From positions 1-53,367 of the forward strand of contig CAMAVZ010000012.1 of assembly GCA_945861645.1 (NCBI GenBank): DNA of 53,367 nucleotides, in the 5' to 3' direction. Shown here piece after piece: positions 1 through 53,367 of this stretch. This DNA is from Opitutus sp. GAS368 (GTDB lineage Bacteria > Verrucomicrobiota > Verrucomicrobiia > Opitutales > Opitutaceae). Under the pieces are notes generated by a model. The model did not search any database, was not told where the DNA came from, and saw only the letters and a list, made by a program, of their open reading frames with translations. The translations under genes were made by a program, and so were the position numbers. Every line of letters starts with the position of its first letter. Within the stretch, counting starts at the first letter, position 1.

Positions 1-411
1 CGCGTGATGGTCAGCCGCCATGGAGCGCGCAGCATGGCAGAGGCTACGATTAAATTACAGGTGGGCCCTCAGGAAACCCACACCGCAGCTGAAGGGACTG
101 GTCCGGTGCATGCTTTTGATCAAGCGCTCCGCAAAGCGCTGCAACCTCATTTCCCCGCGGTAAAAAACATCCAGCTCGCCGACTATAAGGTGCGCATTTT
201 GAATTCTAACAATGGGACGGCGGCGGTGACTCGCGTGCTCATCGATTGGCATGATGACAGCAAAAGCAACAATCCAGCTGGGCCAATCCGCCGCTGGAGC
301 ACGGTTGGGGCCGGCGCAAATATTCTGGAGGCAACCTGGTTGGCCTTAGCCGATGGGTTTGAATATGCCGTGACGCAGAAGTTTGCCCCGAAATTAGAAA
401 ATATTTCATGA
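1..411 (+). CDS. cimA: Citramalate synthase / 2-isopropylmalate synthase family, C-terminal regulatory domain (5'-truncated by window edge)
   Basis: Motifs EATIKL..HTAAEGTGPVHAFDQALRKAL, DYKVRIL, GTAAVTRVLI, WSTVG are typical of CimA-type C-termini; overlaps leuB start (ATGA). Confidence 0.75.
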   Translation, partial: RVMVSRHGARSMAEATIKLQVGPQETHTAAEGTGPVHAFDQALRKALQPHFPAVKNIQLADYKVRILNSNNGTAAVTRVLIDWHDDSKSNNPAGPIRRWSTVGAGANILEATWLALADGFEYAVTQKFAPKLENIS

Positions 412-1502
412 ACGCAAAAATTGCTCTTACCCCCGGTGACGGGATTGGTCCTGAGGTAGTTAATGAAGCTCGACTCGTGCTCGAGGCGGTCGCCCAGCGC
501 CATGGTCATAAATTTAATTTCTCTGAGCATTTGCTTGGGGGTTGTGCGATCGATGCCAAAGGTACCGCCATGCCTGATGAGACCCTCGCGGCCTGTCAGG
601 CGGCTGATGCGGTTTTGTTAGGCGCGGTAGGTGGGCCCCAATGGGATGACCCGCAAGCCACCGTGCGCCCTGAGCAGGGTTTGCTCGCGATCCGCAAGGC
701 GCTTGGGCTTTACGCCAATGTGCGCCCGGTCCGCCCCTATCCCTCGCTTGCTAAGCTTTCGCCTCTGAAACCTGAGCGGGTGGCCGGAGTAGATTTTGTC
801 GTAATCCGTGAACTGACCGGTGGACTATATTTTGGCACACCCAAGGGGCGCACGATAACTCCCGAGGGTGAACGGGCGGTGGATACGCTTATTTATACGG
901 ATTGGGAGATTCGCCGAATTGTTCGGCTCGCTTTTCAGCTCGCGCAAAAGCGCCGTAAATCTGTTACCTCGGTCGATAAAGCTAATGTCCTCGAATCGTC
1001 GCGCCTGTGGAGAAAAGTAGCGATCGAGGTCAGCCGGGAATTTCCCGACGTAAAACTGGAGCATCAACTGGTTGATTCCTGTGCGATGCGTTTGATCACG
1101 CACGCGCCTCAGTTTGATGTCATTGTTACGGAAAATATGTTCGGTGATATTTTGACGGATGAAGCGGCCGTGCTGGCTGGTTCGTTAGGGGTGTTGCCCA
1201 GCGCTTCACTCGGAGCCGGGAAACATGGGCTGTATGAACCGATTCACGGTTCGGCTCCGGATATTGCGGGTAAAGGCATCGCCAATCCAGTCGGCACCAT
1301 TCTGTCGGTCGCGCTGTTGCTCCGGCATTCACTCGGTCTTGAAACAGAGGCTGGCGAAGTGGAGGCCGCGGTCAACTTAGCCTTAGAAGAAGGCAAGCAC
1401 ACGGCTGATCTAGGGACGAAAACGCCGTTAAGTACTACGCAAATGGGCGAAGCTATTCGCGAGCGGTTGGCCCATGGCATCATTCACCGCCAGCCCGACT
1501 AA
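408..1502 (+). CDS. leuB: 3-isopropylmalate dehydrogenase
   Basis: PGDGIGPEV, RELTGGLYFG, VDKANVL, ENMFGDILTDEA, YEPIHGSAPDIAG motifs. Confidence 0.97.
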   Translation: MNAKIALTPGDGIGPEVVNEARLVLEAVAQRHGHKFNFSEHLLGGCAIDAKGTAMPDETLAACQAADAVLLGAVGGPQWDDPQATVRPEQGLLAIRKALGLYANVRPVRPYPSLAKLSPLKPERVAGVDFVVIRELTGGLYFGTPKGRTITPEGERAVDTLIYTDWEIRRIVRLAFQLAQKRRKSVTSVDKANVLESSRLWRKVAIEVSREFPDVKLEHQLVDSCAMRLITHAPQFDVIVTENMFGDILTDEAAVLAGSLGVLPSASLGAGKHGLYEPIHGSAPDIAGKGIANPVGTILSVALLLRHSLGLETEAGEVEAAVNLALEEGKHTADLGTKTPLSTTQMGEAIRERLAHGIIHRQPD

Positions 1503-1511
1503 TTTTATTCT

Positions 1512-2702
1512 ATGAATAGTCCTGCTCCGCAGCTTTTTGACACCACGCGTTTTATCGCGCGACATGTGGCGGGTCTGCGCCGCTCGGGTATTCGTGATTT
1601 TTTTGAGCTAGTCGCTAAAACCGATGGGGTCATCTCCCTGGGTATTGGTGAGCCGGATTTTGACACCCCGCAGCCGATTCGCGACGCCGTGACCACGGCG
1701 ATGAATACGGGAAAAACCCATTACACCTCGAATCTCGGTTTGCCGGATTTGCGCCAGGAGATCTGCCGTTACGCCGAAGGTCATTTTAAGGTGAGTTACC
1801 GTTCGGATGACGAGGTGCTGGTAACGGTGGGAGTTTCCGAGGGGCTCGATCTGACCTTGCGGTCGTTACTGAACCCTGGCGATAAAGTGATGTATCACCA
1901 ACCTTGTTATGTCTCCTACGCTCCGTCGGTGGATTTGGTTCACGCGGTGGGCGTGCCGGTGGCAACGAGTGCCCAAGATTTTTTCTCGCTAGATGCGCCT
2001 GCGCTGGCGGCCGCTTGGCAGCCCGGTTGCAAATTGCTTCTGTTGAACCTGCCGTGCAATCCGACCGGGGGCGTGTGCTCGCGCGAACAACTGGAGCGGA
2101 TCGCGAAATTCACGATTGAGAAGGATCTGATCGTGGTCAGCGACGAGATCTATTCGGAGCTGGTTTTTGAAGGGCCGCACACGAGCATCGCTAGCCTTCC
2201 TGGCATGCGGGAACGGACGATTGTGCTGCATGGTTTTTCCAAGGCGTTTGCTATGACTGGATTTCGGCTGGGCTATGCTTGCGGCCCCGCCCCGCTGATC
2301 GAGGCCATGATGAAAGTGCACCAATATACGATGCTCTGCGCGCCGAGTATTAGTCAGGAAGGTGCGCTCGCGGCGCTTCGGCTCGGTGATGATGCGACAA
2401 AATTTATGCGCGATCGTTATCGGGAGCGGCGTGACCTATTTGTGCGTCGGATTAATGCCGCCGGCCTAGTCTGTCACGCCCCGCGCGGTTCTTTTTATGC
2501 GTTCCCCTCCGTCGTTTCCACTGGGTTGGATGAGGGTGAGTTTGCGCGTCGATTGCTGACTGAGCATAAGGTAGCGGTTGTCCCTGGTACCGCCTTTGGC
2601 GATGCGGGTAAGGGCCACGTGCGGGCCTGTTTTACCGCTAATGAAGAAAAGCTGACCGCGGCCTGTGATCGCATTGAGCGACTGCTGCAGTCGCTCGCGT
2701 AG
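1512..2702 (+). CDS. PLP-dependent aminotransferase class I/II
   Basis: GEPDF, NPTG, SDEIYSEL, GFSKAFAMTGFRLG (PLP lysine) motifs. Confidence 0.93.
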   Translation: MNSPAPQLFDTTRFIARHVAGLRRSGIRDFFELVAKTDGVISLGIGEPDFDTPQPIRDAVTTAMNTGKTHYTSNLGLPDLRQEICRYAEGHFKVSYRSDDEVLVTVGVSEGLDLTLRSLLNPGDKVMYHQPCYVSYAPSVDLVHAVGVPVATSAQDFFSLDAPALAAAWQPGCKLLLLNLPCNPTGGVCSREQLERIAKFTIEKDLIVVSDEIYSELVFEGPHTSIASLPGMRERTIVLHGFSKAFAMTGFRLGYACGPAPLIEAMMKVHQYTMLCAPSISQEGALAALRLGDDATKFMRDRYRERRDLFVRRINAAGLVCHAPRGSFYAFPSVVSTGLDEGEFARRLLTEHKVAVVPGTAFGDAGKGHVRACFTANEEKLTAACDRIERLLQSLA

Positions 2703-2733
2703 GCTGCGTTGGTTTGCGCCAAGCGAGTTGCAT

Positions 2734-2764
2734 AAAAAAGGCTCGGGCTGTTATACCCGAGCCT
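2734..2764 (-). terminator. Rho-independent terminator of the porin gene (may also act on the convergent operon)
   Basis: AGGCTCGGG/CCCGAGCCT 9-bp stem followed by a T-run on the minus strand. Confidence 0.8.
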
Positions 2765-2787
2765 AAGATGACGGAATTGAGCTTAAC

Positions 2788-3561
2788 TTAGTAGGTAATC
2801 GTGTAGCCCACGGTGACAAAGCCGCGACCAATCGCCGCAGTATTTACCGTCTTCCCCAGGCTCCCCTGCTTGAGGAAGTTGTTGGAACCAGCGCTATAGC
2901 TCCAGCCGACTGTGATCTTGGAGGTTGGGCTGACTTGGAATGGCATGGCTAGGCCGAGAAGGTAGTAGTCACCCCAATTTTTGATGTTAGGCGTATTATT
3001 GGGAGCGTAGTCAGTTAGTTTAAACGTGCCTACGGTCGCGGTGAAACTCAGTTCCGACGCAATTGCCGCCAAGGGAACGCTGAAGGCAGCCGTTAACTCA
3101 GCCGTGGGGCCCTTGACCACGAGATCATAGTAGAGCTTGGGGGTCAGTTTGAGTCCACCGATGGTGTAATTGAACGCAATGTTTGGCTCGAACGTTCCCT
3201 TATAAAAACCATTGAGCTTAACGGCGTTGGGGTACGTATAAAAGGTTACCCCCGGCACAACCGTCATATCTTTGGCCACCTCGAGTGAGTACGAGCCATA
3301 GAAATCAAGCTCGGGAGCGGATTGACCAACTACTTTATCCTGCAAAGGGAAGTTGGTCCAAAGGCCGGCCACAAGGCTGCCGCGACCGTATTCAATAGAG
3401 GGTTGGAAGGAGGTACCCCCAAGGCGGGTACCCCGAAACATGTATTGTGAGGTCACCGCTGAGCTAACGACTAATGAGCCGGTTGTTGGCTCGGTGGTCG
3501 TTTGCGCAGTGAGCAGAGACCCCATCGCCAGTGCAGCGAGAGAGAGCATTATTTTTTTCAT
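2788..3561 (-). CDS. TorF/TIGR02001 (Gcw_chp)-like outer-membrane beta-barrel protein
   Basis: Signal peptide, TSQYMFRG motif, ELDFYGSY, C-terminal aromatic residue (GYTITY). Confidence 0.75.
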   Translation of the reverse strand: MKKIMLSLAALAMGSLLTAQTTTEPTTGSLVVSSAVTSQYMFRGTRLGGTSFQPSIEYGRGSLVAGLWTNFPLQDKVVGQSAPELDFYGSYSLEVAKDMTVVPGVTFYTYPNAVKLNGFYKGTFEPNIAFNYTIGGLKLTPKLYYDLVVKGPTAELTAAFSVPLAAIASELSFTATVGTFKLTDYAPNNTPNIKNWGDYYLLGLAMPFQVSPTSKITVGWSYSAGSNNFLKQGSLGKTVNTAAIGRGFVTVGYTITY

Positions 3562-3674
3562 AGGTATTTTGGTTATGTTGGTTTGATGTAGGGATCTAAG
3601 TTGAGCGTACAGGGAGAGTAGGTTTAGGCACGAGGCTCAAATTTCCCCTGAACTGATTTGGCGAATGTATCCCT

Positions 3675-3690
3675 AGCAAGTGTCGGGCCA
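3675..3690 (-). promoter_or_regulatory. Sigma-54 (-24/-12) promoter for the porin gene
   Basis: Minus strand reads TGGCCCGACACTTGCT: GG-N10-GC spacing, close to consensus TGGCACG-N4-TTGCW, ~115 bp upstream of the ATG. Confidence 0.7.
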
Positions 3691-4010
3691 AATCGTTTAC
3701 CTTAATCCATCGCCAGAGATGATATCTTGAAAATGATATAAAGTTCCTTCGGTCCTCAATAATATGGATTCCCGGTTCGGAGCATGCCGGAATATTAGTC
3801 GCGAGGTGTCGCTCTCAAAATATCAATTCAGGAGAGCGATCTTTTCTCAGGCTTTTTACAAAACGAGTTGCCTCAGTTAAGCCTGAGCTTCGCCCCCTCT
3901 ACTCTCGGACTAGCGTATTGTTCTGCGCACGTTGCGGAGATAATCGGCCATCGGCAGTAGGTGGTCCGGCTAATACGTATCCTCCGTAATGGGCTTGCGT
4001 GGTTTTATAC

Positions 4011-4040
4011 AAAAAAAAGCCGCACCGTGGAAGGTGCGGC
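4011..4040 (-). terminator. Rho-independent terminator of the exbB-tonB operon
   Basis: GCCGCACC/GGTGCGGC stem followed by T8 on the minus strand. Confidence 0.85.
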
Positions 4041-4066
4041 CAGACCGTGAGACGGTTAGCAGTAAT

Positions 4067-4609
4067 TTACTTAGCGGCTACTGGCGGTGGCGGGGGCGGG
4101 GGCGGGGGCACTGCGATCGAACTATCATTGAGCTTTTTAGCCACCATTTCAATGGTGCGCTGAATTTCAAGTTCCGCATTGCGCCGATTTATTTTAGTTA
4201 ACTCTACGGTTTTCGATAGCTCAAGGTTCTCGCGGGTCAAATTTTCCCTAGCGTCGCGATTCTGGGCTATCTGGGCTTCTAAATCAGTGATCTCTTTGCT
4301 GAGTTTAGCCGCTTGCGAGGTATAATCTGCCGTTTGATCACGGAGTGATTTCATGGCCTCGTCATACTCGGCCTGTTTTTTGGCCTGCTTCTTGAGATCT
4401 TCTGCATCGCGTTCTTCTTGCCGGCGTTTGGCGTCGGCGGTCGCTTTCAATTCGACCTCATCTTTACGCTTTTTCTCTTCGAGCTTAATTTTGACCGCTT
4501 TCTCTTGATTCACCATTTCCCGCGCATGCATTTCTTTGAGCGAATTATTGTAGGTGACCGCGAAAATGGCCAACAGGATGAGCGGAACGATAAGATATGA
4601 CTTGTTCAT
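4067..4609 (-). CDS. Hypothetical membrane-anchored coiled-coil protein with Pro-rich C-terminus
   Basis: N-terminal hydrophobic segment (YLIVPLILLAIFAV), long E/K/A-rich helix, poly-Pro tail; in tonB operon. Confidence 0.8.
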   Translation of the reverse strand: MNKSYLIVPLILLAIFAVTYNNSLKEMHAREMVNQEKAVKIKLEEKKRKDEVELKATADAKRRQEERDAEDLKKQAKKQAEYDEAMKSLRDQTADYTSQAAKLSKEITDLEAQIAQNRDARENLTRENLELSKTVELTKINRRNAELEIQRTIEMVAKKLNDSSIAVPPPPPPPPPVAAK

Positions 4610-4629
4610 GGGAGCGAAGGTAAGGCGGG

Positions 4630-5169
4630 TTAGCTTTTCTTGGCGGCAGCGACGGCTAGACGGGCAGCCTCAGCTCGAGCGGCTTCGGCTACATTTATTT
4701 TATCAAGCAGGTTATAGTAATAGCCCACATTCGCTTCAGCTTGTTTGAGGTAGGCTTTTAAGAAAATATTTTCTTCTACATGTTTTTTCTTTTCTTCGGT
4801 GACTTTGTCGACCGCAGCTTTGACCTCAACGAGATCCTTTTTCAGGCGGTCAGATTGTTCCCGCAGACGCTTGCGCTCTTCGTAGGCCCGCTGACGTTGG
4901 TCGTCGGCCTCTTGGCGAGCGGTTTTCTTCAGCTCTTCAAAGCGTTCTTTTTCGGCGCGTTCTACGGCCCGTATCTTCGAAGCTTCGATCGCAGCGGCAA
5001 TCGCTTTTTCGCGGTCTAGGATCTGTTGCTTGGCTTTTTCCTTTTTAACATTTTCCGCGGCAACCTTAACGGCGGCGAGGCGCGCCTCGTAGCCACTGGA
5101 GAAGCTGAGGTAAAAACCACCAAAGATCAGTAGACCGATCAGTGGGAAAATAATGTAGGCTTTATTCAT
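4630..5169 (-). CDS. Hypothetical membrane-anchored coiled-coil protein (apparent paralog of 4067-4609)
   Basis: MNKAYIIFPLIGLLIFGG resembles MNKSYLIVPLILLAIF; long charged helix. Confidence 0.8.
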   Translation of the reverse strand: MNKAYIIFPLIGLLIFGGFYLSFSSGYEARLAAVKVAAENVKKEKAKQQILDREKAIAAAIEASKIRAVERAEKERFEELKKTARQEADDQRQRAYEERKRLREQSDRLKKDLVEVKAAVDKVTEEKKKHVEENIFLKAYLKQAEANVGYYYNLLDKINVAEAARAEAARLAVAAAKKS

Positions 5170-5204
5170 GGTCGGGTAGTGCGTTCGTTAAAATTATCGA
5201 TTGA

Positions 5205-6554
5205 TTACATCTTGCTCTTCTTGAGGTCGCGATCCTTGAGGATTTCTTCAATGGCCTTAATCATATTTTGGCCATCTTTGGCCCCCTCAGGGTAGGCGGC
5301 GCCTTTTTTGGCCGCCTCCAGTGCGATATCAAATTGCTTAAGCTCGTAGGCAACATAAGCGAGGAAGAGATAAACGGAGTGGGGTTTTGATAGGCCACCT
5401 TTGGTCACAGCTGCCTGAAGATGGGGCAGGGCTTCCGTTGGCTTCTCTAGTGTATGATACGCTTGAGCTATCATAAATTCAAGTTGGCCAGATTTAGGGA
5501 AGGCTTTGGTGGCGCTCTTTAACGCTTCAATTGATTTTAAAGGCCGTTCCAACTGATTGTAAGCTAGGGCCAAGAGCTCCCAGTTTTTAATCTCATTTTC
5601 AATCTGACCGACCCGCAGGCCAGTTTCTAATAACTCAGCCGCTTTGCCAAACTGGCCGATGTTAAAATAAATCCCGATGAGATTGAAATAATCCTTCGGA
5701 GCCACCAGGAGGCCGAGCGCTTGCGCGCGCTCTAGGGCCAGAATGGCTCGGAGGTCTTGTCCCGCACCAAGGTAGAGGGCGGCTAGCTGCTGCCAATAAT
5801 TAGCTGAATCGGGCTTCTGTTTCACCATTAGCTCAAGAATTTCCACTGCTTCTGCATTGCGGCTGAGCTGCTGAAGGCAGACCAGCTTAAGAATGTAGAG
5901 AATATCCTTAGGGCGTGTGGTCAGGTGTAAGCCGATTTCAACTTGATCTAAGCAGCGTTGCATCATGGGCAGATCGGGGTGATCAGAGACCTGGATGGCG
6001 CGGTTATAAAGGAGCTGGGCGTAGATGAGTTGCGCCTCAGCGGTCGATTTAGGATTGAGCTTAAGCCAGCGCGCCATCGTTCTATCCGCTTTCTCATAAA
6101 GCGTAGCAGCAGCGGCAGGATTTTTTGTATTAACTGCTTCTTGAAGACAGAGTTGAGCTAGAAAAAAGAGAAAATCTCGTGTGGCGCGTTCCTCATAATA
6201 AGTGGGCGTCTTAGAGTCAGATAGTGCTAGGCCCCGCTCCAGCGGCTCGATAACTTTACTGAAGTCACCTTTTTGTAATAAAGTCTGCACTTTAATCTGC
6301 AGAAGCAGCGCGGTATCGTAGCTCTCAGATGGAACTTTTGTCAGCTGAGTATCGAGCAGAGCAAGCGCTACATCATACTGTTTAGCATCTACGGCCGTCT
6401 TATATTTTGGCAGGAATTCGCTGGTAGCATCAGAGGCGGAATAATCCCTAATTGGGGCGGCGGGTTGCTGGGAGTAGGCCGGTGCTAGCAGCAACAGGGA
6501 AGCCCCCAGTAACGTTAGGATAGAGCGGGAAGATAATGAGGTGAATTTCAACAT
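5205..6554 (-). CDS. Secreted tetratricopeptide-repeat protein
   Basis: Signal peptide then repeated TPR-like helices (YWQQLAALY, ELLALAY, YLFLAYVAY); directly downstream of tonB. Confidence 0.85.
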   Translation of the reverse strand: MLKFTSLSSRSILTLLGASLLLLAPAYSQQPAAPIRDYSASDATSEFLPKYKTAVDAKQYDVALALLDTQLTKVPSESYDTALLLQIKVQTLLQKGDFSKVIEPLERGLALSDSKTPTYYEERATRDFLFFLAQLCLQEAVNTKNPAAAATLYEKADRTMARWLKLNPKSTAEAQLIYAQLLYNRAIQVSDHPDLPMMQRCLDQVEIGLHLTTRPKDILYILKLVCLQQLSRNAEAVEILELMVKQKPDSANYWQQLAALYLGAGQDLRAILALERAQALGLLVAPKDYFNLIGIYFNIGQFGKAAELLETGLRVGQIENEIKNWELLALAYNQLERPLKSIEALKSATKAFPKSGQLEFMIAQAYHTLEKPTEALPHLQAAVTKGGLSKPHSVYLFLAYVAYELKQFDIALEAAKKGAAYPEGAKDGQNMIKAIEEILKDRDLKKSKM

Positions 6555-6569
6555 GGCAGGCAGGCGATG

Positions 6570-7223
6570 TTATTTAGAATCCTCGAGATTGAACTCGATG
6601 AGCTGCGAAACGCGTACTTTAACCGCTTTGCCGCCTTTGCGGCCGGCCTTAAATTTCCATTTCTGCACAGCTTGCACTGCAGGCACTTCGAATTCGCGAT
6701 GGGAGGAACGGACAATACGTGTATCGATGACGTCACCATTCTCGTTAATGATAAATTCAACCACCACATCGCCGCTAATGCCGGCGCGGCTCATCTCATA
6801 CGGATAGGCGGGTTGCGGTTGGACGCGAGCGGTTGGCCGCTGGTCTAGATTATTGATATCAAATAAATTGGCGATGCCTTTGCCGAAATTCGCCCCCGGC
6901 TTCAGCACGGGAATAGTGATCGCGCCTGAAGCGATCATGCCCGGCGGCGGTGGCGGGGTCAAAGGCTGCGTGAATGCCTCAATTGGCACAATTGTCGGCA
7001 AATCGATCAAGCTTGGCGGGGCCAGCTGATTTTCAACAGGCTCCTCATTGAGATCCTCCACTTTATCTGGTTTTTCTTCATCCAGCGGCGGCATCTCAAA
7101 TTGAACTACCTCTTCTTTCGGGGGGGCTATTTTTTTCGGTGGGGGGGATTTTTGCCCCAAAAATAAAACGGTGGAGTGTAGCGCCACGGATACCACAACC
7201 CCTATGATAAGGTCTTTGTTCAT
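6570..7223 (-). CDS. tonB: Energy transducer TonB
   Basis: N-terminal TM with SVALHS (SxxxH), Pro-rich linker, C-terminal YPYEMSRAGISGDVVVEF..WKF domain. Confidence 0.92.
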   Translation of the reverse strand: MNKDLIIGVVVSVALHSTVLFLGQKSPPPKKIAPPKEEVVQFEMPPLDEEKPDKVEDLNEEPVENQLAPPSLIDLPTIVPIEAFTQPLTPPPPPGMIASGAITIPVLKPGANFGKGIANLFDINNLDQRPTARVQPQPAYPYEMSRAGISGDVVVEFIINENGDVIDTRIVRSSHREFEVPAVQAVQKWKFKAGRKGGKAVKVRVSQLIEFNLEDSK

Positions 7224-7231
7224 TGGGTGGC

Positions 7232-7660
7232 TTATTTGCCCGTTGGGCGAGTGCGTGTTTCGACGGAGAATTTTAAAATACCTGCCTTTCGGACTTCGTC
7301 GAGAACAGTCACGGTTAGACCAAAACGAGCTCGTTCGTCACCCGCTATCAAAATGCGCGGATCATCATTTTGGCTCTTATAGTATGCTATCCGAGAAGGC
7401 ACTTCGCTCAGATCAATAAGCTCACGGTTCCAAAAGATAGCTCCGTCACCTGAAATTTGAATCGTAACACTTTCATCCTTCAGTGGCCTGTCCCTCGGTG
7501 GGGCAGCGACCGGAAGATCAACCGGCACTGATTGGATGCGGTTGAGGGAGAGCGTAAAGAGAACGAAGGTCGCGAGCAGGAAGAAGATAACGTCAATGAG
7601 GGGGATAATCTCAATACGCGCCTTTTTGCGGACCAGTATTTTAACTTTATTGCCTTCCAT
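7232..7660 (-). CDS. exbD: Biopolymer transporter ExbD
   Basis: IEIIPLIDVIFFLLATF TM with conserved Asp; IAGDERA. Confidence 0.92.
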   Translation of the reverse strand: MEGNKVKILVRKKARIEIIPLIDVIFFLLATFVLFTLSLNRIQSVPVDLPVAAPPRDRPLKDESVTIQISGDGAIFWNRELIDLSEVPSRIAYYKSQNDDPRILIAGDERARFGLTVTVLDEVRKAGILKFSVETRTRPTGK

Positions 7661-7718
7661 GATGAGCGGTTAACAGAATTTAGCGGGTGCGGCGCTGGGA
7701 ATTATTATGGATGGCGGC

Positions 7719-8126
7719 TTAGCGACTACGAGTCTCAACAAAGACTTTCAGGAAGCCGGCTTTGCGTGCCTCGTCAAAAACGTACACGGCTTGAGCAAAA
7801 AAAGCCCGCTCGTCACCATTGATAAGGATGCGGCCATCCGGTTCTTGGAGGTGGTATTGCTGTAGGCGCAATAAAAACTCATCTAAGGTAACCAGGTCCA
7901 TGTTCCAAGCCAGGGCCCCTTCTTCGGTAATACTGACCGTTACCGTTCCTGAAGGATCGCGCGGCACGGCCGTTTCTGAAACGGGGAGATGCACCTTGAT
8001 CCCATTAGATTTATTAAGAGATAAGGTAAACAATACAAAGGTCGCGAGCAGGAAGAAGATAACGTCAATGAGAGGGATAATCTCAATGCGTGCTTTTTTC
8101 GCTCCACCAGATCCGCCGCCGTGCAT
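7719..8126 (-). CDS. exbD: Biopolymer transporter ExbD (second copy)
   Basis: Same IEIIPLIDVIFFLLATF TM motif; INGDERA. Confidence 0.92.
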   Translation of the reverse strand: MHGGGSGGAKKARIEIIPLIDVIFFLLATFVLFTLSLNKSNGIKVHLPVSETAVPRDPSGTVTVSITEEGALAWNMDLVTLDEFLLRLQQYHLQEPDGRILINGDERAFFAQAVYVFDEARKAGFLKVFVETRSR

Positions 8127-8169
8127 ACAGTTATTGATTAGGGATTAATGTACTTAAAGTACTACCTTA

Positions 8170-8856
8170 TCAGCGTGCTGCTGTGCTGCTGGATTTATTG
8201 ATAATAATCTCAAGCGAATTGGAGGCGTCCTCGATTTCATGGCGGGCCTCGTCTAAACGGGCATTGAGATAATTAAAGGGGAGGAGTCCGGCAATGGCGA
8301 TCGCAAGACCGCACATTGTGGCGATAAGCGCCTCAGCAACACCGCCGGTGATAGCCCCAGTGGATGCGCCGATATCACCTGAGCCGCTATTTAGCGCAGC
8401 GAAAGTGCCCATCATGCCGGTTACAGTTCCAAGCAGACCCAGCAAAGGAGCCGCCGTGATGCAGGTATCGAGGGTAGGTAGGCCTAGGCTAAAGCGTTGC
8501 ATTTCCTGATTCGCGGCTCGGGTAAATGAATTCCCAAGAGAATGTGACTTGTGGCTAATTGCATACACGAGAATACGGGCAACATAATCTCCACTTTTCT
8601 TGCCCAATTCGAGGGCTCCATTGACGTCGTTGGCTTCGACCTTTTCGAGCATCTTCTCAACCACTTCCGGCTGGCGCCGACCATTCTCGCGGAAGATGAA
8701 AATCACGCGCTCGATCGCAACCGTGATGAGAATAAATGAAGTGATCAGGATCGGCCACATGATGGGGCCGCCGTGCTTGAAGAGCTCCATGGCGGTCATC
8801 GGACTGCCATCAGAGTTAGTGAGAAGAATCGCTAGGGGCATATTGGCAGTGATCAT
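8170..8856 (-). CDS. exbB: MotA/TolQ/ExbB proton channel protein
   Basis: GGPIMWPI, APLLGLLGTVTGM, GGVAEALIATMCGL motifs. Confidence 0.92.
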   Translation of the reverse strand: MITANMPLAILLTNSDGSPMTAMELFKHGGPIMWPILITSFILITVAIERVIFIFRENGRRQPEVVEKMLEKVEANDVNGALELGKKSGDYVARILVYAISHKSHSLGNSFTRAANQEMQRFSLGLPTLDTCITAAPLLGLLGTVTGMMGTFAALNSGSGDIGASTGAITGGVAEALIATMCGLAIAIAGLLPFNYLNARLDEARHEIEDASNSLEIIINKSSSTAAR

Positions 8857-9084
8857 GGTGCGTATATGATGATTAAGTTGATCGGGGATGAGATTTTTAA
8901 GGGGAAATTATCTTTACAGGAAAATTAATTAACGGCGCAGAGCAAATTAATTAGAGGGGCAGGGTGTCGAGCAGGGGTAGGGGCTGTAGCAAAGGATGCG
9001 GAGAACGTTATCTGAAATTGCCGATAATTCGATATTTATGTCAATGCGCTTTGTTGATTAAGACATCTTTTTAATAATTTTAAT

Positions 9085-9158
9085 TGGCTGCCCGACTAGG
9101 AGTCGAACCTAGACAAAGCGAGTCAGAGTCGCTTGTGCTACCATTACACAATCGGGCA
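9085..9158 (-). tRNA. tRNA-Gln (CTG)
   Basis: Minus strand TGCCCGATTGTGTAATGGTAGCAC..CT-CTG-AC..GGTTCGACTCC..GGGCAGCCA cloverleaf with encoded CCA. Confidence 0.95.
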
Positions 9159-9226
9159 GTGGATAATTGATTATTGCTGGGACGGCACCCGTGGTGGCGG
9201 GAAGATTGACACTGTTGACAGAAAAA

Positions 9227-9301
9227 TGGAGCCGGCGATGGGATTCGAACCCGCAACCGCCTGTTTACAAAACAGGTGCTCTACCGTTGAGCTACACCGG
9301 C
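9227..9301 (-). tRNA. tRNA-Thr (TGT)
   Basis: GCCGGTGTAGCTCAACGGTAGAGCA..TT-TGT-AA..GGTTCGAATCC..CCGGCTCCA. Confidence 0.95.
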
Positions 9302-9349
9302 CCAGTAATTTGAGTGCAAAAGCAAATGAATTGGGAAAAAACACAAGTT

Positions 9350-9424
<75 letters not shown>

Positions 9425-9442
9425 GTCAAAACAGGAGGGGCA

Positions 9443-9470
9443 AACGTTATTAACGCTGGGGGCTTGTCAA
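9443..9470 (-). promoter_or_regulatory. Putative sigma-70 promoter of the tRNA cluster
   Basis: Perfect TTGACA at 9470-9465; -10 element only weak (AACGTT/TAACGT). Confidence 0.45.
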
Positions 9471-9881
9471 CCCCTTTCCCGTGTTTCGCAGGGCGGGTTT
9501 CGATCTACAAAATTAAAACAGAAAAATAGGTCGGTCAATTAGCTGCCGTCGCCACATCTTCTGGGGCTCATGAACGAGCGGCTGCCTGCTGCGTTGAGTT
9601 TATTTCGATCAGTTGAAAGCGCTCAGGCCCAGCATCGCCTCAACGGGGGCTTTTCGTTTTATCCTCTGCTGAAGCCGTGGCGCCTTCCTGAATAACAATG
9701 CATACAGCAGGGGCGTGTTGTTAATTTCAACAAGATGCACCAAGGGGAAGGCCTTAGTCTCAGCTGAATCTGCTTAAAGCAGGCTTAGGCCGGGTTAGGC
9801 GATTTTAGCGCAGCGCTCTTATTTAGCGGACAAAACACTTGCCAAGCGCACGGGCCTCCTCTGTTTTGCTCCGCTCTCCTC

Positions 9882-10079
9882 ATGCAAAAGACAAAAAAGT
9901 CCGTCGCCAAGCGCTTCAAAATATCCGGTACGGGTAAGCTGATCCGCCGCACGCCTGGTTTCCGTCACTTGCTGGCCGCGAAAAGCACGAAGTCCAAACG
10001 ACGTGCCTCCCGCGACAAGCTGGTGGCTCCGGGCCATGCTGCGCCGCTCCTCCGCTGCCTGCCTACCGGTCTCCGGTAA
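9882..10079 (+). CDS. rpmI: 50S ribosomal protein L35
   Basis: KTKKSVAKRFKISGTGK..RHLL..KSTKSKRR. Confidence 0.97.
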   Translation: MQKTKKSVAKRFKISGTGKLIRRTPGFRHLLAAKSTKSKRRASRDKLVAPGHAAPLLRCLPTGLR

Positions 10080-10160
10080 GCTGTCGCGCTCTACTCCAAC
10101 TCCGCCAGGTGGGTGAATCCTAACGAGACGACCCACCGGCACTAAAACCAAATATAAAAC

Positions 10161-10541
10161 ATGCCTCGTACAACTAATGCTCCCGCGTCGCGTAAGCGTC
10201 GCAAAAAAGTCCTGAAATACGCCAAAGGCTATTTCGGTAATAAATCCAAGCTGTTTCGCTACGCCAAGGAGGCGGTGCAGCACGCTTGGCAATACGCTTA
10301 CATCGATCGCAAGAAGAAGAAGGCCAACATGCGTGGCCTTTGGATCGTGCGTCTCAATGCGGCCTGCCGCGAGGCGGGTATGAGCTACAGTCGCTTTATT
10401 GAAGGCCTCAAGGCCGCTAATATTCAGCTTGATCGTCGTCAGCTTTCGGAAATTGCGATCGCCGACGCCGTTGCTTTTAGCGGCTTGATCAAACAGGCGC
10501 AGGCCGCTTTGAAGACCAAGGCCAGCGCCGCTAAGGCCTAA
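10161..10541 (+). CDS. rplT: 50S ribosomal protein L20
   Basis: RKRRKKVLKYAKGYFG, YAYIDRKKKK..RGLWIVRLNAA. Confidence 0.98.
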   Translation: MPRTTNAPASRKRRKKVLKYAKGYFGNKSKLFRYAKEAVQHAWQYAYIDRKKKKANMRGLWIVRLNAACREAGMSYSRFIEGLKAANIQLDRRQLSEIAIADAVAFSGLIKQAQAALKTKASAAKA

Positions 10542-10605
10542 GCTGACTCCGCCCAACGCGAGCCGCTGTAGGCTCGCCTTCATGGCCCTCCGGCCATTCT
10601 TTTGC

Positions 10606-10639
10606 AGGACGGGTCTCGCTCGCGAGCCCCGTCCTTTTT
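10606..10639 (+). terminator. Rho-independent terminator after rplT
   Basis: AGGACGGG..CTCGC/GCGAG..CCCGTCCT hairpin followed by TTTT. Confidence 0.8.
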
Positions 10640-10743
10640 ATTTAAAGGCCAAGATTGCCCAACCAACAGTGCTTCGCCCCAAGGACATGGTTTATTTTCC
10701 GACTTTGCGTTTTACTTCATTCTCCGCTTAGAAATACTTCCTA

Positions 10744-11820
10744 ATGCAAGTTACTCTCTCCGCTCTCCTCGCAAAGGCCTCTGCTGAGTTCGTTGGTTTG
10801 CAGTCGCGCGCTGATTTTGAGGCAGCCAAAGCGCGTTACGTTGGGCCCAATGGAGAATTAACCGCTCTGATGAAACAGATGGGTGCGGTGCCGAAAGAGC
10901 AACGGCCTGCGCTGGGTAAGCTCATCAATGAAGCCAAGGGTCAGTTGCAGGGGCAGCTCGATGCCGCCCTTGCTCGCATTAGTTCGGCTGAGATCGCGGC
11001 TCAACTGGGGCCGGCAATCGATCCTACTTTGCCTTCGCCAGACGCAGGCCCGGGCACCAGTCATCCGCTCACTTTGGTGCGAGAGGAAATGTGCCGCATT
11101 TTGCGTAAGGCGGGCTTTGCCGTTGTCGAGGGGCCGGAAGTTGAGACTGAATATTATTGTTTCGACGCGTTGAGTACGCCGGCTGATCACCCCGCCCGCG
11201 ATGCGCAGGACACTTTTTATTTCCCCGCGCAAGCGCGGTTTGGCAATATTGGCAAAAAATTTGCCGCGGAAAAATATCTACTGCGAACGCATACTTCTTC
11301 GGTGCAAATTCGCACCATGCTTAAGGGTCAGCCGCCCCTGCGCGTGGTGTCACCAGGGCGCGTCTATCGTCGAGATACTTCTGATGCCACCCACAGTGCG
11401 AATTTTCATCAAATCGAATGTCTCTATGTTGATAAAAATGTGACGGTGCGCGATCTCAAGGCCCTGCTCGATTATATTTTTGCCTCACTGCTGGGCAAAA
11501 ACACCAAGACCCGTTTTCGTCCCCATTACTTCGGTTACACTGAGCCCAGTTTCGAGGTCGACCTTTCGGCTCAACATTTACCAAAGGTTAACAAGGAGTG
11601 GATTGAGATCGGTGGTTGCGGCATGGTTGATCCGGCCGTGTTTGAGGGGGTGGGGTATGACTCTACGGTCTGGACAGGCTATGCCTTCGGCATGGGCCTC
11701 GAACGGCTCGCAATGTTGATGTACGGCATCGATGACATTCGTTATTTTTATCAAAATGACCTGCGGTTTTTGAAGCAATTCACCGGAACACTTCGATCGC
11801 AAAATGCAGACCTGATCTGA
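10744..11820 (+). CDS. pheS: Phenylalanine--tRNA ligase alpha subunit
   Basis: HPARDAQDTFY, LLRTHTSSVQIR, PGRVYRRD, FHQIE, GYAFGMGLERLAM. Confidence 0.98.
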   Translation: MQVTLSALLAKASAEFVGLQSRADFEAAKARYVGPNGELTALMKQMGAVPKEQRPALGKLINEAKGQLQGQLDAALARISSAEIAAQLGPAIDPTLPSPDAGPGTSHPLTLVREEMCRILRKAGFAVVEGPEVETEYYCFDALSTPADHPARDAQDTFYFPAQARFGNIGKKFAAEKYLLRTHTSSVQIRTMLKGQPPLRVVSPGRVYRRDTSDATHSANFHQIECLYVDKNVTVRDLKALLDYIFASLLGKNTKTRFRPHYFGYTEPSFEVDLSAQHLPKVNKEWIEIGGCGMVDPAVFEGVGYDSTVWTGYAFGMGLERLAMLMYGIDDIRYFYQNDLRFLKQFTGTLRSQNADLI

Positions 11821-11875
11821 GTAAATTTTTTATTTCTGGCCGCCCCGATCCGTTCCACTTGCTTAATTTCATCGC

Positions 11876-14335
11876 ATGAAAATCAGCCGCAATTGGCTAA
11901 AGCAATACGTCGCCCTCGACGCGTCAGTTGATGAACTTAAACGCGCCATCACCTTGCTGGGCTTTGAGGTGGAAGGGGTGATTAACACCGGGCTGCCGCC
12001 GCTGGCTCAGGTCGTAGTTGGGGAGATTAAGACGCGGGCGAAGCATCCCAATGCCGATAAGCTTTCGATTTGCACCGTGGACGTTGGCCTGGCTCAGGGC
12101 GGCGTGCGCACCATCGTGTGTGGCGCGCCTAATTGTGATGTCGGTAATCGCGTGCCGGTGGCCTTGCCGGGGGCGATACTGCCCGGTAATTTTAAAATCA
12201 AGGAATCGAAGATTCGTGGACAAGCCTCCGCGGGCATGTTGTGTGCTGCGGATGAGTTGGGTCTCACCGGCTCGGCTAGCGGGCTACTGCTCTTGGCGGC
12301 GGATGCGCCGATCGGGGTCGCGCTGAATGAAATTATGCCAGAGGATGACACGGTCTTTGATCTCGAAGTCACCCCCAACCGGCCGGATGCGCTCAGTCAC
12401 ATGGGAATGGCGCGTGAATTGGCGGCTTGGTTTCGTCGTCCGGTCGAATTTCCCCCGATCACTTTTTGCGGTATCACCAACGAAATCTTACGGCCTGATA
12501 TTCTGGCGAGCGTTCGTGTTGAGGCCCCCGAAGATTGTCCGCTCTATTTCGGTCTCGGCCTCACGGGGGTAAAAGTCGGCTCGAGTCCAGCTTGGCTGCA
12601 GGAGCGTTTACAGGCAGTCGGCTTGCGGCCCATTAATAATTTGGTGGACGTGGGTAATTACGTCATGCTCGAACGAGGTCAGCCTTTACATATTTTTGAT
12701 GCCAAAAAAATTAAGGGCCAACAGCTCGTCGTGCGGCGAGCGGTGGAGGGCGAGAAATTGCTGACGCTTGATGGCAAGGAGCGAATCCTCAGTGCGCGCA
12801 TGGTGGTGATTGCGGATGCCGCCCAGCCACTGGTGATTGCGGGCATTATGGGTGGGGCTCATGCAGAAGTGGAGGCGCTAACGACTGATATTGTAATTGA
12901 GGCGGCCTGTTTTCGGCCGCAATCAATTCGCGGGACCGCTAAACGCCTCGGTCTGGCTTCCGATTCGTCTTACCGTTTCGAGCGTGGGGTTGATCCGCAT
13001 GGCACGGTGGCCGCGGCCTATCGGGCCGTTGATTTAATTCAAGCGACCGCCGGTGGTACCGTCGTGGGTCCCGCGTGCCTGGTGGGCGGTGATCAGACTT
13101 GGACGCGCGAAATTATCGTCAGCCCTGATTACATCCGCGAGCGCTTGGGTTTTTACATAAGCGACGAGGAAATGCGCGGTGCTCTTGAGGCGCTCAATTT
13201 AATAATTGTTGCCGCGGTTGCGCGCCCTCCGGCGGTAGACTGGACGGTCAAAATTCCCAGTTATCGTACTGATCTCGATCGGCCGATTGATCTCGTCGAG
13301 GAAGTTTTACGAATTTACGGCACTGATCGCGTGCCCCCAGCTTTGGCGGTTGGCCCAGCGCTGGCCGATGGCGATGATGATCCTATCGCAATTTTTAATC
13401 GCCAGGTTACGGCTTATTTGGTCGGGCAACGTTTCCATGAGGTGGTTAACTACACGTTGTGCTCGCGGCAAGAGTTGGCGACGTGGGTTTCCGATACCGC
13501 GGCCGCGGAGTTGGCCTTAGCTAACCCTTTTGTGGACGACCAATCGCACCTTCGCCCCACGTTGGTGTTGGGGCTGTTGGCTGCGCTGAAATTAAATCAA
13601 TCGCGCGGAGTGCCCGCCCCGCAGCTTTTTGAGACGGGGCGCGTCTTCATGGAGCTTAATGGCACGGTGCAGGAATATTTAGGGGCGGCGTTTCTGTTGT
13701 GCCATAATCCCAAAGAACGTTCTTGGTTGGCTCGAGCAGCGCCTGATTTTTACACGGTAAAACAGCACCTAATGATTCTCGCTCAGCAAGCGGGGATCGA
13801 TTGGGCGAGCGCTGAGCTTAGGCCGATCAGTGGCGCTGGCTGGGGCTGGCAGGCAGGCCACGCAGCGGTGGCGGGAGAATCTTCAATCGGCTGGTCGGTC
13901 TGCGGAGGATTGTTGGATCTTACCATGGTTCGTGCAGCGGGGGTTGAGGGTATGGTGTGGGCTGGGATGCTCGCTATTTTGCCGGAAAAATTAACGAGCT
14001 CGGCTGGCCATCGTCGCTATCAGCCTTTTGGTTTATTCCCGACTGTGGTGCGGGACCTTGCGCTGGTCGTTGCGGCGGCGCGCTCGGCCGAAGAAGTTCG
14101 GCGCGCTCTGCTGGGCATGGCCCAGGCCTCCACGGGATCAGCGTTCGCCATCGAGGCGGTCGAGATTTTTGATGTGTATCAAGGGCAGGGTTTGCCCGAG
14201 GGGAAGAAAAGTTTGGGTTTCTCCCTATCGTTTCGTTCGCAGGAGCGCACCTTAACCGATGATGAGGTTAATGCAGTCTTCACTAAAATTCAGCAGCAGA
14301 TCGTCGCGGACGGATCAATTACTGTGCGGGCCTGA
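11876..14335 (+). CDS. pheT: Phenylalanine--tRNA ligase beta subunit
   Basis: HPNADKL, VCGAPN, TPNRPDALSHMG, SSYRFERGVD, DVYQG..KKSL..TLTD. Confidence 0.98.
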   Translation: MKISRNWLKQYVALDASVDELKRAITLLGFEVEGVINTGLPPLAQVVVGEIKTRAKHPNADKLSICTVDVGLAQGGVRTIVCGAPNCDVGNRVPVALPGAILPGNFKIKESKIRGQASAGMLCAADELGLTGSASGLLLLAADAPIGVALNEIMPEDDTVFDLEVTPNRPDALSHMGMARELAAWFRRPVEFPPITFCGITNEILRPDILASVRVEAPEDCPLYFGLGLTGVKVGSSPAWLQERLQAVGLRPINNLVDVGNYVMLERGQPLHIFDAKKIKGQQLVVRRAVEGEKLLTLDGKERILSARMVVIADAAQPLVIAGIMGGAHAEVEALTTDIVIEAACFRPQSIRGTAKRLGLASDSSYRFERGVDPHGTVAAAYRAVDLIQATAGGTVVGPACLVGGDQTWTREIIVSPDYIRERLGFYISDEEMRGALEALNLIIVAAVARPPAVDWTVKIPSYRTDLDRPIDLVEEVLRIYGTDRVPPALAVGPALADGDDDPIAIFNRQVTAYLVGQRFHEVVNYTLCSRQELATWVSDTAAAELALANPFVDDQSHLRPTLVLGLLAALKLNQSRGVPAPQLFETGRVFMELNGTVQEYLGAAFLLCHNPKERSWLARAAPDFYTVKQHLMILAQQAGIDWASAELRPISGAGWGWQAGHAAVAGESSIGWSVCGGLLDLTMVRAAGVEGMVWAGMLAILPEKLTSSAGHRRYQPFGLFPTVVRDLALVVAAARSAEEVRRALLGMAQASTGSAFAIEAVEIFDVYQGQGLPEGKKSLGFSLSFRSQERTLTDDEVNAVFTKIQQQIVADGSITVRA

Positions 14336-14357
14336 CGCGATCTCGCTGCGCTGGATT

Positions 14358-15157
14358 TCAGGCGATCAATTTACTGCAAAAACTACGGACATCTGCGGGC
14401 ACCCCTTTACCCATAGTGGGCATAGCTAGGCAGAACAGCCCGCGAACCTCTTCTTTTTGGGCGTCGCTTAGTTTTGAAAAGATCGGCGGTGGCGGGACTG
14501 ATTTCTTGCCAGGTGGAGTGGGGGGCTGGGTGACTCCACAAATATCAAAAGACGGCATTCCCTTGTTCCACCGTACACCCTAGGTATTCATCCGTAGATC
14601 GAAACCATGAATCTGGTCGCTGGAGGGATATCGCCAGATGGCGAGTATTGTTGAAGCGTGGCCGTGAAAAATGGTAGAGCGCAATTCGGTGGCCTCATGC
14701 TTGATTAGTTTAGTCGGCACTGCGCTGAGGGACGCGCCAATGGCTATGGGCTCCAGCAACTGGAGATAAGCTTTCTGGGCTTCAAAATCGGGGAAGTTAA
14801 ATGAAAATCCGCAATGGGCCTGTTGGGCATAGCTGCGAAAATGAGCTACGGTGCCGGGGCGCTCGAGCGAGTAACGGGGTAAACTTAGCTTTAAATAGCA
14901 TGGCTCCCCGCGCGTTGCGGCTGAGGCCGCGCTCAGCTGAATGCTCCCGCCCGTGGCTGATAAATTAGTCAGGCGGTTGCCCAATCTTGGCCTTTGATCT
15001 GGCCAACGATCAATTTGCCGTCGGCGTCGTGCGGGCTTAGGCTGAGGACGGCCTTGAAGGGGAAGGTTAAGCCCACGGCATGTCGCGCCGCCTGACGGAG
15101 GTCGGGGAGCGGGGTGGTCTCTTGCGTAAAATTGAGGATGCGTTTAAAAAAAAGCGC
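14358..15157 (-). pseudogene. Disrupted PilZ-like (c-di-GMP receptor-type) gene
   Basis: Upstream frame LFFKRILNF..DLRQAARHAV..GQDW; frameshift near 14985 into GNRLTNLSATGGS; in-frame TAG at 14580-14582 joins ORFs 14580-14984 and 14358-14558; RxxxR and NxSxxG motifs. Confidence 0.6.
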
Positions 15158-15291
15158 AGAGGTGATTTCTAATAGACTACCGCCACCATCACGAATCTTG
15201 AGGGGAAAATCAAAACGCGCGGGCTGGGAGCTTTTTGTCGATTGCCAAACAGCGGTTCCGCCACCTTTTTATCGACACATTTAGCTGTTTC

Positions 15292-15582
15292 ATGAATTCC
15301 TCCGCCGAGATTAATATTGAATATGTGGCCCGTCTTGCGCGCTTGGCGCTGACGGCGGCTGAACAAGCTAAACTATCGCAGCAGTTGGGTGATATATTAC
15401 ACTACGTCGATAAACTGAAGCAGGTGGAGGTGGCGGGGATTGAGCCGATGGCGCATGGCTCGCCGGTTTTTAATGTCTGGGCGGCTGATGTGGTGGTGGC
15501 GGGCTTATCGGTTGAAGAGGCCCTCCGGAATGCTCCTGAACAGCGGGCTGATTCAATCGTCGTGCCCAAGGTAGTCGAGTAG
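15292..15582 (+). CDS. gatC: Asp-tRNA(Asn)/Glu-tRNA(Gln) amidotransferase subunit C
   Basis: IEYVARLARLAL..ILHYVDKL..EPMAH..NAPE..VPKVVE; ATG at 15292 preferred over 15235. Confidence 0.95.
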   Translation: MNSSAEINIEYVARLARLALTAAEQAKLSQQLGDILHYVDKLKQVEVAGIEPMAHGSPVFNVWAADVVVAGLSVEEALRNAPEQRADSIVVPKVVE

Positions 15583-15585
15583 CCC

Positions 15586-17055
15586 ATGTCTTCGCCTTTG
15601 ATTTTCAAATCGGTTGCAGAACTTTCGGCTATGCTGGCCGCCAAGAGGATTTCGGCTAGCGAGCTCATGCAGGCCTTTGTCGCTCGGACCACTGCGGTTG
15701 AAGGCCGCGTGCACGCGTTTAATTCTCGCGATGAGGTCGGCGCGCTTGGTTGGGCGGCTGCATCTGATGCGCGTCGAGCGGCGGGGCAGACGCGCGGGCC
15801 GCTCGATGGTATCCCGATTGGCTTTAAAGATGTGATTGCGGTCGAGGGGCAGCCGCTGACGGCTTCGAGCAAGATGCTCGCGAATTTTATTTCTCCTTAC
15901 GATGCCACGGTGACGACCAAACTTAAGGCGGCGGGAGCGATTCCTTGGGGGCGGCTTAATTTGGATGAATTTGCGATGGGCTCCTCGACAGAAAATTCTG
16001 CTTTTGGGGCGACCGCCAATCCGTGGGATTTGACGCGGGTCCCTGGTGGTAGTTCCGGTGGTTCGGCTGCGGCGGTCGCGGCGGGGGAGATGCCGGTGGC
16101 GCTGGGTTCTGATACGGGTGGGTCCATTCGCCAGCCTGCCGCTTTTTGTGGTTTGGTTGGGCTGAAACCAACTTATGGCCTGGTCTCTCGCTACGGCTTG
16201 GCGGCCTTTGCGTCTTCGCTCGACCAAATTGGGACGTTAACGCGCACGGTGGGCGATGCGGCGCAACTACTCGCCGTGATTGCGGGTCACGATCCCCGCG
16301 ATTCCACTTCCTTGCCGACGGCCATTCCGGATTACGGGGCTGCGCTCCAAAAAGAATCAAGACCGTGCCGGATAGGGGTCCCTAAAGAATTTTTTGGGCC
16401 AGGACTTGATCCTGAGATCGGGGCGGCCGTCCAGCAAGCGCTCGCGTTTTATCGCAGTGCTGGTGCTGAAATTACGGAGGTTTCGTTGCCGCTCACCGCC
16501 GAATACGCCATCGCGGTTTATTACCTGATCGCCACGGCGGAAGCTTCTTCCAATTTAGCGCGCTATGACGGCATCCGCTATGGTCATCGGACGCGTGCGG
16601 CGACGGACGCTATTTCAATTTATGCTCAGTCGCGGGCCGAAGGATTTGGGGAAGAAGTTAAGCGCCGCATCATCTTGGGCACGCATGTGCTCAGCAGTGG
16701 CTACTACGATGCGTATTATCTTCGGGCGCAGAAAGTGCGCACTCTGATTCGCGGTGAATTTATGCGAGTTTTTCAAGACTGTGATGTCTTGCTTTCACCC
16801 ACCACCCCGACGGCTGCCTTCAAGTTGGGTGAAAAAAATTCCGACCCGTTGGCGATGTATCTTAATGATATTTATACCATCGGCGTAAATCTCGCGGGCC
16901 TGCCCGGTATTTCGCTGCCCTGCGGCTTCACGGCCGGGGGCTTACCCATCGGTTTACAAATTATTGGCCAACCTTTCGGCGAAGCTGCAATGTTGACGAT
17001 CGCGCACACTTACGAACAGGGCCATGCGTGGCACACGCACCATCCTTGCCTGTGA
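15586..17055 (+). CDS. gatA: Amidotransferase subunit A
   Basis: Amidase signature DEFAMGSSTENS, PGGSSGGSAA, GSDTGGSIRQPA, EVKRRIILG. Confidence 0.98.
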   Translation: MSSPLIFKSVAELSAMLAAKRISASELMQAFVARTTAVEGRVHAFNSRDEVGALGWAAASDARRAAGQTRGPLDGIPIGFKDVIAVEGQPLTASSKMLANFISPYDATVTTKLKAAGAIPWGRLNLDEFAMGSSTENSAFGATANPWDLTRVPGGSSGGSAAAVAAGEMPVALGSDTGGSIRQPAAFCGLVGLKPTYGLVSRYGLAAFASSLDQIGTLTRTVGDAAQLLAVIAGHDPRDSTSLPTAIPDYGAALQKESRPCRIGVPKEFFGPGLDPEIGAAVQQALAFYRSAGAEITEVSLPLTAEYAIAVYYLIATAEASSNLARYDGIRYGHRTRAATDAISIYAQSRAEGFGEEVKRRIILGTHVLSSGYYDAYYLRAQKVRTLIRGEFMRVFQDCDVLLSPTTPTAAFKLGEKNSDPLAMYLNDIYTIGVNLAGLPGISLPCGFTAGGLPIGLQIIGQPFGEAAMLTIAHTYEQGHAWHTHHPCL

Positions 17056-17152
17056 ATCATTTAACGCGCCCTCAACCGGTCGGTCCTAGGATATTCCTAG
17101 TGCCTATGATTGAAACAAGGGGTTTTATCGGCCTCGCCCAAACCACTGCCCG

Positions 17153-18607
17153 ATGAACTACGAAGCCGTCATCGGTCTGGAGGTTCACGTGCAGTTGAAG
17201 ACCGCCTCTAAGATGTTCACGCGCGTGGCATGTGGTTACGGGGAACCGCCGAATACCTTGACTGATCCGGTCGTGCTGGCGTTGCCCGGAGCACTGCCGG
17301 TGCTAAACAAAGAGGCGCTCGATAAAATTATTAAGGCGGGATTGATGTTAGGCTGTACCATTGCACCCGTGTGCAAATGGGACCGGAAAAATTATTTCTA
17401 TCCGGATTCCCCGAAGAATTACCAAATTTCCCAATACGACCAGCCGATCTGTCTTGGGGGTAGGGTCGAAATTGAACTACCCGGGGTCGCGCGGAATGTG
17501 ATGGGTGCGCACAAGCAAATTCCGCTGACGCGGATCCATCTGGAGGAAGACGTCGGCAAGTTGACGCATGGGGTGCATGATTCCTTGGTTGATTATAATC
17601 GGGCCGGTACTCCATTGATGGAGATTGTGTCGGAGCCTGCGATGCACAGCGCGGAAGAAGCCTACGCTTTCTTGACCTCACTACGCACGACGATGGTGCA
17701 AGGGGGGATTGCCGATTGTGATATGGAAAAGGGGCAGCTGCGGTGTGATGCAAACATTTCGATTCGTCCGGTGGGCCAAGCCCAGCTCGGCGTCAAAGTT
17801 GAGTTAAAGAATCTTAATTCTATTTCGTTTGTCCGTGATGGGATCGCCTTGGAGCTACGTCGCCAGACCGCCGTGCTGGCAAGCGGTGGGACGATCGTGC
17901 AAGAGACTCGGCAATATGATGGCGAAGCGGGCACTTCCGTGGCGATGCGCTCTAAAGAAATGGCCCATGATTATCGCTATTTCCCTGATCCCGATTTGTT
18001 GCCGGTGCAGGTGGATGCGGCCTGGCAGGCGGCAATTCAGGCGACTCTTCCTGAACAGCCCTTCGATCGGCAGCGTCGCTACATGGCGAATTACCAACTC
18101 CCCTATACCCTCACGGCTGTGTTGGTGCCCGAGCGCGGATTAAGTGATTTTTTTGAAGAGGCGGCGCAGCTCTGCGCTCAACCGCAGGCCGTGGCTAATT
18201 GGCTGGTGAACGATCTGCGTCGCGAACTGGCCGCGGCGAAAATGGCCCTGGCTGACAGCAAGATTCGCCCGGCACAGATCGCAGCTTTGGTTAACCTGGT
18301 CGAACAGGGGGAAATTTCCACGTCTGCCGCCAAGGAGGTTTTCAACGATATGTTTCAAACGGGCGAAGCGCCGGCCGCTATCGTACTGCGGAAAAATCTT
18401 AAACAGTCGACCGATAGTGGGGCACTCGAGGAGTGGGTACGTTGCGCCATCGCGGCGAATCCCAAGGCCGTCGCGGAATTTCTCGCGGGCAAGGAGCCGG
18501 CCATCAATGCGGTTAAGGGCGCCGTCATGAAAGCTTCGCAAGGGAAGGCGAACCCCAAACTGGTGGACCAGCTGGTTCGGCAGCAGCTGCTCGCCGGTAA
18601 ATCTTAA
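17153..18607 (+). CDS. gatB: Amidotransferase subunit B
   Basis: IGLEVHVQL, DRKNYFYPD, HLEED, LRCDANIS, DYRYFPDPDL. Confidence 0.98.
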   Translation: MNYEAVIGLEVHVQLKTASKMFTRVACGYGEPPNTLTDPVVLALPGALPVLNKEALDKIIKAGLMLGCTIAPVCKWDRKNYFYPDSPKNYQISQYDQPICLGGRVEIELPGVARNVMGAHKQIPLTRIHLEEDVGKLTHGVHDSLVDYNRAGTPLMEIVSEPAMHSAEEAYAFLTSLRTTMVQGGIADCDMEKGQLRCDANISIRPVGQAQLGVKVELKNLNSISFVRDGIALELRRQTAVLASGGTIVQETRQYDGEAGTSVAMRSKEMAHDYRYFPDPDLLPVQVDAAWQAAIQATLPEQPFDRQRRYMANYQLPYTLTAVLVPERGLSDFFEEAAQLCAQPQAVANWLVNDLRRELAAAKMALADSKIRPAQIAALVNLVEQGEISTSAAKEVFNDMFQTGEAPAAIVLRKNLKQSTDSGALEEWVRCAIAANPKAVAEFLAGKEPAINAVKGAVMKASQGKANPKLVDQLVRQQLLAGKS

Positions 18608-18656
18608 AATCGAGCGGTCTGCTTGCGCTACCGGTAAATACCAGTAACTTATCCGC

Positions 18657-19403
18657 ATGAAATCATTCTCTCGCCCAGAGCTCAATCGGCGACAGGTGCT
18701 AAAATTGCTGGGGGCGGGATTCGCTGTGGCTAGCCTTGATTTAGGTCGGGCTACAGCGGCCCCGGTGACGGCCGTGGTCTCGTCGTCTGCCCTCGACTGG
18801 ACGCTGCCACCGCTCACTTTCGCCTATCAAGCGCTGGAGCCGTACCTTGATGCGCAGACGATGGAATTGCATCACGCCAAACATCATCAGGCTTATCTCA
18901 ATAACGCGAAGCAGTTGCTCGCCGAGCACCCGGAGCTCCTCGCGCACGGACCAGAGGGTCTTGTCCGTGATCTTGGTCGTGTGCCTGAGGCGCTGCGGCT
19001 CGGGATTCGTAATCACGTCGGCGGTCACGTGAATCATGCATTTTTCTGGAAGATTATCGGCCCCGATCAGGGGGCATCTCCCCCGCAACTCGGTGGGGCG
19101 ATTGCCGATACTTTTGGCTCGATGGGAGAATTCAAAAAGCAATTTGCTGATGCGGCGCTCAAGCGTTTCGGCAGTGGGTGGGTCTGGCTGAGCTTGCAGC
19201 ACGGGGCGCTCAAAATTCACTCGACCGCTAATCAAGATTCGCCGCTTAGCGACGGCGCCACGCCCCTCCTCGGCCTCGATGTCTGGGAGCATGCCTATTA
19301 TCTGCACTATCAAAACCGGCGGGCAGAATATGTCGCCGCTTTTTGGCATATCCTAAACTGGACCCAAGCCGAACAAAATTACATCGCAGCGCTCAAGGCC
19401 TGA
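18657..19403 (+). CDS. Fe/Mn superoxide dismutase with twin-arginine signal peptide
   Basis: HHAKHH, HVNHAFFW, FGSGWVWL, NQDSP, DVWEHAYY; N-terminal LNRRQVLK. Confidence 0.93.
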   Translation: MKSFSRPELNRRQVLKLLGAGFAVASLDLGRATAAPVTAVVSSSALDWTLPPLTFAYQALEPYLDAQTMELHHAKHHQAYLNNAKQLLAEHPELLAHGPEGLVRDLGRVPEALRLGIRNHVGGHVNHAFFWKIIGPDQGASPPQLGGAIADTFGSMGEFKKQFADAALKRFGSGWVWLSLQHGALKIHSTANQDSPLSDGATPLLGLDVWEHAYYLHYQNRRAEYVAAFWHILNWTQAEQNYIAALKA

Positions 19404-19490
19404 GCGCTATCTCTGCCCAAGATCGCGCGCCACCAGCCGCTGACTCACCCTCCGAAGTTTTTTTATTTACGACGAGTAGCCCGTTACCCC

Positions 19491-19847
19491 ATGGAAGCGA
19501 TGCCCAAAGTCATTCATTTGCCGCCGGCTCGGCATCATCTTTTTTTGTGTGTCGGTCCGAACTGTTGCTCGACTGAGCAGGGTCAAGCCACTTGGGCGCA
19601 CCTCAAGACTTCGCTGCAAGAGTATGCTGTCCCGGCGATGCGCACGAAGGCAGCGTGCTTACGCTTATGCGCGGAGGGGCCTTGGCTCGTGGTTTATCCT
19701 GAGGGTGTTTGGTACGCCCAGGTAACGCCGGAACGTTTTGATCGAATCCGGCGCGAACACCTTGAAGGCGGCGTGGCGGTAGCTGAGTGGGTGCGGGCGG
19801 TGCACCCGCTCCAGCTTAACCCGCTCAGTGGGGTGGCGCGGACTTAG
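19491..19847 (+). CDS. Thioredoxin-like [2Fe-2S] ferredoxin
   Basis: HLFLC..CC, TKAACLRLC..GP..VVYPEGVWY. Confidence 0.88.
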   Translation: MEAMPKVIHLPPARHHLFLCVGPNCCSTEQGQATWAHLKTSLQEYAVPAMRTKAACLRLCAEGPWLVVYPEGVWYAQVTPERFDRIRREHLEGGVAVAEWVRAVHPLQLNPLSGVART

Positions 19848-19859
19848 CCCGCCCGCGCT

Positions 19860-20405
19860 TCAGGGCGAGGGGATAGCGACAATCAGCCGTTTGCTCTTGC
19901 CCGTTTTAATGCCGTGGGCCCGGGCACTGGTTTTCTGGCAGGCCGGGCAGACTCCGAAAAATTCAATCACGTGGCTAATTTGCGTATAACCGCGATCTTG
20001 AAGCATGCGCTCGACCCCCTCGACTGGGGAATAATTTAAGCGTTCAGTTTCGCCGCAGGCTTTACAAACAATGTGGTAGTGACGATCTCGGCCGAGGCTG
20101 AGTTCATAAAGACAAGTCCCGTTGTGTGAATAGCTGCGTCGGACAATATTCAGAGTCTCAAAGGCAGCGAGGCAGCGGTAAACCGTGACAAGATCGCATA
20201 CGGCAGCCCCGACATCATGGTGAATCCGTTCAATGCTGATGGGCCCTTTGTGTTGCAAAAGTGATTCGATGATCGCGATGCGCGGCTTGGTGATACGCAT
20301 TTTGGCCTGCCGGATACAGGCGCGGGCTTCTTGCAGGGGGGAGGTCCGCGGCGTGGCGGCGGCGACCGTAGCGATCGGATGATTGGAATGGGTTGCAGCG
20401 ATCAT
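19860..20405 (-). CDS. Fur-family transcriptional regulator
   Basis: RITKPR, LVTVYRCL, HYHIVCKACG, FFGVCPAC. Confidence 0.9.
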   Translation of the reverse strand: MIAATHSNHPIATVAAATPRTSPLQEARACIRQAKMRITKPRIAIIESLLQHKGPISIERIHHDVGAAVCDLVTVYRCLAAFETLNIVRRSYSHNGTCLYELSLGRDRHYHIVCKACGETERLNYSPVEGVERMLQDRGYTQISHVIEFFGVCPACQKTSARAHGIKTGKSKRLIVAIPSP

Positions 20406-20542
20406 AGGGGTGGGATATTTTTAGTTATACAATCTCGGGGAATATTTTTCGAGAAGAGTCGCTTGGTCTGTTGCGCTAAAAATCGAGGTGGTGCAGGGTT
20501 GCGGGGTTCGGCTGCCTGTGCTAGCTTGGCTTAAATTAATTA

Positions 20543-20971
20543 ATGCAAGATTTAGAATTTACCGCAATAGTAGGACTCATCTGCAAAGAAGATTCCCGAT
20601 TTGACCGTAAGGCATACACCTTAGTTCGGGAGGCTTTGGACCATACCGTTAAAGAATTGCGCAGGAAAAGTCCTGAACGAGCGGGGAAATCCCAACACAT
20701 CACCGGAGGAGAATTGCTGCACGGCATCCGGTCTTACGCGCTGGAGCAATACGGTCCGCTGACCAAAACTGTCTTAAATTTATGGGGGGTGACGCGCTGT
20801 GCTGATTTCGGCGATATCGTTTTTAATCTGATCGAGTATAATATTTTCAGCAAAACGGAAAACGATCGGCGCGAGGACTTCAGTGATATTTATGATTTCG
20901 ACGAGGCCTTTGTGCAACCGTTCGCGCCCGCCCGTCCGCGCCGAGCTCGCGGTCCACTGGGCACCGCGTGA
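20543..20971 (+). CDS. Conserved PVC-superphylum protein (Minf_1886-like)
   Basis: RFDRKAYTLVREAL, HITGGELL, WGVTRCADFGDIVFNL, DF motifs. Confidence 0.75.
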   Translation: MQDLEFTAIVGLICKEDSRFDRKAYTLVREALDHTVKELRRKSPERAGKSQHITGGELLHGIRSYALEQYGPLTKTVLNLWGVTRCADFGDIVFNLIEYNIFSKTENDRREDFSDIYDFDEAFVQPFAPARPRRARGPLGTA

Positions 20972-21048
20972 TAACATCTGAAGCGCTCGCTGCCGGTTGG
21001 CTTGAGCGACTCGGCTGTTTAATCATTTAACTAAACCGCTCTTTTTTC

Positions 21049-23610
21049 ATGCGCAAAAAAATGCTCACGCCCTCTCGCGATCTGGCCTTACTCGAAAATC
21101 TGTGGCGTGAATCCATCGATCGATTCACTCTGCCCAACGGGTTGACGGTGCTACTCAAGCGCGATGGCGCGGCCCCGGTTAGCTCGGTGCAGGTCTGGGT
21201 CAAAACGGGTAGTATCCACGAGGGTGGGGCGCTCGGGGCCGGCTTGTCCCACTATTTGGAACACATGCTCTTCAAGGGAACCACGCGCCGGGCGGGCCGA
21301 GAGATTTCGGCGACGGTGCAGGCCCATGGTGGCAACATCAATGCCTACACGACTTTTGATCGAACTGTTTATTATATCGATTTGCCCTCTGAGCATACGG
21401 GGGTGGCGATCGATCTTCTCGCGGATATAGTTTTGCACTCGACGCTGCCGGCTGCGGAGGTGGCGAAGGAAAAGGAAGTGATCTTGCGAGAGATTGAGAT
21501 GTGTCTAGATGATCCCGACCAACGGCTCACGCAGGCCTTGTTTGAGACCGCCTTTCACACGCACCCCTACCGCCAGCCCATTATCGGCCACCGCGAGATT
21601 TTTGCGGCCTGCCCGCGGGAGGACCTCGTAGCTTATTATCAGGCCCGTTATGTGCCGAACAATCTCGTGCTAATTATCGCCGGTGATTTTGACGTGGTGG
21701 CGACGCGCGCGGCCATCACTCACCATTTTGGCTCAGCCCCGCGCGCTCGGCTGGCGCCGGTGTTAGTGCCAGCTGAGTCGGCGCAGCTGGCCCGGCGTGA
21801 GCAACATCTCTACGAAGACGTAAAAGTTTCCCGGGCGGGTCTTGGCTGGCCAATTCCTGGACTCACTCACCCTGATGCTCCCGCGCTTGATATGCTCGCG
21901 CTCGTCTTGGGCCACGGTGACAGTTCACTGCTTTGGCAAAGTATGCGCGAACAAGCGCGCCTCGTCCACACGATCGACGTCATGGCGTGGAGCCCAGGCA
22001 CGTGTGGCTTGTTTTATATTTCATATTTAGCAGACCCAGCTAAACGCGCGGTGGCCGAGCAGGCCATCTTGCGTGAGCTTGCTCGCTTAGCGACCAAAGG
22101 CTTTCGACCCGCGATGCTGGCGAAAGCCGTGCGTCAGATGGTGACCTCGGAGGTCAACATGCGTAAAACCATGTCGGGGCAAGCCTCACGGCTTGGGGCC
22201 GGCGAGGTGGTGGTGGGGGATATCAATTATACCCGCACCTATTTTGCGCGGTTGTGCGCTTTAAAGCCGGTTGATCTGCAGCGCGTGATGAAAACTTACC
22301 TCGAGCCCGAACGCTTAACGGTCGTTTCCTCCAACCCCGTCGCTTCTGCTGATGAGACCGCCCGCCCCCCGCTTACCGCGAGCGCAGCTTCCCGGAATTT
22401 CTCTGAACTGACGCTGCCGAATGGGGCTCGTTTGCTGCTCCAACCGAACAAGCATTTGCCTAATTTACACCTGAGGCTCGCTTTCGCTGGGGGGCCGTTA
22501 TTCGAGCCCGCGGACAAACGCGGTCTCACCGCGCTCCTCGCCACCTTGTTGGTTAAGGATACTCAGCGCCGCACGGCGGAAGAAGTTGCTCGGGCGATCG
22601 AAGGCGTTGGCGGGAGCTTTCATGAATTTTCCGGTAATAATAGTTTTGGGCTGACCGCGGAAGTTTTGCCCAGCGATATCACCTTAGCGCTGCAATTGCT
22701 GGGCGATGCGATTCTACGGCCAGCGTTCAAATCAGCGACGCTAGAAATTGAAAGAGAGTCGGCACTGGCCTCGCTGCAAGAGAGTCTCGACGATGTCGTG
22801 TCGGTCGGACGAAAAATTATGCGGGCCAAATTCTTTGGTTCGCATCCCTTTGCCATCGAAAGCGGGGGTGATGCCGCCGGTTTACGGGCGATCGCGTTAG
22901 CCGATCTGCGGGCCCTGTATCGCCATTTAATTGTATCGGGTAACGCCGTGCTGGCGGTGGCGGGTGATTTTGATCCGAAAAAATTAGGCCCAGGGCTGAA
23001 AGCTTTCCTCGCGAAATTACCGTCAGGGCAAGTGGCCCAAAGACCGGCAAAAATAATCAGTGCCGTGGGTGATTTTATTGAGCAACAGCCGCGACAGCAG
23101 GCGATCGTTTTTCAAGCATTCCCCGGCCCTGGACTGCAGTCTCCCGATTATCCGGTGAGCGAAGTGGCCGATGAGCTTTTCAGTGGAATGTCTTCGCACC
23201 TGTTTGAACGCGTGCGGGAAGAGAAAAGTCTAGCCTATTTTGTTCGCTCGAATCGTTTGGTGGGCCTCGAAGTGGGGCTCTTCTATTTTTATGCGGGCAC
23301 GAGTCCGGAACGCTACCCCGAGGTGCTGGCAGAATTAGATCGGGAGATTTTGCGGGTGCAGCAAGGCCGAGTTACCGCCGAAGAATTGCGGCGTTGTCAG
23401 ATTCGGCTCAAAGCCGGCAAGCGGATGAGTCAGCAAACTAATGCAGCGCGCGCCATGCAGGCGGCGTTGAATGCAATCTATGGTCAGCCCGTCAACGATG
23501 GACCGCTCTACGAAGCCCGCATTGATACGGTTACCTTAGCTGACCTGCAGGGTTTCGCGCAAAAATATTTTCAACGCTCGCAGCGGGTCCAACTTGTAGT
23601 GAAACCATAA
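21049..23610 (+). CDS. M16 (pitrilysin-like) zinc peptidase
   Basis: Inverted zinc motif HYLEH, NAYTTFDRTVY, duplicated M16 halves. Confidence 0.93.
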   Translation: MRKKMLTPSRDLALLENLWRESIDRFTLPNGLTVLLKRDGAAPVSSVQVWVKTGSIHEGGALGAGLSHYLEHMLFKGTTRRAGREISATVQAHGGNINAYTTFDRTVYYIDLPSEHTGVAIDLLADIVLHSTLPAAEVAKEKEVILREIEMCLDDPDQRLTQALFETAFHTHPYRQPIIGHREIFAACPREDLVAYYQARYVPNNLVLIIAGDFDVVATRAAITHHFGSAPRARLAPVLVPAESAQLARREQHLYEDVKVSRAGLGWPIPGLTHPDAPALDMLALVLGHGDSSLLWQSMREQARLVHTIDVMAWSPGTCGLFYISYLADPAKRAVAEQAILRELARLATKGFRPAMLAKAVRQMVTSEVNMRKTMSGQASRLGAGEVVVGDINYTRTYFARLCALKPVDLQRVMKTYLEPERLTVVSSNPVASADETARPPLTASAASRNFSELTLPNGARLLLQPNKHLPNLHLRLAFAGGPLFEPADKRGLTALLATLLVKDTQRRTAEEVARAIEGVGGSFHEFSGNNSFGLTAEVLPSDITLALQLLGDAILRPAFKSATLEIERESALASLQESLDDVVSVGRKIMRAKFFGSHPFAIESGGDAAGLRAIALADLRALYRHLIVSGNAVLAVAGDFDPKKLGPGLKAFLAKLPSGQVAQRPAKIISAVGDFIEQQPRQQAIVFQAFPGPGLQSPDYPVSEVADELFSGMSSHLFERVREEKSLAYFVRSNRLVGLEVGLFYFYAGTSPERYPEVLAELDREILRVQQGRVTAEELRRCQIRLKAGKRMSQQTNAARAMQAALNAIYGQPVNDGPLYEARIDTVTLADLQGFAQKYFQRSQRVQLVVKP

Positions 23611-23683
23611 AGCGTGAGCTGCCTAATTTTAGGCTAACGCACCGCTCGGCGATTCGCGGGCGGGCGGATAAATTGAGCGGGTT

Positions 23684-24040
23684 ATGAAATTAAAATCGCT
23701 TCGTTTCCTGATCGTGCCGGGTCTTCTGACACTGGCACTGGCATTCCTCACTCCCATCGCTTCCGCTCAAGACAGTGCCGCAAAACCGGCTAAGGCTCCG
23801 AGCAAGGCTAGTCTAAAAAAATATGACGCCAACGGCGATCATCAGCTCGACGAAGCCGAGACCGCCAAAATGAAGGCGGATGCTCACGATAAGCGCGCGG
23901 CTCAGCAGGCCGAGAAATTGGCTAAATATGATGCCGATCATGATCATAAACTCAGTAAGGAGGAAACCGCCGCTATGAAGGCTGAGCAGGAGGCCGCCAA
24001 GCAGGCCAAGCTTGCCGCCAAGACGGCAGATAGAAATTAA
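23684..24040 (+). CDS. Small secreted EF-hand-like protein
   Basis: Signal peptide; two KYDANGDHQLDEAE / KYDADHDHKLSKEE loops. Confidence 0.75.
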   Translation: MKLKSLRFLIVPGLLTLALAFLTPIASAQDSAAKPAKAPSKASLKKYDANGDHQLDEAETAKMKADAHDKRAAQQAEKLAKYDADHDHKLSKEETAAMKAEQEAAKQAKLAAKTADRN

Positions 24041-24145
24041 GGCGGATGGGTTTGAGGCGAGCACAACCTGCTGGTGTATCCGGTGGGTTGTGCTCGTTGG
24101 GCTCAGGCCCGTGGCAACTTGCGAGCACTCACGCGCGCTCGGCGC

Positions 24146-24988
24146 TTATTTTTTTTCTAAAAAACCGCCGCTCCACTTAAGTTTGGCGCGCATGACTTCA
24201 AAATGGGAGTAATCGCGGCGCTGCACGAGATTTAGGGTTAGGGGCGAGACGGTGATTTCGATGGGGGAACCTTCTGACATCACCAAATCACGTTGCCCAT
24301 CCATCGCGACAAGCAGGCGGGAGTCATCGCTGCGATTGTAAACGGATAACTTAACATCGTCGCGAAAAATAATCGTGCGATTGCTGAGGGTGTGTGGACA
24401 GATCGGGGTCATCGCAATCACGCCGGCTGCTGGGTGAATGATCGGCCCGCCGGCCGCCAGATTGTACGCCGTCGATCCTGTGGGGGTGGAGAAAATGACG
24501 CCGTCGCAATAATAATCCGTGACGAGCTTCCCGTTGGCAAAAACTTCTAGCCGGACCAGTCGAGAATTGGTCGCATTTTTTATCAGTACATCGTTGAGCG
24601 CAATGTCCCGGTGGCGCGGGCCCGTTTTGCAATCCAGCAGCGCGCGTTGCGCGATGCCGTAATCACCGGTGAGCAAGGTGGCAAATTGGCTGCGGGCTTC
24701 ATCCGCGGAAAAAGTAGTGAGAAAACCGAGCCCGCCTTGATTGACGCCAATGATGGGAATGCCTTGGCGCGCGGCACCGCGCACGACTCCGAGGAGGGTG
24801 CCGTCACCACCGATCACACAGCAAGCGTCACAATCTTTAAAATAGCCGCGGGGCAATTTGCGATCCCCGGTGAGCTTGGTTTTCTTGATGCCTCCCTGCC
24901 GCGCGATTAGGAGCAATTCGTTCGCCAACTCGGCCGCGCCGGCTTTATCGGAGTTATAGACCAAGGCTAATTTGCGAAAGGGAGGCAT
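24146..24988 (-). CDS. nadK: NAD(+) kinase
   Basis: GGDGTLL, GLGFL, ALND, DGVIFSTPTGSTAYNLAAGGP. Confidence 0.95.
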   Translation of the reverse strand: MPPFRKLALVYNSDKAGAAELANELLLIARQGGIKKTKLTGDRKLPRGYFKDCDACCVIGGDGTLLGVVRGAARQGIPIIGVNQGGLGFLTTFSADEARSQFATLLTGDYGIAQRALLDCKTGPRHRDIALNDVLIKNATNSRLVRLEVFANGKLVTDYYCDGVIFSTPTGSTAYNLAAGGPIIHPAAGVIAMTPICPHTLSNRTIIFRDDVKLSVYNRSDDSRLLVAMDGQRDLVMSEGSPIEITVSPLTLNLVQRRDYSHFEVMRAKLKWSGGFLEKK

Positions 24989-25137
24989 GGGGATGTCCGA
25001 TTGATTACGCTGATAAGGTCAAAAGGGGAAACCTATTTAATAAAAATTGCGCAAGCTGTTTACGTCATAGCGCACATTTTTAAGCCGTCGCCTTGGGGGA
25101 ATTGGCCTAGGCGCGCACAGCCCTGAGCGTATTTCCC

Positions 25138-25914
25138 TTAATTGTTCTGGCCGAGCTTAGGCGGGGCCCCGGTCTTAGTCAGCCCCAATAAATATTCGCG
25201 ATTACCGTCGGCGCCATGAACCGGACATTCCATCTCGCCGATCAAGGCTGCACTCAGCAATTCGTGCAACGCGAAGGCGCGCACTTCAGCGAGCACCCGG
25301 GAGCGGACGGCATCATCACGAATGATGCCTTGCCCCTTATCAACTTCGGCTTTGCCGGCCTCAAACTGCGGTTTAACTAGGGCGATGAGCGTGCCACCAG
25401 GCAGCAGAAATGGCCAGATGGCTGGGAGCACGCTTTTTAATGAGATGAAGGCGAGGTCCATCACCACGACATCGTAGTGCGTTCGCGGCAAATCACCGAG
25501 CTTCAGGTGACGAGCATTAATTTTTTCAAGATTAGTGACTCGTTGATCACGTTTGATTTTATCGTGCAGTTGTCCAAAACCCACATCCAGGCAAGTCACG
25601 CTGGCCGCGCCCGCTTGCAATACACAGTCGGTGAAACCACCGGTTGATGCGCCCACATCGAGGACATTTAAATCCAGCATAGAAATGGGGAATTGCTCAA
25701 GAAACGCGGCAAGTTTCTCCCCTCCGCGACTGACGAAGCGAGGCGGCTGATCGATATTGAGCTCAAAATTTGCCGGATACTCTTTCCCCGGTTTATCGAG
25801 GCGTTCGGTGCCATGACGAACTCGACCAGACATGATCAGAGCTTTGGCTTGGGCGCGCGTGGGCGCGAGGGCGCGCGTCACCAGTAATTCGTCCAATCGC
25901 GACCGAGTATGCAT
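25138..25914 (-). CDS. tlyA: TlyA-family rRNA methyltransferase
   Basis: S4 domain [42 protein letters not shown] at 25914. Confidence 0.93.
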
Positions 25915-25919
25915 AGGGG

Positions 25920-26765
25920 TCAGTTTAACCGCTGGCGAGCGGGCGACCAGCAAGTAGTGCGTCCACCCACTGACTCTCGGATGAGCAATTTCCGTGTGCG
26001 GGGGCAACGACCCCCATCCGCCCAGCGGTGCCAGAAGAGCCAACTTTTCGGAATGTGGTGATTCAGATTTGGGGGAAGGTACTTTCCCCGACCTGCAATC
26101 TTCTGCAGCGCTGAGCGGCAGACTTGCCGACAGGCACGATGGAGCGCGCTCACCTCAGCTGGAGTCAGCGCGCCCGCTAGTTTTTTAGGATGGATCGCCG
26201 CCCGCCACAGAACTTCATCGGCCATCCAGTTACCTATTCCAGGAAATTTTTCCTGCATTAATAGGACCGCCTTAATCGAGGCGCGACCTCGACGGTGCAG
26301 GAAAGTGCGCACTGCCTCGATCGTGAAAGCTTTCGACAATATCGGTGGGGCGATGCGTGTCCACCAGGTGGGTGGTTGGTGGCCAGTCGCAAACCGAATA
26401 CCGCCGAACATGCGCGGATCATTGAAGACGAGTTGGCGGGTGGCTTGCACCAGGACGCAGTGATCATGTTTTGTGGGAGTGTAAGGCAGTGGCTCGGTGC
26501 GCAACTCACCACTCATGCCAAGATGAATCCCGAGCCAGCCCAGGCTGTTTTTGGGTAGACCGCCTCCCTTGAAGCGAAACAACATTTGCTTGGCCGCGGT
26601 CTCCGAATCGACCATCTGAGCGCCGATCAGGGATTTTTTTAGTAAAGCCAGCTGACCATCACGGAAAACTTTTTTGTCCTCATGAAGCCGGAGGGTCAGC
26701 ACTTTCGCGCCATGACCAAGGCTCCATCGTTTGCGGAAGAACTCTACTTCAGCTAACTCAGGCAT
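25920..26765 (-). CDS. mutM: Fpg/Nei DNA glycosylase
   Basis: [33 protein letters not shown]. Confidence 0.88.
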
Positions 26766-26843
26766 TGGTTAATAAATTAATATCTCTCTTAAATGAGCAG
26801 AGGACGAGTTGGACGGCGGTCGCATTGCTAATGAAGTGACGGC

Positions 26844-27980
26844 TCAACGAAGCTCCCAGTCGTAGGGGTGTTTAGACAGTGCCTTCGTCCCCGTTGTGGT
26901 GACTTGCACCACGTCTTCCCAGCGACATCCCCCGAGTCCGGGGTAGTAAAGGCCCGGCTCGACCGTCAGGACTGAGCCTTTTTTTAATGGATAGGGGGTA
27001 GTCGCCGCCATTCGACCGGGATCATGGATGGCTAAGCCGAGCCCATGGCCGGTCCCATGAAAAAAACCTTCGGAGCCAGTTTTTTTGCGCTTCGTCTCAT
27101 AGCCAGCTGCGGCAAAGCATTGCGTGACGGCTTGGTGCACGAGTCGGCCATCGACGTTCGCACGGATCACCTCGGTCGCGCGTTGCTGAGCTGCTCGGAC
27201 TGTGTGCACCAGTCTTTGCTGGGCCTCCGATGCGCGGCCTTTAAGGTAGGTGCGGGTCATATCACCGAAATAACCGGTCCGCACGACGCGCGGGAAGATA
27301 TCCATGATGATGAGTTCGTTGGGTCGCAGTGGACCAAAGCCCCGCTCGTGGGGATCGCACGCTTGGTCGCCGCCGGCGAGGATGGTATCTTGAGGGTTGC
27401 CGCCTTGTTCACGAATCGCGGTCTCGAGTGCGAAGCGCAGGCTTTCGGAGGTTAGGACTTTGCCTTGATAGAGCAGGGTGCGGCCCTTGATTCTGGCGGC
27501 GCGCAATATTTTTTCCGCAACGGTGTAGCCGACGGTACAGAGGCGGTTGCCTTCGCGAATGCAAGCGACTTCCCAGTCTGATTTGATCTCTCGTTCCGGG
27601 AATAACATGCCCTGGGCCAAGGTGAGCTTCAGGCCCAGCGCGGTCAGTTTTATGTATAGGCCCGCCGGAAAGTCGTCGGCCACGCGAAAATGTCTCAGGC
27701 GATATTCACCGGCGAGGGTGGCAATAATTTCGGCGACCCCGGCTTGGGGGCCGTAAAGATCTTGGGCGCGTGCTAAATAAATTTCGCGGGATAAGACGAC
27801 ATCGAAGGCGCTAGTTTTTTTGACTCGGCCAAATTCTAACGCGCTTTGGACTGAGATTTTTTTGCCCCGCACGCCCAAGGCAATAAAGGGGTCGTGCACT
27901 TCGACTCGACCGAAGTAAAGCATGTCAGCATTGGAATGAGTTTCGGCGTACAGCAGGGGGCTGGGGGTGGGGCTTTGCAT
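26844..27980 (-). CDS. Xaa-Pro peptidase (M24 family)
   Basis: GDMTRT, HGTGHGLGLAIHD, TVEPGLY, GCRWED. Confidence 0.92.
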   Translation of the reverse strand: MQSPTPSPLLYAETHSNADMLYFGRVEVHDPFIALGVRGKKISVQSALEFGRVKKTSAFDVVLSREIYLARAQDLYGPQAGVAEIIATLAGEYRLRHFRVADDFPAGLYIKLTALGLKLTLAQGMLFPEREIKSDWEVACIREGNRLCTVGYTVAEKILRAARIKGRTLLYQGKVLTSESLRFALETAIREQGGNPQDTILAGGDQACDPHERGFGPLRPNELIIMDIFPRVVRTGYFGDMTRTYLKGRASEAQQRLVHTVRAAQQRATEVIRANVDGRLVHQAVTQCFAAAGYETKRKKTGSEGFFHGTGHGLGLAIHDPGRMAATTPYPLKKGSVLTVEPGLYYPGLGGCRWEDVVQVTTTGTKALSKHPYDWELR

Positions 27981-28109
27981 AGAAGCAAATTGTGCGCTGG
28001 GCGGGCTAAGGCGAGAAACTTTACGGGATCGCTTGATCTCCTTTGCTAAGAGTAGGATTGAGTTTATTTTCTAAGATCGTTCGCTAGAGCTTAGCTCCAA
28101 AATTTAAAA

Positions 28110-28631
28110 ATGTTTTCCTGCTCGCGCTTAATTTCTTCTCTCCCGTTAGCCGCAGTTATGGTGTTGACCGCTTGGGGTGACTCGCCGCCGCAGCAGGCGC
28201 GCGGGGACAAGACGGTCGCCGATCGCTTTTCGATCAAGATCGGTGATCGCCTAGTGGCGATGCAGATTGCGGCGTTGCCCGCTGAGCTGCAGCACGGGCT
28301 AATGTTCCGTCAGACGATGGGGAGTGATGAGGGCATGCTCTTTGTTTTTACGACGCCCCAGCAGATGGGTTTTTGGATGCGCAACACGATCCTGCCCCTC
28401 GATATCGGCTACATCGACAGCACCGGTAAACTTAAAGAAATTTATCCAATGTACCCGCTGGATGAGAAGCCCGTAGCATCGCGCAGTCACGCCATCCAAT
28501 ACTGCCTCGAGATGAATCAAGGCTGGTATGCGCGCCATGGGGTAAAAGCGGGTGCGGCGCTTGACCTCAAGGCCGTAGCGGCGGCGCTGCAGGCGCGCGG
28601 TCTCCCTGCGCTGGCCGCGGGACTGCGTTAA
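28110..28631 (+). CDS. DUF192-family protein
   Basis: GLMFR, GMLFVF, FWMRNT..PLDI, LEMNQG. Confidence 0.9.
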   Translation: MFSCSRLISSLPLAAVMVLTAWGDSPPQQARGDKTVADRFSIKIGDRLVAMQIAALPAELQHGLMFRQTMGSDEGMLFVFTTPQQMGFWMRNTILPLDIGYIDSTGKLKEIYPMYPLDEKPVASRSHAIQYCLEMNQGWYARHGVKAGAALDLKAVAAALQARGLPALAAGLR

Positions 28632-29116
28632 CCTTCGCGATCGTTGCTCCGGCGGCGGTCAACTTTCTCCATTTTAAATTCATCCTTCGGGAGAATATTG
28701 TCGGTGACCACAACGGCGACGGGCAGTTTGGTTTTTACCCACAGCTCGGATTCGCGGAAATATTTGGGGCTGCCGCTCTCCAGCGCTTCGCCGATAGATT
28801 TTACGGGTAACAGTCGGCCGCGTTTCGAGGCGTTGAAATCATAGGCGCCTTTGAAGATGCGGTCAGTCGTTGAGTAGGGGCTAGCGTCTTCGGGGATTTG
28901 GACCACCCAGCCGGTGAGGTCCTGTTTGGGCAATTTCCCCTCGGGGTCCGATAATAAAACAACGAACTGTTTTTTCGGGGCAGGCGGCTTGATATCATCA
29001 TCCGCATTAGGCTGCGTCACAAAATTAAGCTCAGCCACGATCTCCCGCAACAAGGCGGGGTCGATTTTGTGTTTCTTGAGAATTTCAGCGACTTGATTGA
29101 CTTCGATTTTGGCCAT
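28628..29116 (-). CDS. Hypothetical protein
   Basis: 162-aa ORF with protein-like composition filling the gap between flanking genes. Confidence 0.75.
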   Translation of the reverse strand: MAKIEVNQVAEILKKHKIDPALLREIVAELNFVTQPNADDDIKPPAPKKQFVVLLSDPEGKLPKQDLTGWVVQIPEDASPYSTTDRIFKGAYDFNASKRGRLLPVKSIGEALESGSPKYFRESELWVKTKLPVAVVVTDNILPKDEFKMEKVDRRRSNDREG

Positions 29117-29132
29117 GAGAAATAAGAAAACG

Positions 29133-29161
29133 ACGAATGGACACGAATGGACGCGAATGAC
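29133..29161 (+). repeat. Short 10-bp tandem repeat (ACGAATGGAC x ~3)
   Basis: ACGAATGGAC ACGAATGGAC GCGAATGAC in the divergent intergenic gap. Confidence 0.7.
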
Positions 29162-29172
29162 AAAGCTAATTC

Positions 29173-29685
29173 ATGGGCCAAAATTTGGACGAACTATTCG
29201 ATGTGGTGGATGAGCAAGACCGGGTGACGGGGCAGCTGGCCCGTCGCGAAGTGCACGGGCGCGGGCTGCGACACCGTGCGGTCCATTTGCTGGTGGTTAA
29301 TCGTTCGGGTCAGGTTTTTTTACAGCAACGATCCCTGCAGAAAGATTTGTTTCCTGGGCTGTGGGATTCTTCTGCAGCTGGTCATGTTGGGGCTGGCGAA
29401 GACTATGATGGCACGGCGCAGCGTGAATTGGCGGAGGAACTAGGCTGCCGGCCCGATCAGCCACCGAGACCATTATTCAAAATCGGAGCACGGGAGGAAA
29501 CCGGACAGGAATTCGTCTGGGTCTACCGGGTAGAAGCAGAGGGGCCCTTCGTCCTACAGGCCGATGAAATTGAAGGTGGGGCTTGGTTCACCGTGGAAGA
29601 AATAGACCGTTGGCATGCTACGCGGCCGCAGGAGCTAGCTCCGGCTTTCATCTATCTTTGGCCCCAAGCCAAGCGCTGGCTCTAA
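29173..29685 (+). CDS. NUDIX hydrolase (Idi/YfcD-like)
   Basis: HRAVH, QQRS..KD.FPGLWD, GHVGAGE..AQRELAEELG. Confidence 0.9.
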   Translation: MGQNLDELFDVVDEQDRVTGQLARREVHGRGLRHRAVHLLVVNRSGQVFLQQRSLQKDLFPGLWDSSAAGHVGAGEDYDGTAQRELAEELGCRPDQPPRPLFKIGAREETGQEFVWVYRVEAEGPFVLQADEIEGGAWFTVEEIDRWHATRPQELAPAFIYLWPQAKRWL

Positions 29686-29760
29686 GCAGGCCTCCCCATG
29701 CCCATGGCTAAGCTCGTAACAGACTTGCCTCTTCGGCCCTAGTAGAATCCGCAGCTGGCA

Positions 29761-29997
29761 TCAGCGCGGCCGCTGGCTCAGGATGAATTCAAATTGCTTC
29801 TGGGAAAAAAGGCGGCGGGGCACGCGCCGTTCGGCTTCGCTGATTAATTTGTCCCAGTCTACATCATTAGGGTTGAAAGGGTCCCACGAGGAGTTGTGAC
29901 CATATTTTTTGGTCCACGTTATATTTTTGCCGAAGATATCAACACACACTTGGTGTTTTTTGCCTTCTTCATCTTTTTGCCACCAGCCGAATTCCAT
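29761..29997 (-). CDS. Hypothetical protein
   Basis: MEFGWWQKDEEGKK..AERRVPRRL; ATG at 29997. Confidence 0.7.
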   Translation of the reverse strand: MEFGWWQKDEEGKKHQVCVDIFGKNITWTKKYGHNSSWDPFNPNDVDWDKLISEAERRVPRRLFSQKQFEFILSQRPR

Positions 29998-30184
29998 GGG
30001 GCCAAGGCGTAACGGTTCCGCGAGCGGTCGCAAGCGCGGCGTTGTTTAATATTTCCAGGCAGTCTCAGTGCCTGCCCCGCAGAGCTAGCATGCGCCACCC
30101 TGCGCTGCGCACGGCGCGGGCCGATTATTAAGGCAGAGGACGAACCAAGCTTGCTGCGGCTGGAGTTGCCAGCTGCGACCTCAA

Positions 30185-31000
30185 TTAGGCGCCAGAAAGT
30201 TCGGCGGCGCGACGGGCTCCAGCGAGAATGGCTGCCTGTATAGTTTCTCGGAATTGGCCCTTAGTCATAACCTGTAGGCCCGCGAAAGTTGTGCCGTTAG
30301 GTGAGACTACTTGGTCGCGTAAAACTTCCGGAGTCGTGCCGGTGTGCGCGAGCAATTTGGCCGCACCGAGGACCGTTTCGAGCGCGAGTTTTTCAGCCAC
30401 CGCTGGGGGCAGGCCAGCCGTAATACCGCCATCACGTAGGGCGGCTACGAATTCAAAAAGGAAGGCCGGCCCGCTGCCGCTTACAACGGTGACTGCATCC
30501 ATGTACTCTTCTGCTAAGGGGAGATGTTGTCCTAGGGCGCCGAGTATTTTAGTAACGATCGCTTGATCGCCGGCCGTCAGGGGACGGAGGGAACAGTAAG
30601 GGGTGATCGCGGCGCCGATGGCGGCAGGCGTATTGGGCATCGTCCGCACGATGTTGCGGGCCTGAGGAAAAAATTGAGCGAGTCGGGCTAATTTTTTCCC
30701 AGCCAGGACGGAGATGATCAGCCTACCGGCCGTTAATTCAGCAAGGCGGGGGTCGGCTCCGGCGAGCGATTGGGGCTTGAAAGCGACGACGACGGTATCA
30801 GCGCTCGCGAGGAGGCGCGGGAGGTCAGGCTCGAAGCTGATCCCTGTGGCGAGCGCGAGCTTCTGGGCCGTCACCCCATGTTGGCTCGTGCAGGTGAGAT
30901 CGCTCGGACGATAAGCCTGTTGGGCCAGCAAGCCCTCGACGATGGCGGTGGCAAGGTTGCCCGTACCAAGAAAAGCGAGGGTGGGGGAGGACATCGTCAT
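30185..31000 (-). CDS. proC: Pyrroline-5-carboxylate reductase
   Basis: FLGTGNLA, VRTMPNTP, SGSGPAF, VSPNGTT. Confidence 0.95.
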   Translation of the reverse strand: MTMSSPTLAFLGTGNLATAIVEGLLAQQAYRPSDLTCTSQHGVTAQKLALATGISFEPDLPRLLASADTVVVAFKPQSLAGADPRLAELTAGRLIISVLAGKKLARLAQFFPQARNIVRTMPNTPAAIGAAITPYCSLRPLTAGDQAIVTKILGALGQHLPLAEEYMDAVTVVSGSGPAFLFEFVAALRDGGITAGLPPAVAEKLALETVLGAAKLLAHTGTTPEVLRDQVVSPNGTTFAGLQVMTKGQFRETIQAAILAGARRAAELSGA

Positions 31001-31130
31001 TAATTATAAAGCGGCTTGCTGACCTCGGCTGGGGGGGGCACCCATAACCTAGCTCCTCAAGCTCGGTCATGGATTGTCGCTTCGCGGTCTGGCTCGCAAT
31101 GACAATTCTCATGCGCGCTGTTCCCATTCC

Positions 31131-32249
31131 CTACGTGATTGCTTTACGCTCCAGTGGATGGCGAATGGTGGCGATCGTCCCGCCGCCGAGTCGATCAGCT
31201 AGGACCACATCCCCGCCTAAATTACGGAGGGAGTGACGCGACACGGTTAGGCCCAGGCCAACTCCCACCGTGTGCTTGGTGCTGGTAAAAGGTTCAAAGG
31301 CGTGGTCGCGAATATCCGGGCTAACGCCTCGGCCCCGATCTTCTATATGAATGAGCGCGAAGCGGCCGCCGTCGGCTCCATCGATGATCTCCGTTCGAAT
31401 ATTGATAATTCGTTTTTCGTCAGGCTCATCATGGTAGCTCTCCCAAGCATTGCTGAGCAGCTTGGCAATGGCGTCTTCCAGCAATTCTACATTAGTCTGA
31501 ATGATCGTCTCAGTGGGTGGCTCCTCGATCGTAATCACAGGTTCAATTTGGTCATCACTTTGGTGGCGCCGGATACCGCTCTGAATCACGAGGGGCAGGC
31601 TAGTGCTAATGAGCGGGGGGCGATTTTTCACTACGAGGGTGGTGAGCTGCTTGATAATCGCGATGATGCGGTTGACCGCATCGTCAAGGTGATTGGCATT
31701 TTTTTTCACCAATTCGGGTTTCTCATGGTAAACTTTAATGAGGTCGATGTAGCCCACCACCACGCCGAGTAGGTTATTGAGATTATGCGCGATGCCTTGC
31801 GTCACAGCTCCGATCGTCGCGTTGCGGCGTGATTCACCTAATCTGCGCTGTAAGTCGACGAGTTCGCGGTTGATCGCGACAAAACGCAATTGAGTCTGGA
31901 TCCGAGCGAGCGTTTCATTGAGATCGATCGGCCTGGTAATGTAATCGACAGCCCCGACACTGAGGCCTTCGATTTTCCCTTCCTTTGCCGTGCGCGTCGT
32001 GATGAAAATAATTGGAATGGACTGCGTCGCTGGGTCGGCTTGGAGGCATTGGCAAACTTCGATGCCATCCCTTTCGGGCAGCATGATATCGAGTAAAATC
32101 AAGTCGGGTTTATCCTGCTTAACCAAATCCAAGACTTCGCGCCCCGAATAGGCGCTGGCGACGATCATGCCTTCGCCCTCCAGCTTACGTTTAAGTAACT
32201 GAACGCTGATCGGTTGGTCGTCGACGACGAGAATTTTGGATCCGCCCAT
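31131..32249 (-). CDS. Hybrid response regulator / histidine kinase (REC-HisKA-HATPase)
   Basis: ILVVDD..LLDIMLP..GAVDYI; GIAHNLNNLL; EDRGRG, FEPFTSTK, GLGL. Confidence 0.9.
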   Translation of the reverse strand: MGGSKILVVDDQPISVQLLKRKLEGEGMIVASAYSGREVLDLVKQDKPDLILLDIMLPERDGIEVCQCLQADPATQSIPIIFITTRTAKEGKIEGLSVGAVDYITRPIDLNETLARIQTQLRFVAINRELVDLQRRLGESRRNATIGAVTQGIAHNLNNLLGVVVGYIDLIKVYHEKPELVKKNANHLDDAVNRIIAIIKQLTTLVVKNRPPLISTSLPLVIQSGIRRHQSDDQIEPVITIEEPPTETIIQTNVELLEDAIAKLLSNAWESYHDEPDEKRIINIRTEIIDGADGGRFALIHIEDRGRGVSPDIRDHAFEPFTSTKHTVGVGLGLTVSRHSLRNLGGDVVLADRLGGGTIATIRHPLERKAIT

Positions 32250-32308
32250 ACCAGAGAGTGACAGTAATTCGTTTAGTTGATCGGGCTAGGATGCTTTAGC
32301 TTGATCGC

Positions 32309-33196
32309 TTAATTATGCGGCGCCGCCGCGCTATGCTGTCGCCGAGCCTTGACCGTATTTTTCATCAAAAGCGCGACCGTCATTGGACCAACTCCACCGG
32401 GGACCGGGGTTATTTTGCTGCACAATGGCGCTACCGTGGGGAAGTGCACATCACCGGTGAGTCGGTAGCCGGTTTTTTTGGTGGCATCGGGTACCCGATT
32501 GACGCCGACATCGATGATCACCGCCCCCGGTTTGACCATGTCGGCCGTGACAAATTCTGGTTTGCCGATGGCGGCAATGAGCACATCCGCTAGGCGGATG
32601 ATGCTCGCTAGATTAGCCGTCTGCGAATGACAAATGGTGACGGTGGCATTGGCCCAAGGCTTGCGCTGCAAGGCCAGCAAGGCCGCTGGCTTTCCGACAA
32701 TCAGGCTGCGGCCGAGCACCACCACATGTTTGCCCGCCAACGAAACCCCAGAGCGTTGCAGCAATTCCATGATACCAGCCGGAGTGCACGCGATGAATCC
32801 CGTCTCATCCTCTTGCGCTAATTTCCCCAGATTCAGGGGGTGGAATCCATCAACATCTTTATGGGCAGCGATGCGCCGGAAGACGGCTATTTCACTGAGG
32901 GGCTTGGGTAACGGCGACTGCACTAAAATGCCATCGACGCTGGGGTCGGCGTTGAGCTGGTCTACTAGCGCAAAAAGCTCATCTTGGGAGATGGTTACGG
33001 GCGGAAAAATTAGCCGGCTCTCGATGCCGATCTCAGCGCACATTTTCTGCTTTTTGGTAACGTAGGAAACGGAGGCCGGGTCTTCGCCGACGCGCACGAG
33101 GGCGATGCACGGTGGGCGTCCGGTGAGTTTAGCGACCTCGGCCTTGAGTTCAGCAATGAGCGTAGCGGCGATTTTGTTACCGTCGATGAGTTCCAT
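32309..33196 (-). CDS. folD: Methylenetetrahydrofolate dehydrogenase/cyclohydrolase
   Basis: [42 protein letters not shown]. Confidence 0.97.
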
Positions 33197-33242
33197 GAGA
33201 AGCGAGGTAACTAATTAAGACGTCAGGCGCAGCCGAAAAGGT

Positions 33243-34040
33243 TTACTTTAATTGCATCGATTCGGCCGCAATCACGAGATCCTGGCCGTCAATGGTGTTG
33301 CGAAGTGTGCCGGTAATAGACAAATCGCGATCGACGTAATTTTCAATTTTATCGGTCAAGCGTAGGCGCTTGGTATCGACATAAGCAAAACGCCGACCGG
33401 ATGAATCGATCAGCTGATAATCATAGATCGGGTTGGGATTGAAGATGGCGCGACGCGCGAGCACGAGTTTGCCGGCAAAAAGTCGCGGCATCTCTGCCGT
33501 ATCACCAGAAATGGGGACGGAATGTCCGGCGGTGGTGACGGGCGCGGTGGGTGCCATCAGTCGCAACTCGCTTGGGGTTGGGGTGGTGGTCGATGGGGTG
33601 TTGGCAGTTTCGCCGATGGCCATGAAGCCCTGTAGTTTTTTCTCTAATTTAATTTGGGCCCAATCTCCGTGCAGCCCGGTAATATCTGTTTTATCGCCTT
33701 TGGCCGCGACGGTGATGACGGTCGCATCTTTCCGCGGGGCGGAGTAGATGCTGGCGCCTTCGCGAACTTCGAGGCCTTTCGTAATATCGCGATTTTGCAC
33801 ATAAGCCTCGCAGGAGCCATCGACTTCGACGCGGCGCCAACCGAGGGGGGCTTCGCCTACGGTCATCACCTCCGTACCGGCCTTAAGGCGAGCGATAATC
33901 GGCGATTTTGCCTCGGTCTGGACGAAGACGGCGGTGTCAGCCGTGAGGATTTCAGCCGCGAGGGGAGGGACCGTGAGCGTAAGAACTCCGGCTACACCCC
34001 AGCTGCGCAGAATTAGGTTAAGGACGGTTTTAGTTTTCAT
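33243..34040 (-). CDS. Secreted SH3-like domain protein
   Basis: Signal peptide; two SH3b-like repeats (GWRRVE, GDWAQIK); Thr/Pro linker. Confidence 0.7.
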   Translation of the reverse strand: MKTKTVLNLILRSWGVAGVLTLTVPPLAAEILTADTAVFVQTEAKSPIIARLKAGTEVMTVGEAPLGWRRVEVDGSCEAYVQNRDITKGLEVREGASIYSAPRKDATVITVAAKGDKTDITGLHGDWAQIKLEKKLQGFMAIGETANTPSTTTPTPSELRLMAPTAPVTTAGHSVPISGDTAEMPRLFAGKLVLARRAIFNPNPIYDYQLIDSSGRRFAYVDTKRLRLTDKIENYVDRDLSITGTLRNTIDGQDLVIAAESMQLK

Positions 34041-34806
34041 CGTGAGTAGAAGGAGTCATCTCGCGGTAGTGGACCAAGGGAACCGCGAACAAGGATTGGA
34101 TCTCTTGTGCTGAAAGTTGTTTCACGCCGCGAACTGGAATGCCTTTGAGGCGGAGTGCGCCGATTTGATAACGCCGCAGCCGGCGCACCTGGAACCCAAG
34201 CGCGGTGAAGAGCTGGCGGATTTCGCGCTTTTTCCCATGGTGCATATGAACGTCCAGTTCGGACGAGCTGCGATCTGTCTTGGGGTTGACGAGATTAGCC
34301 CGCTCCACTTTCAGATGTTCGCCTTCGATGACGACGCCGCGCAAGAGTTGCCGCAGGCGGCCGGCGGGGAAGGGCTCTTCAAGCGATACATAATAACGCT
34401 TCACCACCAAATTGGAGGGGTGCATCAGCTTGTGCGCGAGGTCGCCATCGGAGGTCAGAATGACCAGACCTTCACTATCTTTATCGAGCCGGCCGGCGCA
34501 GAAGAGGCGAAGTTTGGCCCATTCCCGCGGCAGGAGATCAAAAATAGTTTGCTCCTCATGGGGATCACTATTGCTGCAAATCACCCCGCGGGGTTTGTGC
34601 ATCACGAGTGCGATCTTGGGCTGAGCCTGGGAGCGCACGGCTTTGCCCCGCACGGTAACTTTGTCCGTACCGGGTTCAACTTTTTGGCCGAGCTCAGCCT
34701 TCTGTCCGTTGACATAAACTTCGCCCGCCACGATGGCGGTTTCGGCTGCGCGGCGTGAGCAGATGCCGGCTTCGGCGATGAATTTTTGAATGCGAACGGA
34801 TTCCAT
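34030..34806 (-). CDS. rRNA pseudouridine synthase (RsuA/RluB family)
   Basis: S4 domain RIQKFIAEAGICSRR, HKPRG, GRLDKDSEGL, GKKREIR; ATG at 34806. Confidence 0.92.
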   Translation of the reverse strand: MESVRIQKFIAEAGICSRRAAETAIVAGEVYVNGQKAELGQKVEPGTDKVTVRGKAVRSQAQPKIALVMHKPRGVICSNSDPHEEQTIFDLLPREWAKLRLFCAGRLDKDSEGLVILTSDGDLAHKLMHPSNLVVKRYYVSLEEPFPAGRLRQLLRGVVIEGEHLKVERANLVNPKTDRSSSELDVHMHHGKKREIRQLFTALGFQVRRLRRYQIGALRLKGIPVRGVKQLSAQEIQSLFAVPLVHYREMTPSTHDEN

Positions 34807-34908
34807 GCAGTTCGGCTGAATGGCATGGGGGCGAAGGGGGCGCAACGAGATTCAATATCGCGAAACGAGGCTTGCCATATCTGCTCACACCCGAGGTAAA
34901 GTTTTGCT

Positions 34909-36075
34909 ATGCATATTTCGGCTCCACCCTTTAGCGCCTACACTAAAGATAATCCGCTCCCGGCCAAATTATTGGAAAATCGCGTACTCAATAAGGATGG
35001 CTCGAATAAGGACACGCGGCACCTCGTGGTCGATATCGCCGGCAGCGGCCTGACTTATCATGTGGGGGATTCCTTGGGGATATTCGCCTCTAATCGTCCG
35101 CAAATTGTGGAAGAACTGATCGAGCTGATGGGCTTTACCGGTAATGAGCCCGTGATCCCCCAGCGCATGACTGCCGCCATCAGCCTGCGGGAGGCGTTGA
35201 CAACCAAATTATCATTAGCTGGGCCCACCAAGAAAATTCTTGAGACCTTCGCGGCGAAAACGGCCGACTCGAAGGAGCAGGCCCAATTGGCCCGCTTGCT
35301 CGCCGCCGACGCCGCGGAAGTGCGGGAGGCTTTTCTGGAGCAACGGGAGTACATCGATCTGATCGAAGAATTTCCGGGGGTAAAATTAGAGGCGCAGGAA
35401 TTGGTGGCTCACCTGCGTCGGTTGATGCCGCGGCTTTATTCCATCGCCTCCTCCCCCGTCCTTCATCCTAGCCAAGTTCATTTGACCGTCGCCCCAGTGC
35501 GCTATGAGTCCAACGGACGTCGTCGTTATGGGGTTTGCTCAACTTTCTTAGCCGACCGCGTGACGCGGCGAAAGACTCCGATTCCGGTGTTTGTGGCTGA
35601 ATCCCATTTTGGACTGCCTGAGGATTCAACCAAAGATATTATTATGGTTGGGCCCGGCACCGGAGTAGCGCCATTTCGGGCGTTTACGCAGGAGCGGGTG
35701 GCGACTCAGGCCACCGGCCGGAACTGGCTTTTCTTTGGCGACCAGCACGAGGCGACTGATTACCTTTATGCGGAAGAATGGGAAAATTTGCTCGCGGCAG
35801 GAAAACTGGCGCGGGTGGATTTAGCTTTTTCGCGTGACCAAGCGCGCAAGGTTTATGTGCAGGATCGGATGCGTGAAGCCGCGGCAGAATTATGGTCATG
35901 GATCAAGGGTGGGGCCTATTTTTATGTCTGCGGTGATGCCCACCGGATGGCGAAGGATGTCGATCTCGCCTTGCACCAGATCATCAGCGAGCAAGGCGGC
36001 CTCGATGTTGCGCAAGCCGCTGAGTACGTGAAATTGATGAAGAAGGAGAAGCGCTATCAGCGCGACGTGTATTGA
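34909..36075 (+). CDS. CysJ-like FAD/NADPH oxidoreductase (no flavodoxin domain)
   Basis: PRLYSIASS, GVCSTFL, GPGTGVAPFRAF, AFSRDQ..YVQDRM, YVCGDA, RYQRDVY. Confidence 0.88.
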   Translation: MHISAPPFSAYTKDNPLPAKLLENRVLNKDGSNKDTRHLVVDIAGSGLTYHVGDSLGIFASNRPQIVEELIELMGFTGNEPVIPQRMTAAISLREALTTKLSLAGPTKKILETFAAKTADSKEQAQLARLLAADAAEVREAFLEQREYIDLIEEFPGVKLEAQELVAHLRRLMPRLYSIASSPVLHPSQVHLTVAPVRYESNGRRRYGVCSTFLADRVTRRKTPIPVFVAESHFGLPEDSTKDIIMVGPGTGVAPFRAFTQERVATQATGRNWLFFGDQHEATDYLYAEEWENLLAAGKLARVDLAFSRDQARKVYVQDRMREAAAELWSWIKGGAYFYVCGDAHRMAKDVDLALHQIISEQGGLDVAQAAEYVKLMKKEKRYQRDVY

Positions 36076-36114
36076 CAAATTATGCCGGAGTGAGGCTTCA
36101 TGGCGATCGATTCT

Positions 36115-36861
36115 ATGGGACTAACCTTTAATAACAAAATCGCACTCGTGACCGGCGCCGGCCGCGGTATTGGCAAGGCTATTGCCGAAGCATTGGCGAA
36201 AAATGGCGTCAATGTCATTTGCGTCAGCAAGTCAGCTGATAGTTGCGGGGCCACGGCTGCCGCGATCGTTGCGGCTGGCGGCAAGGCCAAGGCTCTGGCG
36301 GTCGATGTGGCTGATGGCGCCGCCGTCGCCAAGGCCAGTGCTGACCTGCTGGCCGAGTACGGGCAGATCGATATTTTGGTTAATAATGCCGGCATTACGC
36401 GGGATGGTCTTTTATTTCGCATGTCCGAGGAGGACTGGAATGCGGTGATCTCGACCAATTTGACCAGTTGCTATCATTGGACCAAATACATTGGCCGCTC
36501 AATGACGCAAAAGCGCTGGGGGCGCATCGTAAATATCACCTCGGTCGTGGGCTTGATGGGTAATGCTGGTCAGGCTAATTATTGCGCGGCTAAGGCCGGT
36601 TTGATCGGTTTTACCAAATCAATCGCGAAAGAATTTGCCGCCCGTAATGTTACTTCAAATGCGGTGGCTCCGGGCTTTATTAAAACGGACATGACTGCCG
36701 CCCTTCCGCCGGAGGTTGCGGATAAGATTACGTCAGTTATCCCGCTCAAACGGCTGGGTGAGGCGATTGATATCGCCCACATGACGACCTTCCTTTGCTC
36801 GGAAGAAGCAGGCTATATTACTGGGCAAGTTTTTACCGTTGACGGGGGGATGGTGATGTGA
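36115..36861 (+). CDS. fabG: 3-oxoacyl-ACP reductase
   Basis: TGAGRGIG, NNAGITRD, GQANYCAAK, APGFIKTDMT; start 36115 or 36100. Confidence 0.95.
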   Translation: MGLTFNNKIALVTGAGRGIGKAIAEALAKNGVNVICVSKSADSCGATAAAIVAAGGKAKALAVDVADGAAVAKASADLLAEYGQIDILVNNAGITRDGLLFRMSEEDWNAVISTNLTSCYHWTKYIGRSMTQKRWGRIVNITSVVGLMGNAGQANYCAAKAGLIGFTKSIAKEFAARNVTSNAVAPGFIKTDMTAALPPEVADKITSVIPLKRLGEAIDIAHMTTFLCSEEAGYITGQVFTVDGGMVM

Positions 36862-36901
36862 TGCCTCTTACCCACCCCTTTTTTGACCACTTATAAAACC
36901 T

Positions 36902-37165
36902 ATGGCTGACCCAAAAACTATCGACCAGCGCGTCAAAGAAATCATCGTTAACCAATTGAATGTTAACGAAGAGCAAATTACCCCACAGGCGTCATTTCTT
37001 GACGACCTCGGAGCCGATTCTCTCGACACAGTCGAGCTGATCATGGCGTTTGAAGAAGAGTTTAAGGATGAAATTAAGGGCGAAATCCCTGAGTCTGATG
37101 CCGAGAAGCTCCAGACCGTCGGCGATGTAACTGCTTACATTGAGGCCAAGGCGGCCAAGAAATAA
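36902..37165 (+). CDS. acpP: Acyl carrier protein
   Basis: [20 protein letters not shown]. Confidence 0.98.
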
Positions 37166-37250
37166 TTTTTGCCTTTGAGCAAAGCGTTCTACCGTCTGGC
37201 CCAGTGCTGGTCTGGTAGGACGCTTTTTCATTTCTACTACTCAATTTAAG

Positions 37251-38501
37251 ATGGAAACTGTTTCTCCGCACAAACGAGTCGTTGTCACCGGTATGGGCGT
37301 CATCGCCTCACTGGGCCATAACGTGGATGATTTTTGGGCTAATCTCCTCGCCGGTAAATGCGGAGTTAACCGAGTCACGCTTTTTGATGCGAAGGATCAC
37401 ACCTGCCAAATTGGGGCAGAAGTTCGCAATTTTGATGCCACCAAGCTGATGGATCCCAAAGAGGTTCGCCGGAATGATCGCTACACGCATTTTGGATTTT
37501 GTGCGGCTAAGCAGGCAGCCGCTGATGCAAAGCTGGATATGAGCAAAGAGGATCCTGATCGGGTCGGCGTGATTATTGGCTCTGGGATTGGCGGCATGTT
37601 GACCATCGAAAATCAGCACAAGATTTTGATGGAACGAGGCCCCCGCAAGGTGTCGCCCTTCATGATTCCTTCGCTGATTAGCAATATGTGCAGTGGCTTG
37701 GTTGCGATTGAGCTCGGGGCTCGTGGGCCGAATTTTTCTATCGTCAGCGCCTGTGCCACCGCGACGCATGCGATCGGCGAGTCACTCCGCATGATTCGTG
37801 GTGGCGAAGCCGATGTGATGGTGTGTGGGGGGGCGGAAGCTTCCATCACTCCATTGGCTTATGCTGGATTTTGCTCCATGAAGGCGATGAGCACCAATAA
37901 TGATAATCCCCAGCAGGCTAGTCGTCCCTTTGATTTGAATCGTGATGGATTTATTATGGCTGAGGGCTCAGGTATTTTGGTGTTAGAAAGCCTAGAGCAT
38001 GCGTTGGCTCGCGGAGCGCGCATCTATTGTGAGATCGCTGGTTATGCCGCGACCTGTGATGCTTTTCATATCACTTCACCTGATCCTGAGGGCAAGGGGC
38101 TATCCCTCGCCATGAGCCGCTCGCTGCATGATGCCCGCATCGCACCAGCGGAAGTCGATTACATCAATGCCCACGGCACTTCGACTCCTTACAACGATAA
38201 ATTTGAGACGCTAGCGATTAAGAAAGTCTTTGGCGACCACGCCCGCAAGGTTTTGATCAGCTCGACTAAGTCAATGACCGGACACTTGCTGGGGGCAGCG
38301 GGCGGCGTTGAGGCGATCGTGAGTATAAAAGCAATTCATACGGGCGAGATACCTCCCACGATTAATCTCGATACACCTGATCCCGATTGCGATTTGGACT
38401 ACGTGCCGAACGTAAAGCGAAGCGCTCGGGTAAATACTGTCATGAGCGATAATCTTGGGTTCGGCGGCCAAAATGCAGCGCTGATTTTCCGCCGAGTCTA
38501 A
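37251..38501 (+). CDS. fabF: Beta-ketoacyl-ACP synthase II
   Basis: [35 protein letters not shown]. Confidence 0.97.
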
Positions 38502-38506
38502 CTGAT

Positions 38507-38545
38507 ACTGATCGGAAACTGAATTGGCCTGGGGGAGGGATTTAA
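38507..38545 (+). repeat. Block-boundary repeat type A, copy 1
   Basis: ACTGATCGGAAACTGAATTGGCCTGGGGGAGGGATTTAA; preceded by an extra ACTGAT at 38501-38506. Confidence 0.9.
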
Positions 38546-38657
38546 CGTCGCAAGAATCGGGAGGGCGTACGGTAAGTCATGGGAATCGTGACGATTCGCG
38601 GGGGCGGAACACTTGCAGACGAGCGGCGGGCCAGCAAAACCGAAGGGACGAATGGCG

Positions 38658-39266
38658 TCACGGCGCCGCCTCGCGCAACGCGCCGCGGGCGCGGTTGAAG
38701 ATCGTGAGTGCGAGCAGCGCGAGTTCAACGGCGAGCAGCCAGTTTGTCCACGCGCCAAGCGCCACCCCACAGCCGCCGAGCAAACCGAGCAAGCCAAATA
38801 CAAATGCCCGATCACTTTTGCCGGCCGGCCCGTCGTAGCGGCGCGACGCGCCGATCTGCACCGCGACCACCCCCGTCATTTCGCTCACGACGGCGAGCAA
38901 CACCACGCCGACCACAAGCGGCGTCGAGATCGCGCCGATGCTGGCGAACGGTAGATAGAGCGCGGCGTCGCTGAGCACATCGCCGATTTCGTTCAGAATC
39001 GCGCCGAGTTTGGATTTTTGCGCAAACTCGCGCGCGAGCACACCGTCGATGGCGTTGAGCGCCATGCGCACGAAGCACACCACCGGCACGGCCAGCAGCA
39101 CGGCGCGCGAGCTCGGTTGCCACCATAGCGCGCCACCCGTCGCTGCCGAGAGCACGAAAGCCGCGACGGTCACCTGGTTTGCGGTCACGCCTGCCGCCGC
39201 GAGCGACCGCACGAGCGGGCGAAGCAGGTTTTGAAACGCGGGCTTGAGCTGGTAGATTGTTGGCAT
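38658..39266 (-). CDS. CDP-alcohol phosphatidyltransferase (YnbA-like)
   Basis: IYQLKPAFQNLLRP, TANQVT, RMALNAIDGVLARE..GAILNEIGD, GKSDRA. Confidence 0.9.
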   Translation of the reverse strand: MPTIYQLKPAFQNLLRPLVRSLAAAGVTANQVTVAAFVLSAATGGALWWQPSSRAVLLAVPVVCFVRMALNAIDGVLAREFAQKSKLGAILNEIGDVLSDAALYLPFASIGAISTPLVVGVVLLAVVSEMTGVVAVQIGASRRYDGPAGKSDRAFVFGLLGLLGGCGVALGAWTNWLLAVELALLALTIFNRARGALREAAP

Positions 39267-39278
39267 GGGCGATTTACT

Positions 39279-39328
39279 GTGGGAGCGGGTTTATCCCGCG
39301 ACGAGTCGGGGCATAAAGCCCCTCCCAC
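39279..39328. repeat. REP pair (REPIN-like, GTGG family)
   Basis: GTGGGAGCGGGTTTATCCCGCGA followed by an inverted GTGGGAGGGGCTTTATGCCCCGA. Confidence 0.75.
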
Positions 39329-39337
39329 CTCGAGTTT

Positions 39338-40288
39338 TCACGGCACGTAGAAATATCGCAGCAGGTGGAAAAACACCGGCGCGGAAAAACAGAGCGAGTC
39401 GATCCGATCCATCATCCCGCCGTGGCCCTCAATCATGGAGCCGTAATCCTTCACGCCGCGATCGCGCTTGATGGCCGACATCACAAGGCCGCCGAAGAAT
39501 CCCATCACCGTGATGAGCAGCGCGAACAGCCCTGCCGCCCACCACGTGAACGGCGTCGCCCACCACAGCGCCGCGCCAAGCGCGCTCGCCGACAGCACGC
39601 CGCCGATGAGGCCTTCCCACGTCTTCGAGGGGCTGAGCACCGGTGCGACCTTATGGCGGCCGAGCAGTTTGCCCCAGACGTATTGGAGGACGTCGCTCGA
39701 CTGGCCGACGAGCACGACGAAGAGGAGCAGCTTCGCGTTTTGCCCCGCGTAGCCGGGAATCTCGATCATCAACAGCGCTGGCACATGGCTCAGGAAATAC
39801 ACGCACACCATCAGGCCCCACTGAATCTTCGCCGTGCGCTCGAGGTAGTGTGCCGCGTCGCCGCCCACCACCGCAAAAATCGCAATCGCGACAAACGCAT
39901 ACACCGGCACAAACACCGCGAAGAACCCATACCACTGGATGCCGGTGAGCACATATTGAAACGGCAACACCATGAAAAACGCCGCGAATAGCGCGAGATG
40001 ATCCGCCGGTCGCGACGGCGTGAGCGTGATGAACTCCCGCAGCGCCATGAACGACATCAGCGCAAACAGCACCACCGAGCCCACCCCACCCGTTACGAGC
40101 GCGAGCGAAAACACGATGACCATCATCCACCACGCGCGCACGCGGGCCGCGAGATTCACGATGGTCGGCGAAGGCCCGTCGGGGCCCGTGCGGCCCACTA
40201 GCACACTTGTGATGATGCTGGAAATCACCAACAACACGAGAATGCCGCCGAGCAGCCAGAGGAGTTGAGGATCGCGCAGGGCCTTCAT
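39338..40288 (-). CDS. Phosphatidate cytidylyltransferase (YnbB-like)
   Basis: RVRAWW, DVLQYVWGKLLG, SPSKTWEG, SAIKRDRGVKD, GHGGMMDRIDS. Confidence 0.92.
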   Translation of the reverse strand: MKALRDPQLLWLLGGILVLLVISSIITSVLVGRTGPDGPSPTIVNLAARVRAWWMMVIVFSLALVTGGVGSVVLFALMSFMALREFITLTPSRPADHLALFAAFFMVLPFQYVLTGIQWYGFFAVFVPVYAFVAIAIFAVVGGDAAHYLERTAKIQWGLMVCVYFLSHVPALLMIEIPGYAGQNAKLLLFVVLVGQSSDVLQYVWGKLLGRHKVAPVLSPSKTWEGLIGGVLSASALGAALWWATPFTWWAAGLFALLITVMGFFGGLVMSAIKRDRGVKDYGSMIEGHGGMMDRIDSLCFSAPVFFHLLRYFYVP

Positions 40289-40911
40289 GGAGTGTGCAGA
40301 GCGACGAGAGCGGCGCGTGCCCGGGCGAGAAACGCCTCCTTGGTTTCTCCGTCGACCGCCGCGAGTGGCGCGCCGATCGCCGCGGTCGCGATGAGCGGCA
40401 CCGGCAGCGCCGTGCCCTTGGGCATGATCCGATTGAGGTTCTCAAGAAACACGGGCACGAGTTTCACGCTCGGCCGCGACCGGGCAAGGTGGTGGATGCC
40501 GGGCTTGAACGCGCCGACCGAGAGTCCATCGCCGCGCGTGCCCTCGGGAAACACGATCAGCGAATCGCCCGCGTCGAGCGCAGCGCACATCGCGGTGATG
40601 GGATTGCACGCGACCGTTACGTGTTTCCGCTCGATCAAAACCGCGCGGAAAATCCCGTAGGCGATGCCGCGGTGCACCGCCGTCTTCTCCCAGTAGTCGC
40701 GTCCCGCGACCGGCCGCGTGCGCTCGCGCCACGCTTCCGGCAGCGCCGCCCACAGTACCGCGAAGTCGAGATGACTGGAATGATTCGCGTAGAAAATGCA
40801 CGGCCCCGAGGTGGGCAGCGCCGCCAGCGGCAGCGGACGCACGCCGCATAAGTTGCGCAAAAAACTCGCCAGGATCCCACGCGAATTACTGATATGAAAC
40901 TGGATTGGCAC
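40285..40911 (-). CDS. Lysophospholipid acyltransferase (PlsC-like); native start appears lost, nearest start is a GTG inside repeat A copy 2
   Basis: YANHSSHLD, RPVAGRDYW, FPEGTR, FKPG motifs; no ATG between the repeat and the catalytic motif. Confidence 0.8.
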   Translation of the reverse strand: MPIQFHISNSRGILASFLRNLCGVRPLPLAALPTSGPCIFYANHSSHLDFAVLWAALPEAWRERTRPVAGRDYWEKTAVHRGIAYGIFRAVLIERKHVTVACNPITAMCAALDAGDSLIVFPEGTRGDGLSVGAFKPGIHHLARSRPSVKLVPVFLENLNRIMPKGTALPVPLIATAAIGAPLAAVDGETKEAFLARARAALVALHTP

Positions 40912-40926
40912 GGGGGAGGGTTTTAA
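40888..40926 (+). repeat. Block-boundary repeat type A, copy 2
   Basis: ACTGATATGAAACTGGATTGGCACGGGGGAGGGTTTTAA. Confidence 0.9.
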
Positions 40927-40927
40927 G

Positions 40928-41083
40928 TTAAAGCCTCTCGTCCCACGCCTACCCTCCCAGCAACTCGTTCTGGTCGAAGCAGCCCTCGATGCTCTGGCTG
41001 CACCGGGCTTCGGCAATGCGCCGTGCAGCGTCCGTGTCCTCGCGGGCGTAGGAAAAAAAGACGGCCTTCGTGGGATCGCTCAT
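40928..41083 (-). pseudogene. Truncated, decayed 5' fragment of a second TIR-domain gene
   Basis: MSDPTKAVFFSYAREDTDAARRIAEARCSQSIEGCFDQNELLGG*AWDERL* aligns with MSESPKAVFLSYARQDTDAAKRIAEALRGFGVEVWFDQAELHGGDAWDAKI; ends at repeat A copy 2. Confidence 0.85.
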
Positions 41084-43458
41084 AACGGCTGGGCGGTTTT
41101 AAGAATTTCTTCGAAGCGCGGGTCGTTTTTCAAGCGAGACCAGAGGGGATCGTGGCGGAATTCGCTCGCGGTCATGGAGCCGAGCTCGGCCATGAGCTTG
41201 CGCAACTCGGCCAGCGCCTCCTCGGGCCGGCCGGTGACGATCAACACCCCGCCGAGGAAGTGGCGCACAAACCCGATGCTGTACTGGTCCAGGTTCTCCT
41301 GCGCGGCCATGGCGGCACGGGCTTCGCGGACGGCCACCTCGGCGCGGCCGGCAAAGGCTTCCGCCTGGGCGATGCCCATCTGCGCCACCGGCAGCTGCCG
41401 GGCGCTCCAGGAGCCCGCGCGGAAATACTTGATGGCCTCGTCGGCGAACTGCCGGGCCTCGTCCGGCCGGCCGAGCAGCCACGCCAGCTTGGCCCGGTGC
41501 AGGCTCACCGGGTCGTTCACGATCCCACTCAGGCCCGGCACGGTGGACCAGCGCGGATCCAGCAGATGCCGGCCCGCCTCGGCAAGATCGCCGGAGTTGA
41601 GGGCGAATTTGTAGGCGGCATCGAGTCCGTAGGGATCGCTGGCCCTCGGCGGCAAGGAGGCAAAGTCGGGAAGATAGGCGGACCGGTCGCCGTCGAGTTC
41701 CTGCCGGGCCAAGAGAGAGTAACGCATGGAGTTGTAATCCCCGATCAGCAACCCGCGGTGCTGGTCAGCGCGGGCCACCACGGCGGCATAACGCCGCATG
41801 GCCATCATCGTCTCGACGAGGCTGCCGAGGCCGCCGGCGTCGTTGGGATTGAGCGCGGCGCTCCGTTCCAGCCGGGCCAGCGCCTCCCCGATCTCACCGA
41901 CCCGGCGATGGGCCAGCGCCATGCGGTATTGGAGCTGCGCATCACTGGGCAGGTCGATCTCCGCGGCGCGATATTTCTCCAGGGCGCCACGCCAGTTGTT
42001 GTTGCAGGTATATTCGAAGGAGCCCTCGGCCAGCCGCACCTCGGGCGAACCCGGCGCCAGGGCACGCGCCTTCTCCAGGGCGGCCAGCGCCTGGGCCCGG
42101 CGTTCGGGCGTGGGGTCGAGCGCGGCGAACCAGAACATGGTGCCATGCGCGATCGAGGCCTGCACGTGCGCTAGGGTGAAGTTGGGATCCAGCGCGGCCG
42201 CCTCCTCGTAAAGCAAGGCGACGCGCTCGTGTTCGGCCCGTATTAAGGAAGAAGTTTGTATTGCCTGGTCGAGGATGCGGGCCCGCAGGTAGAGATCGTA
42301 GGCCTGCTGGTTTTCCGTCGGCCGCCGCGCGATCAGCGTCCGCTCGCCCGCGGTCAGACTGGCCTTCAACGCGGTGGCGATCTCTTGGGTGAGCGCAGCC
42401 TGAATCGCGAAGACGTCAGTGATGTCCTTGCTGTAAGTCTCGGCCCACAGGTGTCCGTCCGTCTGGGCGTCGATTAGCTGCACGTTGAGGCGCACCTTGT
42501 TCCCCGCGCGCTGGACGCTGCCCTCGAGCACGGTCGCGACGCCCAGTTCGGCGGCGATCTTGCGCAGGTTCCGCTGGCCGGTCTTGTAAGGCATGACCGA
42601 GGTACGAGAGATGACCTTCAGGTCGCGGATCTTCGCTAGTGCGGTGATGAGGTCGTCGTGCATGCCGTCGGCGAAAAACTCGTTCTCCTTTTCCGCGCTC
42701 AGGTTGGCGAACGGCAGGACCGCGATGGATTTGCCTGCCACCGCGATCGGCGGCGGAGTGGCAGGTGAGGGTGAAAGTGAAGGGGCTGCAACAGCCGGCG
42801 ACGCGACGGGCGGTTTCGGTTGACGCAAGAAGACGAATCCCACGCCGGCTGCGACCACGAGCGCAACCACCACGGCCCAGATCCAGCTCGGGACGCCGGA
42901 TTTGCGCCCTGCCCGGCTGTCGTCTGTGCCCTGTCGTCCGTCCTCTGATTTCCGGGCGACCTGGCGAAACTCCGGCGGCAGGGTCGGCGGGCGCGGCGGC
43001 TCGGGATTTAGCGCGGGCTTGCGCGGCGGCTCGAGCAGTCGCTTCACCAGCGCGACGAACTCTGGCGTCGGTGCGCCGCCGCTCAGACGTGTCCACTGGT
43101 AGCGCATGAATTCCTCCGGCACGTCGGCGCCGGATTCCGTCGTGTCGTCGATGACGACCGGCACCATGAATGTCCGGCTGCTGCCCATGTCCTGCATGCG
43201 GTCGATGGCGATCTTCCACTCGCGGCGGAAGTAGCCCTCGGCGCGCGCCTCGGTCTGCTGCGAGACTAGCGGCACGAACAGCGCGCATTCGCGGATCTGC
43301 CGGCGGATCTTCGCATCCCAGGCGTCGCCCCCGTGCAGCTCCGCTTGGTCGAACCACACCTCGACGCCGAAACCCCGCAACGCCTCGGCGATGCGCTTGG
43401 CCGCGTCCGTGTCTTGACGAGCGTAACTTAAAAAGACGGCTTTGGGGGATTCGCTCAT
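41080..43458 (-). CDS. TIR-domain membrane protein with TolB-like (SIAVLPF) domain and TPR repeats
   Basis: AVFLSYA..VWFD..GDAW..EGYFRREW TIR; TM WIWAVVVALVV; KSIAVLPFANLS..VISRTS..VLEGSVQR; TPR C-terminus ending DPRF. Confidence 0.9.
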   Translation of the reverse strand: MSESPKAVFLSYARQDTDAAKRIAEALRGFGVEVWFDQAELHGGDAWDAKIRRQIRECALFVPLVSQQTEARAEGYFRREWKIAIDRMQDMGSSRTFMVPVVIDDTTESGADVPEEFMRYQWTRLSGGAPTPEFVALVKRLLEPPRKPALNPEPPRPPTLPPEFRQVARKSEDGRQGTDDSRAGRKSGVPSWIWAVVVALVVAAGVGFVFLRQPKPPVASPAVAAPSLSPSPATPPPIAVAGKSIAVLPFANLSAEKENEFFADGMHDDLITALAKIRDLKVISRTSVMPYKTGQRNLRKIAAELGVATVLEGSVQRAGNKVRLNVQLIDAQTDGHLWAETYSKDITDVFAIQAALTQEIATALKASLTAGERTLIARRPTENQQAYDLYLRARILDQAIQTSSLIRAEHERVALLYEEAAALDPNFTLAHVQASIAHGTMFWFAALDPTPERRAQALAALEKARALAPGSPEVRLAEGSFEYTCNNNWRGALEKYRAAEIDLPSDAQLQYRMALAHRRVGEIGEALARLERSAALNPNDAGGLGSLVETMMAMRRYAAVVARADQHRGLLIGDYNSMRYSLLARQELDGDRSAYLPDFASLPPRASDPYGLDAAYKFALNSGDLAEAGRHLLDPRWSTVPGLSGIVNDPVSLHRAKLAWLLGRPDEARQFADEAIKYFRAGSWSARQLPVAQMGIAQAEAFAGRAEVAVREARAAMAAQENLDQYSIGFVRHFLGGVLIVTGRPEEALAELRKLMAELGSMTASEFRHDPLWSRLKNDPRFEEILKTAQPL

Positions 43459-43607
43459 GTCAGGGATTTGCTCCCGGATTTTTTAGCCATGAAATGGCAC
43501 GAAGGGGTACGAAAAGAGAAATTCTGCAGGAAGGGCGAGTCGAGCCTAATCACACCCCCACGCCCTGCGGGCATTAGCCTTCGCCCAAGCGCTACGGCCC
43601 GACAACT

Positions 43608-43646
43608 ACTGATCGGAAACTGGATTGGTCTAGGGGCGAGTTTTAT
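43608..43646 (+). repeat. Block-boundary repeat type A, copy 3
   Basis: ACTGATCGGAAACTGGATTGGTCTAGGGGCGAGTTTTAT. Confidence 0.9.
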
Positions 43647-44971
43647 TTATTTTTCTTCGCATTCCCGGCGGGGGCGTCGGGCGCGCTGGCGGGAGCTTGC
43701 TCGGCGCTCCATTTGTCCCACATCGCCTGCAATTCTTTGACCTTCGTGGGCTGGGCCGCGGCGAGGTCTTTCGATTCACCGATATCGGCGGCGAGGTCGT
43801 AAAGTTCGGGCTGCCCGCTGCCGCCGCGGGCGACAACGAGCTTCATGTCGCCGTGACGAATCGCCCACTGCGGGCCGTAGCGCCAGTAGAGGGTTTGATG
43901 TGGACGGGAGTTTTTTGCGCCGGTGAGAAACGGCATCAGGTCGACGCCGTCGATTTGCCACGACGCCTCGGGTTTACCGCCGGCAGCGATGATCGCCGTG
44001 GGCAACACGTCGAGATTCATCACCGGGAGGTCGGAGGTTTTTCCCGCGGGGATCTTGCCTTTCCACTGCGCGATGAACGGAACCCGCGTGCCGCCCTCGA
44101 ACGTGGTCATCTTGAACCCGCGCAGCGGGCCGTTGGAGGAGGTAATGCTCTGGGTCGGTCCGCCGTTGTCGGAAATGAAGAAGATGAGCGTATTTTCTTC
44201 CTGTCCGAGCTCGCGGATTTTTCCGAGGACGCGGCCCACGGCGTCATCCATGGCCGACATCATGGCGGCAAAGGTCTTTCGTTTTTCGTCCGTGATGCCG
44301 GGGAAACGGTAGAGATACTTTTTCGTGGCTTGGAGGGGGGCATGGACGGCGTTGAAAGGGAGATAGAGAAATCGGGGCTTGTCTTTATTTTGCTCCAACC
44401 AGTCAACCGCGCGGTCGGCATAGGCGTCGGTGGTGTAAAACGCGTCGTCCTTCACCTCGCGCACGTCGTTCGAGAGGCGCGAGTCGACAAAATTGGTGGG
44501 ATGAAAAAACGGCGTGTTGTTGAGCGTGCCGAAGAATTCGTCGAAGCCGCGCTTCGTGGGGCGGTTCTCGGGCTGGTTACCGAGGTGCCACTTACCGATC
44601 GCGGCCGTGGCGTAGCCGAGGGCTTTTAGGCGGGTCGCCAGAGTGGTCTGGTCGGCGCGCAGGCCAACGGCATTGGCCACCGTGTTGAATTCGTGACCGA
44701 AGCGCGTGGGGTAACGGCCCGTCATAAGGCCGGCGCGTGATGGGCTGCAATAGGTCGCGGCAACGTAGCCGTTGGTGAAGCGCAGGCCGTTCTGGGCAAG
44801 CGAATCGATATGGGGCGTCGGAATATCTCGGGCAAAGCCCTGCGCGGTGATTTCGCCCCAACCGAGGTCGTCGGCGTAAAAGATAATGACGTTGGGCGGG
44901 GACGCCGCGCCGGAGCAGAGCGAGCTGAGAAGACCAAGGCCGAAAACAAGACGAAGGAAACCGAATTTCAT
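43643..44971 (-). CDS. Secreted formylglycine-dependent sulfatase (S1)
   Basis: PNVIIFYADDLG, CSPSRAGLMTGRY, GKWHLG, SDNG; stop codon lies inside repeat A copy 3. Confidence 0.93.
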   Translation of the reverse strand: MKFGFLRLVFGLGLLSSLCSGAASPPNVIIFYADDLGWGEITAQGFARDIPTPHIDSLAQNGLRFTNGYVAATYCSPSRAGLMTGRYPTRFGHEFNTVANAVGLRADQTTLATRLKALGYATAAIGKWHLGNQPENRPTKRGFDEFFGTLNNTPFFHPTNFVDSRLSNDVREVKDDAFYTTDAYADRAVDWLEQNKDKPRFLYLPFNAVHAPLQATKKYLYRFPGITDEKRKTFAAMMSAMDDAVGRVLGKIRELGQEENTLIFFISDNGGPTQSITSSNGPLRGFKMTTFEGGTRVPFIAQWKGKIPAGKTSDLPVMNLDVLPTAIIAAGGKPEASWQIDGVDLMPFLTGAKNSRPHQTLYWRYGPQWAIRHGDMKLVVARGGSGQPELYDLAADIGESKDLAAAQPTKVKELQAMWDKWSAEQAPASAPDAPAGNAKKNK

Positions 44972-45026
44972 TGGAAGGGTGAGGTTGGGCGAACCGGTGA
45001 ATGACGGCCAGCGAGCCCGATGGTTA

Positions 45027-45079
45027 CGCGTCAGTTTGAATAAAATCTTCTCCCGAGTGCGCCGGCGCGGGGGCTTTAA
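45027..45079 (+). repeat. Block-boundary repeat type B, copy 1
   Basis: CGCGTCAGTTTGAATAAAATCTTCTCCCGAGTGCGCCGGCGCGGG then GGCTTTAA; matches 46535-46579. Confidence 0.85.
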
Positions 45080-45163
45080 AGTGGTTCATGATTTTAGCTG
45101 AAGAGGAATGAGGAGACTACCTGTCCACAACCCATTTGGGTTTGGTGTCATGCGTCTCTTTTC

Positions 45164-45233
45164 ACAGGAGGAAACGGAGAGAACAGAGAAAGGCATCAGG
45201 ATCTACGCCTCAGTTTCCTCCGCTTTTTCCTGT
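45164..45233. repeat. Imperfect inverted repeat (REP/MITE-like) downstream of the desaturase
   Basis: ACAGGAGGAAACGGAGAGAACAGAG ... CTCAGTTTCCTCCGCTTTTTCCTGT. Confidence 0.65.
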
Positions 45234-45253
45234 AAGAACGGATTGGTTCTGAT

Positions 45254-46258
45254 TCAGTCCCGGTGCTCACCCGCCAGCTTGGCGCCTTCGCCATCGGGGA
45301 GGCCGTCGCGGAAGGTGCCGAACCACCGGTCGAAGGGGATGACGCTGTCGCCGTAGTTGCACTCAAAATAGCGGTGGTGGAGATAGTGAAAATACGAGCC
45401 CGTGGGCCATTTGCCGTCGGCGATCGGTCCCTCGAAGCCGTGGTGCGAACCCGCCGGCCCGAGCGCCGCGTGCTGCATCGTGAAGATGAAGTGGAACGGG
45501 TGCGACGGCACCACCAAGTGGATCAAACCCACGCTAAGGTAGAGAGTCGTCTCGACGGGGTGCATCGCCATGCCCGACCAGGGGATCGGGTTGACGTTTT
45601 TGTGGTGTAGGTAGTGGACGCGGTGGTAGATCGGCTTCCAGTGGATGAACCGGTGCACCCAGTAGAAATGAAATTCCCTCCAGAACGGGATGACGAACAG
45701 CCACGCCACGAACCACACGGGATGCCGCGCCCAGTCGAGGTACGGGATGTGGTGGTTCGCATACAGCCAGAGCGTCAGCACCTCGTAGCCCGTCCACACG
45801 AGCAGCGCGACGCCGGACGTCCAGAAGATGTTGTCGTAAACCTGGTCGCCAAAGAGGAACTGCCGGCTTTTCTGCGCGGGCCAGCGGGCGTCGTATTTGC
45901 CCTTCGTGCCCTGGCGCCGGAGCGTGTAGAGATAGAGATGATAGGCGCCGTAATAGAGCCACATCAGGACGAGATTGCGCACATAGACCTGGCCGATCCA
46001 GCCGGCCTCGAAGTGGACGCAGCGGGGGAGGGCGGGCTGCGTGAGGTACCAGGAACCGCCCGCGATGGAGAGCAGCAGGAGGTTACGCGGCCACATGAAG
46101 CCCGGGTTCGAGACCACCCACTTCAGCATCGCGCCCAACCGGAGCGGCCACTTGAAGACCGGAGCATAGCGGATGGGGTAGGGCGGACGCCACTCACCGC
46201 GGGCGTTGCGCGTCTCGGGCGAAGACGATTCCGCGGCGGGCAAGGGGTTTACCGACAT
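45254..46258 (-). CDS. Sterol desaturase / fatty-acid hydroxylase family protein
   Basis: His boxes FYWVHRFIH, HYLHH, HHG, FHYLHH..NYG. Confidence 0.9.
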   Translation of the reverse strand: MSVNPLPAAESSSPETRNARGEWRPPYPIRYAPVFKWPLRLGAMLKWVVSNPGFMWPRNLLLLSIAGGSWYLTQPALPRCVHFEAGWIGQVYVRNLVLMWLYYGAYHLYLYTLRRQGTKGKYDARWPAQKSRQFLFGDQVYDNIFWTSGVALLVWTGYEVLTLWLYANHHIPYLDWARHPVWFVAWLFVIPFWREFHFYWVHRFIHWKPIYHRVHYLHHKNVNPIPWSGMAMHPVETTLYLSVGLIHLVVPSHPFHFIFTMQHAALGPAGSHHGFEGPIADGKWPTGSYFHYLHHRYFECNYGDSVIPFDRWFGTFRDGLPDGEGAKLAGEHRD

Positions 46259-46368
46259 GGGGCCGATGTTGGAAAAGCCGCGGGCTCAGACAAGGCCGCA
46301 AATGCTCCCAGACTTTGATCGTTGTAGGAAATTACGCGAAACGGCGCGAATCTATCAGGCGATTGATT

Positions 46369-46407
46369 ACTGATCGAAAACTGGATTGGCATGGGCGAGG
46401 GGTTTAA
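46369..46407 (+). repeat. Block-boundary repeat type A, copy 4
   Basis: ACTGATCGAAAACTGGATTGGCATGGGCGAGGGGTTTAA. Confidence 0.9.
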
Positions 46408-46481
46408 GGGGAGCTTGGTTTTCGTTACCGCTTAATCAAGTTGATATAGCCGTAGCTCTCGTGGGTGAGGCCGATCATGTG

Positions 46482-46523
46482 ACTGATCGGGAACTGGATT
46501 GGCCTAGGCGGCGAGATCTTCAA
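46482..46523 (+). repeat. Block-boundary repeat type A, copy 5 (degenerate 3' part)
   Basis: ACTGATCGGGAACTGGATTGGCCTAGGCGGCGAGATCTTCAA. Confidence 0.85.
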
Positions 46524-46534
46524 ACTTACTCTAG

Positions 46535-46579
46535 CGCGTCAGTTTGAATAAAATCTTCTCCCGAGCGGGCCGGCGCGGG
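46535..46579 (+). repeat. Block-boundary repeat type B, copy 2
   Basis: CGCGTCAGTTTGAATAAAATCTTCTCCCGAGCGGGCCGGCGCGGG; first 31 bp identical to copy 1. Confidence 0.85.
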
Positions 46580-46758
46580 CGATAACGACGACATACCATG
46601 GGCGACGCAAAGTAAGGGGTCGGACCAACCCTGTGGAAACAGACTGCGTAGGGTGATGATGAAGGCAAAATTGCTGCCTATGACTTGCCTAAACCTTGCG
46701 CGGGAGGGGCGAGCGCGGGGCAGGGATTTATGAAATTACCGAAAGAATAAATTCCCCG

Positions 46759-46788
46759 TTGACGCGCCATTGCGCCGCCCTTTTAACT
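46759..46788 (+). promoter_or_regulatory. Putative sigma-70 promoter of tRNA-Phe
   Basis: TTGACG, 18-bp spacer, TTAACT, 16 bp upstream of the tRNA. Confidence 0.55.
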
Positions 46789-46804
46789 CGGCCCTTTAGT
46801 GAAT

Positions 46805-46880
<76 letters not shown>

Positions 46881-46982
46881 CTTTCAGGGTTGGCAGCGGC
46901 TGCGCCGTTCGGCCGCTAAGCGGCCGGTTTCGGAATCCTGATGCCTTGGCCTGGCGGCCTCGGGTTCTCGCTTCGCTCGGAA

Positions 46983-47001
46983 CCGAGACTTGCCACCACT
47001 T
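46983..47001 (+). repeat. Direct repeat of the tRNA-Phe 3' end (att-like)
   Basis: CCGAGACTTGCCACCACTT vs CCGAGACTCGCCACCACTT (46865-46883), 18/19 identical. Confidence 0.85.
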
Positions 47002-47489
47002 GACATACAATAATTTAAGTGTTTTTAAGTTGTTACAAAAGAAGTATGTATCGAGACTGGCTTGGCAAGTAACGTGGAAACCCAGTCGGATTTCCCATGC
47101 GATGGCACCTCTGATAAGACTGTTTATCCGGGGCATTTCCCGCTGGCAATTCAGTCTGCGAGCGACGCCTAAAAGACCTTAGAATGGCCCTAGGATGCGA
47201 TTTGCAGGCCATCTGGTCTGCCGTTCTAGGGGCAGAGGGGCGGGGGGGCAACCTCGCCTGCTGGTTGAAACTCATAATCAATCCACCCGCTCCCTAAAAT
47301 TTAATTACAAAGGGGCAAGCCGGGGATGCGGATGCATCAGGTGATTCCCGCAGCCTCCTTTAATTTTAAAAAATGGGGCAAAGGGGCCGCTGGGGGATTG
47401 GACTCGTACTATTCCGTCAAAAGTGGAGCATATATTACGTCTACCTCATTGTGACTGACTTAAGAGTAATCTAAACCCACCGCTGATTT

Positions 47490-48014
47490 ATGAAAAAATG
47501 GATATCTAAAAGCATGCTGATTTTTGCTGCTCTGTTGTTAATTTTTAAACGCAAACGCTAACGACACCATCACTATTCCATAAGGCACTGAAGTGAGAAT
47601 TCGTTTTAACGAAAAACTGTCATCTGAAACATCTATTGAGGGCGATGTATTTTCTATTCAGGTCGAAGACGACGTTGAGCTAGACGGAAAGACAGTTATC
47701 CTCGCAGGAACTAAAGAAAAGGGAGAGGTAACATCGGCTTAAAAAAAGGATTTGTAGGGAAAGCGGGCGAATTAAATATTTGCCTAACCCATATTAAAGT
47801 AGGCGATAAAAAAGTCCGAATCAGGGCAAACAAAAGTAAAGTTGGTGACAGTAAATTAGGAACATCAGTAGCACTTACCTTAATCCTTGGCCCATTAGGC
47901 TTACTAAAAAGAGGCAAAGATATAGCCATCACGGAGGGGCAAACAGTACTCGCCTTTGTTGATGATGATACTGTGGTCCCATTCCCACCTCCAAAAATCC
48001 CGAAGGGGAACTAA
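47490..48014 (+). pseudogene. Disrupted AT-rich gene for a secreted beta-rich protein (TrbI/VirB10-like fold by resemblance)
   Basis: MKKWISKSMLIFAALLLI, frameshift, then NANANDTITIP*GTEVRIRFNEKLSSETSIEGDVF..EVTSA*KKGFVGKAGEL..GPLGLLKRGKDI..AFVD..GN*. Confidence 0.7.
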
Positions 48015-48251
48015 GGGTTAAGTCTATTCGAGTATTCATCCATAGATTACAAAGGGCACAAAAGACGTGCTGGTTGTTGAGTCTAACCATCAAACGCCAA
48101 CGCTCTTTTGTCTGCGGGACAAGTTGGAAAAACTCCTGCCACGTTTGAGTTAGCGAGAAAAAATACACTGACCGTAAAAATTTCCCTGCCAGCGGACTTT
48201 ACATCGCACCACCATTCGGACGGGTCTCGATGCCTTTTGGGAATCTAATAT

Positions 48252-51200
48252 ATGAGAACTAAAAACCTGATCTTACTAATTTTAGTTCTGCTGGGCGGAG
48301 CCCTCTTCATCCACCGACTCAAACCGGTTAAACCAAGCGCGCCAAAGCCAATCGCTACCAATAAAGCCGTCGATCCTGCTCAACAACCCTCAGCCCCCAC
48401 TTTTACCGCCCCGGTCATCCCTGCTGCCGCTCCACGCACCACTTTTACCGCCCCGGTCATCCCTGCTGCCGCTCCACACACCGCTTCCACCGCAACAACT
48501 GAAACCGACAAAATTCTGGCCGCTATTCCCGAAGGCCCCTTCAGGGAAAGCCTCATGCAAATTGTCGGGACCGCGAGAAATCAAGCCCTCACAAAACTGA
48601 TCCAGTTCAACCCGCCCAAAGAGGACTACGCCAGCCTCCGCGCCGACCAAAAAGGCGACCTCTTCTACGTCTGTAACCTTCCTCCTGAAGCCGCTCAAGC
48701 CGTCCAACCGATTCAAGACGAAACCACTGCCGTTGCCGCTCCCATTACCGGCGAAGCCGCCGTCCCTGTTGCTACCCCACCGGTTCGGCATTCGCGCCCC
48801 GGCTCCGCAAACGTTTTGTATCTCGATTTTAACGGCCACACCATCACCGGCACCACCTGGAATAGAGCCTCCACCAATCGACCCGCCGTAACCACCTACA
48901 GCGCCCTACCTTTCGATCTCGACAGCGACCCCACTACATTTAGCGACGCCGAACAAGCCTTCATTATCCAAGTCTGGGAACGCGTCGCCGAAGATTTCGC
49001 CCCGTTCAACCTCGACGTAACCACCGAAGAACCCGCCAATTTCACCAGCACCACCGGACGCGCCGTAATCACCAAAAGCACTGATGCCAACGGCGTCCTC
49101 ATGCCCAGCAGCACCGCCGGCGGCGTCGCCTACCTTGGCGTGTTCGGCGACCCACTCTACGCTACCGAAAAATCCCCTGCCTTCGTCTATTACAGAGATA
49201 ACCAGAATGCCGGCATCATCGCCGAAAAGACCGCGCACGAATTCGGCCACAACCTCGGCCTCTCCCACGACGGCACCACAAGTGGTAGCGAGTATTATAA
49301 CGGGCACGGCACCGGCGAAACCTCCTGGGGCCCACTCATGGGCACCGGTTATAACCGCAACGTCTCCCAATGGTGCAAAGGCGAATATTACTTGGCCAAT
49401 AACACCCAGGACGACCTCGCCATCATCGGCACCAAATGCCCACTCATCCCCGATGACGCCGGTAATACCATCGCCACCGCCATCCCGCTACCGGTTACAA
49501 GTGGTTCGTTCTCGATCACCGGACGCTTCAGCAACGCCACCGACATCGACCTCTATCGCGTAACCCTCCCAGCCGGCACCACCAATTTCTCCGTCGCCGG
49601 CTATCGTGCCGCGAGCGCCACCAACGGCGGCAACACCGATATCAAACTCGACCTCCTCGACAGTACCGACACCGTTCTCTTCTCCAACGATCTCCTCGAC
49701 GGCACACGAGCTGCACTCTCCTACACCGTGACCGCTGGCAACTACTACGTACGCCTCACTCCTGCCGGTGCCGGCAACCCCCTTTCCGCCACTCCGACCG
49801 GCTACACCACGTACGGCTCCATCGGACAATACACCCTGGCCGGCGCCAGCGTCACCCCCTCCGTCTCTGCCTTCACGACACACCCCGCCACTCAAACCGT
49901 TTACGCCACCGCCAGCGTCAGCTTTGACGTCGTCGCCACCGGCGCGCCCACGCCCACCTACCAGTGGAAATTCAACGGCAACGCCATTTCCGGAGCAACC
50001 AGCACCCGTTACACCATTGCCTCCACGGTCAACACGGACGCCGGAGCCTACACTGTCAGCGCAACCAATAGCCAGGGCACAACCACCAGCTTCACGGCCA
50101 CCCTGACCGTTACGCCCGCCATCACCCCCGCCATCACCACCCAACCCGTTTCACTGACCGTCACCGTCGGCAACAGCGCCACCTTCACCGTCGTCGCCAC
50201 AGGCGGGCCCGCCCCCACCTACCAGTGGAAACTCAACGGTACCGCCGTCCTAGGCGCCACCAACGCCACCTACACGATCGCAAGCACGGGCACAGGTAAT
50301 GCGGGCAGTTATACGGTGGTCGCTACTAATAGTAGTGGCACCGCCACTTCCTCTGCCGCAAGTCTTACGGTCAATCCAGCCCCGCCCGTTTTACCGCCGA
50401 CCCAAATGGTTATCACGGGCAAGACGGTCGCCCTGGGGATCGTCACTAGCACCACCGGCACGATCAAGTGGCAGGTGTCCACCGACAGTGGTTCGACCTA
50501 CACCGACCTCGCGGACAATGCGACTTACCGTGGCACCACGACAGCGGTCCTCGAGATCTTGCAGGCCACAAATGCCCTCAACAATAATCGCTACCGTTAT
50601 CAAGTAACCCTCAGTGGGCAAACCACTGCCAGTACGGCCACTACGCTGAGTGTTAAGCCGGCGTATTTACTGATGCCCGTGGGGATCAAAATTGATTCGG
50701 CGAACAATTTGTATGTCACCGACGCGGCCGCTCAGGTGGTTGTTAAAATCACGAGTGATTTCAAAATCGCCAGTCTCGCCGGCACCGCCATCGCCATGGG
50801 TTCCGCCGATGGCACGGGCACGGTCGCCCGCTTTAATGAACCGACTGACCTCGTGATCAACGACGATGGCAGCTTTCTCTTAACGGATACTAGCAATGCC
50901 TCCTTGCGCAAAGTGACGACCGCCGGCGTGGTCACAACTTTCGCGGGCACGAGTGGCAGCAAAGGCAGCGCGGATGGCACCGGCGCCGCGGCGCGCTTTT
51001 CTGCTCCTGTCGGCATTACCCGCGATACGGCGGGCAACGTTTACGTGGCGGACCAAACCAATCACGTGATTCGTCGTATCACTCCCGCGGGAGTTGTCAC
51101 CACCCTCGCCGGCACCGCCGGCACGGTGGGCTCCACCGACGGCACGGGCGCTGCGGCGCGCTTTAATTTGCCCACAGGAGTGGCGATGAATTCTGCCGAC

Positions 51201-52004
51201 CTACTCTACGTCGCTGATTTTGGCAGCCACACCCTGCGTAAAGTTACGAGCTCAGGCGTCGTGACGACGTTTGCCGGTACGGCGGGAACCAGTGGCTCTG
51301 TTGACGGCACCGGCACCGCGGCGCGCTTTAATAAACCAAGTGGTCTGGCGCTCGATACGGCGGGCAATCTTTACGTCGCCGATACCGGTAATTCTACGGT
51401 GCGCAAAGTTTCTCCAGCGGGAGTCGTCACCACCCTCGCCGGTTTATCCGCAATTGCTGGGTTGAAGGACGGTACGGGCGCACTGGCCTGGTTCAATGAA
51501 CCGGAAGGCGTGACCGCTGATGCCTCGGGTAATCTTTACCTCGCTGATACGGGCAATGCGGTGATCAGAAAAATTACCCCGGCAGGAGTGGTCACGACGC
51601 TCACGCTTACAGGTACGGTCCCAGTGATTACGACGCAGCCCGCGAGTGTCTCGGTCACGACGGGGAGTTCGGCTTCCCTGAGTGTTACCGCCAGCGGCGA
51701 CGGGGTCCTTACTTATCAATGGAAGAAAGACGGCACGGATGTTTCCGGCGCCACGACGGCAACCTATGCGATCAGTGCAACGAGTTCGACCTCGGCGGGA
51801 AGTTACACGGTGGTGGTCAGTAATTTTCTGGGGTCAGTCACGAGTTCGGCCGCTACGTTGACGGTCAATGCCGCGCCGGCCCCGCCTACGACCCCCCCCA
51901 GTAGTGGTGGCGGTGGCGGCGGCGGAGGTGGTGCGCCGAGCTATGGATTTCTCGCGCTCCTCGCGCTCTGGGCCTGGCGCCGTCGGCAGAGCTCGGTGGC
52001 TTGA
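48252..52004 (+). CDS. Large surface protein: zinc metallopeptidase domain, Ig-like domains, NHL repeats, GlyGly-CTERM-like anchor
   Basis: YLDFNG, HEFGHNLGLSHD metzincin motif; ITTQP..YQW..GSYTV Ig repeats; GSADGTGAAARF..YVAD NHL repeats; GGGGGGA-hydrophobic-RRR tail. Confidence 0.9.
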   Translation: MRTKNLILLILVLLGGALFIHRLKPVKPSAPKPIATNKAVDPAQQPSAPTFTAPVIPAAAPRTTFTAPVIPAAAPHTASTATTETDKILAAIPEGPFRESLMQIVGTARNQALTKLIQFNPPKEDYASLRADQKGDLFYVCNLPPEAAQAVQPIQDETTAVAAPITGEAAVPVATPPVRHSRPGSANVLYLDFNGHTITGTTWNRASTNRPAVTTYSALPFDLDSDPTTFSDAEQAFIIQVWERVAEDFAPFNLDVTTEEPANFTSTTGRAVITKSTDANGVLMPSSTAGGVAYLGVFGDPLYATEKSPAFVYYRDNQNAGIIAEKTAHEFGHNLGLSHDGTTSGSEYYNGHGTGETSWGPLMGTGYNRNVSQWCKGEYYLANNTQDDLAIIGTKCPLIPDDAGNTIATAIPLPVTSGSFSITGRFSNATDIDLYRVTLPAGTTNFSVAGYRAASATNGGNTDIKLDLLDSTDTVLFSNDLLDGTRAALSYTVTAGNYYVRLTPAGAGNPLSATPTGYTTYGSIGQYTLAGASVTPSVSAFTTHPATQTVYATASVSFDVVATGAPTPTYQWKFNGNAISGATSTRYTIASTVNTDAGAYTVSATNSQGTTTSFTATLTVTPAITPAITTQPVSLTVTVGNSATFTVVATGGPAPTYQWKLNGTAVLGATNATYTIASTGTGNAGSYTVVATNSSGTATSSAASLTVNPAPPVLPPTQMVITGKTVALGIVTSTTGTIKWQVSTDSGSTYTDLADNATYRGTTTAVLEILQATNALNNNRYRYQVTLSGQTTASTATTLSVKPAYLLMPVGIKIDSANNLYVTDAAAQVVVKITSDFKIASLAGTAIAMGSADGTGTVARFNEPTDLVINDDGSFLLTDTSNASLRKVTTAGVVTTFAGTSGSKGSADGTGAAARFSAPVGITRDTAGNVYVADQTNHVIRRITPAGVVTTLAGTAGTVGSTDGTGAAARFNLPTGVAMNSADLLYVADFGSHTLRKVTSSGVVTTFAGTAGTSGSVDGTGTAARFNKPSGLALDTAGNLYVADTGNSTVRKVSPAGVVTTLAGLSAIAGLKDGTGALAWFNEPEGVTADASGNLYLADTGNAVIRKITPAGVVTTLTLTGTVPVITTQPASVSVTTGSSASLSVTASGDGVLTYQWKKDGTDVSGATTATYAISATSSTSAGSYTVVVSNFLGSVTSSAATLTVNAAPAPPTTPPSSGGGGGGGGGAPSYGFLALLALWAWRRRQSSVA
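48397..48477 (+). repeat. In-frame 42-bp-period tandem duplication (TFTAPVIPAAAP x2)
   Basis: CCACTTTTACCGCCCCGGTCATCCCTGCTGCCGCTCCAC at 48397 and 48439. Confidence 0.9.
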
Positions 52005-52028
52005 TGGGCTAGGTTAGCTGATGGACAT

Positions 52029-52063
52029 AAAAAAACCCGTGAGCTTAGGGCCCACGGGTTTTT
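52029..52063. terminator. Bidirectional rho-independent terminator
   Basis: AAAAAACCCGTG..CACGGGTTTTT hairpin between convergent units. Confidence 0.85.
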
Positions 52064-52064
52064 G

Positions 52065-52086
52065 AAATTGGGTGCAGAGCTTGGAT
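52065..52086 (-). repeat. Exact 22-bp copy of the tRNA-Met 3' end and trailer
   Basis: AAATTGGGTGCAGAGCTTGGAT identical to 52406-52427. Confidence 0.9.
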
Positions 52087-52101
52087 CCCGCGGCCGCGGG
52101 A

Positions 52102-52359
52102 TTATGAGGCATACTCTTTCATTAAGGTATTCATGCCGTCGCCACCCTTTTGTCGCTTCATGATGTTCTCAAGGCGGCGTGCATCGCCCAGCGACATCGA
52201 CTGGCTCGTCCAGATTAGATCCCATGGTCGATACTTAGAGGTCCATTTGCTTGAACCTGCATTGTGTTGGGTCACACGGATCGCGACATTCCCGGTCACG
52301 CCGATATAGAGGCGGTCCGTCAAATTTCGCAGGACGTACACTTGATGTCGGAGGTTCAT
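52102..52359 (-). CDS. Small GIY-YIG nuclease family protein
   Basis: VYVLRN..LYIGVT..R..QHNAG..WT..YRPW..A...E..K. Confidence 0.9.
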   Translation of the reverse strand: MNLRHQVYVLRNLTDRLYIGVTGNVAIRVTQHNAGSSKWTSKYRPWDLIWTSQSMSLGDARRLENIMKRQKGGDGMNTLMKEYAS

Positions 52360-52370
52360 CGCCGAAAAAC

Positions 52371-52402
52371 AAAAAGTCCGGTAGCTGGTGGCCACCGGAC
52401 TT
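52371..52402 (-). terminator. Terminator of tRNA-Met
   Basis: AAGTCCGGT/ACCGGACTT stem followed by a T-run on the minus strand. Confidence 0.8.
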
Positions 52403-52409
52403 ATTAAAT

Positions 52410-52486
<77 letters not shown>

Positions 52487-52499
52487 TCAAGAGAGGGGC

Positions 52500-52528
52500 A
52501 ACGTGCTAACGGTGGTCTAGACTGTCAA
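52500..52528 (-). promoter_or_regulatory. Putative sigma-70 promoter of tRNA-Met
   Basis: TTGACA at 52528-52523, 17-bp spacer, CACGTT. Confidence 0.45.
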
Positions 52529-52762
52529 GCGGGCTTTTTTGCTCCTGCGGACGGCAAAAATACTGGGTCACTACTAGTCGAGTAAGACTCATGCAATGAC
52601 TAGGGGGTCAACAGACTGCGTTAATGCCTAATCGCAATCAGGCCACGCAGATCGAGCAAAGCCGCCGCGAAAATAAAAGTGAGCGCCAGCTTCTCGGGCC
52701 AGTGGCTGAATACCTGTTTACCTGTGCGGATGCGTTCGTTTATAATGAGTTAACATTTATCC

Positions 52763-53367
52763 ATGAAATCTGGCCTGACCATTAAGCGAATTAACTTTGA
52801 GGGGCTTGAGGCGATCGAGTTGCGCACGACCGCCCTGCGGCTTGTGGCGATTACGGCGCGCGGGCCGCGGGTGGCTTTTTTTGGCCGACCTGATGGCGAC
52901 AATTTACTGTACTGGGCTCCAGGTAAACATCGCCGCGGCAAATGGGATTTGCTCGGTGGCCATCGGCTGTGGGCGACGCGGCCCGGAGCGGATGAAGCCG
53001 AAGAGACTTACGCGGCCGACAATCAGCCCTGCGAAGTGGAGACCCATGCTCGGAGCATTACTTTAACGGGAGCGATTGATCCAGTGCAGCGTATTCAGCG
53101 TGGCTTTAAAATCACGTTACTTGAGTCCGACTGTATCGCGATCGATCATTTTGTGCGCAACGAAAGCGAGATGCTGTGGAGCGGCGGTTTGTGGGCGCTC
53201 ACTTGCACCGTGCCGACCAAGGAGACGCGCTATTTAGTTCCGCTCGGGGATGGTTCGTCGTGGGACAGCGCCACGATGGTCGGTTTTCGTACTTGGGGTG
53301 GCGGGCATGGCGGCGTGGGTTTTGATGATCCGCAATTTCAATTTACCCAAGACGCCTTTGTGCTGCA
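52763..53367 (+). CDS. Hypothetical protein, possibly DUF4380/aldose-epimerase-like (3'-truncated by window edge)
   Basis: Open frame from ATG 52763 to the end: MKSGLTIKRINFEGLEAIEL..GPRVAFFG..NLLYW..LGGHRLW..ETYAADNQP. Confidence 0.7.
   Translation, partial: MKSGLTIKRINFEGLEAIELRTTALRLVAITARGPRVAFFGRPDGDNLLYWAPGKHRRGKWDLLGGHRLWATRPGADEAEETYAADNQPCEVETHARSITLTGAIDPVQRIQRGFKITLLESDCIAIDHFVRNESEMLWSGGLWALTCTVPTKETRYLVPLGDGSSWDSATMVGFRTWGGGHGGVGFDDPQFQFTQDAFVL

Follow-up and report, generated by a model that had tools for sequence, protein, structure and literature searches.

Solo IS91-type right ends probably separate foreign gene blocks in a decayed composite element of Opitutus sp. GAS368

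Insertion sequences of the IS91 family rely on a transposase of the Y2 HUH type and transpose by a rolling-circle mechanism. Their classical one-ended transposition mobilises DNA on the terIS side, not on the oriIS side, and the oriIS regions of IS91 and IS801 have been described with subterminal palindromes. The family is further characterised by two dissimilar ends that lack terminal inverted repeats, by the absence of target-site duplication, and by a conserved target tetranucleotide of the CTTG/GTTC type next to oriIS. The mechanism by which IS91/ISCR elements capture genes is still debated, and to our knowledge nearly all described cases come from resistance and virulence loci of Proteobacteria. 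In excerpts of the source papers, the terIS end of the family, which precedes tnpA, is described as bearing a GC-rich stem-loop in subterminal position (PMC3189936, PMC13181058), oriIS is placed 3' of tnpA, and termination is reported to fail in 1–14% of events (PMC13181058). Excerpts also state that IS801 yields right-end fragments of 229–679 nt in 26% of events (PMC3189936) and that for IS801/IS91 there are known cases of chimeric coding sequences whose 5' end derives from the IS (PMC3189936, PMC13181058). The variable cargo of ISCR1 is located on its oriIS side and oriented as its outward promoters, and help in expression from the end has been documented (PMC6218425, in part).

Here we describe an island in Opitutus sp. 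GAS368, located in a 53,367-nt stretch of contig CAMAVZ010000012.1 (hereafter, the window). In the window, an IS91-family element persists as a decayed composite spanning 38502 to about 46650. It runs from a terIS end on the tRNA-Phe side through five co-oriented right ends, with GC-rich foreign blocks between them, to the last right end at the fabF stop codon. The cargo is thus found at the oriIS side, an arrangement shared with the variable region of ISCR1. In our opinion, the gene blocks of this composite are probably separated by solo IS91-type right ends.

The island between fabF and tRNA-Phe

Comparison with relatives revealed an 8.1-kb insertion between fabF and tRNA-Phe, on the 5' side of the tRNA gene. 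In the island-free relatives G004, G019, G023, and G020, fabF is directly followed by tRNA-Phe. The fabF stop codon constitutes the island boundary on that side, and the synteny of relatives stops at 38501–38513. GC content is 0.59–0.68 over 38–47 kb (0.63–0.68 in 39–44 kb) and approximately 0.50–0.61 in the first 38 kb of the window, and GC3 is 0.76–0.88 in the six island genes versus 0.60–0.68 in the called flanking genes. The view that the interval is a foreign insertion is supported by the comparison with relatives.

Several claims of the initial annotation were corroborated at this point. The blocks, suspected to be richer in GC, are bounded by breaks of GC and GC3 at the island, and the array indeed starts just past fabF (the reading frame ends at 38501 and the unit follows after 5 bases). 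The proposed comparison of the fabF–tRNA-Phe interval between relatives showed it to be empty in some of them and to carry other cargo in others, with breakpoints at the repeat. The junctions, which might have been assembly chimeras, are not, as fabF/copy 1, copy 2, copy 3, and copies 4–5 are spanned by independent contigs (4 runs, 4 studies). The flanking genes and the cargo are listed below.

37251..38501, plus strand: fabF, core gene (open reading frame; 94–96% identical in G004 and G016)
38658..39266, minus strand: CDP-alcohol phosphatidyltransferase, YnbA-like (Pfam PF01066 CDP-OH_P_transf; GC3 0.81)
39338..40288, minus strand: phosphatidate cytidylyltransferase family protein, YnbB/CdsA-like (PF01148 CTP_transf_1, E 2.7e-64; GC3 0.83)
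40285..40911, minus strand: PlsC-like acyltransferase (Pfam PF01553 Acyltransferase)
40951..41083, minus strand: 44-codon ORF, whose ATG overlaps the TIR-TPR stop (ATGA)
41080..43458, minus strand: TIR-TPR protein, 792 aa (Pfam TIR_2, E 1.3e-20, plus TPR families)
43643..44971, minus strand: sulfatase-family enzyme (Pfam PF00884, E 3.2e-65)
45254..46258, minus strand: fatty-acid hydroxylase/desaturase-family protein (Pfam PF04116 FA_hydroxylase)
46249..46392, minus strand: 47-codon upstream ORF, with its ATG inside unit copy 4 and its end 5 nt into the hydroxylase gene; also found in G016 and G004
46805..46880, plus strand: tRNA-Phe (GAA) (ARAGORN; Rfam tRNA)

The Pfam matches bear out the unrelated minus-strand cargo annotated initially, and no integrase was found with Pfam among the six island proteins. 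The plsC frame opens at an in-frame GTG inside unit copy 2 and lacks its native start: the alignment with homologues in G053, G047, and G057 begins near residue 10–11, and M-K-D of the G047 protein faces S-R-G in the window. Judged from these alignments, plsC may be a chimeric IS–gene coding sequence, to which unit copy 2 would provide the start codon. The first ~26 codons of the 44-codon ORF repeat the TIR-TPR N-terminus (direct repeat D3, 41007–41083 versus 43382–43458, 75%), and it is therefore considered the remnant of a second TIR gene. Since a truncated TIR gene here meets a plsC lacking its first codons, copy 2 marks a junction of unrelated DNA and not a simple insertion. The closest DNA relatives of the TIR-TPR gene come from GC-rich congeners (G071, 83–89% over parts; G020, 84%). 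The hydroxylase block (window 45230–46399) is 96–97% identical to G016:C93 and G004:C75, where it lies 2.1 kb from ORFs of 367 and 721 aa, read by eye as flhB and flhA.

The repeat unit and IS91-family elements of related genomes

Five repeat copies, at 38507, 40888, 43608, 46369, and 46482 when read on the plus strand, show 0–2 mismatches to a 21-mer, with none expected (100 shuffles). The five same-orientation copies of the initial annotation were thereby confirmed, with a unit of ~43 bp, as was its second, two-copy repeat at 45027 and 46535. On the minus strand the unit reads TTAAAnCCCTCCCCCnnGCCAATCCAGTTTCCGATCAGT. Spacings between the copies are 2381, 2720, 2761, and 113 nt; a CRISPR array was considered and rejected on account of these spacings and of the protein-coding nature of the intervening DNA. 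The short distance of 113 bp between copies 4 and 5 is found again in G050. The predicted element ends and repeats of the window are as follows.

38504..38547, minus strand: right-end (oriIS-type) unit copy 1 (nhmmer E 1.7e-11), without a start codon, abutting the fabF stop
40885..40930, minus strand: right-end unit copy 2 (E 2.3e-10), joining the truncated TIR gene fragment to the 5'-clipped plsC
43605..43650, minus strand: right-end unit copy 3 (E 2e-10), lacking a start codon and overlapping the sulfatase stop codon with its inner edge
45027..45071, minus strand: second repeat, copy b, 56 nt upstream of the sulfatase start
46366..46411, minus strand: right-end unit copy 4 (E 2.4e-11); G050 homology stops exactly at its outer end (46369)
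46479..46524, minus strand: right-end unit copy 5 (E 5.2e-09), the decayed IS's own right end
46535..46579, minus strand: second repeat, copy a, overlapping the tnpA stub and running into the interior of the decayed IS
46567..46648, minus strand: left (terIS-type) IS91-family end with the first 11 tnpA codons, aligned with five left ends from other genomes

In copy 1, the terminal hexamer ATCAGT is duplicated, and the 5 bases between the fabF stop and the unit are a duplicate of the unit's own last letters. The second repeat is 45 nt long and its copies a and b are 96% identical. The window was initially said to contain no transposase; a trace is nevertheless present at 46567–46648 on the minus strand, i.e., the left end and 11 tnpA codons (ATG at 46599, peptide MVCRRYRPRRP), with a GC-rich stem GGGTTGG-TCC-GACCC at 46631–46617. 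The left-end HMM matched this remnant with E 4.4e-15 and, elsewhere in the genome, only C1, weakly (E 0.0033). A protein search found no IS91-type transposase gene in this genome, the assembly of which is 84% complete.

The unit was also found next to transposase genes or their fragments at eight loci of other Opitutaceae genomes (G072, G066, G051, G059, G006, L075, L095, and L080). In 8/8 loci it lies downstream of the transposase on the same strand, at a distance of 0.49–0.56 kb from the end of a full-length gene or 0.25–0.54 kb from that of a fragment. The similarity among four elements and one deletion derivative begins ~40 nt ahead of the ATG, extends through the unit, and is lost straight after ATCAGT, and across 157 distinct unit copies conservation stops at the last base of this hexamer; in our reading of these alignments, this sharp stop is the position of the oriIS end. 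Within the 65 genomes of the genus, the unit was present in all nine with a close transposase homologue or fragment, and none of the 35 unit-free genomes had a transposase match at E <= 1e-8. The HUH gene whose co-occurrence with the repeat the initial annotation proposed to seek was thus found in relatives, as an IS91-family Y2/HUH transposase.

The G072 and G051 elements carry Zn_Tnp_IS91 and Y2_Tnp domains (Pfam): both PF14319 and PF04986 are above the cut-off in the G072 transposase, and the broken G051 transposase passes PF14319 clearly and PF04986 barely (22.3 bits; cut-off 20.9). All four tested transposases pass the NCBIfam model NF033538 'IS91 family transposase' (144–165 bits, cut-off 125) and do not pass the ISCR clade Ia model NF052416 (118–146 bits, cut-off 925). 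The G072 translation contains WHPHVHVIV and RYYGWYSNK, of which HVH and YYGWY (YxxxY) are presumably the HUH and two-tyrosine catalytic motifs. By eye, the left end (CGCAGGCCCGGGCC...) and the right end (...CCAGTTTCCTATCAGT) of the four-element alignment are unrelated, without terminal inverted repeats, and no target-site duplication was seen in the flanks. A palindrome, GGCCCGGGCC, precedes the ATG by ~30 nt in G072, G066, and G006, with variants in the others. Taken together, the evidence shows, at the level of sequence comparison, that the ~43-bp repeat represents the conserved right-hand (oriIS-side) terminus of an IS91-family IS widespread in Opitutaceae.

Folding of three window copies on both strands gave no hairpin or subterminal palindrome (z −0.5 to +1.4), in agreement with the initially noted lack of an attC-type hairpin, and with the G072 end added the folds were still no better than shuffles (z −1.3 to +1.4). 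The bases after the unit end are biased to A (60%), A (63%), and T, and the commonest 4-mer, AATC, follows 15 of the 157 copies, among which no constant target tetranucleotide was found; no tetranucleotide of the GAAC/CAAG type was evident at either element boundary. The downstream gene is co-oriented with the unit in 68 cases and opposite in 46, as called with a crude gene caller.

Adjacent units at distances of 100 nt to 10 kb share their strand in 48/48 pairs, and an IS or decayed IS stands at the array head in G072:C23, G051:C20, and the window. Cargo differs between close relatives, with breakpoints at unit ends: G016 and G050 carry different cargo at the fabF/tRNA-Phe locus, and homology to the window ends exactly at 46369 (versus G050) and 38507 (versus G016). 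The cargo of Opitutaceae arrays includes genes of lipid synthesis and sugar catabolism, TIR-TPR, sulfatase, and hydroxylase genes, and toxin–antitoxin parts. There were no recurring cassettes among 45 distinct inter-unit segments (no pair sharing at least 200 nt) and no unit–unit joints in the contig data, which cannot reveal rare circles.

Alternative readings and the mode of block addition

The unit might instead be a host repeat (promoter, leader, or REP-like) targeted by an IS91-family element, with the solo copies being empty targets, which we find quite improbable. IS91-family elements choose specific short targets and insert with their oriIS side next to them (PMC13181058, in part), but no other conserved block exists between the transposase region and the unit in the four full elements, and an exact 19-mer of the unit is retained beside transposases only 58–61% identical to that of G072. 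Solo units are far more numerous than transposase genes (14:1 in G072; 19:1, with a pseudogene, in G051); however, scatter through intergenic regions of the REP/MITE type is not seen, since five of the six unit copies of this genome (apart from one weak nhmmer match, E 0.003) lie in one island, and the arrays are strictly polar. The absence of a hairpin of the type described for oriIS and the frequent location of units just upstream of genes, where they can supply start codons, suit a host repeat; the lack of a promoter consensus (no sigma-70-like promoter was predicted in the units) and the in-frame TAA interrupting the peptide reading MPIQFPIS in G072-type units do not.

It is very unlikely that the solo units are independent miniature products of one-ended transposition, sprinkled into a pre-existing island whose blocks were never separate acquisitions, with their shared orientation reflecting the strand bias of single-strand insertion at replication forks. 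IS801 makes right-end miniatures at high frequency (PMC3189936, in part), copies 4 and 5, at a spacing of 113 bp that is repeated in G050, resemble a miniature beside another end, and no cassette was found again elsewhere. Nonetheless, the flanks of copy 2 (a TIR 5' stub and plsC without its first codons) cannot have been contiguous, the outer boundaries of the island are one left end and one right end, and relatives differ by whole blocks at unit ends. Moreover, other HUH elements are reported to show a weaker strand bias than the same-strand placement of 48/48 pairs found here.

A novel dedicated gene-capture system with an unfamiliar recombinase, unrelated to known mobile-element classes, as the initial annotation proposed from an array-like arrangement of foreign cargo in a window devoid of any intact recombinase, is scarcely credible, because the unit is physically part of IS91-family elements at eight loci (and so corresponds, at the level of the family, to an IS end already known), the window retains an IS91-family left end with a transposase gene stub, and the transposases pass NF033538.

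If the units are solo IS91-type right ends, as we favour, a transposase supplied in trans would nick a right end at its sharply defined outer edge, and a block with the right end on its fabF side would be joined to the outer edge of a resident right end, either as a rolling-circle (one-ended) product or by recombination between right ends. Arrays would thereby grow and swap content in a single polarity, and a right end could give a translation start to the gene behind it, e.g., the GTG of plsC or the 47-codon upstream ORF before the hydroxylase gene. Cargo stacked behind right ends needs an extra step, because classically mobilised DNA sits on the terIS side. A trans-acting enzyme, initially proposed as a recombinase, is still the likeliest agent, with no IS91-type transposase found in the 84%-complete genome, whereas the accompanying notion of one repeat left per insertion event is only inferred, like the mode of block addition in general. 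The boundaries fit a block plus its fabF-side end better than the earlier model of a repeat plus the following block, and plain homologous recombination within units would account for the breakpoints at their ends equally well.

More speculatively, and in our view rather unlikely, the ~43-bp right end may act as a minimal origin at which a trans-acting Y2 HUH transposase both excises and integrates DNA. Any two co-oriented ends would then delimit a discrete cassette, new DNA would be added to an array at the outer edge of a resident end, the region upstream of tRNA-Phe would be a long-lived hotspot, and the ends would be portable translation starts. If true, the system would amount to an integron-like platform for gene cassettes that runs on rolling-circle chemistry.

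Dozens of solo right ends, left by an IS91-family member in an environmental lineage of freshwater Opitutaceae, form strictly polar arrays that carry ordinary accessory genes and turn over between close relatives. They offer a natural data set, free of resistance genes, on the stacking of origin-side cargo by rolling-circle elements, which can show whether the 43-bp end suffices for mobilisation. The island also explains the entry of genes of 63–68% GC from GC-rich congeners into a streamlined genome of 57% GC.

Comparison with known systems

Ordered arrays of one polarity, in which unrelated genes are separated by a recombination-site-like repeat, are also formed by integrons and attC clusters without an integrase, in which content varies among close relatives and the enzyme gene may be missing from the locus. 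Unlike in integrons, the unit has no attC-type imperfect palindrome, the associated enzyme is an HUH transposase and not a tyrosine recombinase, and the blocks may contain several genes and gene fragments. Helitrons share, by description, the Y2 HUH enzyme, asymmetric ends, and gene capture, the latter through missed termination according to excerpts of PMC4778049 and PMC5876387, but they are eukaryotic, with a Rep–helicase fusion and a 3' hairpin terminator.

The closest known cases are the variable regions of ISCR1 and the miniature right-end fragments of IS801. As in IS801/IS91, the right end is essential and sharply bounded, the transposase acts in trans, and left-truncated derivatives formed in vivo keep only the right end. 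The known miniatures of IS801 are, however, 229–679 nt long and scattered, whereas the units here are ~43–70 nt long and form co-oriented arrays (48/48) with kilobase cargo between them, and no tetranucleotide of the GAAC/CAAG type is evident at either boundary. With ISCR1 and other ISCR elements, the island has in common a transposase of the IS91/Y2 HUH type, a conserved end downstream of its gene, variable unrelated cargo on the oriIS side that is often co-oriented with the end (ISCR1), and gene capture ascribed to rolling-circle transposition. It differs from them in a transposase that passes the IS91 model but scores well under the cut-off for ISCR clade Ia (138 bits vs 925), in a freshwater Opitutaceae host without resistance-gene cargo, in the lack of the class 1 integron link of ISCR1, and in several ~43-bp solo ends per array without a transposase gene. 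The island is thus a variant of a known bacterial gene-capture route.

Repeat units and cargo of the fabF/tRNA-Phe island

The repeat finder and the mismatch search recovered five plus-strand copies of a repeat of about 43 bp (hereafter the unit, whose minus-strand reading ends with ATCAGT), showing 0-2 mismatches to the 21-mer, while none were expected in 100 shuffles. A second repeat was present twice, with 96% identity over 45 nt. All inter-unit ORFs of the window are located on the minus strand. The repeats and the minus-strand foreign cargo described in the initial annotation were thereby confirmed, the former by these searches and the latter by Pfam.

Features of the island between fabF and tRNA-Phe (coordinates of the window)
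38501, end of fabF
38507, plus strand, unit copy 1
40888, plus strand, unit copy 2
43608, plus strand, unit copy 3
45027-45071, second repeat
46369, plus strand, unit copy 4
46482, plus strand, unit copy 5
46535-46579, second repeat
46805-46880, plus strand, tRNA-Phe
Cargo, minus strand, CDP-alcohol phosphatidyltransferase (Pfam)
Cargo, minus strand, CdsA-family cytidylyltransferase (Pfam)
Cargo, minus strand, PlsC-type acyltransferase (Pfam)
Cargo, minus strand, TIR-TPR protein (Pfam)
Cargo, minus strand, sulfatase (Pfam)
Cargo, minus strand, fatty-acid hydroxylase (Pfam)

In four related genomes, i.e., G004 (fabF 94% identical), G019, G023, and G020, fabF is followed by tRNA-Phe within 150-300 nt, and because of this adjacency the region from 38502 to about 46620-46650 is taken as shown to be an insertion. 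Its junctions (fabF/copy 1, copy 2, copy 3, and copies 4-5) were spanned by independently assembled contigs of four lake or freshwater sequencing runs from four studies, so they are not chimeras. In the Logan contigs of four public runs (X1, X6, X12, and X16), which drop rare forms, no unit-unit joint (excision or circle) was seen. In two lake metagenomes (X1 and X6), loose contig ends were found at 46367 and 46401, with a copy-4-like unit fused to other sequence on either side; these may be boundary strain variants or copies from other organisms.

The GC content is 0.63-0.68 at 39-44 kb and about 0.50-0.61 in the first 38 kb of the window, and the GC3 values of island genes and of called flanking genes are 0.76-0.88 and 0.60-0.68, respectively. 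The nearest DNA relatives of the cargo are GC-rich congeners: the TIR-TPR gene shows 83-89% identity over parts to genome G071, and the lipid operon about 65-74% to many genomes. Judged from sequence, this fits passage of the cargo from GC-rich relatives into a low-GC lineage. The start of a 44-codon ORF (40951-41083) overlaps the stop of the TIR-TPR gene (ATGA). This ORF repeats the TIR-TPR N-terminus (43382-43458) with 75% identity over 77 nt and is what is left of a tandem TIR paralogue. Many tandem TIR-TPR paralogues occur across the genus (e.g., G007:C225, G064:C1, and G052:C11).

The unit as the right end of an IS91-family element

Matches to the unit (18-mer core, up to 2 mismatches) were found in 30 of the 65 genomes of the genus, typically in local same-strand clusters. 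Two clusters (contigs G072:C23 and G051:C20) are adjoined by a gene with Zn_Tnp_IS91 and Y2_Tnp domains (Pfam); four such transposase proteins passed the NCBIfam IS91-family equivalog, and the translation contains the HVH and YYGWY motifs. A genus-wide protein search revealed close homologues or fragments of the transposase in nine genomes, all nine with the unit, and gave no match at E ≤ 1e-8 in the 35 genomes without it. The unit is located downstream of the transposase gene or its fragment, on the same strand, in all examinable loci (G072, G066, G051, G059, G006, L075, L095, and L080). Where the gene is full-length (five loci), the unit lies 0.49-0.56 kb past the gene end; this placement holds even for transposases only 58-61% identical to that of G072.

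The alignment of four full elements and one deletion derivative begins about 40 nt before the ATG and extends through the unit, the sequences being unrelated directly after ...CCAGTTTCCTATCAGT; across 157 distinct unit copies, the information content falls to zero directly after ATCAGT. The left end of the elements is GC-rich and palindromic (CGCAGGCCCGGGCC...CCTGTG). In IS91, oriIS (the right end) lies 3' of tnpA (PMC13181058), and by the same position the unit side is assigned as the oriIS side. The window repeat thus belongs to an IS91-family element, and its reading as a novel class of capture system in the initial annotation found no support.

When 185,579 species genomes were scanned for exact matches, the 19-mer was detected in 84 stretches, mostly from MAGs labelled as Opitutaceae, Opitutales, or Verrucomicrobiota. 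Some MAGs carry head-to-tail iterations of the unit's terminal 19-mer, up to 5 copies with a period of 19-47 nt (loci L093, L095, L107, L110, L124, and L080, and also L039 7531-7574); those in L095 lie directly downstream of a transposase gene. The G072-type transposase gene occupies L033 7853-9190. A frame of about 95 codons, conserved in all four full elements, overlaps the transposase stop (L033 9187-9474; also G066, G051, and G059); it matched no NCBIfam family and could represent either an accessory gene or a C-terminal extension.

A decayed element was recognized in the window itself, where 46648 to 46567 (minus strand) can be aligned to the left ends of the elements and the opening codons of their transposase genes (...TTTCCACAGGGTTGGTCCGACCCC...CGCCC ATG GTA TGT CGT CGT TAT CGC CCG CGC, i.e., MVCRRYRPR). 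The left-end profile search of the whole genome (G000) matched this stub (E 4.4e-15) and gave only one other, weak match (contig C1, E 0.0033). The 46535-46579 copy of the second repeat overlaps the tnpA stub and extends into the decayed interior; the other copy precedes the sulfatase gene by 56 nt. The island thus extends from this left-end remnant, beside tRNA-Phe, to the fabF stop, where the outer edge of copy 1 forms its other boundary; in total it contains five right ends and a single left end. A separate terIS (left end) for each block was rejected, since the profile found no left-end copies between the island blocks.

No IS91-type transposase gene was found in the G000 assembly (2.30 Mb, 116 contigs, 84% complete, 57% GC), which contains six good unit copies, five in the island and one on contig C10. 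The latter (C10:39639-39681) adjoins a 432-aa ORF, presumably a Y-family polymerase, judging only by its N-terminal sequence; on G004:C5 a unit is also found near the homologous ORF, in a different arrangement.

Other readings of the unit were also considered. A coding or leader-peptide reading (minus strand ATG-CCA-ATC-CAG-TTT-CC[G/T]-ATC-AGT, MPIQFPIS, in frame with long ORFs at 6 loci) was rejected as a general function, as G072-type units have an in-frame TAA directly before IQFPIS, the start codon is missing in about half of the copies, and the substitutions lack silent-site bias (by eye). A response-regulator box or promoter, proposed from half-sites ACTGAT and ACTGGAT 11 bp apart (by eye), was discarded, no sigma-70-like promoter being found in the units. 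For a structured RNA, Rfam at E ≤ 1 returned tRNA-Phe only, and no attC-like or other hairpins were found in the unit.

Junctions, arrays and turnover at the tRNA-Phe site

On one side of unit copy 2 lies a second TIR gene reduced to a 44-codon stub, and on the other the PlsC gene, whose homologues begin with M-K-D where the window reads S-R-G and whose sole in-frame start is a GTG within the unit. The flanks of copy 2 cannot originally have been adjacent, which makes the unit a junction between separate DNA segments; the gene structure indicates that this copy now supplies the PlsC start codon. Copy 3 starts at the sulfatase stop codon. The ATG of copy 4 opens a 47-codon ORF ending 5 nt into the hydroxylase gene, an arrangement conserved in G016 and G004, in which the same 1.17-kb hydroxylase segment is located at another site, 2.1 kb from two ORFs that, by eye, we take to be flhB and flhA. 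Repeats of another short family (about 50-250 nt, containing AACCGCGAAGGGCGCGAAGTGACGCGAA), abundant in G000 (C23, C11, C83, C38, and C37), flank the hydroxylase block in G016 (L020 1-352, 1570-3440; G016:C93).

Among the fetched loci, which are mutually related and were picked for containing units, adjacent units 100 nt to 10 kb apart shared the same strand in 48 of 48 pairs, with a median spacing of 1.24 kb. Visible array heads (G072:C23, G051:C20, and the window) are full or decayed elements with the left end outward; the deletion derivative in G006 has no further units. The cargo is unrelated between blocks and between genomes, and none of 45 inter-unit segments was shared between arrays. 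It includes DHDPS-family, HpcH/HpaI aldolase, MFS, NagB-like, glycosyltransferase, SnoaL, PIN, DUF1801, and DUF2306 proteins, as well as IS110-type and IS630-type (DDE_3) transposases; the arrays collect other mobile elements. IS110-family and DDE_3 (IS630-like) genes were located by Pfam at or inside arrays in L032 (8208-8978 and 11255-12244; G072:C28), and a 709-aa ORF in the same setting (L034 2566-4695) resembles a transposase (by eye only). Downstream genes show a modest overall orientation bias relative to the unit (68 same, 46 opposite).

At the site occupied by the island, G016 (fabF 96%) carries a different island with units in the same orientation, and in G050 the same tRNA-Phe is bordered by a further arrangement (3377-3553 is 98% identical to window 46708-46884). 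The window and G016 become homologous precisely at 38507, where copy 1 has its outer end; this homology extends 215 nt inward and breaks within ynbA. G050 2548-2688 matches window 46369-46509, and the match stops precisely where copy 4 has its outer end. The cargo of G050 matches that of G016 at 97%. The "empty" spacer of G004 retains left-end sequence (about 25 nt) and an apparent degenerate unit (read by eye); occupation of the site appears to be of long standing. Synteny with G004 and G050 stops at 46884, and the 3' side of the tRNA is therefore a second variable region; just there, 46885-48250 has a GC content of 0.44 and is without a long ORF.

Proposed mechanism and comparison with known systems

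IS91-family elements transpose by a rolling-circle mechanism from oriIS to terIS. Termination fails in 1-14% of events (PMC13181058), and the transposase acts in trans (PMC13181058, PMC3189936). IS801 yields right-end miniatures in 26% of events (PMC3189936), and ISCR1 has oriIS-side cargo, co-oriented with and expressed from that end (PMC6218425). Most likely, we infer, each block with a right end at its fabF side was joined onto the outer boundary of a right end already in place; such joining would lead to polar accretion and block-by-block replacement. Homologous recombination inside the 43-bp units may also have acted, as it would produce the same breakpoints.

Several features count against a simple IS91 picture: the unit has no hairpin and no clear target tetranucleotide at its end, and, compared with classical one-ended capture, the window cargo is on the "wrong" side. 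That picture is further weakened because no cassette occurs twice, the assembly has no transposase, the gene-orientation bias is modest, and there is no consensus promoter. Among the papers listed in a literature search on IS91 in Verrucomicrobia, none addressed this topic by title or abstract start. In the literature searched (the ISCR review being outside the search), we found no description of solo ends of about 43 bp with strict polarity and kilobase cargo, of turnover at a tRNA-Phe-proximal hotspot, or of an IS91-family end serving as a start codon. Among known systems, ISCR-type capture and right-end fragments of the IS801 type come closest.

Follow-up and report, generated by a model that had tools for sequence, protein, structure and literature searches.

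Organization of the fabF/tRNA-Phe locus

The window, that is, the whole 53,367-nt stretch of Opitutus sp. GAS368 DNA that was analyzed (genome G000), carries a mosaic of gene blocks and short repeats between fabF and tRNA-Phe (Table 1). Five copies of a 43-nt repeat were found within 8 kb, all on the minus strand. Read along that strand from tRNA-Phe (itself on the plus strand), the order is copy 5, copy 4, a fatty-acid hydroxylase gene, a sulfatase gene, copy 3, a 146-nt leader, a TIR–TPR gene, a TIR stump, copy 2, three lipid genes encoding an acyltransferase, CdsA and a CDP-alcohol phosphatidyltransferase, copy 1 and finally the stop codon of fabF, which is on the plus strand. Since all five copies lie on one strand, none was found elsewhere in the 2.3-Mb assembly and a reversed control pattern gave no matches in it, the repeat is not a chance occurrence. 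A search with Rfam over positions 36000–49000 detected tRNA-Phe alone and no family at the repeat. The idea that the repeat is a copy of the tRNA 3' end, as in tandem islands, was discarded: no likeness was seen by eye, and the array is located 5' of the tRNA.

Table 1. Features of the fabF/tRNA-Phe locus (window coordinates).
Feature	Position	Strand	Remarks
fabF	37251..38501	plus	Conserved left flank of insertion
Repeat copy 1	38504..38546	minus	Two bases off fabF stop codon; right edge of 8.1-kb insertion
Acyltransferase (PF01553), CdsA (39338–40288) and CDP-alcohol phosphatidyltransferase (38658–39266) block	38658..40884	minus	
Repeat copy 2	40885..40927	minus	Left edge touches TIR remnant, right edge touches acyltransferase start
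TIR stump	40928..41083	minus	52-codon decayed 5' remnant of second gene of TIR–TPR pair
TIR–TPR gene, intact	41080..43458	minus	792 aa; TIR_2 residues 8–130 and TPR repeats
Leader	43459..43604	minus	Native upstream region of TIR–TPR gene, 146 nt
Repeat copy 3	43605..43647	minus	First bases overlap sulfatase stop codon (43643–43645)
Fatty-acid hydroxylase (45254–46258) and sulfatase (43643–44971) block	43643..46258	minus	
Repeat copy 4	46366..46408	minus	108 nt upstream of fatty-acid hydroxylase gene
Repeat copy 5	46481..46508	minus	Core only, 2 mismatches; nearest tRNA-Phe
tRNA-Phe	46805..46880	plus	Conserved right flank; adjoins fabF in 7 relatives

The corresponding locus was fetched from eight relatives. 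In seven of them (G004, G019, G008, G022, G023, G012 and G020), the interval is empty, with 17–270 nt between the 3' end of fabF and tRNA-Phe and no repeat between them. Relative to G004, positions 38502–46620 of the window (8.1 kb) are extra. On this comparison, we interpret the ≈8.1 kb of unrelated gene blocks as an insertion, bounded by five solo ends of the kind described below. The eighth locus, G016:C37, has an array of its own adjoining fabF, and G044:C8 has one adjoining tRNA-Phe. The genes in these two arrays differ from those in G000 and include DHDPS-like, HpcH aldolase, MFS transporter, glycosyltransferase and heparinase-like genes. The repeat copy in G044 ends 13 nt ahead of the DHDPS-like gene, whose counterpart in G016 is preceded by a laminin-G-like gene.

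The block edges do not respect the genes. The initiating Met of acyltransferase homologues aligns to an AAT at 40887–40885, in the right edge of copy 2, showing that the acyltransferase has lost its ATG together with its native upstream region. The nearest in-frame starts are a TTG at 40861–40859 and a GTG further in, and expression of the three-gene lipid operon is uncertain from the sequence. G016:C37 retains the last ≈45 nt of the phosphatidyltransferase gene, a 112-nt spacer and a diverged repeat copy, joined on the left to unrelated DNA; at the same place, G000 has the whole 2.3-kb operon. The alignment thus indicates that the units in G000 and G016:C37 have a common right end and different left ends. 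The stop codon of the sulfatase, a TAA, lies inside the first bases of copy 3 (43643–43647). We considered that this gene, too, had been cut at copy 3, but homologues align to residues ≈425–433 of 442 and the gene is essentially whole; the final dozen residues may be derived from the junction.

Contigs from public lake and freshwater sequencing runs (four runs from four studies) cover the whole stretch. These contigs bridge copy 1, copy 2 with the stump (record 25 of X6, spanning 38300–41956, and record 11 of X12, spanning 39046–41112) and copy 3 (record 4 of X1 and record 26 of X6). The same junctions were present in two metagenome contigs described below (L180 and L183) and in contigs from other studies, showing that they are not an assembly artefact. 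Direct joining of two repeat copies was seen in no contig from the four runs, in which rare forms would be invisible, and the result has no bearing on excision. The joints listed in these contigs had short sides (21–32 letters) and lay inside genes.

A remnant of a second TIR gene

The intact TIR–TPR protein matches TIR_2 with an E value of 1.3e-20, and a hydrophobic stretch in it was read by eye as a putative membrane segment. G019 and G020 have TIR genes whose upstream regions align with the last ≈70 nt of the leader.

The stump starts at an ATG (41083–41081, minus strand) that overlaps the TGA of the TIR–TPR gene as ATGA, and its frame reads MSDPTKAVFFSYAREDTDAARRIAEARCSQSIEGCFDQNELLGG*AWDERL*, where asterisks are stop codons. 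The first of these is a TAG at codon 45 (40951–40949), and the frame ends with a TAA at codon 52 (40930–40928), flush against copy 2. An earlier note on this DNA had described a second TIR gene that begins at the ATGA, carries a nonsense codon and ends at copy 2, and every detail of that description was correct. Over the first 51 codons, the stump aligns ungapped with the TIR–TPR gene, with identity at 102 of 153 nt and 31 of 51 amino acids, and a protein search of its own genome recovers it (E 1e-11) aligned to the first 52 residues of the TIR–TPR gene product. Less than half of the TIR_2 domain (PF13676) is covered, and the homology is interrupted by the stop codons. The 3' remainder of the gene was absent from the assembly by protein search. 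The sequence therefore identifies the stump as the 5' part of a gene that was second in a tandem, translationally coupled TIR–TPR pair.

This front end is a decaying pseudogene. The upstream TIR–TPR gene has Asp at the place of the TAG, and the second TIR genes of two metagenome contigs, L181 and L182, have GAG, a single change away. In addition, the conserved Trp35 has been replaced by Cys, and further changes separate strains: 6 of the 40 variant places listed from the public-run contigs fall inside the 156-nt stump, a density in line with relaxed constraint.

Tandem arrays of 2–8 TIR genes are common in the genus, where we counted 41 TIR starts at 10 loci in 8 genomes. At least 4 of the 24 starts that were examined overlap the stop codon of a long upstream gene. 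G000 itself has the TIR–TPR gene, the stump, one distant TIR gene and no others.

Metagenome relatives of the TIR block

A scan of metagenomes yielded five informative contigs (L180, L181, L182, L183 and L186). The nearest from other lineages were L181 and L182, 82% and about 90% identical to the window, respectively. Both retain the ATGA overlap, and in both the second TIR gene extends beyond the point of truncation; in L181 it is intact, encoding 796 aa with TIR_2 and TPR domains. The 43-nt repeat was found in neither contig. Homology between the window and L181 extends to position 40941, 14 nt short of the repeat. These contigs bear out the proposal of the earlier note that the block was cut from a donor tandem array of TIR genes at a position that ignores gene ends, since the comparison it called for led into a continuing second TIR gene and no repeat.

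Alternatively, the TIR–TPR gene could have had its first 150 nt duplicated locally, with no donor array involved. A 77-nt direct repeat with 75% identity does link 41007–41083 with 43382–43458. However, the stump is closer to the second TIR gene of L181 (118 of 153 nt and 35 of 51 amino acids) than to its own upstream gene, it shares with that gene the gene-2-specific residues SQ and FDQNEL, and both L181 and L182 retain the ATGA coupling. The stump is thus not a local duplicate, and we give this origin hardly any credence.

L180 and L183 are 97–97.5% identical to the window and colinear with it over the stump and copy 2, TAG included, and the colinearity of L183 reaches copy 1 as well. The order of TIR fragment, repeat and acyltransferase gene is identical in both. 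We read these contigs as members of the same population and not as donors. Truncation and repeat occurred together only in such 97%-identical contigs, so that what might have spoken against a donor array, namely donors with the same truncation and repeat, was seen only within what we take to be this population. No near-identical donor of the TIR block was found in the metagenome comparison.

One contig, L186 (positions 1–3877), has a different arrangement. It carries the 3' end of the TIR–TPR gene at 97% identity and diverges from the window at the first base past the stop codon, continuing with ≈450 nt of unrelated DNA and a convergent gene for an 879-aa TonB-dependent receptor (Plug domain). 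Neither the TIR stump nor the repeat was found in it. L186 may show the gene in an earlier context, may have undergone a deletion or may be a chimeric contig, and it counts against the capture mechanism that we favor below.

The repeat as the right end of an IS91-family element

The repeat was searched for as a pattern in 65 genomes of the genus, allowing up to 3 mismatches, and matched in 24. We set aside 11 genomes with a lone 3-mismatch match each; nine of these matches were another sequence, CCCATCCAGTT..., and two were single unrelated sequences. The remaining 13 genomes have convincing copies, often 0.4–3 kb apart, in one orientation and often at contig ends. The core, AATCCAGTTTCC[G/T]ATCAGTA, is conserved between species and has a sharp end. 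To its left is an extension of 20–45 nt that starts with AAACCCC and is constant inside one genome. In each genome, the solo copies have fixed left and right boundaries and agree with the copy that is linked to an element in the same genome.

Upstream of the first copy in G072:C23, G066:C250 and G046:C20 is a gene with the domains PF04986 (Y2_Tnp) and PF14319 (Zn_Tnp_IS91). The G066 protein scored 143.1 bits against the NCBIfam model for "IS91 family transposase" (NF033538; cut-off 125). Transposase homologues with at least 59% identity were present in 9 genomes, 7 of which are among the 13 repeat-bearing ones. A wider scan, with one genome per species, gave 78 transposase loci. In nine of the 12 closest (56–100% identity), the core AATCCAGTTTCC[G/T]ATCAG follows on the same strand, ≈180–260 nt past the gene match (413 nt in L105). 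Two of the other three loci end too early, and L109 is without the core; none of the 12 has it on the opposite strand. A related right-end core is found at the same position in five distant homologues with 35–41% identity, from Planctomycetota and others (L135, L158, L160, L172 and L177), three of them with AATCAAATTTCCTATCAGTA and the other two with a form that has 4 mismatches. From these comparisons, we conclude that the repeat is the solo right end, that is, the oriIS side, of an IS91-family element.

The left ends of the IS91-family elements in the relatives are different sequences, and terminal inverted repeats are absent. The AAACCCC motif at the left of the solo copies was considered as a possible left end of the element, but it was absent upstream of the transposase genes. 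On the right, ...ATCA is followed by GTNN in 36 of 40 copies, and by GTAA in 21 of the 40. Targets of the IS91 family are tetranucleotides of the CTTG/GTTC type next to the right end. The accessible text of PMC13181058 states that they invariably have T at position 2, a possible likeness to the copies described here, although with GTAA so frequent the GTNN bases may belong to the element itself. No empty site was found for the single copy in G045, with which relatives share the yebC side alone, so that neither its exact boundaries nor its target could be read.

Folded as DNA over the repeat itself, outside the ≈135-nt spacer of full elements, five copies, two of them transposase-adjacent, showed no hairpin potential (z 0.0 to 1.2, not better than shuffles). 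No IS91-type transposase was found in G000, whose assembly is 84% complete, either by a search for homologues or by a Pfam search, the latter of which gave no match in its control genomes either.

Two other roles for the repeat were weighed against this identification. A role as promoter or operator of co-regulated genes, with the stump an unrelated pseudogene, would fit the copies that lie 0–147 nt upstream of three gene starts in G000. However, no gene lies downstream of copy 1, which is directed at the 3' end of the convergent fabF, the genes between copies in G072:C28 are on the opposite strand, and the motif is linked with transposase genes; we consider regulation the least credible of all the readings. 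Alternatively, the repeat might be the attachment site of some integron-like site-specific recombination, with the blocks as cassettes. The same-orientation repeats that bound the blocks, the hotspot beside a tRNA gene and the varying contents of G000, G016 and G044 would all fit. Nevertheless, no integrase or recombinase was present among the ORFs of at least 100 aa scanned in the 53-kb window, the repeat lacks inverted repeats and hairpin potential, the block boundaries cut genes and the same sequence is a conserved IS91-family end across phyla, which together make such a system very improbable.

The blocks between the solo ends of G072:C28 (93000–109876) include a Phd/YefM–PIN toxin–antitoxin pair as well as genes for an ECF sigma factor, a flavin monooxygenase and an MFS transporter. 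Some of the genes are on the other strand than the repeats.

Proposed capture of left-flanking DNA

In IS91, the transposase gene lies between terIS and oriIS; in the IS91 family, rolling-circle transposition starts at oriIS and copies towards terIS, and termination fails in 1–10% of events, so that DNA past the left end is carried along, according to the portion of PMC13181058 available to us. For IS801 of Pseudomonas syringae, the corresponding portion of PMC3189936 describes miniature right-end fragments in 26% of events and the carriage of partial left-flank genes of 290–1431 nt.

We think that the TIR stump and the solo ends are probably best explained by one-ended rolling-circle capture, leftwards from an IS91 right end. 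In a donor array, a miniature right end would first have inserted within the second TIR gene. With an IS91-type transposase acting in trans, rolling-circle copying would then have started at this end, moving left through what is now the stump, the whole TIR–TPR gene and its upstream region before stopping, and the captured unit would have joined the growing array between fabF and tRNA-Phe. Because such copying would take along only what lies on the left of the end, the remainder of the second TIR gene would have stayed behind, which would explain its absence. We favor this mechanism because the stump directly adjoins a solo end on the left, because the 3' remainder of the second TIR gene is absent and because the unit includes the TIR–TPR gene with its native leader. 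The nested left ends of the G016 and G000 units on a common right end are also consistent with one-ended transposition.

Several observations weigh against one-ended capture, in addition to L186: no transposase was found in the genome, no hairpin in the folded copies, no near-identical donor among the metagenome contigs and no recognizable ter-like tetranucleotide at the left edges of the blocks. The oriIS of both IS91 and IS801 has subterminal palindromes, and 82 bp is the tested functional minimum of the IS91 right end. As the solo ends measure 43–66 nt and lack hairpins, they may be dead products that do not function as origins.

The main rival is that solo IS91 ends served as portable homology, through which the array was built and shuffled by homologous recombination. 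The miniature end in the second TIR gene would have recombined with a copy upstream of the acyltransferase operon, deleting or swapping the DNA between them; both partner copies could have been in the same genome, or incoming DNA could have brought one. Within copy 4, at 46399, homology begins between G000 and G004:C75 or G016:C93, a break that recombination inside the repeat would explain no less well than transposition. Another direct repeat, 45 nt long (45027–45071 and 46535–46579; 43 of 45 positions identical, with sharp edges), brackets copies 5 and 4 and the hydroxylase gene, and has these two occurrences only in the window and the fetched loci. Integration of a circle by recombination would be expected to leave such a pair, and the 45-nt repeat may be a scar of this kind; alternatively, a terminator-like stretch may have been duplicated. 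Both the break in copy 4 and the 45-nt pair favor the recombination model. Moreover, copies 5 and 4 are common to G000 and G044, which diverge right after copy 4, the solo ends are without palindromes, and in the accessible text of PMC3189936 the authors conclude that most IS801 fragments in P. syringae genomes arose by reorganization and act as recombination regions. On the other hand, 43 nt with 74–89% identity would make a poor RecA-type substrate, and recombination by itself explains neither the same orientation of all copies in the cluster nor the presence of blocks at a site that is empty in seven relatives. We consider the recombination model unlikely, though a serious competitor to one-ended capture.

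The window also contains a near-perfect 42-nt tandem duplication (48397–48480, 98% identical) near the 5' end of a gene for a 1250-aa NHL/Ig-repeat protein (48252–52004).

Relation to known systems

As far as IS801 and IS91 are described in the accessible parts of PMC3189936 and PMC13181058, the system described here resembles them in the IS91-family transposase of the relatives' elements, in having two different ends with the right end downstream of the transposase gene, in solo right-end copies with a common right terminus and a fixed left terminus, and in the probable mobilization of variable left-flanking DNA, partial genes included. It differs in that the solo ends are 43–66 nt long and lack palindromes, whereas the IS801 fragments given in the same text of PMC3189936 measure 229–679 nt. 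Same-orientation arrays here bound several unrelated gene blocks at a single chromosomal site. Unlike IS801 and IS91, which were described in P. syringae and Escherichia coli, these arrays are in a freshwater bacterium of the Opitutaceae (Verrucomicrobiota), in whose genome no transposase was found.

In the ISCR28/sul4 "sandwich" of two sequential oriIS, genes likewise lie between successive oriIS copies, and ISCR capture also disregards gene boundaries, as the available part of PMC12772301 describes them. In contrast to ISCR, the locus lacks resistance genes and is not linked to class 1 integrons. The transposase of G066 scored 144 bits against the ISCR clade Ia model (cut-off 925) and is thus not an ISCR of that clade. 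Integron cassettes are similar in forming a one-orientation array of blocks with a repeated site between them at a fixed chromosomal place, but here no integrase was present among window ORFs of at least 100 aa, the repeat is without an attC-like fold, and the blocks contain multiple genes along with native upstream regions and stumps of genes. The contrast drawn in the earlier note between precise integron cassettes and the capture of chromosomal fragments is upheld by these results, and the IS91-family right end supplies a known mechanism for capture that disregards gene boundaries.

Most likely, then, the array is the result of gene capture of the known IS91/IS801/ISCR kind and not a new cassette system, with its novelty in its form and its host. 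A known mechanism accounts for the repeat-bounded mosaic, and no new cassette system is needed. IS91-family capture has so far been known mostly from resistance and virulence genes in Proteobacteria. Here, it probably shapes a core chromosomal region in an environmental verrucomicrobial genus, and the cargo consists of lipid-metabolism genes, a sulfatase and a TIR gene from a family that forms large tandem arrays. Should these very short solo ends be active, an IS91-type origin could be smaller than the minimum known at present.

A bolder proposal, which we hold to be doubtful, is that the 43–66-nt solo ends are no debris but functional sites at which freshwater Opitutaceae capture genes into the chromosome, served by an IS91-type HUH transposase in trans and with the fabF/tRNA-Phe site as the hotspot of this platform. 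If true, multi-gene blocks would be added or exchanged by minimal ends that lack the palindromes thought necessary for oriIS, and the platform would correspond to an integron that works by rolling-circle transposition, with defense-like TIR genes also among its cargo. A limited literature search turned up no description of such arrays in Verrucomicrobiota, which does not establish their absence from print.

Similar arrays may exist outside Verrucomicrobiota, judging from the distant homologues. L135 has three same-strand copies of the core, 2.5–3.8 kb apart.
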